Shown piece by piece: positions 1 through 64,000 of a DNA stretch of 64,000 bases. The notes below the pieces were generated by a model that saw only the letters and a list, made by a program, of their open reading frames with translations, was not told where the DNA came from and ran no database searches. Origin of the DNA: Hormiphora californensis (lineage: Eukaryota > Animalia > Ctenophora); assembly GCA_020137815.1 (NCBI GenBank), contig CM035350.1, positions 2,976,001-3,040,000 on the forward strand, read 5' to 3'. Within the stretch, counting starts at the first letter, position 1; every line of letters begins with the position of its first letter. Both the position numbers and the translations under genes were made by a program.

Positions 1-94
1 GGTCAGAGCATTGGCCTGACAGATAATAATAAGCCTTGTTAAACTCTAAAACTTGGGGAATTTCTAGATTAGTGGAGGCCGGGCTGTCTATAAA

Positions 95-188
95 ATGAGG
101 AGTAAGGACATATTTGTAGTAGCAGCCTTCATCTTTGCTATCCTAACCGTTATATTGTACTATGCGGTGACTAAACCGCACTTTAACG
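95..188 (+). CDS. Variable first coding exon V1 of KCNMB-like gene (N-terminus + TM1)
   Basis: ATG at 95 gives MRSKDIFVVAAFIFAILTVILYYAVTKPHFN-G, ending in phase-1 donor G|GTATG; paralogous to V2-V6. Confidence 0.8.
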
Positions 189-264
189 GTATGTTATAAA
201 GATCCTCTCTGTGTGCTGTGTAGTGAGTATGATCCTGATATGATTGTATTGTAGAATAATAACC

Positions 265-462
265 ACCTAGTTACACTTAGTGACACCTAGTGACACCTAG
301 TGATACCTAGTGACACCTTTTGACACCTAGTTACACTTAGTGACACCTAGTTACACCTAGTGATACCTAGTGACACCTAGTTACACCTAGTGATACCTAG
401 TTACACTTAGTGACACCTAGTGACACCTAGTAACACGTTTAATGACACCTAGTGACACCCAG
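265..462. repeat. 10-bp minisatellite (GTGACACCTA)n, imperfect
   Basis: About 20 visible tandem copies of g(t/g)(t/g)acacctag-like units. Confidence 0.9.
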
Positions 463-587
463 TGTAATATTAGTGGACGTGCCACCTGTCATTGTGGGTG
501 CTACCTACCTAGGTATACCTATTCAACAACTAACAAGTCATTGGTTATGCTACGTTGGTAGAGCCCGTGGATATTTTACGATCCATT

Positions 588-2515
588 GGGGGGGACGACA
601 TGTTAATTGTTAATAAATCACCTCTTTTTTTCGATTTTGTTAATTAACGTTAATTAACAAAATTAACAAAGTTAACAAATCAGCAAAGACTGTTCTTATT
701 GGTTGATAATACGACTTTAACTGGTTTAATTTTATAGTTTAATGACTTTTCTAACACTTGGAAAGCGCAGTTCTTTGAGTAAAATCTCTTTCGATCCAGT
801 TATCAACTTTGGAGGAACGGAAATCTTCCCCAGTGAATGTAGTGGAGCAGATGGGAAAACCTTGGGAATACTCTTGGACCACAATCTTAATCTTGAACGA
901 CAGGTTAACAATGTGAGGAAACAGTGTGGGCTGATACTACGGAATCTTTGGCAGTTACACAGATGTTTTGATATTCAAACGAAGATAATGTTGGTGAAAC
1001 AATTGATTATATCGAGGATTGATTACAGTAATATTCTGTACTGTGGACTTCCGGCCCGAGTTCTTGGTGGGCTCCAGAAAACACTAAACTCCTGTGTACG
1101 CTTTATATTCAACATCCATGGGCATCAAGAGGATTACTCGGAATACTTCAGGCAGTGTCATATTTTACCCATCTCCTACAGACTGGACTTCAAAGCCTGT
1201 CTAATCGCTTATAAGATAGTCTATGGAACGGCGCCAGGTTACCTCCAGGAAATGGTTCCTCTTGATAAAAGCTGGGGAGTCTCCAGGACAACAAGGATGA
1301 CTAGTGTTATTGATCCTTACAGATTAAAACACCCCAAGATGACCAGTATCAACGCCAATTCTAAATTGAGACGTAGGAGACTATCAGTATTTCTGCCTGC
1401 TATTTGGAATGAGCTACCCCTTGAGTTAAGGTCGATCCCCAACGTTGATACCTTTAAAGCTCGCCTGAAAACACATCTCTTCGTTGGTGCATTTGGAGTG
1501 GGTGATGGGGAACCCATGGCTGAGTTGTAATGTTTGTTGTAGTTGTGGGGCCTGCGGGCAATCAGTGTCATCCTCTCTCTAGTCATGTTATTAAATCACT
1601 ATCTGGTATCCTTTTTTGAGCAGGTGTGAGTATAGCGTGTTTAAAATTATATCTACAGGTTTATGGGACCAGTTATTCCCCCAGTTTGATAAGTCCAGTT
1701 AATTTGGTTTTCCATATATTGTCTTTTTCAACCAGAATTGTTCGTGTGCGATATTTTTACTCTAGGATATACCGCTCTGATGACTCGTCGGAACATCGCC
1801 AATATTTTGACATGTTTCCGTCGGGTATGGGCGGTATATAAGCGCGGAATATTATTATTATTATTACATATATACACAAACAAGGCCTCTTCCGATAACC
1901 AAAGTCCGACATACATGTTTTTTGGCTCAAAATCGATAAAAATCCAAAAGTTACAAATATTTCAATTTAGCGGATAAAATCTCACTTTAACGTGATTTTT
2001 TCATTGATAATCGATTCTTTGAACGAAAGAATATGATGTACAACGTTTCTGTCGGAAAAAGAAACAAAATATTTCCAAAATCAATTTTTGGTCAAAAATT
2101 GAAAATTTGCTTCGCTACAAATCCTTGTGTTTTTTTTAGAAAAATTGATTTTTGGGATATTTTTGTTTTATGGTAAATTCATGAGTCTTATTTAGTTTTT
2201 AGGGTTAAAAAAAGTGGATTAGGGTCAATTGACTTCAATTGCGGTTTAGTTTGGCTAGTTTTTATTAAAATTTACACAGAGGAACAAATCGCTGTAAAAA
2301 AGCCGTAGTAGAGGTAGTGGTGGTGTGTAAATCGTGCAACATCTTTGCTCGCATAACAAGTGTTAAATACCAAAAACACGTGCTAAAGGTGATTTAGATG
2401 GCATAAATGGCATTTGTTAACGTTTGTTAACTTTTTGTTAATTTTGTTAATAAATCACCTGTTTTCTCGATGTTAATATTAACAAAGTTAACAAAATTAA
2501 CATGTCGCACCCCCC
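588..2515. mobile_element. Non-autonomous TIR DNA transposon with poly-G termini and 8-bp TSD; hosts the LINE fragment
   Basis: GGGGGGGACGACATGTTAA ... TTAACATGTCGCACCCCCC; TSD GATCCATT at 580-587 and 2516-2523. Confidence 0.75.
742..1866 (+). mobile_element. 5'-truncated L2/CR1-group LINE (RT C-terminal part, 3' UTR, (ATT)n tail)
   Basis: ORF 742-1530 has LGILLD...LIISRIDYSNILYCGLP...LPISYRLDFK...WNELPLELR, typical of the L2/Crack/Daphne ORF2 end; 3' stem ATACCGC/GCGGTAT followed by ATT repeats. Confidence 0.85.
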
Positions 2516-2589
2516 GATCCATTTTTTTATTGTAATACAATTTGTATACCGGTTTAAAATGTTTTCCCGATAAAAACGTCTTCAGTGAC

Positions 2590-2695
2590 ATGTCTGATGA
2601 GATTGAAACGCTCAAGGCGGTGTTTTGCCTTCAACTTCTAGCGGCTATATCCACTGTCTTATGTGGCATCTACATAACACGCCCTAATGTTCATG
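2590..2695 (+). CDS. Variable first coding exon V2 of KCNMB-like gene
   Basis: MSDEIETLKAVFCLQLLAAISTVLCGIYITRPNVH-G|GTAAT, phase 1; CTTCAG lies 4 nt before the ATG. Confidence 0.8.
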
Positions 2696-2945
2696 GTAAT
2701 AATTGGGTTTTGATTCGTGAAGTTTTGATTCTTTTGATTTTGGTTTAGTGGGTATGTAAACTGCTCTGATTATCCCTCAGTGGCAGCATCAGCTATGCTG
2801 TCCCTGGGGGATCTGGGCAGGATACAAGTCTGGATAGTATTCTTGTTATTATTATCTTAGATAATATCTAATTGATTGACTTTTGAGATTGAAAATCACT
2901 GGTGATGATTTATTGATTTGAATCGGTGAAAAAGCCAACAAACTA

Positions 2946-3117
2946 CAGTCGGACCCCGATTTAACGGCCCCCGATTTAGCGGCACCCCGATTTAACGGCA
3001 GCATAATCTTCCCCCGATATGGGAAATTAACATTATTTGACCCCGATTTAGCGGACACCCCGATTTAACGGACAAAATCCTTTCCCCCGAGGGTGCCGTT
3101 AAATCGGGGTCTGACTG
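2946..3117. mobile_element. MITE, Tc1/mariner-pogo type (CAGTCGGACCCCGATTT TIR, TA TSD)
   Basis: TA-CAGTCGGACCCCGATTTAACGGC...GCCGTTAAATCGGGGTCTGACTG-TA; relatives near 23207-23295 and at 61475-61604. Confidence 0.85.
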
Positions 3118-3523
3118 TAGTACTACCAGAAGTCCTGGTGTAGCACAATACAGTTGTCTACATCACGCACTTTTCACACAGCACCTGGACTCAGTTTATA
3201 TTGGGACTGTTCTCTCTCTATCCCTTTGTGCTGTGTAGCAAGTTAGAGAATCATGAGACGTGTAGTAGTTTTGCTAAATTGTGGGATCTTTTTGTTCCGT
3301 GTTCTCGTACTAACCAGGTATAGCGGAGGGGTTGTCAGGCACTGACTGTAAGTTGTAACATCTCGCACGCTGCTCGATTTACATTGTCCTCTTTTTTCCA
3401 AAAATGTCCTCATGGAACTGAGTAGAGGCCAGGTGTAATACGAAACAACGGAGGGGAGGTCTCATTTGAAACTAGTACAGCTGCTCTACACCGATTTTTC
3501 ATAATAGTCACACCTTTAGAAAT

Positions 3524-3641
3524 ATGACTTGTGATGGTGATATATGGTATAAGACGCTCGAAGGGGTGTTTTACCTTTTATTTGCAGCGGCTTTAAGCGT
3601 AATCTTATGTGGCATCTACATAACACGGCCTAATGTTCACG
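3524..3641 (+). CDS. Variable first coding exon V3 of KCNMB-like gene
   Basis: MTCDGDIWYKTLEGVFYLLFAAALSVILCGIYITRPNVH-G|GTAAT; downstream intron nearly identical to that of V2. Confidence 0.8.
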
Positions 3642-3967
3642 GTAATTAATTGGGTTTTGATTCGTGAAGTTTTGATATTCTTTTGATTTATGAGATTGAA
3701 CATATCACTGATCATGATGATTAATTATTGATTTGAATATGTGAAACTTCTGTGTGTCCATGTGTGTCTGTGTGTGTTATTGTATTAGTCCCACATGGTG
3801 TTGCACAATAGTTGTCTAGCTCACACACACTTTTCACAACGCATCATGAGAGGGCCTGCAGTGATTATATTTGATCTGCCAACTGCACAATTAGAAACAG
3901 TATCACACTATTGATTGTTTCAGTATTCATATCGACTGTTCTCTTGTTTTGTTGTTACACGGTTGTC

Positions 3968-4064
3968 ATGACAAAGTTGAATGATTTTGTTTTGTTCATT
4001 GGATTCTGTTCCGTTGTTGCCATTATATGTGGAGGATATCTGGTCCTTCAGCCTAACATTCATG
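3968..4064 (+). CDS. Variable first coding exon V4 of KCNMB-like gene
   Basis: MTKLNDFVLFIGFCSVVAIICGGYLVLQPNIH-G|GTAAA, phase 1. Confidence 0.75.
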
Positions 4065-4435
4065 GTAAATATACCCACACTAGACAGTAGACAATACGTG
4101 ATTGACTTGGTAGATTTACTTATGATATTGATACGAATAGATTGTAGATCCAGGAGTGCCGATTGTCTTTTTTACTTCGTTATTACAGGTATACAATTTT
4201 GAGGGGGGCTTACACACAAGGGCATATACATTAATATCTCAACGGTGTACATACTACATCATAACAAACTAAAGCTAAAGTGTATAGCTACAGTTACTTT
4301 TCAGACACTGACTGTACAGTGTACACTGCGAAGCTGAAGAGGACGGTCTTATAATGAGACAAACAGTTACACAATATACCTTTACGCAATACAGTGGGAC
4401 TACTTGTATACACTGTCTCTATTTATAGCTGGGAG

Positions 4436-7400
4436 TTAATAAATCGGGGTGTTCCGAGAGACTGATCCTAAACTGAGCCAATACACACAGCTAGAGCGGA
4501 GAGTCACCGTCATGGTGTGCACTATCACCAGGGTCACAATATACAGTCGATGGGGGTTGACTATAACTCTCAACGCATCTAGCCTCTGCCAACAAGTCAT
4601 GGTGTTGCACTGCACGGAACCCTCCAACTCCGATTCCTTGTTTAACTAGCCGTACAGCAAGGATCTCGGCTGGATTCGTCTCAGACTAGGCACATATTCC
4701 AACACGATAGTAGCAGGAGAGATCAACACTTATACCAAGCACACAGGGTAGAAACAATCCTACCTAGAGAAAAATGTTACCTTATCCAGAACACAAGGAT
4801 TGTTTCTACCCTGTGTGCTTGGTATAAGTGTTGATCTCTCCTGCTACTATCGTGTTGGAATATGTGCCTAGTCTGAGACGAATCCAGCCGAGATCCTTGC
4901 TGTACGGCTAGTTAAACAAGGAATCGGAGTTGGAGGGTTCCGTGCAGTGCAACACCATGACTTGTTGGCAGAGGCTAGATGCGTTGAGAGTTATAGTCAA
5001 CCCCCATCGACTGTATATTGTGACCCTGGTGATAGTGCACACCATGACGGTGACTCTCCGCTCTAGCTGTGTGTATTGGCTCAGTTTAGGATCAGTCTCT
5101 CGGAACACCCCGATTTATCAATCAAGTATCAATAACATTGTACTTCTCCGAGTTGACTGTGTTAAATACCAATTATAATGGGGCCTACTGATGTCCGATA
5201 CACACTACCTAGAGAAAAATGTTATCTTATCCAGAACACAAGGATTGTTTCTACCCTGTGTGCTTGGTATAAGTGTTGATCTCTCCTGCTACTATCGTGT
5301 TGGAATATGTGCCTAGTCTGAGACGAATCCAGCCGAGATCCTTGCTGTACGGCTAGTTAAACAAGGAATCGGAGTTGGAGGGTTCCGTGCAGTGCAACAC
5401 CATGACATGTTGGCAGAGGCTAGATGCGTTGAGAGTTATAGTCAACCCCCATCGACTGTATATTGTGACCCTGGTGATAGTGCACACCATGACGGTGACT
5501 CTCCGCTCTAGCTGTGTGTATTGGCTCAGTTTAGGATCAGTCTCTCGGAACACCCCGATTTATCAATCAAGTATCAATAACATTGTACTTCTCCGAGTTG
5601 ACTGTGTTAAATACCAATTATAATGGGGCCTACTGATGTCCGATACACACTACCTAGAGAAAAATGTTATCTTATCCAGAACACAAGGATTGTTTCTACC
5701 CTGTGTGCTTGGTATAAGTGTTGATCTCTCCTGCTACTATCGTGTTGGAATATGTGCCTAGTCTGAGACGAATCCAGCCGAGATCCTTGCTGTACGGCTA
5801 GTTAAACAAGGAATCGGAGTTGGAGGGTTCCGTGCAGTGCAACACCATGACATGTTGGCAGAGGCTAGATGCGTTGAGAGTTATAGTCAACCCCCATCGA
5901 CTGTATATTGTGACCCTGGTGATAGTGCACACCATGACGGTGACTCTCCGCTCTAGCTGTGTGTATTGGCTCAGTTTAGGATCAGTCTCTCGGAACACCC
6001 CGATTTATCAATCAAGTATCAATAACATTGTACTTCTCCGAGTTGACTGTGTTAAATACCAATTATAATGGGGCCTACTGATGTCCGATACACACTACCT
6101 AGAGAAAAATGTTATCTTATCCAGAACACAAGGATTGTTTCTACCCTGTGTGCTTGGTATAAGTGTTGATCTCTCCTGCTACTATCGTGTTGGAATATGT
6201 GCCTAGTCTGAGACGAATCCAGCCGAGATCCTTGCTGTACGGCTAGTTAAACAAGGAATCGGAGTTGGAGGGTTCCGTGCAGTGCAACACCATGACATTG
6301 TTGGCAGAGGCTAGATGCGTTGAGAGTTATAGTCAACCCCCATCGACTGTATATTGTGACCCTGGTGATAGTGCACACCATGACGGTGACTCTCCGCTCT
6401 AGCTGTGTGTATTGGCTCAGTTTAGGATCAGTCTCTCGGAACACCCCGATTTATCAATCAAGTATCAATAACATTGTACTTCCCCGAGTTGACTGTGTTA
6501 AATACCAATTATAATGGGGCCTACTGATGTCCGATACACACTACCTAGAGAAAAATGTTACCTTATCCAGAACACAAGGATTGTTTCTACCCTGTGTGCT
6601 TGGTATAAGTGTTGATCTCTCCTGCTACTATCGTGTTGGAATATGTGCCTAGTCTGAGACGAATCCAGCCGAGATCCTTGCTGTACGGCTAGTTAAACAA
6701 GGAATCGGAGTTGGAGGGTTCCGTGCAGTGCAACACCATGACTTGTTGGCAGAGGCTAGATGCGTTGAGAGTTATAGTCAACCCCCATCGACTGTATATT
6801 GTGACCCTGGTGATAGTGCACACCATGACGGTGACTCTCCGCTCTAGCTGTGTGTATTGGCTCAGTTTAGGATCAGTCTCTCGGAACACCCCGATTTATC
6901 AATCAAGTATCAATAACATTGTACTTCCCCGAGTTGACTGTGTTAAATACCAATTATAATGGGGCCTACTGATGTCCGATACACACTACCTAGAGAAAAA
7001 TGTTACCTTATCCAGAACACAAGGATTGTTTCTACCCTGTGTGCTTGGTATAAGTGTTGATCTCTCCTGCTACTATCGTGTTGGAATATGTGCCTAGTCT
7101 GAGACGAATCCAGCCGAGATCCTTGCTGTACGGCTAGTTAAACAAGGAATCGGAGTTGGAGGGTTCCGTGCAGTGCAACACCATGACTTGTTGGCAGAGG
7201 CTAGATGCGTTGAGAGTTATAGTCAACCCCCATCGACTGTATATTGTGACCCTGGTGATAGTGCACACCATGACGGTGACTCTCCGCTCTAGCTGTGTGT
7301 ATTGGCTCAGTTTAGGATCAGTCTCTCGGAACACCCCGATTTATCAATCAAGTATCAATAACATTGTACTTCCCCGAGTTGACTGTGTTAAATACCAATT

Positions 7401-10352
7401 ATAATGGGGCCTACTGATGTCCGATACACACTACCTAGAGAAAAATGTTACCTTATCCAGAACACAAGGATTGTTTCTACCCTGTGTGCTTGGTATAAGT
7501 GTTGATCTCTCCTGCTACTATCGTGTTGGAATATGTGCCTAGTCTGAGACGAATCCAGCCGAGATCCTTGCTGTACGGCTAGTTAAACAAGGAATCGGAG
7601 TTGGAGGGTTCCGTGCAGTGCAACACCATGACTTGTTGGCAGAGGCTAGATGCGTTGAGAGTTATAGTCAACCCCCATCGACTGTATATTGTGACCCTGG
7701 TGATAGTGCACACCATGACGGTGACTCTCCGCTCTAGCTGTGTGTATTGGCTCAGTTTAGGATCAGTCTCTCGGAACACCCCGATTTATCAATCAAGTAT
7801 CAATAACATTGTACTTCCCCGAGTTGACTGTGTTAAATACCAATTATAATGGGGCCTACTGATGTCCGATACACACTACCTAGAGAAAAATGTTACCTTA
7901 TCCAGAACACAAGGATTGTTTCTACCCTGTGTGCTTGGTATAAGTGTTGATCTCTCCTGCTACTATCGTGTTGGAATATGTGCCTAGTCTGAGACGAATC
8001 CAGCCGAGATCCTTGCTGTACGGCTAGTTAAACAAGGAATCGGAGTTGGAGGGTTCCGTGCAGTGCAACACCATGACTTGTTGGCAGAGGCTAGATGCGT
8101 TGAGAGTTATAGTCAACCCCCATCGACTGTATATTGTGACCCTGGTGATAGTGCACACCATGACGGTGACTCTCCGCTCTAGCTGTGTGTATTGGCTCAG
8201 TTTAGGATCAGTCTCTCGGAACACCCCGATTTATCAATCAAGTATCAATAACATTGTACTTCCCCGAGTTGACTGTGTTAAATACCAATTATAATGGGGC
8301 CTACTGATGTCCGATACACACTACCTAGAGAAAAATGTTACCTTATCCAGAACACAAGGATTGTTTCTACCCTGTGTGCTTGGTATAAGTGTTGATCTCT
8401 CCTGCTACTATCGTGTTGGAATATGTGCCTAGTCTGAGACGAATCCAGCCGAGATCCTTGCTGTACGGCTAGTTAAACAAGGAATCGGAGTTGGAGGGTT
8501 CCGTGCAGTGCAACACCATGACTTGTTGGCAGAGGCTAGATGCGTTGAGAGTTATAGTCAACCCCCATCGACTGTATATTGTGACCCTGGTGATAGTGCA
8601 CACCATGACGGTGACTCTCCGCTCTAGCTGTGTGTATTGGCTCAGTTTAGGATCAGTCTCTCGGAACACCCCGATTTACCAATCAAGTATCAATAACATT
8701 GTACTTCCCCGAGTTGACTGTGTTAAATACCAATTATAATGGGGCCTACTGATGTCCGATACACACTACCTAGAGAAAAATGTTACCTTATCCAGAACAC
8801 AAGGATTGTTTCTACCCTGTGTGCTTGGTATAAGTGTTGATCTCTCCTGCTACTATCGTGTTGGAATATGTGCCTAGTCTGAGACGAATCCAGCCGAGAT
8901 CCTTGCTGTACGGCTAGTTAAACAAGGAATCGGAGTTGGAGGGTTCCGTGCAGTGCAACACCATGACTTGTTGGCAGAGGCTAGATGCGTTGAGAGTTAT
9001 AGTCAACCCCCATCGACTGTATATTGTGACCCTGGTGATAGTGCACACCATGACGGTGACTCTCCGCTCTAGCTGTGTGTATTGGCTCAGTTTAGGATCA
9101 GTCTCTCGGAACACCCCGATTTATCAATCAAGTATCAATAACATTGTACTTCCCCGAGTTGACTGTGTTAAATACCAATTATAATGGGGCCTACTGATGT
9201 CCGATACACACTACCTAGAGAAAAATGTTACCTTATCCAGAACACAAGGATTGTTTCTACCCTGTGTGCTTGGTATAAGTGTTGATCTCTCCTGCTACTA
9301 TCGTGTTGGAATATGTGCCTAGTCTGAGACGAATCCAGCCGAGATCCTTGCTGTACGGCTAGTTAAACAAGGAATCGGAGTTGGAGGGTTCCGTGCAGTG
9401 CAACACCATGACTTGTTGGCAGAGGCTAGATGCGTTGAGAGTTATAGTCAACCCCCATCGACTGTATATTGTGACCCTGGTGATAGTGCACACCATGACG
9501 GTGACTCTCCGCTCTAGCTGTGTGTATTGGCTCAGTTTAGGATCAGTCTCTCGGAACACCCCGATTTATCAATCAAGTATCAATAACATTGTACTTCCCC
9601 GAGTTGACTGTGTTAAATACCAATTATAATGGGGCCTACTGATGTCCGATACACACTACCTAGAGAAAAATGTTACCTTATCCAGAACACAAGGATTGTT
9701 TCTACCCTGTGTGCTTGGTATAAGTGTTGATCTCTCCTGCTACTATCGTGTTGGAATATGTGCCTAGTCTGAGACGAATCCAGCCGAGATCCTTGCTGTA
9801 CGGCTAGTTAAACAAGGAATCGGAGTTGGAGGGTTCCGTGCAGTGCAACACCATGACTTGTTGGCAGAGGCTAGATGCGTTGAGAGTTATAGTCAACCCC
9901 CATCGACTGTATATTGTGACCCTGGTGATAGTGCACACCATGACGGTGACTCTCCGCTCTAGCTGTGTGTATTGGCTCAGTTTAGGATCAGTCTCTCGGA
10001 ACACCCCGATTTATCAATCAAGTATCAATAACATTGTACTTCCCCGAGTTGACTGTGTTAAATACCAATTATAATGGGGCCTACTGATGTCCGATACACA
10101 CTACCTAGAGAAAAATGTTACCTTATCCAGAACACAAGGATTGTTTCTACCCTGTGTGCTTGGTATAAGTGTTGATCTCTCCTGCTACTATCGTGTTGGA
10201 ATATGTGCCTAGTCTGAGACGAATCCAGCCGAGATCCTTGCTGTACGGCTAGTTAAACAAGGAATCGGAGTTGGAGGGTTCCGTGCAGTGCAACACCATG
10301 ACTTGTTGGCAGAGGCTAGATGCGTTGAGAGTTATAGTCAACCCCCATCGAC
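4436..10352. mobile_element. TSD-flanked 445-bp tandem array (about 12.6 units) with an inverted partial unit at the left end; retrozyme-like insertion
   Basis: Unit period 445 (4761, 5206, ...); inverted copy at about 4436-4760; direct repeat TATAGCTGGGAG at 4424-4435 and 10353-10364. Confidence 0.85.
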
Positions 10353-10487
10353 TATAGCTGGGAGTCATACAATAACATTATAACAGCTCTGTCACCTTTT
10401 GTTAAAAGATCTGTCGTAGCTCTGTTCTTTCTATTCATACTGCTGAGAAACTAGTCTCTGTTCTGGCAAGCCTTGTATATGTAGGAT

Positions 10488-10596
10488 ATGCTAAGTTTGC
10501 TGAGAGAATTAAAACCATTCTCACCATCTCTCGCTGTCATATCTTTGGTTGTTATTATTCTTTGTGGTATCTTCATAACAAAACCACATTTAAACG
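10488..10596 (+). CDS. Variable first coding exon V5 of KCNMB-like gene
   Basis: MLSLLRELKPFSPSLAVISLVVIILCGIFITKPHLN-G|GTATG, phase 1; TGTAG lies 3 nt before the ATG. Confidence 0.8.
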
Positions 10597-11150
10597 GTAT
10601 GTTACCCCTCTCTAAACATGTGTATAATAGAAAGCATTATTGGTTTGTTGAGTTGAGGGAACCACACACGCCACACCGGGCCATGCAACTGCCAACTTGT
10701 CGTTTCACATTTTCTGTCCTCTCCGTGCACTTGTCTGGCGTTACCAGACCCCTTTTTGATTAGATGCGTTTTGGCATTGCGCTTAGATCGCGGGTCGGCG
10801 CCATGCGGAGGCCGCGATATTACAGCCAGAGCCTGACGAGCTCGTTTGGTGCTACAGGGACATTCAGTCGAACTCGGCCCGCGGTTCGGAGAGGAAAGAC
10901 ACGGTTCGACCTTCTTAAAACAAAAAAAGACCTGCTGGTCAACTTGAACTGTTCGTACTGTCTCCGCCCGGTATATTAATAATCGCAGCGGCCAGCAATT
11001 AGCCCCGACCACACGACGTCATTGTTGTTGGTGTGTGTGATAGAATAACAAAGATCGTAAACCACCATCATAGTTGACATTAACGTGGTTTCGTTGATGC
11101 CTTACTCCAACTGTAGGGTTAGAACAGTTTGATATATTGGTCACGATATA

Positions 11151-11247
11151 ATGGGTTTAGAAGATGAAGATTATTTTTATATCGGTGTTATTGCAGCCAT
11201 TGTCACCATTTTATGTGGCGTTTACATCACCAAACCCCATTTACACG
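11151..11247 (+). CDS. Variable first coding exon V6 of KCNMB-like gene
   Basis: MGLEDEDYFYIGVIAAIVTILCGVYITKPHLH-G|GTATG, phase 1. Confidence 0.85.
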
Positions 11248-11672
11248 GTATGTTACCATGGCTGCAGATTTAGTATATACAATGTATTTAGCAGCAGCTA
11301 ATTGGTTCTCAGTCCTGTTTCTAAACAAACTTTGATAATATTTGACTTGTGCAGTGATTCTATAGTTTGTGTGAACATATCTTAATCTACTCCGAAAATG
11401 ATTTTACGAGTGACAGTTTCTCAGATTGTCTGCTGAACTTTGCGAGTAACCAAATGATAACCCCTATCTCCCGATCACCCCCCCCCCATGACCTGTATGG
11501 CGGCGCCATACCCCATTTGATTCTCAGTGCGCTCAGATGGGTCGCGGCGCCAGACAGCCCATGACCACCACTACAATGCTGAACCCCTTACCCCTCAAAT
11601 CCCATGGAATATACTAATCATCATTCATCGCCCATATTCTACCATTGTTGCTCTAATATCACCCCCTCTCAG

Positions 11673-14600
11673 GTATAAAGTTTGTAGAGGGTGAGTGTAG
11701 GGTAACTGCAGCTGCCCAAACTCGGGTTGGTGACTTTCCAAGATGCTCGTGTGGAAAAAACTGCAACCGAGATTACCCCTGTCTTTCTATCCAGGTTAGT
11801 GTGGCATTTGATTTGGGACCCATTACCACTGCAGTAACCCATTCGTATTGTTCATACTCTCTTTTTCATTTTATTCAAAAATGAAAGCCTCACGAGGACA
11901 CAAGATAGTTTGAATTAGCCTTGATATATGAACAATGGGCCTACCTGCAGGGTGAATACAGATCATTGGTAGAGACGTCACAGGGAAACTTTAGTGGGTA
12001 TCTCTACCATAACTACTGGGCGAAGCAGCACGATTGTGTTTACAAGGTTGAAACATGTGGCAGCTTCGATGACAATATTGGATATGTGTATGACTTCTTC
12101 GCTTCAAACATTGCAGTTTATGTGAGTAAGATCATAGCACTGGCAAGTGCCCCGGGCCCAAAAGGGGGGTGTGGGGGCACAGCCCCCACCATAAACGGGG
12201 GTGTGGGGGCAGAGCCCCCACCTTAGAAATACCCTCTAACTCAAAAAACAAAAGAGAGAGCACACGCAACACTTCTACACACAAGCGCGTGAAAACCTGC
12301 CAGTGCTACTATATACCATTGCAGATTTCGGGGTCGATAGTGTTGGGTTGCTGTGGTTCCTCCTGAAACCCCTTTAGGGATGCCCAGTCTACTCCTGGTC
12401 AGTTCCCGTCCTCATTGCGCCGGTTGTGGTGATCAATGTATTTATGGATGGACGCAGAACAATACACAGGGTTTCTTGAAACGTTTTCGCTAGATCACAT
12501 AAACATCCAGCATCATCAGCTAAAAGAGAAAGATGTTAAACATGAGATACAAAAACCCATCACGCTAAAAAACTGCTCAAAAATGGTCAAGCTAAACAAT
12601 TTTTGCACATTTTTCAACTCATTTTACAACCCGCAGCCACTCAAAACAGGGACTAGCGCGCGTTTTGCGCGCCAGAGAACGCAACTGTGTCGCGGCGCCC
12701 TCCGCCCAGCACTGCAAAACAGTACATGAATTGAAAAATGTGCAAAATTGTATAAAATGTATAAAATCCCTCATCTCACTACCACCATCCTATTAAGGCC
12801 AAAAACTTTAGTATTTAACTGTTCTATATATCTCCCCTCGAATCTATCCAACTCTACCGCTGGCACCTGCCTTATGATCCCTACATTAAAGAGTTTTAAA
12901 TCGAAATTGTTTTTGTGTCTGAGGAAGCAGTGGAGACTCAAGGCACTTTTCTCAAAACTGAGATTAGTGTCTATTTTGAACTTGTTCCTGTGTCCGTTAA
13001 ATCTGATGTGGAGAGGTGTCGTGGTTTGCCCAATGTAAGTAGTTTCCCGTCCACCATTCTCCAAACATATCCTACACTGAGCTATGTATATGACATTGGC
13101 TGTTTTGCAGTTCAACGTCATATCCAAATCAACCGATTCTCCGTTGGTCTGGAACCTCGTGCTACTCCCCATCAATTCGCAGGTTTTGCACCCTTTCGAT
13201 CCACATTTCTGGCTGTCTACCGGTACCCTCTCTTCATGTCCTTCACTCAGTTTCCTATTCCGTACGACAGTGTTGCCTATAGAGGGGTGTTTTCTAAGGG
13301 CGAACACAGTCTGGACGTCTCCAGCAGCTGACTTGATGTCTTCATCCATTGCTCTAACGAACGATTTCAGATTGTCAATACCTTTGAAGTATGAGGTCAC
13401 AAACATGAGTTTCTTGGTGACCGGGGTACTGTTCTCGCTCGGTGTTGGGTTCTCTTGGGCAAGAACTCGTTCCAAAGCTCGAGGTTGCAGAGAATTGAGT
13501 GCCTCCATCTTGTGCCCGCTTTTCTCAAGATCTCTTTTAAGGTCCTCAACATCCCTGTCTCTTGTTTCCGGCAGTGAGTTTCTCTTCATAATCCGGATTA
13601 GCTGACTCACTGCCACTCATTTGAAGACATTCTCGTGGTGGTAGGAGTCTGTCTTCAGGTATAGTCTAGCATCGGTGGGCTTCCGGTAGAGTTCGTATTG
13701 TAGTCCCGTGCGATCTAGGTAGAGAGAGACGTCAAGGTAGTTAACCCTGTTTCCATACTGCTGGTCTCCAAACTGGATCCCATACTCAGCTGTTTTTAAA
13801 TTCAGCTGGTTGATGAAGGTCGTTAATTGTCTCTCTGTTCCGACCCACACTCCGATGATGTCGTCAATAAATCGCCTCCATAACCTGATCTGTGAAGGGA
13901 TTGGGTCTCGTATCGCATGAAAGATCAACCAATGAAGGGTGATGTCCGCTAGTTGTCGCGAGATACAGTTTCCAGTGGGTATACCCTTCACGCTGGTGAA
14001 AACCTTCCCCTCAAACGTGATAAAAGACTTTTCAAGTATGAGTGTGATGAAATTCCTCAACGTAGTCCTCCTGTCACGTGCAACCTTGCAGGTTACAAAA
14101 GCATGCTCCAGTGCCTGCAAAGCTACGTCCGGTCGGATGCTGGGGTATAGTGACACCACGTCCAAAGTGAACAATTGGGTGCCTCCCCCTTTGAAAATGG
14201 CCTCCCCGCTTTTGCTGAGTGAGTCCAGCTGTTGTAGGAGATCATCTGTGTCCAAGATATACTCGTGTCCACAGTAGCTCTTGCTTATCTCCGTGATGTA
14301 TGGCGATACCCATTTTTCAATCCTATAGAGTGGGCCAGCTCTGGTGGCGTGAACCAGCCTAGCTGGGGGTATTGTCTTCTCATCGATTTGCTGTTGCGTC
14401 AGCTTGTGTATTTTGAAGAGGGGGTAGGTATAGGGTACTACAGGCCTAAATACGGGGGACTGCTTCAAATTGTTGTTCTTGTTCAGTCCTGTGATGCGTG
14501 TTTTGTCCTCCTCAGTAATCCTACCGCTCTCCAATTCATTCAAGACTGTCGCTTGTACATGTTTATTGGTGTCTGTCATCCTTTCTTCAATGGACTGGTT

Positions 14601-17600
14601 TACCTCGCAAAAGTTGTCACGGCAGTTTACTGAAGTTCGGATGGCTTGTAGAGCGTCCTCATAGTTGAGGATGAGGGTGGCCCCTCCCTTGTCAGCTCTG
14701 GTCACGAAGATTTGTTCCTCTTCTATTTTCCTCCTGACCCACTTCTTTCCGTCTGCTTCCTTACGGGTTAGGTTGCTCTTGGGTTTCGGTGGGTTCAGCC
14801 CATCAATGTGGCTTAATAAACGACTTTTTATGTCCTCCACGGTGGCGTTATGGTAGTCGTTTGGTCCTCTTCTGGATGGGATTCTGAGGTCCTGGTGTCG
14901 GTCGTCTCGTAAGGGCTCGTTTTCATCCCCGGTTTTCTCGTGGAAGAAGGCCTTCCACTCCAACTTTCGTAGGTATTCCTTTGCATCGAATTTCAGGTCA
15001 TACTTGTTGAAGTTACGTACTTCTACAAAGTTGAGGCCTTTTGCTAGGTATAGGAAAGCTTCATCGGGGATTTCTAGCGAAGAGAGGTTGCGGACCAAGG
15101 TGGTTTTTATTTCCTGGACCCTGGCTGTTAGTTCTTGTTGCTTCCTCAACTTCTTTCTGGTACGGTAGTCCCTTCTTCTTTTGGTTTTATGGGCTTTCGA
15201 TGCCCTTCTCCGAGTCTGTCTCCGCTCCCCTCTCTTGGTTAACTTAGGAGCTGCTGATTTTGGTGGTTTACTCATGTGGAAAGCGATCTTCCGATCTCTC
15301 TTTACCTTCAGCTTCTGTTCCAGATCATTGTTGGGGGCTGGTTCACAATTTCGGGTGTTTGGAACGAGTTCTTGCCCAAGAGAACCCAACACCGAGCGAG
15401 AACAGTACCCCGGTCACCAAGAAACTCATGTTTGTGACCTCATACTTCAAAGGTATTGACAATCTGAAATCGTTCGTTAGAGCAATGGATGAAGACATCA
15501 AGTCAGCTGCTGGAGACGTCCAGACTGTGTTCGCCCTTAGAAAACACCCCTCTATAGGCAACACTGTCGTACGGAATAGGAAACTGAGTGAAGGACATGA
15601 AGAGAGGGTACCGGTAGACAGCCAGAAATGTGGATCGAAAGGGTGCAAAACCTGCGAATTGATGGGGAGTAGCACGAGGTTCCAGACCAACGGAGAATCG
15701 GTTGATTTGGATATGACGTTGAACTGCAAAACAGCCAATGTCATATACATAGCTCAGTGTAGGATATGTTTGGAGAATGGTGGACGGGAAACTACTTACA
15801 TTGGGCAAACCACGACACCTCTCCACATCAGATTTAACGGACACAGGAACAAGTTCAAAATAGACACTAATCTCAGTTTTGAGAAAAGTGCCTTGAGTCT
15901 CCACTGCTTCCTCAGACACAAAAACAATTTCGATTTAAAACTCTTTAATGTAGGGATCATAAGGCAGGTGCCAGCGGTAGAGTTGGATAGATTCGAGGGG
16001 AGATATATAGAACAGTTAAATACTAAAGTTTTTGGCCTTAATAGGATGGTGGTAGTGAGATGAGGGATTTTATACATTTTATACAATTTTGCACATTTTT
16101 CAATTCATGTACTGTTTTGCAGTGCTGGGCGGAGGGCGCCGCGACACAGTTGCGTTCTCTGGCGCGCAAAACGCGCGCTAGTCCCTGTTTTGAGTGGCTG
16201 CGGGTTGTAAAATGAGTTGAAAAATGTGCAAAAATTGTTTAGCTTGACCATTTTTGAGCAGTTTTTTAGCGTGATGGGTTTTTGTATCTCATGTTTAACA
16301 TCTTTCTCTTTTAGCTGATGATGCTGGATGTTTATGTGATCTAGCGAAAACGTTTCAAGAAACCCTGTGTATTGTTCTGCGTCCATCCATAAATACACAG
16401 ATTTCGGGGTTTTTGATGCTCTAAAAAAGCATGTTCCAGATGAAGTAGAGACCTGAAATTTTGTACTCTGAGGGCCCTCATATAGGAGAAGAGGCATGCA
16501 AATTTTCAGAACGATCGGATGTAAGGTAAAAATTTGCCAGAGGGGTCCCAAAATGCAAAAATGTAAGGAGGGGGAGGAGAGGGGAGGGGAGGGGAGGGGA
16601 GGGGGAGGGGGAGGACGCTTTTTTATCTTTGAGTGTTCTCCTAAACCACAAATAGTAGAGACTTGCCGTTTGGAACAGTGGTTCCTTACATCATTGCGCT
16701 CGGTAATAGCTGTGTAAGAACTTCAAAATCGCCATAGTTCATTAATTATTCATTAATTAGTCATTAAATATCCATTTAAACCATGGTCGCGATATGGCAC
16801 GACTCGAAGGTCATAGAGACTTGACACCGGTCTTATTCGACGCGGAATGGTCGATTTATGGGGGGTCTTAGTCGGGACAAAAATCTCTATCTCGCACCGT
16901 TAAGCCGTTATTTGCATATTTATACACCTATTCACGATTTTATGCATACTTTCAATATTTTCACTTCGGCTGGTTCTAGAACGTTTTCATGGACATATTT
17001 CGACGCAAAATAGTCGATTTATGGGGGGTCGTCCCCCGGACTAAAAGTCGTATCTCGCACCGTTAAGCCGTTATTTGCATATTTATGCACCGATTCATGA
17101 TTTAATGCATATTCTGAATATTTCCAGTTCGGCTGGTCTTAAAACGTTTTCATAGACAAATTTCGACGCAAAATAGTCGATTTATGGGGGGTCTTACTCG
17201 GAACAAAAATCTCTATCTCGCACCGTTAAGCCGTTATTTGCATATTTATGCACCGATTCATGATTTAATGCATATTCTGAATATTTCCAGTTCGGCTGGT
17301 CTTAAAACGTTTTCATGGACAAATTTCGACGAAAAATAGTCGATTTATGGGGGGTCTTACTCGGAACAAAAATCTCTATCTCGCACCGTTAAGCCGTTAT
17401 TTGCATATTTATGCACCGATTCATGATTTAATGCATATTCTTGATATTTCCACTTCGGCTGGTCCTAGAACGTTTTCATGGACATATTCCGGCGCAGAAT
17501 AGTCGATTTATGGGGGGTCGTCCCCCTGACAAAAAGTCGTATCTCTCACCGTTTAGTCGTTATTCGCATATTTATGAACTATTCAAGTTCGAAAATATGC

Positions 17601-18605
17601 AGAAATCAGAAAAAATAGCTTTTTCTATTTGATGCGCTGAATCACGTGGGCAACTTTTCCGAGCCCTCCGGGGTCGGGAATTTGCTCTAATTGAGTATAA
17701 TTGGGTCTAATTGGCCTTAATTGCTCAGTTGGGGCACTTTCCCGACCTAGGCGGGCTTTGAGGAGTAGCTTGCGTGATTCGGCGTATCAAAATTAGTCGG
17801 AGGAGTGCCTTCACATGGGTGTCTGTCGTTTCCAGGTGGGGGGTTGTAGGTTGGGTCAATTGGACCCTATTGTGCTCGGTTGGGACGCTTTCCCGGCATC
17901 TGAGGGATTGGAGGAGTTGCTTGCGTGATTCAGCGTATCGAGAATAGTCGGGTACGGCGATTTTCGCCTTTGTATGAGTGGGTTTCGGTTTGTTGGCCGG
18001 AGTCTGCCGCGTGTGTGGCGGATTCTGGCCAAGGTTTTTTTAGAGTCTTGGCCGGGATCTGCCACTCGCGTGGCGGATTCCGGCCAATAATTTTAGCGAC
18101 ATGTTTATTTTTATTTTGAAATGAAATTTTCATAGAATTTCAAACGGGGGTATTTCACTTGATTGAGGGAACTCTTGGCCGGAATCTGCCACCGTAGTAT
18201 ATCTTCAATTAGGAGTGAGTTTTTTCCAAAGTGTGTAAGAATATAAGGATCTTTTTTGCGTTAGGTATACCGCTCTGAAGCTCGTCAGTGTCAGATATAG
18301 TTTGACTTGTCTGGCCCTGTCGTGTCTGTGGCGGTATACAAAACTTGATATTATTATTATTATTATTAACACCAAAAAGAACAGAAATTAAGTCCAAAAA
18401 CCAATTAAATAAATTAGTTTGGATGCCCGGGCCCATGTGGTGTCACGGGGGTAACACCTTTAGGCTACTGTCATAAATGATTGATATCGAGAGAGATAAA
18501 GGCAAAAGAAATTAGGATAGAAAGAGTGAGATATAATCAAGAAAGACGGAGAGATAAATAAGAGGATCAGAGAGAGAAAAAGAGAGATATAGTGAAAGAA
18601 ACAGT

Positions 18606-18645
<40 letters not shown>

Positions 18646-20270
18646 GTGTGAGAGAGAGTGAGAGAGAGATAGATAGAGAATAGAGATAGAAAGATTGAAG
18701 GATAACAATTAACAATTAACGAGATATGCCGTTAATTATGGCAGTAGCCTAAAGGTGTTACCCCCGTGACACCACATGGGCCCGGGCATCCAAACTAATT
18801 TATTTAATTGGTTTTTGGACTTAATTATAGGTATATCGGGTCTTGGTTACTGTAGGTCGTAGGATACTGAGTGATATATCTCCCGACCAATCTAGCGAAT
18901 CTTTATCTGGGCCGGGATGTGTGTTCATACGGGCTCTTCACTCTTGTACCCCCCTCCCAAAACTTCACAAAACCCCTACCTGCATACTAAATTCCTCGGG
19001 GGGGGGGGGGGGGGCGGTTGAAGTTTTTGAAGTTTGAAGTTTTCCACCCTACTTTTTGAGTTTTTGAAGTTTTTGAAGTTGACTTCAAAAACTTCAAAAA
19101 CTTCAAAAACTCTAAACTACTTTTATATGCTATCAGTGACTTTTATTACACTTGTTTAGGTTAGTTTCATGCTTAATACATATTGTGGCAAAGTTATCCG
19201 GCCTTGTCTGCCCTTTTTCTACCACAAATTAGGATATTTACAATGATTCCTAGCCATGAAATCCAAGGCACAATTTGGTGTAAAAAATTTAATTTTTTTG
19301 TAAAAACAAATTTAACTTTCATTCTATAACTCAAAAAATTGCCTAGAAAATGCTAAGAAAGTGTTTAAAAATTATGATGTAAATTTTCAAAAATTTTTTT
19401 GGGGCCACACGCTTTTTGCGAGTTTCACAAAATGCAAATTTTTTATGTAGGGAGTAGTGAAAAAACTATGGTCACTAAAATCATCAGCGGCCTCGAGTTA
19501 GTGGGGGTACGTGCCAAAATGAAGTCTCCACCTCATCTAATTCGAGGGATAATGGGATATTTTCATAATTTTGTGTGTGCTCATGACTTATTTTTGGGCT
19601 AGACCAGTTTTAATGGTTTCTGAGTGTCTATAGGATTTTTAAAGGGGTGTATCTTGTTCGGAATATGCAAGTTTATATAAGAGTTATGAAGCAAAATAGG
19701 ACCTATCTCCAACGGTTTAGGAGATATGAGTTTTTGAAGTTTTTGAAGTTTTTGAAGTTTTCCACCCTAAGTTTCTGTTTGAAGTTTTTGAAGTCGACTT
19801 CAAAAACTTCAAAAACTTCAGCCGGCCCCCCCCCCCAATTCCTCTTGTTTGCAGTTGCCCGAGGAGGAAAAGTTAAAGTATCCTACCTTTACCAGTGGTC
19901 CAGTTTACTATAACACTACCACATGGTTCAACTGCTCCGGATATGCGAAGGAGGAAGCAATGTACCAGGAGAACAATGTAAGTGTAGTACATGTTAGATG
20001 TTAGATGTTACATAAACCAAGATGTTACATGTTACATAAACCAAACCATTAAACCAGACTAGGACGGGAATATATGACAGGGAGTTGACCCCTTCCCAAG
20101 TGTTTCTTGTTGTCTCTCCCCACACAACAGTATGCTTCAGTACCCTATCCCCACACAACAATATATGTTTTCAGTACTCTCTATGGAAAGGGCTGACAGC
20201 AGTCTTAGTACCAGGAGTCGTGTTCGCCATCTGTTTTTTGATACTTTTATTCCAATTCATGTGCAAGTAA
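11673..20270 (+). CDS. Constant exons of a Ca-activated K+ (BK) channel beta-subunit-like protein (CaKB family): 11673-11794, 11951-12121, 19855-19977, 20175-20270
   Basis: Phase-compatible GT-AG exons read GIKFVEGECRV...PRCSCGKNCNRDYPCLSIQ / GEY...HDCVYKVETC...AVY / LPE...WFNCSGY...NN / YSLWKGLTAVLVPGVVFAICFLILLFQFMCK*. Eight loop Cys, a CxCGxxC...YPCL motif and two-TM topology of about 205 aa match KCNMB proteins. Confidence 0.8.
12472..12526 (-). ncRNA. Type I minimal hammerhead ribozyme motif in the Penelope 3' region
   Basis: Reverse complement of the motif at 16308-16362. Confidence 0.7.
12771..15357 (-). pseudogene. Penelope RT-EN ORF interrupted by one in-frame TGA (13617-13619)
   Basis: The 591-aa and 281-aa ORFs are in the same frame: ...HHENVFK*VAVSQLIR... 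Confidence 0.85.
16308..16362 (+). ncRNA. Type I minimal hammerhead ribozyme motif (inverted Penelope copy)
   Basis: CTGATGA (16315-16321), stem II GCTGGAT/ATCTAGC, GAAA, palindromic AACGTT stem III, imperfect stem I; hammerheads are a known feature of PLE termini. Confidence 0.7.
16830..17600. repeat. 163-bp subrepeat array (5 copies) inside a larger non-autonomous element (about 12140-18195, possibly Helentron/DINE-like) that the Penelope interrupts
   Basis: TATCTC(G/T)CACCGTT at 16888, 17051, 17214, 17377, 17540; GGGGGCA(C/G)AGCCCCC hairpins near 12170-12222. Confidence 0.65.
18205..18368 (+). mobile_element. Short 3' remnant of an L2-like LINE
   Basis: GTATACCGCTCTGA...GCGGTATAC stem plus (ATT)n tail, the same architecture as at about 1770-1866. 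Confidence 0.55.
18386..18826. mobile_element. MITE with about 85-bp TIRs and internal GA microsatellite
   Basis: AATTAAGTCCAAAAACC...TAGGCTACTG is inverted at the other end. Confidence 0.8.
18998..19836. mobile_element. Non-autonomous TIR element with poly-G termini and 8-bp TSD
   Basis: G-run + CGGTTGAAGTTTTTGAAG ... CTTCAAAAACTTCAGCCGG + C-run; TSD AATTCCTC at 18990-18997 and 19837-19844. Confidence 0.8.
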
Positions 20271-20382
20271 GTAATATTGACACAAAATTATTTGGATGGC
20301 ATTGATCAATTAAATTATATCACAAGGGGTATCTACCTAACACAATTCATATAACTAACACAATTCATCTGACATCTCACAC

Positions 20383-20889
20383 TTATTGTCCAGCTTGAGC
20401 AGCTGCAATTTCTGCTTCATCCGCAGCAACTTGAGCCTCCACTGCTGCCACCTCGGCCTCTCCAGCCGCTGCCTCCGCTTCTGCAGCCGCTGCCTCAGCG
20501 TTAGCGGCTGCTACTTCAGCATCTAGTGCGGCATGTTCTGCGGCTGCGGCTGCTTCCTGTGCCTCCCCTGCAGCGAGGGCAGCCTGGGCAGCTGCATCCT
20601 CTGCTTCGCATGCAGCTAACACAACTTGTTCCTCCGCAACAGCAACAGCAACAGCCGCATCTTCCTCCTCCATAGCAACCTGCAACTCCGCAGCAGCCGC
20701 ATCAGCAACCTCTGCTGCTGATTCGGCCACATTCAGAGCACTGACAGCATCTGCCAGGGCTGCCTCAGTGAGGGCTTGGGAGGCAGCAGCCTCTGCTGCA
20801 GCGTTCTGGGCTTCTTTAGCAGCAGCCTCGGCTTCTGATGCCGCTACTTCAGCAGCTTCAACAGCCTTTTGAACCTCACAATCAGACAT
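20383..20889 (-). CDS. Intronless acidic Ala/Glu-rich helical protein, 168 aa
   Basis: Open frame MSDCEVQKAVEAAEVAA...AQAGQ* with varied Ala codons, so not a simple DNA repeat. Confidence 0.7.
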   Translation of the reverse strand: MSDCEVQKAVEAAEVAASEAEAAAKEAQNAAAEAAASQALTEAALADAVSALNVAESAAEVADAAAAELQVAMEEEDAAVAVAVAEEQVVLAACEAEDAAAQAALAAGEAQEAAAAAEHAALDAEVAAANAEAAAAEAEAAAGEAEVAAVEAQVAADEAEIAAAQAGQ

Positions 20890-21539
20890 GATGGAAACGA
20901 GAGAGAGAAGAAACAACACGGAGAATGATATAAGAGGGGGGAAGTGATCACCCCTTTGTATACAGTGTGATACACCCAGTCACGTGACTTGCTTACACAA
21001 TTAACCCCTCTCTCTCTTGTTAACACTGTGTCATCTTGCATCTAAAACGGGAATGAATGATGTTGTGAAGATCGAATTTTACATCGTGTAGAAAAGTAAA
21101 ACAATTCAATATTTTTGGGGGATAATTATCAGCCAATTCGAGATATAAATCACAGGCACACTAGCAACCCATCAAAATGAAATCTCAAACACAATCCCCC
21201 GGCTCTCCGAACAATGTCCCAAATACATCAAACATCTGATATAATAGGGGTGAGGGGAGGAGTTTGGCGGGGTAGCCTTTGTGAAATCCATCCTGGTCCC
21301 AGCGACCACTCGCACCTTCTACCCAAGATGCTCCCCCTCTCACTCAGCAGCAGACCTGGATTCATCGGCCGATGGTACGCAAAAAAAAGCGTAAAAATAT
21401 AAATAAATATCGCCCCATGACACACACTGTCCTTCAGTTTTACATGGTGCAACGATCCATTTTGCTAATGTGGTCTGTGTCCCGACCTGGGCCTCATATT
21501 TAGCGTTATCCCCCATCGCTCTGCCGTTGCTAGGGGTGA

Positions 21540-21689
21540 TTATTCTGCAGCAGCCTCCTCATCAGCGGCGGCTTCCTCCTCAGCAGCGGGTTCCTCATCA
21601 GCGGCGGCTTCCTCCTCGGCAGCCTCCTCTTGAGTTTCCTCGACAGTCTCCTGGACCTCCTCCTGTTGTACATTCTCGTTATCGGCCAT
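21540..21689 (-). CDS. Small acidic Glu/Ala-rich peptide, 49 aa
   Basis: ACCATGG start context; MADNENVQQEEVQETVEETQEEAAEEEAAADEE...*. Confidence 0.55.
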   Translation of the reverse strand: MADNENVQQEEVQETVEETQEEAAEEEAAADEEPAAEEEAAADEEAAAE

Positions 21690-22160
21690 GGTGCGGGTCT
21701 TCTTCTTCTCTCTCTCGGGCAAACAAACTCAAACTGGGTAAATTGTGAAGTGGTAAAGGGAGGGAGCTTGTGTGGAGAGATGTTGTGGTGGGGTGTGATC
21801 ATCAGGGGGGCTCACACAATCATGTGATCATACACCAGCAGGACGGAGAGAGGGAGATCAGGAGCAGGGGTCAGGGCGGTGTGATCGTGATATATCACAG
21901 ATCTGTATCATATGTAGTCAGAGCGATAACAAGAGGTGACAAAAGTGTAAGCCAAGCTATTCTTGTTGAGGAATAGGGGATCTGAAAATAACAGCGAGCA
22001 GGGTTTCAGTGTAGCTTGGCAAGGTTTGAGATGGACGTTATCTCGAAATAATAATTAATAATAATCAATAATAATAATTAATAATAATTAACTCCAAATG
22101 TACACCGACAAGATCTAATATGTGTACTCTGCAGCTGCTAATCTCACTCATTCTCTCACA

Positions 22161-22238
22161 CGGCGTAGCTCAACAGGTAGAGCAATGGACAGTGGACACG
22201 GAACCAGAGGTTGGCGGTTCGGGCCGGCCCTCGCGGCT
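22161..22238 (+). mobile_element. Degenerate tRNA-derived sequence (SINE head or pseudo-tRNA)
   Basis: A-box-like TAGCTCAACAGGTAGAGC and B-box-like GGTTCG; no intact cloverleaf. Confidence 0.5.
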
Positions 22239-22349
22239 TCACCATATAATTTTCCTCCGCATTTATCCTGATCTCATTCATGACATACTATTTCTACACT
22301 GAATTTGAGCTGAATTAGTTAGATCTTAACAGCGTATTCTCTCTCTCAG

Positions 22350-23067
22350 GAACTGTGATTGTGACTTCGACTGTTTTGCTCGTCAGTCCCAGAGTAATCG
22401 AGTTCAGAGAGAAATGAGGACGCGAAATGATGTAGAGGTGGTAGAACTGGGATACCGATCGAGAACCAGGTCTATATCCCCGCCCTCTGGCCGGATACCT
22501 CGACTCCGGCGGCGGAGCACGGGAAGTTTGGCCTCTATAAGCGGAAGTCCCGAACTAGCTATCCCTAGTAGACGACGTAGTTTTACTTTTCACGTCGATC
22601 CGGCACCGCCTGCATACGGCACTAACGGTAAGAATGGGTAGCTATTATTACGAGTAGCACCATATAGGGTCTCTTGGAGTTGGCTTGATACATCACTGAT
22701 CTGGGAGACGGACGCTAGGTCTAACTACCGTTATTTTTCGTAAAAATAACGGTAGTTTTAGTCTAAAATCGTAGATTGCGAGCGATCGTTTTCGGCCGTT
22801 AGGCCGGAAACGAGAGCTCGCTGTGGTCCCTAACCGGTCCAGAATGGTTAGGGCTGTTGTTTGGGGCCGAGTGCAATGCAAATTAAACTTTAATTTCCAT
22901 GGCCGGCATAATGTTAATTCATTTCAGATTTATACCTCGGGGATAGTGATTTCATGCCTTCCCAAACCAACTACCCATCCAATCCAGGCTACACATCCAC
23001 TACTGGAGATGAAGAGAGTGGCCTACCACCCCCTCCTAGCTATAATTCTGTCGTTAACAACTACTAG
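22350..23067 (+). CDS. Probable exons (22350-about 22638, 22928-23067) of a low-complexity protein with PPxY motifs
   Basis: AG acceptors followed by open frames ...DPAPPAY... and ...GLPPPPSYNSVVNNY*; start and one junction uncertain. Confidence 0.45.
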
Positions 23068-24146
23068 TTTTGAGAAAGACAGTTGAGCCAGTCCAAGTGG
23101 GCTGGGGGAGAAAGACAGTGTTTTTAGGGGCATTTTGTACAGTGTTTATTCAGTTTGTACGTAGCAGTATTGTAGTTTGTTAGTGTTACTGTTTACTACC
23201 ATAACATTCGGACCCCGATTTAGCGGCAACCCGATTTAACTGACAAAATTCTTTCCCCCAAGAGTGCCTGTTATTGTTAAATCGGGGTCCGACTGTACAT
23301 ACTTTCAGTGTATCCCACGCTTCCCACTACTACTAGCACTGTTTTTTACTTATGTGTTAAATTTAATATTAATCAATATTCATATAAATATTCTTTGACT
23401 TTCAGATTGTCTTGTATTGTTTTGCTTTTACTTTTAGTTTTTACCAGACGTTTTGAAATGTAGATGCTTGTTTTAATGAGATTGAGAGACTTGAAAAAAA
23501 TGGTGGAAATTATTTCAAGAATTCAAGCCTCGGTCCTGCAAAATACCGTGATCGGAAAGATCTCAAAGTCCTTAGTCCTCTTTCCAATGAACCCAAGATT
23601 TTGCAAATTGGTCAAGAAATGGCTGAGTTATGGCCAAAAACGTCTACAACTCTCAGGAGACGGGTCAACCTTTACCGCTTACCTTGGCTGCGAAAAATCG
23701 CGCGCGAAAAAAGAGGGCGCGACGTGCCCAACCGCTTACCGAGATCGGATCACTGATTCAGATATTATCGGAGATAACGAGACGCGTGTAAACATGTTAT
23801 GTTAAATTGCCTGGCTAGACTGTGTTTCGGGCGCCCCGCACCCGAAACACCTACCTTTAAAAAAAATGTAAAGGGAGGGTTAGAACATAACAAAAGTTAA
23901 ATACTCAGTGGCGAAGATTTTAAAACTACGATGCAAATTTCTTTGCGCGCGCTGCTCGAACCTAGGTAAACTTGCGCGCAAGATTTTGAAACGTTTTAAA
24001 TTAAATTTAAAAGTTGGTTGCTGGGAAAACGTTTGAAAAGCGCTGCCTTATCCCGCGCGCGTGGCCAGCAACGTTTGCCAAGGAAAACGTTAAAATGTGG
24101 GTGTTTCGAGTGTCAGCACTCACGGTTTTAAGGGTTAGGGCTACAG

Positions 24147-24372
24147 TAAAGTCGGATTTTTTGAAACTGTCACCCCCCTGGGTATTTTCAAATTTCGTAA
24201 ATGACCATAAATCCGGTTCCTGACGAGATAGAGACTTGAAATTTGGAGGTTACGAAGATCTTGCTAAGTTCTTCCGAACCTCCAAATTTCAAGTCTCTAT
24301 CTTATCAGGAACCGGAGATATGGCAAATTTTGTTATTTCAGGGGGGTGACAGTTTCAAAAAATCCGACTTTA
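24147..24372. mobile_element. MITE family TAAAGTCGGATTTTTTGAA (other copies 28634-28788, 29078-29303, 42424-42578, 42761-42915)
   Basis: About 30-bp TIRs, five copies in two size classes. Confidence 0.85.
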
Positions 24373-24929
24373 GGGCTATGAGCATACTCGGAAATGTTCA
24401 GGTAGTGCACAGGTCGAGAACACAGGTAGTGCACAGTCACGCGCAAATCAAAATCAGGTAAGTCACATTGGTGAGCCGCGCGAGTTTGAAAAATAGATTA
24501 AAATCTCTGGAATCTGTTCATTTCATCGCGGGCGCGATTATAATCTGGGTGCCTTGCAGCGTGTTTACAGGTGCGCGCTGCCAAAAAAGTACACCTAAAA
24601 CCACTTAGACCGACTTTTTTCAAACGGCTATAGCCACGCAACCACATGGCCAATTTGAGTAAACTAAACGGTAACTGATAGAGAATCGATAGCCCTAACC
24701 GATAACCCCATACCAAACCCTAACCCGACCCTAACAACAGCCCTAACCCGTCGCGCGCGCTAAAATCGATGAATTGTTAGCAATGCAAGGCACCCAGATT
24801 TTAACGTTTTCCTTTCATCGCAGACCTTCTCCACGACTGTGTCCAGACCTTGTGCTGACCTTGTGCTCGACCTCGTGCTCGACCTCGTGCTTGATCTCGT
24901 GCTTGACCAATGACCTCTCTCTGTCTCTC

Positions 24930-24991
<62 letters not shown>

Positions 24992-25522
24992 TCCCTCCCT
25001 CTCTATCTTTTGTATGTCCCTGACCTCTGTTAGGCCGGTTGTCGAATGGGTTGGGTTGAGGTTTACCATATTAAATGTACCAGAACGCCCTATACCAAGT
25101 TAGGACCTAACATTTACCGCTTACCGATGTGAAAGCCACCCTTTCCATTTAGGATGTTTGTAAAAATGAAAAAAAAAACAGGATAAATTAGTAAAACTAC
25201 AATCCCAGAAGCAGTTGGAGGTGTTTACTATCATGATGGAGGAGCTTGAGGATATTCACTAAAATTATAGCTTTGACTTTACTCATAACTCCAGGTAAGG
25301 TCCGCCGGCTACCTCCCCCTGGCCCCTCCCCTACTCCTGGACAGTGGACGTCATCTTTGAATCACCCATTGATGTCTAATTGGCTTTCTTTTCTTCATGA
25401 GTCCTCCCTGTGTCGAACAGCTGGGAAGCAGAGCTGTCCCAACAAGGGCGCCACCCAACTACCATTTCTTTTCTTCGCTTCAATTACGTTTATCTATCTC
25501 TAGTCATGAATGTGCGTTTTGC

Positions 25523-27575
25523 ATGGAGATGGAGAGATGGATATGAAGAGATAGAGAGATGGAGAGATGGAGATGGACTATGGAGATGGAGAGATGGAGA
25601 GATGGAGAGAGATGGAGAGATGGAGAGATGGAGAGATGGAGAGATGGAGAGATGGAGAGATGGAGAGATGGAGAGATGGAGAGATGGAGAGAGATGGAGA
25701 GAGATGGAGAGAGATGGAGAGAGATGGAGAGAGATGGAGAGAGATGGAGAGAGATGGAGAGAGATGGAGAGAGATGGAGAGAGATGGAGAGAGATGGAGA
25801 GAGATGGAGAGAGATGGAGAGAGATGGAGAGAGATGGAGAGAGATGGAGAGAGATGGAGAGAGATGGAGAGAGATGGAGAGAGATGGAGAGAGATGGAGA
25901 GAGATGGAGAGAGATGGAGAGAGATGGAGAGAGATGGAGAGAGATGGAGAGAGATGGAGAGAGATGGAGAGAGATGGAGAGAGATGGAGAGAGATGGAGA
26001 GAGATGGAGAGAGATGGAGAGAGATGGAGAGAGATGGAGAGAGATGGAGAGAGATGGAGAGAGATGGAGAGAGATGGAGAGAGATGGAGAGAGATGGAGA
26101 GAGATGGAGAGAGATGGAGAGAGATGGAGAGAGATGGAGAGAGATGGAGAGAGATGGAGAGAGATGGAGAGAGATGGAGAGAGATGGAGAGAGATGGAGA
26201 GAGATGGAGAGAGATGGAGAGAGATGGAGAGAGATGGAGAGAGATGGAGAGAGATGGAGAGAGATGGAGAGAGATGGAGAGAGATGGAGAGAGATGGAGA
26301 GAGATGGAGAGAGATGGAGAGAGATGGAGAGAGATGGAGAGAGATGGAGAGAGATGGAGAGAGATGGAGAGAGATGGAGAGAGATGGAGAGAGATGGAGA
26401 GAGATGGAGAGAGATGGAGAGAGATGGAGAGAGATGGAGAGAGATGGAGAGAGATGGAGAGAGATGGAGAGAGATGGAGAGAGATGGAGAGAGATGGAGA
26501 GAGATGGAGAGAGATGGAGAGAGATGGAGAGAGATGGAGAGAGATGGAGAGAGATGGAGAGAGATGGAGAGAGATGGAGAGAGATGGAGAGAGATGGAGA
26601 GAGATGGAGAGAGATGGAGAGAGATGGAGAGAGATGGAGAGAGATGGAGAGAGATGGAGAGAGATGGAGAGAGATGGAGAGAGATGGAGAGAGATGGAGA
26701 GAGATGGAGAGAGATGGAGAGAGATGGAGAGAGATGGAGAGAGATGGAGAGAGATGGAGAGAGATGGAGAGAGATGGAGAGAGATGGAGAGAGATGGAGA
26801 GAGATGGAGAGAGATGGAGAGAGATGGAGAGAGATGGAGAGAGATGGAGAGAGATGGAGAGAGATGGAGAGAGATGGAGAGAGATGGAGAGAGATGGAGA
26901 GAGATGGAGAGAGATGGAGAGAGATGGAGAGAGATGGAGAGAGATGGAGAGAGATGGAGAGAGATGGAGAGAGATGGAGAGAGATGGAGAGAGATGGAGA
27001 GAGATGGAGAGAGATGGAGAGAGATGGAGAGAGATGGAGAGAGATGGAGAGAGATGGAGAGAGATGGAGAGAGATGGAGAGAGATGGAGAGAGATGGAGA
27101 GAGATGGAGAGAGATGGAGAGAGATGGAGAGAGATGGAGAGAGATGGAGAGAGATGGAGAGAGATGGAGAGAGATGGAGAGAGATGGAGAGAGATGGAGA
27201 GAGATGGAGAGAGATGGAGAGAGATGGAGAGAGATGGAGAGAGATGGAGAGAGATGGAGAGAGATGGAGAGAGATGGAGAGAGATGGAGAGAGATGGAGA
27301 GAGATGGAGAGAGATGGAGAGAGATGGAGAGAGATGGAGAGAGATGGAGAGAGATGGAGAGAGATGGAGAGAGATGGAGAGAGATGGAGAGAGATGGAGA
27401 GAGATGGAGAGAGATGGAGAGAGATGGAGAGAGATGGAGAGAGATGGAGAGAGATGGAGAGAGATGGAGAGAGATGGAGAGAGATGGAGAGAGATGGAGA
27501 GAGATGGAGAGAGATGGAGAGAGATGGAGAGAGATGGAGAGAGATGGAGAGATGGAGAGATGGAGAGATGGAGAT
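25523..27575. repeat. (GAGATGGAGA)n decamer satellite, about 2 kb, with octamer variants at the edges
   Basis: Directly visible perfect array. Confidence 0.98.
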
Positions 27576-30063
27576 GATGGGTTTGGGAGGGGGATGCGGA
27601 GGGGGGAGGGGTGTGGTAGTAGTGGATGTTTGTGTGGGGTGTCTGTGTGAAGGGTGAGCATGTGTGGGTCACCATGAACTGATTTGTAATCTCTAAATTA
27701 GGCGATCTAATTTAGGCCCTACCCAGTACCCCACATCAGCGGAGAAAACCTTACTCTCGTTAATTAAGCTCTCATATTTCAAGAAACTTTTCAATAAGAA
27801 ACTTTTTTCTAGGAAACTTCAAGTGTAAGCAATCCAAAAACAAAAAGAATTTCTTCTATATCAAGAAACTAAACAAGTTGGGGGTGTTCTATTTTGTTGT
27901 GGTGTCTCTGAATTGTGTGATTTACATTTGAAAAGTTTCTTATAAAAAAGTTTATCACTAAAGCGTTTCTTAAAAATCGAGAGTAAGGTATATCTAAAAA
28001 GATGATGACAGTAGATAAATGTAGGATTTCCTAAAACCTGCTCCTAACCTCCGTACTGATATCTAATCTCTTCATTAGGCCCTACCTCTCCACGTCCCAA
28101 CAACCGATAAAAAAACTAAATAGATGTTGGATGTCCCTAAACCTGCTCCCATCCTTTGTACTGACTACTGATATATTCTCTCCTCATGCAGGGTCGAGAC
28201 AGTGATATCTATTTGTTTGGAATATGACCAGATAGTATATGGGATCGCCTCATAACAAGCACAAAGCTGACAAAAAGCCCAGGACCAGTACACGATATTT
28301 AAATTAACCCTGTGCGATAGAAATTGGTAAGTCTCGTTAAAGTCAGAGTAGACAGAAAAAGAATTGGACAAGCTTGATTGATGTAGTAGAGCTGAACTCT
28401 CCGAGTATTTTCACTTTTCCCGCTCTGAAAAGATACATTCCTCGCTCTATTATATTTGTTACCAGGGGGCTGGAACTCTATCTCGCTATGTTCTGTGGGC
28501 ACTGGGCGTGTATGCCCGAACAGTGAACCTGCCCCGCCGTGTGTATAATAGAGAGCAATTTCACAGCGAGGAATGTATCATTGTATCTTTTGAGAGCGGG
28601 AAAAATGGAAAATACTCGGAAAGTTATATGCTCTAAAGTCGGATTTTTTGAAGTTGTCACCCCCCGTTTCGTGCGCGGAATGCTTTTGCGCGTCACATCA
28701 CATGTTAACGTGTGGTGTGCGCGTCAAAATTGATAAATTTCACATGCGCGGTCATTTTGGGGTGACAACTTCAAAAAATCCGACTTTACTACCTCAATCA
28801 AGCTTCTCCAATTCTGCTTCTGTCCACTCTCACTTCAATGCGTACGTCAGTATTCCCCACTGACCGGCTTCCTTCATTCATAGCTGTGACATGCATAACT
28901 AGAACTGTGACGTGTGTATGTGTGTGTGTGTTTATAACTGTGTCAATACATTAATTGTCACTGAAAAGATAGTAATGTTGTTACTGTCCAAGTTACACGG
29001 TCGCTTGTAGTGGGAAAACGGTAATGGAAAATGAAAGATACAGTAAGACGACGCGCAACCGTGACCAATCAGGGCGCTAAAGTCGGATTTTTTGAAACTG
29101 TCACCCCCATGGGTATTTTCAAATTTCGTAAATGACCATAAATCCGGTTCCTGACGAGATAGAGACTTGAAATTAGGAGGTTACGAAGATCTTGCTAAGT
29201 TCTTCCGAACCTCCAAATTTCAAGTCTCTATCTTATCAGGAACCGGAGATATGGCAAATTTTGTTATTTCAGGGGGGTGACAGTTTCAAAAAATCCGACT
29301 TTAGTACGTGCTGACACATGAACTTTTTGCTGCACGTTATGCACCGTGCGCGGCTCCTTACTGTATTTTCATTACGGTAATTTGACTACAAGCAGCACTG
29401 TTATCTAGCTTATTCGGGTTTATAAATAAAAATATCAATATCCCCTATAACAAATGAAATTTTCATTTGTTATTGGGGATATTTCTTTGAAAAGGGAGCA
29501 AGTGTACGGGTGTGGTTGTACCATAGTTTTGTGTTAGGACTATCCACTATAACTGTGTTACTGTTATTGTAAACTTAAATTGTAAATTGTTTTTTCCATT
29601 TCAGTAACTGAAGGAGCTGCTAGTGCAAAACTATATGTGGAGGACTACAAAATATATAAATAGAGAACTACAAGTGCAAGTGCAGTACAGTGCAAGGGGA
29701 TCGCTAGTGTCTAATGAAGCCGGCTTATCAATTATTGGCGTAATGACGTGGCTGCTCTGACTTACGATGACATTGGATCTGGTATTAATAAAGATTTGAC
29801 TCTACAAAGACCATAAAAAGGCCATGGACTCTATATTCTAAAATACTCGAAGCTTATAAGAAGAGTCATACGACATACGGGCTGTGATTGTGGCTGTGAT
29901 GAGCTGTCGAGGTGAGAGGACATGTAGATTTCATGGGTGTAAAGTAACTGTGAAAGTTGTGTTTTCTCCTTTTGGTCGGGATACGAACTGAAAAGGGTTT
30001 TATTGTAGAACAACGCTACGTTCTACAATATGATATCAAAATTAAAACCCGTCGAATACTCTA

Positions 30064-31265
30064 CAGGGTGTCCCACTGTCTTTGCATCACCTGCGATTTT
30101 GGGTCATGACCGGGCTCCATTAAACTAACCAAAACTCATCGAAAAATTGGTCAAATGGTTCTAACAAAAACCAGTGTTCTAGAGAATTGTCTGGCAAACA
30201 TTTTGGTTGCAAGATTGACTTTCCAAGTCTTACCAATCGTCAGATATATCGTCGTAAAGTCAAAATTACGTGTTCATGAAATCCGACCGGGGTTCACGTT
30301 TTGAAAAATTCACAAATGCAAAGTTGCTCGGATCACATTGCATCCCTCATAAGAGTTGTAGGAAATTGTCTGGCGGTCATTTTGGTACCCGGGTTTTTAT
30401 CCTAACTCAATGTTTAGAGTGTCTTATGACTGTCAGAACTGGAATTTTCCCAAAAGTGGTCTCAGGTATCGCATTGCATTTTGCCCTGTTATGAAGCTCA
30501 CAGCTGCTTGAATAACATCTTAGTGCATGATAGGGTTGAGATAGACCACTTGCGTATCCTACACATTAACAGGGGCCTTGCCAAATCGTCATAACAACCC
30601 TGTCAAGTGTCTAGATGAAATTGAGACGATATGTGCTGATTATCATGGGATTACACACGACACCGAGCCACCTAATTAGGGGTTGTGAGCCGATACCAAC
30701 TAAGACTCAGCATAGAAAAATCTTCATGTTCCTACAGTCATAACGCAACTTAAACGTAGAGCTATGGAAAAAACCATGGTATCAAAATGAACCTTAGACG
30801 ATTCCAATGAAGCTCTTGTAAATTTCAAATCATTTTACCCATTTGTTGATGACACGTGATCCACTCAAAAATGCTGGTTGAATTTCGTCTTTAGACAGTC
30901 ATAAGACACTCTAAACATTGAGCTAGGATAAAAACCCGGGTACCAAAATGACCGCCAGACAATTTCCTACAACTCTTATGAGGGATACAATGTGATCCGA
31001 GCAACTTTGCATTTGTGAATTTTTCAAAACGTGAACCCCGGTCGGATTTCATGAACACGTAATTTTGACTTTACGACGATATATCTGACGATTGGTAAGA
31101 CTTGGAAAGTCAATCTTGCAACCAAAATGTTCGCCAGACAATTCTCTAGAACACTGGTTTTTGTTAGAACCATTTTGACCAATTTTTCGATGAGTTTTGG
31201 TTAGTTTAATGGAGCCCGGTCATGACCCAAAATCGCAGGTGATGCAAAGACAGTGGGACACCCTG
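30064..31265. mobile_element. Non-autonomous Tc1/mariner-type element with about 370-bp TIRs
   Basis: TA-CAGGGTGTCCCAC...GTGGGACACCCTG-TA. Confidence 0.85.
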
Positions 31266-32632
31266 TAGTACTCATTTCATAAAGCTGGTCAGTGGTCCAG
31301 ATCCGGCCGGAAGGAGAAAACACAGCTTCCTCGTTAATTATGCGGCTAATCAACAATTTTCTCTCAATAGCTGAGAAACTGATACTGATAGTTCCCATAA
31401 TTTATGTGAAAAATGCGGATCTGCGTGTTATATTTATAATTATCAATTGCCTGATTACCATGCTATTCATTATCATATTTTTAATTTTGTTACCTTATTT
31501 ATAAAACTAAAAGATGTTTATAATTTGACTCCCTACACTGGCGAAAAAAGGAAGATGCTACTGGTTCAAAGTTTCAAACATTGTTTGGTAATGTCATGTC
31601 ATGTTTTTGTTCATCAGCAAGCTGCCGTCTGCCCTGGTAAATTGACGCCAGGGCGCGAATGTTTGTCTGTTTGTCTGTGACTTGATGGGAGAAACGGCTG
31701 ACGCGGAGATCAACTCTGTGGGAATTTCGCGCGAGATTTCACGGCGCGCATGTCGTATGAAAGGTCGAGCACGAGGTCGAGCACAAGGTCTGACCAGTCA
31801 CGTGACCACTGCGCGTCGTTGAACCGCCGTTGAGCCGCAGCGCGAAAAAAAGTGCTGACATTGACCGGACTTTGTGCTCGACCTTGTGCTCGACCTTCAT
31901 GTGCTCGACCTGAACATTTCCGAGTATGCTCATATGGCTGGGGTTAAGGTTATGGCTTGAGATTCCCTATGAGATAAACTTTGAGTTTGTCAACACTCAA
32001 CACGGTTGTCGGCTGTCAGAGCATTGGCCTGACCCTATTCTCATTTCTCTCGCGGAGCGCGCGAGAACTGTGGTCAGAGCATTGGCCTGACAGGTTGTCG
32101 GTTGAGTGGTTTGGACTTTGGTAGTTAGAGCCCTTTTAGTTCAGGGTACTTTTTTGGTAGCGTGCACCTGTAAACAGACCTTTAAACACAAACAACAATC
32201 CATCGATTTTGTTCGTCAAGACGGGTTAGGGATACCTGTTACTTGTTAGGGTCTGATGAGTGATATGTTTGGGGTTATCGATTATCAAGATACTCAAATC
32301 AGACATTTTTTATAGCTATTGGTTATCCGCTATTGGTATTTGGTTATTAAAGCCAATAGCCATGCAAAAATGGTCTATTTGGCTATAACAGCTGTTTGAA
32401 AAAATAGTATTTTTGGTAGCAGGCAGCTAGAACTTGCTTCAAGGAACCCAGATTATAATCGTGACCGCAAATTTCCTCCTGTTTTAATAAACTTTGCCCT
32501 CTTTTGAAAAGAGAGAAAAGCAACATATTATAATGATGTCAAATCGACCAAAAATTCGCCAATAAATCCGTTGTATTATCTATTTTCTTTCCCCTAGAAC
32601 CATGGGAACCCAATGAGTGTTTAGTCGGTGTT

Positions 32633-35005
32633 ATGTGTACAGCAGGCGAGGTTTTACCAAGTCCAGAGGATGCAACCCCTGAGATACCAATCGATGAGTT
32701 CACTGCATCTGCTCTTGGGTTTGGGGACCTTATCTCACAATACCTTGATTCGGGTACCAGTGTGAACCGGCAAAACAGGGAGGGTTGGAGCATGTTGCAA
32801 TATGCCGCCTTTATTGGACACCAGGAGGTTGTTCAGCTGTTGTTGGGACGGGGTGCTGACCCGAACATTGGAGCTCCCCTAAACATGGCATCCAAGTGTG
32901 GGAATGAGTCCATTATAATCACCCTACTGAACGGCGGGGCTAGTCATGATCATGTTGATGCGGAGGGGCTGAATGCACTTCAGCAGGCAGTCAGCTGTGG
33001 CCAGGATGGGTCTGTAACCGTCCTACTGAGGCATTATAGGAAGCCCATCATGGCCTCCGATGCAAATGTGTTGCTGCATAGGGCGGTCACTCATGGAAAT
33101 GTGGCTGTGCTAAAGTAAGCTTGCTTGTGATAGATTTATCAACACGCACACAATCTCTCCCCTCTCTCCATCTCTCCCTCTCTCTTCCTCTCACTTAAAA
33201 ACAAGCTCTCCTTTTTTAGTTCTCACTGTTTTCAGAGCACTGTTGAACAGCGGCCTCACCCCAAGTCCAGCAACACGTATGACGATGATTGAGGTGGCCC
33301 ACTCGCGGGGTAACAATGAAGTGGTCCAGGCTGTGATGTCCTGTAACCCGGTAGGGGGTCTACCTCCAACGACCCATGACGATCCTTTCTCCCGGCTCCT
33401 CCAACGAGGTCCTCTGGAGATGCAGAAGTTGCTTCAGTCGAGGGTGCCTGCTAATATGAGGGCACCGGGGACCAGTCCCACCACCATGTTCCCTCCCTCG
33501 CCCATGGGTCACCCTATCGTCTCAATGGCACCAAACACCCCAACCACCGCAGCACCTGCAGCTCACCCCTCTCTAAATAGTGTAGGGGAGCTGGAATATA
33601 ACTGTGTGGTAAAGCTGTATCTGGACATGTGAAGCACCAACCTCTATATCTTATCGAGGATTGATTAAAAATTGGTGATATATATCCTCTATAATTCTAA
33701 TGGTTAAGTGGGTGTTTCAGGTGTCTGACGTTATGAAACACCTGAAGCTGGAGAAATATGCTGCGTTGTTCGAGAGGGAGGATATTGACATGTCAACATT
33801 CCTCACCCTCACGGATTCTGACTTAAAGGCAATTTCTATTGACCTCCTAGGTTGGTTTTAATTTTTATTGACCTCCTGGTATAGGGTTGTTTTTATTTAG
33901 ACGCACCTGATTCCTTCCATTCTTGATACAGGCTCAATTCTCAACTCTGATTGTCTATTGGCCCCTTTCAGGACCCCGTAAGAAGATTCTCAACTACATC
34001 AACCTGGTCCAAAGTGGGGCTGACCAGCAGAGTACTACTGAGCTGCAACTGGCCCTAATTGGAGAGCAGCAGACAGTCCGGACATTGAGAGAAAAGCTGA
34101 AGCAGGAGAGGGACAAGGAGACTGGAAATCAGCAGATGATTCAATCACTGTTCATGAGTTACCAGGGAGTTCGGGAGAAAAAGGATCGGATCTTAACATC
34201 GCTAACCAACGCTCTTTACGTTATCGAGCATATCCGTACGTAAACCTTGTCAATGTTCTAACCATAGTTTAGTGTAAAGAGGGTTGAGCAAGGCAAACAT
34301 AAAACACTGTTATACTATGATAACTTGAATGTTAACTTGAATGTTAACCATGGTCGTAATATAACACGTCCATGTGTAATATCATACTGAGTTTTTAACT
34401 CCTCCTCCCTTTCAGAGAGTGAGCTGATGTCATGTAGAGAGATACAGGAACGATTGCCCCGGTTCAACTCCACCCTAAACAGCAGCACAGATAACTCTCA
34501 GCAGCACCAGGACCAATCCTTGTTCGCACTGTCCTGGCCAGGCCGCTCACCCCACCTCCAACCACCCTCCTCCTCATCCTCCCACCATGTGGAACAGGAC
34601 CTTCTGGGGGAGCATATTGCGCTGGCAAGCGTTAACAGTGTCTTGGAGCCATCCCAGTCGCCCTTCAAAGATGATAAGATGTGGATGTCCTGTGATAACA
34701 GCTCTGATGCTAGCACTGCAGGTTAGAACACACATTTGATTTAACTATTTATTCGCGATCAATTCTACTAAATCCTAACCTCATGTCTCATATAATATAA
34801 GACTGCCCTGTTACAGTCAGTGCTCACAAAAACTCCCAATGTCTCTCTCCTAGGTGGATCAACATCAACTCTCAGTGCGAGCTTCTCCTACGATAGACTT
34901 AGGAAACACTTGGAGTGTGTTGGGGTGTACCTAGGAACACTCTTCCAGCACCTTCAAGAGAGCAAGGCTGCAGCCTCAAACATCAATACCTGTACTGGCA
35001 TGTAA
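32633..35005 (+). CDS. ANKS3: Ankyrin repeat and SAM domain protein, ANKS3-like (exons about 32633-33114, 33236-33608, 33721-33850, 33972-34235, 34416-34721, 34821-35005)
   Basis: N-terminal ankyrins (GWSMLQYAAFIGH), SAM domain (LKLEKYAALFEREDIDMSTFLTLTDSDLK...GPRKKIL) and coiled coil; phases consistent. Confidence 0.8.
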
Positions 35006-35649
35006 CAACGAACATCAATACCTGTACTGGGATGTAACAACGTACATCAATACCTGTACTGGGATGTAACAACGTACATCAATACATGTGTACTGGGTTG
35101 TAACAACGTACATGTGTACTGGGATGTAACAAGGCCACACGTTTCCAACATGATAGGTATAATATGGATCTTAGGAAAGCAACGAATGAGTACTATCTCG
35201 AAGAGTTGGAGTGTTATAGGTAGAAGGACATTAAGAACATCTGTATAGCTTTTGATTGGCGGTGGTGTCTTTTGCATAGGATTTATGTTTTTAGGCTTTT
35301 CCACAAATAAGAGTTACAATTTGTGTTCTTTTAGATTTTCCATTTTTCTATGAACTATATATTAACGGTATATTTATAACAAACAGTCTTGTTAGGCTTG
35401 TATTAACTTATTTATCTTAATCTAACGTAATATTTGATCTATAAAAACAATTGACACGTCAATATTATCTCTCTTTGACAGTATGGTAACGTATAACTCT
35501 TTTGAAATGCTTTAGTTTTGATTTTTGTAGATGTTTTTCGTACGACTTTCTAAAATTCTCGAATAAGAGTGTTTTCTTGCGAGACTCGTGACTTCGCCTC
35601 ACTTATGTTTTACATCGAGACGAACCAACATATAATATCAAAACGTCCT

Positions 35650-35787
<138 letters not shown>

Positions 35788-36213
35788 TTTTCTCTCACTC
35801 TCTTCCTACCACTCGATCTCAGATGTGCGACACGCAATGTTGCTTGCCACATGCAAGCAGTGCCTTTTTAACATGAACCGTTCTCTCTCCCTTCTTTCCT
35901 CTCTCTCCACTGTTCGGCAGCAGCAAACTATGTCCCTATCAATACACATTTATCCACTAACCACTACATGAAAATAACCAGCAACTCTTTTTGTTCTCGT
36001 CTTTCTCCATCATGTGTACATTCGAGAAGTCACTGACATGCACAAACTCGTGAAAATGCTGACTTGTATCTGAGGGATCTCTACTTACATTTATAGTGAT
36101 GACAGCAAGAAACAGCAATAATAAAACATCTCTTTTCTAGCCCAAACTATGTTAGAGTGGAGGACACCCCATTGGTCAAGGTCACTATCGGAGGGGTCTG
36201 TAGTGGAGGAGTC

Positions 36214-41915
<5,702 letters not shown>

Positions 41916-43398
41916 AGATCGGACGAAGCATGCATGAAACTGTTTTTAACGTATATGTAGTTGGACTTGCCTAGCCAGTTAGATAGATGAGAAATCATAA
42001 GCTAGAACCTCGACATCATGTTATCATAAACGTGGTCCAAAAGTCTCATTTTTTTATGGTCACCAGCCAAGTTTTGGCACCACATTTGCATTACAATTTC
42101 TATTATTACACTCACAGTATCGAAATGTACATGTTAATACGAACTTTTCTAACAATTTTAGTTTCTGTCGTTAGTTGTTTCGGAAATGGTGGACTCACTA
42201 TTCGACGTGAGCTGAGATCGACGATCTCTGACCTCTATCACTATGCAGAGTATTGGGACGCGCTAGAATCTTAAAACAAATAAAGTACACAATTGTTGTT
42301 GCTTAAAAACGCGCAAAAACAAAGACGCGCATGAAATTAATGCAATGTTTTTTTCTCGCGCGCATGACAATTTTTAGTCTAATATAAAAATAAAACGTGT
42401 CTTAAAAATGGACAGCGTTAAAATAAAGTCGGATTTTTTGAAGTTGTCACCCCAAAATGACCGCGCACGTGAAATTTATCAATTTTGACGCGCACACCAC
42501 ACGTTAACATGTGATGTGACGCGCAAAAACATTCCGCGCACGAAAAGGGGGGTGACAACTTCAAAAAATCCGACTTTATGGGTGTTTGGTGAGTTGAAAA
42601 GCGAGTGAGTGCTGACAAACGGTTTTTTAGGGTTAGGGCTAAAGTTGGGGTTAGGCCTTGACATTTCCTACTAGATAAAATTTGAATTAGCCGAAACAGT
42701 TGAGTGGTTTGGCGGTTAGAGCCATTTTAGTGAATCAACTTTTTTGGCAGCGTGCAACTGTAAAGTCGGATTTTTTGAAGTTGTCACCCCCCTTTTCGTG
42801 CGCGGAATGTTTTTGCGCGTCACATCACATGTTAACGTGTGGTGTGCGCGTCAAAATTGATAAATTTCACATGCGCGGTCATTTTGGGGTGACAGTTTCA
42901 AAAAATCCGACTTTATCCTGTCCTATATTTTACCACCCTGTCCTATCCTCCACCATCGAGCACCCTGTCCTATCCTTCATCATCCTGTGATGTTTTCTCT
43001 CTCGCTTTCTAATCAGCAATTAATATAGTGGTGGTGGTGGTGGTACAGATAGGTTATAGCGTGCCAAACTCTGCCCGTTAGGGCAGAACGACATTGCAAC
43101 CTCGTCATAGCGTCTGTCATCGTGTTGTGGTCAGTTAATATCATGGCATTCTTAATGTCAGTCAGTCATTGTACTTGCCAGACACTTACGCAGCCCCCAC
43201 GGTTAAAGGTCGGTTGCACTCTTCGCATCTCCGCCCCGTGAGGACATTTGCAGTTATCTTGCGAATAAGCAACACGACAAGTTAGGGGGCAGATTTTCAA
43301 GCTTGGGTGGCTGTGCAAGTAAGCCTGTTCGTTTGTTTGTTACGACGACGGTCCGTCGAGTGGACACTTCTCAAGCTTGGGTCTGGGGTAGTCTGTCT

Positions 43399-44554
43399 CC
43401 CAGTGCAAAGATTGTGCTAATTTGCGAATTTAGTTAGCAGCAAAAAATTAGTAAAAAAACACCTAAAAGTAGAAAAAATTCGCTGTACAGCAAAAACTAG
43501 ACATCGTGGAGTGAAATAGATGCGTGCATCGTGTTCAGCGTCGAAAAATAGGTCGGGGTATGAAATTTGGTATCTCTACCTCATCTCAGTCGCGAAATTC
43601 GCATTTTCCTAATGCTGCCTAATCTAGCAGCAGCAGATGAGGTTGGCTCCATTGCAACCTATTCTCGCTCCGCGGAGAATAGGCTCCCGGCCTGTGGACA
43701 GCAAGAACTCACGTGCGCGCGATGTAAAGCACGTTTTCAGCAGTGGGACTATCAAATCGCGCGCGATATACTGTTTTAGCAGGCATTTTTAGCCGACATA
43801 GCACTACCAAAACCCCAATTACCGCCTCAATTGGCACTTTGATGTATCGGCGGGTATTTTCCCATACTCACAAGGCCATGACGATTCACACAGTACCCGC
43901 AGATTGTCCCAGGACCGAGTAGGAGCTTGCAGCCAGGTCTTTAAAGAATTGCTCATGTTTAGCGTCAATTTTGACCCACTATTCCTCAAATGCTGATATT
44001 CGCGGGTATTTTCCGTAAAACTAGAGACAATTATCTGCCAGGAGCAACAAACGAGATGCAAATCGGTTCAGTAGTTCCTTGCAGCCAGGTCTTTGAAAAA
44101 GTTTGCTCTAAAATCAATAACGCGCCGGAGGCCTAGATGTGAGATCGATCTCGGTCGCTGCGCGACCTCGATCTCACTCAGGCATCAATGTGGCCAACAG
44201 ATGAGGCAGCAGATGAAGTGTAACTATGAAAACCATGCTGCCATGCCGCGCGCACATATAAGAACGGGTAAAATTCGATGTTTCCATCAGCCTCAGTGGT
44301 CGAGTGGTTAAGGCGATTGCCAATAATACCATATGCGAGCACATATGTGTGGGTTCGAATCCCGATGAATCTTTTTTTAAAACTTTTTCCTCGTTTGTGC
44401 AAAATAATTTTAACATTTTTTCTCTAATGCTGACCACAAAAACATAGTTGTTAAACACAATTAATGTTATTGAGGTGAGCTTCAAAATTTGGTGGGAGCA
44501 AATTTTCGATAAAGTTTCTAGATTCGCAGCATTTTTTAAGATCTTTGCACTGGG
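43399..44554. mobile_element. Non-autonomous TIR element with 8-bp TSD, containing a tRNA-like fragment (about 44290-44365)
   Basis: CCCAGTGCAAAGAT...ATCTTTGCACTGGG; TSD GTCTGTCT; internal GTGGTCGAGTGGTTAAGGCG...GGGTTCGAATCCC. Confidence 0.75.
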
Positions 44555-45010
44555 GTCTGTCTATAGTAGCTCTAATAAAATAATTGGTTGGTAAGGTTAA
44601 ATCCGGTAACATTATCAATTGTACACAATTAATGAACAGTCAATACAGACAGATGAACTTACAGTATTTGATGTATGATTGATACCGTGATGTTGTTGGT
44701 GATGAGGTGAGAGGTGTATTCCTTTCAATTACAGGTAAAGATAAAAGACGATCGAACACAAATAAGGCGTGGGGCAGTACCAACGTAGAGTGTAAAATGT
44801 TCTAGAAGACAAGTCGGATAATATAGATAAGACCAGTGATAACTGTTACACGCGATAAGCGACTTAATGCACCAAAACACAAGGATTGTCGCTGTAGTGG
44901 CATGTGTAACAAAGTGCTCTAAATTGGGAAGGGCAGGGGTGGGGGAGGTGGGGCGGGGGTGGAGGGGGCGGGGCGGAGGGGGTGGGGCGGAGGGGGTGGG
45001 AGGTAGGGAG

Positions 45011-48000
45011 AGAATAGAGAAGAGTGCTAAGTGTGAGATTTTATCTGAAGAGAGGGGACGGGACAAAACAACGAGACGTAATCACTCTGATAATTGCTAG
45101 GGACTGCTGGGGGAACATTCAGAAGGGATTGTGAAGTGAATAAAGTGAATTAGTAGAGTTAGAAAGGGCAAATGAGATGCCATTTCCAGACCAAGTAACA
45201 ATCGAGAAACGTATTACAAGTGGCAGGTGTAGAATGAAGTTGTTATGCACCAGATTACCGCAGTGTGCTCCTTTATCAAACCAGGGATTGCATTTGAAGA
45301 TTCAGAATAGAGAAGAGTGCTAAGTGTGAGATTTTATCTGAAGAGAGGGGACGGGACAAAACAACGAGACGTAATCACTCTGATAATTGCTAGGGACTGC
45401 TGGGGGAACATTCAGAAGGGATTGTGAAGTGAATAAAGTGAATTAGTAGAGTTAGAAAGGGCAAATGAGATGCCATTTCCAGACCAAGTAACAATCGAGA
45501 AACGTATTACAAGTGGCAGGTGTAGAATGAAGTTGTTATGCACCAGATTACCGCAGTGTGCTCCTTTATCAAACCAGGGATTGCATTTGAAGATTCAGAA
45601 TAGAGAAGAGTGCTAAGTGTGAGATTTTATCTGAAGAGAGGGGACGGGACAAAACAACGAGACGTAATCACTCTGATAATTGCTAGGGACTGCTGGGGGA
45701 ACATTCAGAAGGGATTGTGAAGTGAATAAAGTGAATTAGTAGAGTTAGAAAGGGCAAATGAGATGCCATTTCCAGACCAAGTAACAATCGAGAAACGTAT
45801 TACAAGTGGCAGGTGTAGAATGAAGTTGTTATGCACCAGATTACCGCAGTGTGCTCCTTTATCAAACCAGGGATTGCATTTGAAGATTCAGAATAGAGAA
45901 GAGTGCTAAGTGTGAGATTTTATCTGAAGAGAGGGGACGGGACAAAACAACGAGACGTAATCACTCTGATAATTGCTAGGGACTGCTGGGGGAACATTCA
46001 GAAGGGATTGTGAAGTGAATAAAGTGAATTAGTAGAGTTAGAAAGGGCAAATGAGATGCCATTTCCAGACCAAGTAACAATTGACTTACTTACTTGACTT
46101 AAGGCGGGTGGAATTCCCGAACGCCTTGAACAAGAAGAGTGCTAAGTGTGAGATTTTATCTGAAGAGAGGGGACGGGACAAAACAACGAGACGTAATCAC
46201 TCTGATAATTGCTAGGGACTGCTGGGGGAACATTCAGAAGGGATTGTGAAGTGAATAAAGTGAATTAGTAGAGTTAGAAAGGGCAAATGAGATGCCATTT
46301 CCAGACCAAGTAACAATCGAGAAACGTATTACAAGTGGCAGGTGTAGAATGAAGTTGTTATGCACCAGATTACCGCAGTGTGCTCCTTTATCAAACCAGG
46401 GATTGCATTTGAAGATTCAGAATAGAGAAGAGTGCTAAGTGTGAGATTTTATCTGAAGAGAGGGGACGGGACAAAACAACGAGACGTAATCACTCTGATA
46501 ATTGCTAGGGACTGCTGGGGGAACATTCAGAAGGGATTGTGAAGTGAATAAAGTGAATTAGTAGAGTTAGAAAGGGCAAATGAGATGCCATTTCCAGACC
46601 AAGTAACAATCGAGAAACGTATTACAAGTGGCAGGTGTAGAATGAAGTTGTTATGCACCAGATTACCGCAGTGTGCTCCTTTATCAAACCAGGGATTGCA
46701 TTTGAAGATTCAGAATAGAGAAGAGTGCTAAGTGTGAGATTTTATCTGAAGAGAGGGGACGGGACAAAACAACGAGACGTAATCACTCTGATAATTGCTA
46801 GGGACTGCTGGGGGAACATTCAGAAGGGATTGTGAAGTGAATAAAGTGAATTAGTAGAGTTAGAAAGGGCAAATGAGATGCCATTTCCAGACCAAGTAAC
46901 AATCGAGAAACGTATTACAAGTGGCAGGTGTAGAATGAAGTTGTTATGCACCAGATTACCGCAGTGTGCTCCTTTATCAAACCAGGGATTGCATTTGAAG
47001 ATTCAGAATAGAGAAGAGTGCTAAGTGTGAGATTTTATCTGAAGAGAGGGGACGGGACAAAACAACGAGACGTAATCACTCTGATAATTGCTAGGGACTG
47101 CTGGGGGAACATTCAGAAGGGATTGTGAAGTGAATAAAGTGAATTAGTAGAGTTAGAAAGGGCAAATGAGATGCCATTTCCAGACCAAGTAACAATCGAG
47201 AAACGTATTACAAGTGGCAGGTGTAGAATGAAGTTGTTATGCACCAGATTACCGCAGTGTGCTCCTTTATCAAACCAGGGATTGCATTTGAAGATTCAGA
47301 ATAGAGAAGAGTGCTAAGTGTGAGATTTTATCTGAAGAGAGGGGACGGGACAAAACAACGAGACGTAATCACTCTGATAATTGCTAGGGACTGCTGGGGG
47401 AACATTCAGAAGGGATTGTGAAGTGAATAAAGTGAATTAGTAGAGTTAGAAAGGGCAAATGAGATGCCATTTCCAGACCAAGTAACAATCGAGAAACGTA
47501 TTACAAGTGGCAGGTGTAGAATGAAGTTGTTATGCACCAGATTACCGCAGTGTGCTCCTTTATCAAACCAGGGATTGCATTTGAAGATTCAGAATAGAGA
47601 AGAGTGCTAAGTGTGAGATTTTATCTGAAGAGAGGGGACGGGACAAAACAACGAGACGTAATCACTCTGATAATTGCTAGGGACTGCTGGGGGAACATTC
47701 AGAAGGGATTGTGAAGTGAATAAAGTGAATTAGTAGAGTTAGAAAGGGCAAATGAGATGCCATTTCCAGACCAAGTAACAATTGACTTACTTACTTGACT
47801 TAAGGCGGGTGGAATTCCCGAACGCCTTGAACAAGAAGAGTGCTAAGTGTGAGATTTTATCTGAAGAGAGGGGACGGGACAAAACAACGAGACGTAATCA
47901 CTCTGATAATTGCTAGGGACTGCTGGGGGAACATTCAGAAGGGATTGTGAAGTGAATAAAGTGAATTAGTAGAGTTAGAAAGGGCAAATGAGATGCCATT

Positions 48001-50735
48001 TCCAGACCAAGTAACAATCGAGAAACGTATTACAAGTGGCAGGTGTAGAATGAAGTTGTTATGCACCAGATTACCGCAGTGTGCTCCTTTATCAAACCAG
48101 GGATTGCATTTGAAGATTCAGAATAGAGAAGAGTGCTAAGTGTGAGATTTTATCTGAAGAGAGGGGACGGGACAAAACAACGAGACGTAATCACTCTGAT
48201 AATTGCTAGGGACTGCTGGGGGAACATTCAGAAGGGATTGTGAAGTGAATAAAGTGAATTAGTAGAGTTAGAAAGGGCAAATGAGATGCCATTTCCAGAC
48301 CAAGTAACAATCGAGAAACGTATTACAAGTGGCAGGTGTAGAATGAAGTTGTTATGCACCAGATTACCGCAGTGTGCTCCTTTATCAAACCAGGGATTGC
48401 ATTTGAAGATTCAGAATAGAGAAGAGTGCTAAGTGTGAGATTTTATCTGAAGAGAGGGGACGGGACAAAACAACGAGACGTAATCACTCTGATAATTGCT
48501 AGGGACTGCTGGGGGAACATTCAGAAGGGATTGTGAAGTGAATAAAGTGAATTAGTAGAGTTAGAAAGGGCAAATGAGATGCCATTTCCAGACCAAGTAA
48601 CAATCGAGAAACGTATTACAAGTGGCAGGTGTAGAATGAAGTTGTTATGCACCAGATTACCGCAGTGTGCTCCTTTATCAAACCAGGGATTGCATTTGAA
48701 GATTCAGAATAGAGAAGAGTGCTAAGTGTGAGATTTTATCTGAAGAGAGGGGACGGGACAAAACAACGAGACGTAATCACTCTGATAATTGCTAGGGACT
48801 GCTGGGGGAACATTCAGAAGGGATTGTGAAGTGAATAAAGTGAATTAGTAGAGTTAGAAAGGGCAAATGAGATGCCATTTCCAGACCAAGTAACAATTGA
48901 CTTACTTACTTGACTTAAGGCGGGTGGAATTCCCGAACGCCTTGAACAAGTTTTCTCCACGCATCACGTTCCTCCATCACTGAAGCTATCTCCTTCACGT
49001 CACTCAGACCCGTATCTTGCCTTAGAACGTCCACATAAGTTTTCTCAGGTCTGCCACGTTTGGCTTGACCGTGAAGTGGTTCCCAAAGAAGAACTCTGTG
49101 GAGGGTTAGCTCAGGATGGCGTTGAGCGTGACCGGCTAGACGTAGTCTGCGTTCTGCTATTTTCGTGCTGAGAATTGGTAGCCCTCCAATACCATACAAC
49201 GTTCCAAACAATCGAGAAACGTATTACAAGTGGCAGGTGTAGAATGAAGTTGTTATGCACCAGATTACCGCAGTGTGCTCCTTTATCAAACCAGGGATTG
49301 CATTTGAAGATTCAGAATAGAGAAGAGTGCTAAGTGTGAGATTTTATCTGAAGAGAGGGGACGGGACAAAACAACGAGACGTAATCACTCTGATAATTGC
49401 TAGGGACTGCTGGGGGAACATTCAGAAGGGATTGTGAAGTGAATAAAGTGAATTAGTAGAGTTAGAAAGGGCAAATGAGATGCCATTTCCAGACCAAATT
49501 GACAAGAGTAACAATCGAGAAACGTATTACAAGTGGCAGGTGTAGAATGAAGTTGTTATGCACCAGATTACCGCAGTGTGCTCCTTTATCAAACCAGGGA
49601 TTGCATTTGAAGATTCAGAATAGAGAAGAGTGCTAAGTGTGAGATTTTATCTGAAGAGAGGGGACGGGACAAAACAACGAGACGTAATCACTCTGATAAT
49701 TGCTAGGGACTGCTGGGGGAACATTCAGAAGGGATTGTGAAGTGAATAAAGTGAATTAGTAGAGTTAGAAAGGGCAAATGAGATGCCATTTCCAGACCAA
49801 ATTGACAAGAGTAACAATCGAGAAACGTATTACAAGTGGCAGGTGTAGAATGAAGTTGTTATGCACCAGATTACCGCAGTGTGCTCCTTTATCAAACCAG
49901 GGATTGCATTTGAAGATTCAGAATAGAGAAGAGTGCTAAGTGTGAGATTTTATCTGAAGAGAGGGGACGGGACAAAACAACGAGACGTAATCACTCTGAT
50001 AATTGCTAGGGACTGCTGGGGGAACATTCAGAAGGGATTGTGAAGTGAATAAAGTGAATTAGTAGAGTTAGAAAGGGCAAATGAGATGCCATTTCCAGAC
50101 CAAGTAACAATCGAGAAACGTATTACAAGTGGCAGGTGTAGAATGAAGTTGTTATGCACCAGATTACCGCAGTGTGCTCCTTTATCAAACCAGGGATTGC
50201 ATTTGAAGATTCAGAATAGAGAAGAGTGCTAAGTGTGAGATTTTATCTGAAGAGAGGGGACGGGACAAAACAACGAGACGTAATCACTCTGATAATTGCT
50301 AGGGACTGCTGGGGGAACATTCAGAAGGGATTGTGAAGTGAATAAAGTGAATTAGTAGAGTTAGAAAGGGCAAATGAGATGCCATTTCCAGACCAAGTAA
50401 CAATCGAGAAACGTATTACAAGTGGCAGGTGTAGAATGAAGTTGTTATGCACCAGATTACCGCAGTGTGCTCCTTTATCAAACCAGGGATTGCATTTGAA
50501 GATTCAGAATAGAGAAGAGTGCTAAGTGTGAGATTTTATCTGAAGAGAGGGGACGGGACAAAACAACGAGACGTAATCACTCTGATAATTGCTAGGGACT
50601 GCTGGGGGAACATTCAGAAGGGATTGTGAAGTGAATAAAGTGAATTAGTAGAGTTAGAAAGGGCAAATGAGATGCCATTTCCAGACCAAATTGACAAGAG
50701 TAACAATCGAGAAACGTATTACAAGTGGCAGGTGT
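45011..50735. repeat. 293-bp satellite array (about 19 units) with variant units
   Basis: Period 293 (45011, 45304, 45597, ...). Confidence 0.95.
48898..49206 (-). mobile_element. 5'-truncated RTE-group LINE 3' end inserted in the satellite
   Basis: RRLRLAGHAQRH...LLWEP...RGRP..TY.D...R..WR; TAAG-like tail; TSD AACAAT at 48892-48897 and 49207-49212. Confidence 0.85.
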
Positions 50736-51355
50736 CCAATTAATATAGTATTCACTGCATAATATTGACATTCAATACGCTGGTGATGTAATATAGCCCA
50801 GGACGATTGAATGTCAGTACAAAGGGAAACCTAGGGAGTTTCGTTCCTGCATTGCAGAGATAATATAAGTATTCGTCATTCTTTCTAAAATACTACCGTG
50901 CAGCTATCAACGATTCCCACCCTGCACCCACTAACTCAAATCATACAACACTCATTCTAACACCCATTCTAACATGCGTAACGTCTGGCGTTGCCAAGCT
51001 AGGCTGCCTTTCGCGAGCCCCGCAAATGTAGAGGGAGGGTTAGAACATAACAACGTCTGGTGATAGTGCGTCACAAAATTATTCTAGAGGTTGTTGTGAA
51101 GATAATATTTCTGGCTTTCTAAGTGAAACTGAGTACTGCGTTATCTGAAATAATAAAGGATAGAAGAGGGATGCGGGACAAAAGTTATCACATTTCCCCC
51201 AGAACAACGTTTCTATGGCAACCCTCAAACTGCAGCTGATTTTTATCTTCAACTCGACTCATAAAAATTAGGAAAATTGTATTTCCTTAGCACGTGGTTA
51301 CTGGTAAGATAGTCCGATAACAACGTGCGGGCACACATCTCATTTCTCATTCACG

Positions 51356-53020
51356 ATGCTTCGAGTTCTTTGCCCTCTCCTTCTGTTACTTCTACTGGAA
51401 GCAGCCGACTCTGTAACCTTTGAGCTACGAAAAGGAAACGGGGTTACCATATCAAACCGTACCTCCGCTCACACAGTATACGGGAGTGTTATAGTCAACA
51501 ATTCCTCCCTGTTGTGCCCCCCAAGTGCAGGCGGGAACTACTCTCACGATATCCTCAACGTGATCTGCAGGGAGAGTGGGTTTGTGGGGGCGGTACTACC
51601 TGCCACATCTCACCGTGTCAGTAACTCGAGAGTAACCTGTCTGTGGGCCTGGAACATGACCTATGTATCGGTCAAGGCGGATTGTCCCTCCAATCCCGTT
51701 CACTCTTCGCAGTGTACCTGGGATGACACAGACTACTACGAGCGGGAGTCCCGGTGTCCCAGGAGTTTATTTTGGCCGGGAATGGCCGTTTTCATGTGGC
51801 CGATTTGGCCGATTTTTTCGTTTTTGATTTTTGACCAATTAGGTTCAATTATGGCCAATTAGGGTACTTTCTTGACCCCTGAGCACTTTAATAAGTAGCT
51901 CACGTGATTCAGCGTGCAAAAATAGGTGGGTTTAGTGCCCAAGCTTGATTTTTTGATGAAATTTCAATTTTCGGTCTTTTTGACCGAAATATTCCTGTTA
52001 TTCCCCCCCCTATTCCCCCTTTTTACAGGTAGATTTTGGCCGAAAAGCCGAAATATTCCTCCTCTGAGAGGAAGACTGAAAAAAGTGGGAAACAATTTGA
52101 TAATAAACTTAAAATGACATAAACCGACATATTTCGATACGCTGAATCACGTGAGCTACTTATCAAAGTGCTCAGAGGTCAAGAAAGTGCCCTAATTGGC
52201 CATAATTGAACATAATTGGTCAAAAATTGAAATTTCATGAAAAATATCAAACAATCAAGCTTGACCACAAACCCCACTAATTTTGGTACGCTGAATCACG
52301 TGAGCTACTTTTTAAAATCCTCTTATGCCAATTAAGGGTGCTAATTGGCATAATAGGATGTTAATTGGTGATTCTGAAGGATGTATTATGGCCATGTCAT
52401 TACCCACTATCCCCACTAATTTTGGTACGCTGAATCACGTGAGCTACTTTTTGAAGTCCTCAGATGTGAAAAAAAGGGCCGAAAATCGGCCATAAGACAA
52501 TTTGGCCGACGGGAATGGTATTCCCGTATTCCTCTATTTGGGACACCCGCGCAACATTGACGATACTGTGGTGGTTCAGTGTACCAACAGGAGGTACAAT
52601 CTAACTGGATTTGAGATGCTGGCCAACCCAGATGGTGAGCTATCAGGAAACCTTACATCGAAATGGGGCACCCCACTAGCCATTGTGTATGATAACAAAA
52701 TGGACATCACCTTCAAGAGTGTCATCCGATACTACTCATCTAGGATTGACAATTTGCGGTGGAGTATTTGTAGGTATGTGTTTGGAAGAAACATTTATCT
52801 GAGGAGTTCATATAATCGCTACACCAAAAGGCACGAGGAAGTTGGATACCAGAACAAGTTGAGCTGTGGGTATATGATGGAGAATAATGTGTCAGCGATC
52901 ATTACCTCCATTAGCTGTGACTCAAAGTACGATGACCCAACAAAATGTGAATTTCAATACAGCTCCACTTCATTCTACGCATTTGAGTTTGATGATGCGT
53001 TTAATTTCCAGTGCTATTAG
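51356..53020 (+). pseudogene. Secreted Cys-rich protein with two SRCR-like domains, interrupted by a 795-bp insertion
   Basis: Signal peptide MLRVLCPLLLLLLLEAADS; LNVICRESGFVGAV...C...C pattern; ORFs starting 51356 and 52502 share a frame. Confidence 0.6.
51753..52547. mobile_element. Non-autonomous element with short TIRs (GGTGTCCCA/TGGGACACC) and ACGCTGAATCACGTGAGCTACT subrepeats
   Basis: Terminal inverted repeat; related subrepeats at about 17630-17940 and 54220-54600. Confidence 0.7.
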
Positions 53021-53606
53021 TGAAATCGGACGTGAAATGATTTCTGTGATGTTGATACGAGCTTGTTGACTGTTGTATAACATAGAGTTTGAATGTTATA
53101 TATCTATTGAATGTGATTGATGCGATTATTGTGTCTCGGGGCTGCTGCTGCAGCCGTGGACGTGCTAATAATGGGACTGCAAGAAACAGCAAGCAGTATA
53201 GATGTTTTTAATTTACAAGAAAACATCGTGTTTAAAAGATTCGTTCAGTGAGCTAAGATGGGGGCCGAGCAAAAATTCTAACCCTAACCCTATTCCAAAA
53301 TTTCGAAGCTTGGGTAGCGACTGGCTACTTGAAGTGGCGGCTGGTTTGGGGCACCCCCTCTGCAGGCCAGCGGGTGCACCGGATTTGGGTTTTCAGACAT
53401 CAATGGGCTTGGCATGAGCTCTGGACGCACAGCGGACAGCCCCGTCCCTGCTCGGAAGAAGTTAACATTTCGCGTTCAACAACCTTTCGAGATCTCTGCC
53501 GTGCCAAACAGCAGACTGTGCTTTTCACTTTTGTTTAATGTATTTACAGACGCGTCTGTCTAGACGTCTAGACGTGGCGAGAAATGCATTCATCACCTGA
53601 TGTTAA

Positions 53607-54984
53607 AGGGATACTGACATGTTCAAATCGACCATCACAAATTTTATAAAAACATAGCTCAATCAAATCATCTGAGAGAAAAAATGTGTTGTGTCGAAGT
53701 CCGAGCTCTCTACTCCCTCTACTTCTCAAGATATAGGGTCCCAAATATTAACACCCACTAATTGGTTTGGGTAAGAGGAGGAGACCAGCATTACAGATTA
53801 CAGGTAAACACGAGCCTGTTTATATGTCATTATCTCAGCTACTACACATGCGATTTTGACCGGGTTTTTTCTGAAAACTTTTAGACCACTTCTAGTTTTC
53901 GATTTTGGTTTCCGTTTGTCTCTAGTCTTGTCATGAATAGCTAGAACTATACCTAAGCAAGACCATGATTTATTTGAAATGTATGCTTTCTTAGAACGAT
54001 ATTATCATGGTACATATTAAGTAACTAATGTCATTCAGATTTTGCTGGATTTACTCAATTATTCACACTAATTGTTGATATTTAGCCCATAGTCAATAAA
54101 AAATTCAATATTTACTAACTATTCAGCCCTGAAATGAATACTGTATCCTAGGAGAGTATAAACTGAAAAATTTAGGCAACTAATAGGTATAAAAGGCAAA
54201 ACCATTATACCCGACTAATTTTGATACTTTGAATCACATAAGCAACTTTGGCAAGCGCTCAGGGGTGGAGAAAGTGCCCTAATTGAGCATAATCGGGTCT
54301 AAGTGATCGTAACTGTAACTTATCGCATGAAAATGCTATCAGTTCATGTGAGAGCACTATCCCCACTAATTTTGATACGCTGAATCACGTAAGCGGCTTT
54401 TCCAAGCCGTCAGAGGTGAAGAAAGTGTCCTAATTGAGCATTATTCAGTCTAATTGGCAATAATTGCATTTTTCAAATGGAAATGCTAAAAGATCGTGTG
54501 AGGGCACTTTAAACACTAATTTTGATACGTTGAATCACTTGAGCAACTTTTACAAGTCCTCAGAGGTCGGCAAAGTGCTCTAATTGTTAATAATTGGGTC
54601 TAATTGACAATTCACTCCAGTTCACCTCAAACTGCAAAGTTTACTTGTTTATTTACTGATTCATTTATGATTCTGATACATCATATGAAAATACTAAAAA
54701 TTTTAAACATTTCTGACTTTCAGAAAAAAATCCGATCAAAATCGTGCATGTGAAAGTTGAGATATTGATAGATAAACATACTCATGTTTACATGTAATTT
54801 GCAATACGGCTCTCCCTCTATACCCAAACTAATTAAGAAGTGATAAAAGGTGGGGCCCTGTATCTTGAGAACGAGAGGGAGTAGAGAGTTCGCACTTCGA
54901 CTCATCGTATTTTTATCTCCCAACCAGTTACCACACCCAGGATCGTTGAAAAATATAAATTTTTTTGAACATGTCAGTATCCCT
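53607..54984. mobile_element. Non-autonomous Kolobok-like element (TTAA TSD)
   Basis: TTAA-AGGGATACTGACATGTTCAAA...TTTGAACATGTCAGTATCCCT-TTAA. Confidence 0.75.
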
Positions 54985-55376
54985 TTAACAGGTTTTTCTT
55001 GTAGGCAAACTTCAAAAGCTCACGACACGCTGTTTTAAAGCCATCATTCGGTATTATTATTAGTTTATAGTCTGATTTGGAATATTTAGATATTCCCGGT
55101 ACGGCATAGATTAATACACAAAGAAGATCTACGAGAATAATGAATAATTGTGATCGACAGTTTACATGATAATTTTATGTCGTGGTCCCCATTGCAGATA
55201 CAATTAATGTGCACAATGTGCAGGGGCCCTGAGAAGAAGTAGCCAGTATAACAATTGTTCATCCGTGTGTAGTACCAAACTGAGGCGAGCATTCACTGTC
55301 CCTGTCCCTAGCATCATGTAGGGTAGCCGGTTGATGAATAAATTGCGGAGCACGGAAACAGTGTCAAGCGACTCAA

Positions 55377-58300
55377 CTAAACATCAGTGTTTTCCTTTTC
55401 ATTTCTATACTTGGACATACTGACGGGAAGGTTCCTGAAAAGTGTGGTTACATTTAGTGATAACTAAACTGCTAGTAATATAATTTGGTGATGAAATCCC
55501 CTATTATGTTCCTGGCTATCAACTAAGAAGTTTAACTTACTGTTGCTGTCGTCTCTCACTGACATCCGCAGCTTCCGCAGGTATCGGCATATCCCTGGTT
55601 TCTAGAAATGATAGTTACATTTTTTCAAGTTTCAAGTTTACATTATTTCTGATTTTAACTGTCACCCACCACCTTTTAGCATGTTTATCTTCAAAATGGG
55701 GGCTGAGATTGAGATGACGTCTCCAGAACTATGTGTTTTATTACCTGGTAAAAGGAAGACCAGTAAACCTCCAACACCAGCCATTGCAGCCGTTCCCAGT
55801 AGTTTGCCTGTTCCAGATGACTTTGCTAAGTAAGGTCCACAAAACGCCGCTGAAACAAAAATCGATAAAATGTATCCACCCCTACAAAAGCTGCCGGAAG
55901 CAGTTAGTCCTTTGAATTACCGGTAACATGACCATTCAACCGTTCAATGTAACCACTAATACCTGCTCGTGCTATAAGGGAACACGTTGACATGGCGTAG
56001 CCCCTAAGGCAGGTCGGTGCCAGCTCCCCCGCATACAGGAACAACTGTGCGAAGGCTATAGAGATCCACACTACAATGATGAGAGCCAGCAACCTCTCCA
56101 GGCTCCACACCTCTGTCCATTTCCAGGGGATGAGACTCAACAAGAAGCAGGCCGATGTAACCAGGAGGGAGATTGATAGGGTGAGTTTCCGTCCAAAGAA
56201 TGTGATGAAGATGGCCAAGAGGACATACGCTATTGCTTCACTTAGACCTGCAAAGAAAACGTGACCTTAAACAAGAATTATTGCATTATGTATTCATAAT
56301 GCGGTGTTTCCCTGCCCTCCGTCGACAGGATCAGTATCACACTATCAGTATCACAATATCAAGGCTTGGTCACAATGTGAGATGCATGCGTCCTGTATGT
56401 ATGCAGTTACACAGCTGTTTTACTCTACCCTCACCCCTTCAGCAACAGTGTTGTGAGCGCCGCACACAGCTTTGAAAAATAAGCGTCCTGACATCATATT
56501 TCATCAAAACAGTTATTTGATTTTATGAAGGAGCAGTTACTATGCTGCTACCGTGACACACGCGATTTTGACCACGTTCGAGTTACTATTTCAAATCCGA
56601 GATTTCTAACCCCTTTATGATCTTTTTAGCACACGTTCTAAAACGATCATCCGGGTGGAGAAAAAATTTGTTATTTAGAATGATTATTGTTGATGGTCCT
56701 TGTCCCGGAGAGTGCTCTACTTACGGTTGCGAGGAGCAAGTAAAACAAGGAAGTTTTAGTTCAACAGTTTACACATGTTGAACTAAAACTTCCTTGTTTT
56801 ACTTGGTATTTAGAATGATTATAACTTGTGGTGTACCGTGTTTACTCAACAAGGTGTACCTGCAAAGAGGTAGCTGACGTAAGGGGTTGTTCCAAATGAG
56901 CTCCACCCGTAGTTAACTCCATAGTAAAGAAGACAACACGTCAACCACATGTATCCCTGGATGACCAACTCCAGCGCCATTCCGGGATGGTTACAATAAT
57001 CTTGCATCTGATGAATTCTGCAATTAGTATAGTAAATGCATACTAATTACATACTAATTGCATGCTAAAGTATGTGAAGTAGTCATTCCAAAATGAATAT
57101 ACACTGCACCTTTGATTTGAAGGAGACACTTTTAGTTTCCTTGTTGAGGGCAGATCCTATCAGTCTGGTGTTGGTCAGATTAATTTGAACATTTGTGATC
57201 CGGCCGTACTTCTCCAGCACCACTTTAGCTTCTTCTTCCTTGCCGATCGCCAACAAATACCTGCAGGGAGACACTCCAGTATGAACAATAAAACAGTTTC
57301 AAACTTGTCAACACTCATTCTTTCAAGTTACCAACATAGTTTTAACTTTAGTGTTTAACTTTTCAACACCAACAACATCAACGATAGTATTCGAAATTCT
57401 AAAGTTTAAGAGACTTACCTCGGAGAGTCAGGGTAGAAAGTGAGAGGAAGAAAACAGAATATAAAGACTATCCCACTGCCAGCATGGATGTATTGCCAGG
57501 TATAGATGAAGTATGACACCCCCACGAGAGTAGGATACCCAACACACCACACCAGCATGCTGTAACTGTTGTAGTAGTTTCTGAACTTCTCTGGCATGAA
57601 TTCCAACACCCAAATATACCCACCCGCGTAGGCGAGAAAGTTACCGAACCCCATGAGTAATCGGATCACCACGAGAAAGTTGTAACTGTTACATACAGTA
57701 CCCAGGAACGTTCCGATAAGAGCCGTTGCTGCTCCAATCAGACAGGCCTTTCTCCTGCCTATCTTATCGAATATGTAAGAGCCTGCAAGGGAAGTTGGTC
57801 AGCCATGATACGATAGATATCTTGGAAACTTTATTTAACAATAATGATTTAGGTTTCCCGGCGACTAACCTATTATCAAACTTATTGAGCCACCAATAAA
57901 GTAGAGAGATTCAAGAAGAGATACTTTGTCCCTGTCGCAGACCAAGTTCCACTCTAGGGCTAAGGAAGTCCTGGAGATTCGCCAGGTGTAATCCTCTCCG
58001 TATACCAAGCCCTCCTTGCAGATCTTCGAGATGTCCGTCAGATACTCTGAAATGAAATGAGTAATACAACTCTAAACTTCACAGTGTGGTGGAAATGTGA
58101 TCAGCAAGTAAATAAAGTCCATCTCACTTGTTTCGTTGAGAATATCTGAGCAGTTTTGAGTTAGGCATGTGACGGGTTCCCATGGTGTAAAGCCAGTAAA
58201 CTGGATCATGTATGCGCACAGTGCCCCCACCATAGAGAGTGACATGGCCCAGGTTGATATGGCAACCATTAGGAAGTTAGGACGAGCACCAACAGTGTTG

Positions 58301-58389
58301 ATTATGTCATCTATAGTCCGCTCCTCCATCGCCTGCTCCTCTAATGCCTGCTCCTCTAATGCCTGCTTTTCCAAGGCCTGCTTTTCCAT
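55377..58389 (-). CDS. SLC22-family (organic cation transporter-like) MFS transporter, about 9 exons
   Basis: EWNLVC, DKIGRRKA, LEFMPEKFR, PDSPRYL, YAGELAPTCLRG and LPETRD motifs across GT-AG exons. Confidence 0.85.
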
Positions 58390-59780
58390 AGCGCACTAAC
58401 TGGCTTCACACTATAATTATAGATGGCTACACGAATGCATTTTGGGACTCTCCAAAATATATAATGAAAGCTAACTAAACAACTCAGTTGTGTCATCAAG
58501 GGGTTTTGAAACACAAGTCTAGAGTAAGTAGAGGTACATACTACACAAAGACCAAACACCTACAGGCTAAGAAAGACTAGGCAAATTACCCTAACTCTAG
58601 AGAGGATCTCTCAAAGGGAAAATGTTTTTTGAGCTTCTCGCTCATTACATATACAGAGCGTGTTACTTTAAATGTGGGCCGGGTGACACACTGATAAAAA
58701 GGAATAGCTGGGTGAGCAGGTCTCAGGGAGAGAGGGATGAAATGTGATAACTATGCGGCCAATAGCAGGTGGCTAATTATATCAAATCAATTCACAAGTC
58801 CATGAAACAAATCAGCCACAAATTACAGACAAATGTGAGAACTCTCATACCCTCATTAGTCATTAGCCCTCATACAAATAACACTCTAAGATTGCATTAC
58901 AAGAGCCCTTTGATATAATGTTCTCAATTGCAATGTGTTCTAAAAACCAGCAATACTCAAGGTGGATTCAATGGAATGCTCAAGTGCGTCGTGGGCGGTC
59001 TTTGATGCCCACAATAGGTCAAATCCCTCTGTCACCTGTTATCCATTATAGGAAGACTACTGCAGTAACACTCTAAGTAGTTGGAGTCACATCGTAGTAG
59101 GCATAAAAACACGGGTGTAAGCTAATGAGCTGTCAGTATGAAGCAAGAATTAGGAGTCTTATAGGTATTGATGTGTTATGGTAACTATTCGTGGCAGTTA
59201 TGACTGTGGTTGTAATTGAAGTTTCTAGTTTTGACAGGTATTGTGCCAGGGAAGACTTGATAACCAACAGGCTCACAAATATTGGGTAAGCAGTAAGCAC
59301 TCGCTTGAACTTCAAACGAGTTGATCAAATTTTAGTAGGGCCGCTTAGAACATGCACGTGCAAAAGAAATAAACAAACTATAGAATTGTGAAATTAACAA
59401 ATGTACACACAACTACACTTAACGAGCCTGTTGCTAAGAAAACTCCGACGCTAGCTTACAGACACACAAGACTATCTAAGTCTAAACCATCAAACTACAC
59501 CATCAGCTTCACTGTCTTGATAAGCACCCAAAGAGCCCCGTAAACGTACGCGGCGGAGACACACCAATTGCTTGGAACGCGCGCACCCCGCGAAACGCGC
59601 ATATCTGTGAAACTCGCTTGAACTTCAAACAAGTTGATCAAATTTCACACAAGTTGCTTGAATAAAACATAAATAAAAAGTCAATCTTTGCCGATACTTG
59701 GCTGCAAGGAGATCATTTGGAATTTAACTTCAATTTCCCCTTAGCATGCCAAACAAAAACACCGCTTTAACAAATCTTAG

Positions 59781-62700
59781 TCGAGAGATGGGGAAGATTA
59801 AGAGTATCTGACGTGACAAGAAAATCAACTGGCGACGATTGGAGGCGAACCGAGAACCTTATTGAGGAACTACAAATACTCTACGATATACGATCTAGAG
59901 CGGCTGGCGACAACGATTCTGGGTATGATTGTTGTTCTAACAATTCTACTAGAATTATTCTAACATGCTTCTTTATAATACGCGGAGAGATGGTTTAGCA
60001 AGGCAATGCAAATGGATAGGTGTTATTTAGACACGGCCTTTTATAACTAGGGGTGACTGGTGAATCTCTCCTCCTCAAGAATTATATTATTGAAATATTT
60101 TTTATCTTATCTCCTGACAACGATCCCTAGATCAGAGTCTCTCTAATTATTAAACTCGAGCCTCTCTGGAGAGAGTCTCGAGTTTAATTCATTTAAATTG
60201 GATTATTATCCGGGAGAAAAGAGGATTGTTATATCACTGAACCGTTCACTGAACTGGTATGAGGGTGATAGGGACAATGAACATACCGTAGATAATCTTG
60301 CCGAAACTGCAGTTATAATACTTTGCAGTTTCGGCAATATTATCTACGGTATTTTCATTGTCCCTGTCACCCTCATACCAGTTCAGTGAACAGTTCAGTG
60401 ATATAACAACAACGAAACTGGTCACTCCCCCAGATCCCGATGCGAGAATTATGTTGTGAAGGCTAGGAGTTACATATTAGATATTTATACAAAACATGCG
60501 GGTTCAAGAACAAAGACTCGACAGCAACTTCGTCAGATATAGTGCCGTAAGGTACAAACAAATCAGGCAAGCTGCCTGCGGCCGCGGCCTGGCTGGGATG
60601 TGGCATATTTCACAGGATATATGCACGCTCAACAATAATATTGCATTGGCCACCTGGGTTAAAAATGTATCTGCCGTCACCCTAACACTCTATATTTGAT
60701 ACCCTGAGGCTGGGGTATCGGCGGACCAAAGACTAAACATGTTTACAGCCGCCCCTCATTTAGGTACTGTTAGGCCAATGGTCTGACAGCTCATTTCGTT
60801 AGAGCCTCACTCCAATCTTCTTCATATTGTGAACCTGCCAGATGGTAGTTCCATGCGAAGGGAGGGGAAGGGGGACTCTTCTAGTGCCGGCGTTATCGCT
60901 TTAGCGATAGTCCCTGTGGGCCCAGGCACTCTGAGTAGAAGTAGTAGTAGCTCATTCAGTTCTCGCGGTGATGGTTTGATATTCATCTCTCCTCACCTCT
61001 CTCATGATCTCTGCTGCAGGTTGTTCGAGGTGGTAAGAAATGAGGAGAAAAGGGTAGCTCGGGAATACTCCACCCTCGCGGACAACCCAGCAGGTACTAA
61101 TTAATTGATTAACTAATTAGCTCAAGGAACACTACAGAAACTATATTTTCTGGTTCAACAATCAATAACTCCATTTGGTAACCTGAATAGTTGTAGAGGA
61201 AGCAATATATTTCAACTAAAACTGTATTCTGCAGCAAAAAAAAAATGTAAACTTGTTGAGTAAGGGGTGAGAGGGACTCCCTAAAACTAACAAGGGGTAT
61301 ATAATTGTGTAGTCAGGAAATAGATATCACACCTTCCTAACAGGCAGTATTCAGTTTTTTACACAGACTGTCAGGGGACCCCTAGTAGACCGGTCCCCCT
61401 CCTAGTAGACCCCTAGTACCCCCTATGTAATAGACAAGCTGGTAACATGTCAAGATAGGGGTCGGTAGTTGATACAGTCGGACCCCGATTTACCGAGATG
61501 CTCGGGGGAAGGGGTTTTGACCGGTAAATCGGGGTGCCCGGTATATCGGGGTCAATTACCGTTAATTTCCTATATCGGGGTTCCGGTAAATCGGGGTCCG
61601 ACTGTATTTGGTAGTCAACTGAAGCTCTTTTCCATGCACAAATGCACAAGAATGCTATACAATTACAAAACATCTCTCCACTTCCAGGGCTGAACAACTA
61701 CCTCCAGGAGACATTGGAGTTGGTTGGGGATGACGTTGATCCGGTTGATACCTCTTATTGGCGATGCTCACTTCCGCCTTCCAACCCTTCATCTCTCACC
61801 CGCTCTCAGCTAGGTTGTTGTCTCTAGTTTGTTGTTTCTCTCCCTGGCAATGTGTTATGTTATTGTTAACCACTCCCAGCTGTTGGAGCTGGAATATACC
61901 CAAGAAAAATACTAGAAAGATTCAGTCGATAAAATTGTCACAATTTCAGGTCTACCAGTCCGGCAGGAGACAGCTCCCAACAAGCGGCAGAGAACTGAGG
62001 CCCCTCAGCAACAAGGCTTTACAACGCAGCAAGTTCAGAGATCAACTACCCTACACGGAGAGGGATCAAACTCAGATCGAGATATAGGGAGAAGGGAAAC
62101 TGTACCAAACAGTAGAGCGACAACGACGACGGTCCAACAAAAAGGTCCTAGCCGTTTACCAGATCGCCTGAAGAAAAGGATATATCCTGGCTCCAAACCT
62201 CCCCAATCCAAATCCGCTGGAGGAGCCAATAGCAACCCCTTCGAAAGTGCAACATCGAAGTATGTTAAGGATTGTGCCAAGGAGGGAAGGCAGGTGGATC
62301 CCGAGGTGAAAAGGAATCTGGGAGGTAAGAAGACTTACAGGGCACCTATGAAGAATGGTGCTCCTGAGGAAGAAGAGGGAGAGGAGGGAGAGATGGATGA
62401 GAGAATGAAGGGTGTGGATAAAAAACTTGCCAAAATGATAATGAATGAAATCATGGACAAAGGTGAGACAAAATATTAAGTTCCCCCCCCCCCCGATCTT
62501 TGGCGGTGTAACCACCTCTTCGGTGGGGGGGGGGGGGGAGGGCCCAACGTTCCCAAACCCGATTTAAGCGCGTGAGAATTAAAACGGGATAGGCACTGCC
62601 AATAAGATTCGTTGTTAGAATTTTACCCCCGCGAGAGTGAAAGATTTTCCACAGCTATCTAAGTTAAGTAGCTCTTGAAAAGTAAGAAATTGCGTATTTT

Positions 62701-62909
62701 AGAACCTAAAACGTTAAAAATGGGCCAGTATTACCCCAGTTTACCCTAATCTACTCTTGTAGGTCTGACTATGTCTTGGGAGGATATATCGGGGCTTGAG
62801 TTTGCGAAGAAGACGATCAAAGAGATTGTTGTGTGGCCTATGCTACGACCTGATATCTTTACTGGCCTTCGGGGACCTCCTAAAGGAGTACTACTCTTTG
62901 GACCACCAG
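59781..62909 (+). CDS. FIGNL1: Fidgetin-like 1 AAA ATPase, 5' part (exons 59781-59922, 61020-61093, 61688-61813, 61950-62462, 62763-62909); start codon not located, gene continues past the window
   Basis: GLNNY motif, FxxA-like FESA, DERMKG...[54 protein letters not shown]. Confidence 0.9.
60226..60409. mobile_element. Near-perfect palindromic MITE
   Basis: TTGTTATATCACTGAAC...GTTCAGTGATATAACAA with arms of about 88 bp. Confidence 0.75.
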
Positions 62910-64000
62910 GTAAAGGAGTACTACTCTTTGGACCACCAGGTAAAGGAGTACTACTCTTTGGACCACCAGGTAAAGGGGTGCTACTCTTTGGACCACCAGG
63001 TAAAGGGGTGCTACTCTTTGGACCACCAGGTAAAGTGGTGCTACTTTTTGGACCACCAGGTAAAGGGGTGCTACTCTTTGGACCACCAGGTAAAGTGGTG
63101 CTACTTTTTGGACCACCAGGTAAAGGGGTGCTACTCTTTGGACCACCAGGTAAAGTGGTGCTACTTTTTGGACCACCAGGTAAAGGGGTGCTACTCTTTG
63201 GACCACCAGGTAAAGGGGTGCTACTCTTTGGACCACCAGGTAAAGTGGTGCTACTTTTTGGACCACCAGGTAAAGGGGTGCTACTCTTTGGACCACCAGG
63301 TAAAGGGGTGCTACTCTTTGGACCACCAGGTAAAGGGGTGCTACTCTTTGGACCACCAGGTAAAGGGTTGCTACTCTTTGGACCACCAGGTAAAGGGGTG
63401 CTACTCTTTGGACCACCAGGTAAAGGGGTGCTACTTTTTGGACCACCAGGTAAAGGGGTGCTACTATTTGGACCACCAGGTAAAGGGGTGCTACTCTTTG
63501 GACCACCAGGTAAAGGGGTGCTACTCTTTGGACCTCCAGGTAAAGGAGTGCTACTATTTCGACCACCAGGTAAAGGGGTGCTACTCTTTGGACCACCAGG
63601 TAAAGGGGTGCTACTCTTTGGACCACCAGGTAAAGGGGTGCTACTCTTTGGACCACCAGGTAAAGGGGTGCTACTCTTTGGACCACCAGGTAAAGGGGTG
63701 CTACTCTTTGGACCACCAGGTAAAGGGGTGCTACTCTTTGGACCACCAGGTAAAGGGGTGCTACTCTTTGGACCACCAGGTAAAGGGGTGCTACTTTTTG
63801 GACCACCAGGTAAAGGGTTGCTACTCTTTGGACCACCAGGTAAAGGGGTGCTACTCTTTGGACCACCAGGTAAAGGGGTGCTACTTTTTGGACCACCAGG
63901 TAAAGGGGTGCTACTATTTGGACCACCAGGTAAAGGGGTGCTACTCTTTGGACCACCAGGTAAAGGGGTGCTACTCTTTGGACCTCCAGGTAAAGGAGTG
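62881..64000 (+). repeat. 30-bp minisatellite derived from the FIGNL1 Walker A exon end ([10 protein letters not shown])n, at least 37 units
   Basis: TAAAGG(A/G)GT(A/G)CTACTCTTTGGACCACCAGG repeated to the window end. Confidence 0.97.

Follow-up and report, generated by a model that had tools for sequence, protein, structure and literature searches.

Among the closest described systems, human KCNMB3 joins four alternative first exons to shared downstream exons, giving the forms beta-3a to beta-3d (PMC2442174). For KCNMB4, the Slo1-beta-4 structure indicates that beta-4, which has four disulfides, binds the alpha subunit almost solely via its two helices, that its TM1 contacts several alpha segments, and that the largest effects on gating kinetics reside in its N-tail, N-loop and inner TM1 (PMC6934384). 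Variable 5' cassettes are also known from UGT1 and GCNT2 (PMC1885805) and from chelicerate sDscam (PMC4835542), where each cassette is reported to have its own promoter. In ctenophores, mRNAs bear trans-spliced leaders, which were found on at least 56% of Hormiphora long reads (PMC8527503).

We analyzed a 64-kb stretch of the genome of the ctenophore Hormiphora californensis (referred to as the window). We conclude that the cassette array found there is real and shows signs of selection, and that the ctenophore gene carrying it is likely a member of the BK-beta/TipE family; the use of five of the six cassettes (V1-V5) and the partner channel are predictions. In the reading we prefer, to which we assign a probability of about 0.6 as a whole, the cassettes are tandem first coding exons, of which each mRNA likely joins one to the constant region, so that up to six subunits, distinguished by their N-tail and TM1, could be made.

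Anatomy of the Cassette Array

Six intact cassettes (V1-V6) and one constant region (C1-C4) are present in the window (Table 1). Every cassette is open and ends in a phase-1 G/GTA donor (the slash marks the exon border), and each encodes an N-tail of 7-15 residues followed by a hydrophobic helix of about 21-23 residues, with a proline four residues from the end. An earlier note on this DNA had proposed six exons with their own ATG and phase-1 donor at these starts, all of which were located and open, and the donor sequence that it described as common to V1, V5, and V6 (ACG/GTATGTTA) is present in all three. The motif that it quoted for the cassette ends holds only in part: the proline is invariant across the six cassettes, and is the only residue that is, but V4 (V-L-Q-P) does not fit the motif exactly.

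Table 1. Cassette exons and constant exons of the locus, with positions counted from the first letter of the window.
Exon	Position	Strand	ATG to donor (nt)	Features
V1	95..188	+	94	Divergent; ATG and a tail of 7 aa, followed by TM1, the Pro motif, and a phase-1 donor
V2	2590..2695	+	106	CAG acceptor-like site 4 nt 5' of ATG
V3	3524..3641	+	118	Nearest paralogue V2; TAG acceptor-like site 4 nt 5' of ATG
V4	3968..4064	+	97	Most divergent of the six
V5	10488..10596	+	109	TAG 3 nt 5' of ATG
V6	11151..11247	+	97	Closest to the constant region; V6-C1 joined in a P. bachei gene model
C1	11673..11794	+		Five loop cysteines aligning with human beta-4 C54, C68, C72, C76, C84
C2	11951..12121	+		Two loop cysteines; 89% identical to P0002, with matching exon borders
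C3	19855..19977	+		Eighth loop cysteine and N-glycosylation sequons; exon predicted by frame and splice signals
C4	20175..20270	+		TM2 and the stop codon; exon predicted by frame and splice signals

A scan for the cassette signature (Met, hydrophobic helix, Pro at -4, and phase-1 GT) gave six matches in positions 1-11700, none in the remaining plus strand, none on the minus strand, and none in 100 Markov nulls; these criteria were derived from the exons themselves, and the scan is therefore only partly independent. A looser scan added two weak matches, at 12170 (read-through of C2) and 52028, and neither a seventh cassette nor a cassette relic was found within the window. Beyond the donors, the read-through tails range from 2 to 55 aa, and most resemble one another neither in sequence nor in length; the conserved feature is thus the donor rather than a stop. 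V1-V4 sit 7.6-11.5 kb from C1, past a 5.6-kb tandem array.

YAG acceptors precede all four constant exons, and GT donors follow C1-C3. As the earlier note had claimed, all six cassettes fit in frame onto the acceptor at 11673, and each join then continues through C2-C4 to the stop at 20270 without an internal stop. The resulting proteins are 201-209 aa long with two hydropathy peaks in every case, and the V6 form carries eight loop cysteines (residues 41, 57, 59, 63, 69, 102, 109, and 157) and four N-glycosylation sequons. The constant region also proved to be single as described, in that neither tblastn nor blastn found a second one in the 64-kb window, nor any copy or relic of a constant exon between the cassettes.

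Matches in Other Ctenophore Data

C1 is 100% identical to part of P0006, a Pleurobrachia bachei gene model in EukProt. Residues 1-30 of P0006 correspond to V6 with small differences, and the model has the identical V6-C1 junction followed by an unrelated tail. It is the only joined cassette-constant sequence found, covers V6 only, and is a gene model; models of this kind may be ab initio. Among 50% representative proteins, C2 had four matches, one of them real (P0002, from another assembly) and three short and repeat-like, and no match was found for C2 in the 90% protein set or for C3 and C4 in the databases searched. A metagenome scan returned no match in one search, and a metagenome locus (L001) was rejected as spurious, with stops flanking a short Cys motif. 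For a neighboring gene, the only database match (51%) came from the ctenophore Bolinopsis microptera and is fidgetin-like.

Family Identity

The sole Pfam match of P0006 is CaKB (PF03185), which aligns residues 12-71 with profile positions 20-81 at an E-value of 0.15; the score is 12.2 bits against a gathering cut-off of 25.1, from a scan of the N-terminal 71 of about 202 residues. Against PDB, both matches of P0006 are beta-4-containing chains (E 0.34 and 0.43, within a range of 0.34-0.49 for PDB matches, below threshold), and in this alignment five cysteines and the TM1 proline align with those of beta-4. The Pfam and PDB alignments cover TM1 and C1 only. CaKB clusters take the top three places in the ESM Atlas (0.92, 0.90, and 0.88), followed by TipE in fourth (0.87); the top CaKB match shares 188 of 256 features, with a recognition value of 2030, below the 2300 mark. 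An AlphaFold model of V6 joined to C1 is confident only for the helix at residues 3-25, with pLDDT below 50 at residues 30-71.

Searches with smaller units gave less. Not one of the 10 single exons matched CaKB in Pfam, C1 alone retrieved nothing above 0.86 in the ESM Atlas, and no KCNMB was retrieved from PDB by C1, C3, or C4 or by the alignments of V and C2; individually, C2, C3, and C4 matched no KCNMB family sequence. The architecture of the BK beta/TipE family is present in the joined proteins, with two transmembrane helices in all six and, as read from the sequence, eight loop cysteines together with N-glycosylation sequons. Because three methods converge, in register, on one small family, we consider membership in the BK-beta/TipE family highly probable, although the scores stay below threshold. 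The BK-channel beta-like identity put forward in the earlier note thus gains three concordant lines (Pfam, PDB, and ESM Atlas), each weak or moderate.

Predicted Function and Partner Channel

By alignment, a cassette corresponds to the residues of beta-4 up to about position 45. As the N-tail and TM1 make most of the Slo1 contacts in beta-4, a cassette swap would alter gating or the choice of partner and leave the loop and TM2 unchanged. An N-in helix is expected to follow the positive-inside rule; the N-tails of V2, V3, and V6 are net acidic and run against it, which is a caveat on the topology. The partner is probably a Slo1/BK alpha subunit. Three KCNMA1 genes are reported for the ctenophore Mnemiopsis, along with potassium currents in its muscle that are sensitive to calcium (PMC13749725).

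The isoforms might instead be made for a TipE/TEH-like subunit serving Nav2 or another non-BK channel, in which case the TM1 swap might switch the partner; we regard this as unlikely, though it is the strongest of the competing explanations. TipE and Slo-beta proteins are described as homologous, with the channel that they serve varying between lineages (PMC3240667), Nav2 genes are present in ctenophores (PMC6259924), TipE clusters reach 0.87 in the ESM Atlas, and the V1 and V4 helices differ strongly from those of the other cassettes. However, the best three Atlas rows, the Pfam match, and the PDB matches are all CaKB or beta-4, and the loop is short with the cysteine count of beta-4, whereas the loops of TipE, Teh3, and Teh4 are longer (PMC3240667). 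A BK partner stays our preferred prediction.

Paralogy and Duplication of the Cassettes

V2 and V3 share 136 nt at 84.6% identity spanning the donor, plus a second block at 76.6% within the intron, which bears out the likeness of their flanking introns noticed earlier; about 47 intron bases are without substitution. The two cassettes begin at different ATGs of homologous sequence, and the frame is kept in both. In leave-one-out DNA profiles, each omitted cassette was the best non-training match (6/6), with E-values of 8e-4 for V1, 0.047 for V4, and 2e-6 or better for the others. These profiles and the blocks shared by V2 and V3 support cassette duplication as the origin of the array. The corresponding protein profiles recovered V2, V3, V5, and V6, but V1 and V4 fell outside the top 8 rows, and their helices are identical to those of the other cassettes at 4-8 of 22 residues. 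Since the protein profile misses them, the paralogy of V1 and V4, and V4 especially, is weaker than the earlier description of six paralogous exons implied: the DNA profile recovers all six, but the homology of V1 and V4 to the remaining cassettes is suggested only weakly.

Signs of Selection on the Cassettes

Synonymous and non-synonymous differences were computed over the last 22 codons for the 15 cassette pairs, a dN/dS comparison proposed in the earlier note. In 14 pairs pS (0.68-0.98) exceeds pN (0.23-0.63), V2/V3 being the exception, and identity among the cassettes is 0.45, 0.68, and 0.34 at the first, second, and third codon positions. In a neutral simulation, the share of lineages that retained donor, open frame, proline, and uncharged helix together was 6.7% at d=0.25 and 1% at d=0.5, corresponding to a neutral survival of about 2e-5 or less for four lineages; at these rates, selection is likely to be needed for at least four lineages to survive independently. 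Most cassettes are thus likely under selection, as frame, donor, and helix have been kept although synonymous sites between most of them are saturated.

The V2/V3 pair behaves differently. Over the whole exon its pN is 0.20 and its pS 0.22, and this pair alone is no dN/dS proof of purifying selection. All 13 of its non-synonymous changes lie in the first 17 of 29 codons, with none in the last 12. Within these 17 codons, first and second positions differ at 14 of 34 sites vs. 2 of 17 third positions (p 0.03, for a segment picked post hoc; p 0.20 over all 29 codons). The pattern fits diversifying selection on the inner TM1 and a conversion tract over the donor equally well.

These results bear on a second alternative, in which only V6 (perhaps also V5) is used and the cassettes farther upstream are orphaned copies of exon 1, silent or rarely spliced. 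It would account for the fact that the sole joined sequence found is the V6-C1 gene model, and for the distance of V1-V4 from C1 across the tandem array. We nevertheless consider it quite improbable: ATG, frame, helix, and donor are intact in 6/6 cassettes despite saturated synonymous sites, neutral survival of this kind is as rare as given above, and V2 and V3 stay in frame from different ATGs. The earlier note had named separate decayed paralogues as evidence that would speak against the array; on inspection all six cassettes are intact, and no decayed one was seen in the window. We infer that splicing joins four or more of the cassettes to the acceptor at 11673.

How a Cassette May Be Chosen

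The position of the transcript 5' end would decide which cassette is used. We slightly favor separate start sites, one 5' of each cassette; the ctenophore spliced leader would then probably be joined at an AG immediately 5' of the ATG. A possible but less favored arrangement is a single long pre-mRNA on which the trans-splice site is chosen, or a non-coding first exon that lies 5' of the window and is common to all cassettes. In a ctenophore, spliced-leader trans-splicing may be a second way of cassette choice, one that the earlier note did not consider.

A YAG lies within 4 nt of the ATG in three of the six cassettes, compared with a rate of 0.12 in the window (p 0.025). The 24-mers of V2 and V3 that terminate in the AG preceding the ATG are identical at 15 positions, a level that none of 1887 other YAG 24-mers reaches; this likeness would suit acceptor sites for a leader that is non-coding, but equally simple shared ancestry. 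A k-mer search of up to 300 nt upstream of the cassettes for a shared promoter motif gave only AT-rich words, among them a 7-mer, and the Hormiphora spliced-leader motif (PMC8527503) has no match in the window at 3 mismatches.

The AG sites before the ATGs, together with the intron likeness of V2 and V3 and its unsubstituted run, could also suggest mutually exclusive internal exons of the Dscam1 type, selected by docking-selector pairing, or cassettes chained into a multi-helix protein. We find both very improbable. The nearest AG sites are in mixed phases, and within 60 nt of the ATGs cassette-to-cassette joins run into a frameshift or a stop at 12 of 13 AG sites, the other one, 44 nt 5' of V4, being in frame and open. 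When 10 flanks of V1-V5 were compared with the V6-C1 intron, none paired clearly above shuffles (best 3 of 40). The locus thus shows neither the same-phase acceptors nor the docking-selector pairing of a Dscam1-type array. As chaining fails and docking-selector pairing was not found, the cassettes behave as first coding exons. That the cassettes are cleavable signal peptides or stand-alone micropeptides, with their variation absent from the mature subunit, would suit their short, hydrophobic, N-terminal character but is hardly credible, given helices of about 21-23 residues, a conserved 3' half and proline that align with beta-4 TM1, and unconserved read-through tails.

Significance

No published description of a ctenophore BK beta, or of such an array in a ctenophore, was found in a literature search that was thin on subscription papers and without supplements, so channel tables of genome papers could list the gene. 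The only mention of KCNMB alongside ctenophores in this literature was a reference entry, in the available part of PMC6259924. The layout itself is known from UGT1, protocadherins, and sDscam; its family, lineage, and molecular role here were not found in print and appear to be new.

The exon border coincides closely with the limits of the BK beta segment that touches the alpha subunit and governs gating, namely the N-tail and TM1 (PMC6934384). If expressed, the cassettes would amount to a natural TM1-swap series with six members on an unchanged scaffold. If our reading is true, the KCNMB/TipE family would be present in the sister group of other animals, which would bear on whether BK or Nav was the ancestral partner of the subunit. 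The variable-first-exon layout would then have an independent origin here, in an animal with a nervous system of possibly separate evolutionary origin. The locus would also be a test case for the selection of coding isoforms by spliced-leader trans-splicing. A more far-reaching version, which we hold as doubtful speculation, is that ctenophores possess a BK-beta/TipE subunit, so that the family would date to the animal base, and that in this lineage it has acquired a protocadherin-like array whose six TM1 modules are chosen per cell type by alternative spliced-leader trans-splicing, retuning BK gating or redirecting the subunit between channels, with the inner half of TM1 under positive selection.

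Comparison with Known Systems

Compared with human KCNMB4 (PDB 6V22), the predicted subunit has the same two helices, eight loop cysteines, proline near the end of TM1, and N-glycosylation sequons, but the match is below threshold and the loop is longer than the beta-4 linker of 120 aa. The consulted text of PMC6934384 mentions no cassette array for KCNMB4. The insect TipE/TEH1-4 cluster belongs to a homologous family that also gained diversity by tandem duplication (PMC3240667). In that cluster, whole genes were duplicated and serve the Para Nav channel, whereas here only the first coding exon was duplicated.

KCNMB3 likely belongs to the same family and likewise has alternative first exons with shared downstream exons. 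As described in the excerpt of PMC2442174, however, its first exons encode cytoplasmic N-termini only, with exon 1b supplying a single Met to the shared exon 2 and TM1 remaining constant. Here, in contrast, each cassette carries TM1 and the cassettes are duplicates of one exon, with N-tails of 7-15 aa and no long inactivation ball.

In organization, the locus resembles UGT1, GCNT2, protocadherin alpha/gamma, and sDscam, in which tandem 5' cassettes of the same phase are joined to shared constant exons (PMC1885805, PMC4835542). It has several features of a variable-first-exon cluster: tandem paralogous first exons (V1 and V4 less clearly so), a same-phase donor, and one constant set. In those clusters, the cited excerpts describe cassettes that encode whole soluble or extracellular domains and have demonstrated promoters. 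Here, a cassette of about 100 nt encodes a membrane helix, the promoters are putative, and the host is an animal that trans-splices leaders.

Repeats and start codons among the alternative first exons

The start codons of V2 and V3, the closest paralogues among the six alternative first-coding-exon cassettes (V1-V6) of the channel subunit gene, are different ATGs in homologous sequence (window 2586-2607 and 3520-3553 respectively), and the indels at these starts leave both cassettes in frame. Further downstream, the interval between V4 and V5 holds a tandem array of a 445-bp unit (window 4760-10353; 12.6 copies, 99% identity), which stops about 135 nt upstream of the V5 ATG and has a partial, inverted copy at approximately 4542-4710. 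Between V1 and V2 lies an open frame of 266 codons (window 730-1530), which was without a match in Pfam but seems to resemble LINE reverse transcriptases in their C-terminal portion.

Constant exons and 3' end of the gene

The intron between the constant exons C2 and C3 contains a retroelement (window 12300-16400), which we take to be Penelope-like on the basis of its motifs. Its nuclease-like frame is present in two mutually inverted copies, and its frames had no Pfam match at E 0.01. At the acceptor of C4, the last constant exon, a tandem-like duplication of 24 nt (window 20120-20175) yields a second AG, 34 nt upstream and out of frame. The first of two Ala/Glu-rich open frames beyond this exon, without a match in Pfam, is arranged tail to tail with the channel subunit gene and ends 113 nt from its stop.

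Positions of open frames and neighbouring genes in the window
Feature	Position	Strand	Remark
Nuclease-like frame, copy 1	12771-13616	minus	C2-C3 intron retroelement
RT-like frame	13617-15413	minus	C2-C3 intron retroelement
Nuclease-like frame, copy 2	15248-16063	plus	C2-C3 intron retroelement
Ala/Glu-rich open frame 1	20383-20900	minus	single-exon-looking
Ala/Glu-rich open frame 2	21500-21690	minus	single-exon-looking
Ankyrin-repeat protein gene	32537-33118		
Protein kinase gene	38447-38755		
MFS transporter gene	57415-57798		
Fidgetin-like AAA ATPase gene	61916-62479		

Neighbouring sequence

A purine-rich microsatellite of about 2 kb with a 10-mer unit (GC skew 0.88) occupies window 25500-27600. 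A signal-peptide-like N-terminus and several cysteines mark two open frames at 51308-53020, for which Pfam gave no match. The ankyrin-repeat, protein kinase, MFS transporter and fidgetin-like genes are useful synteny anchors for other ctenophores.
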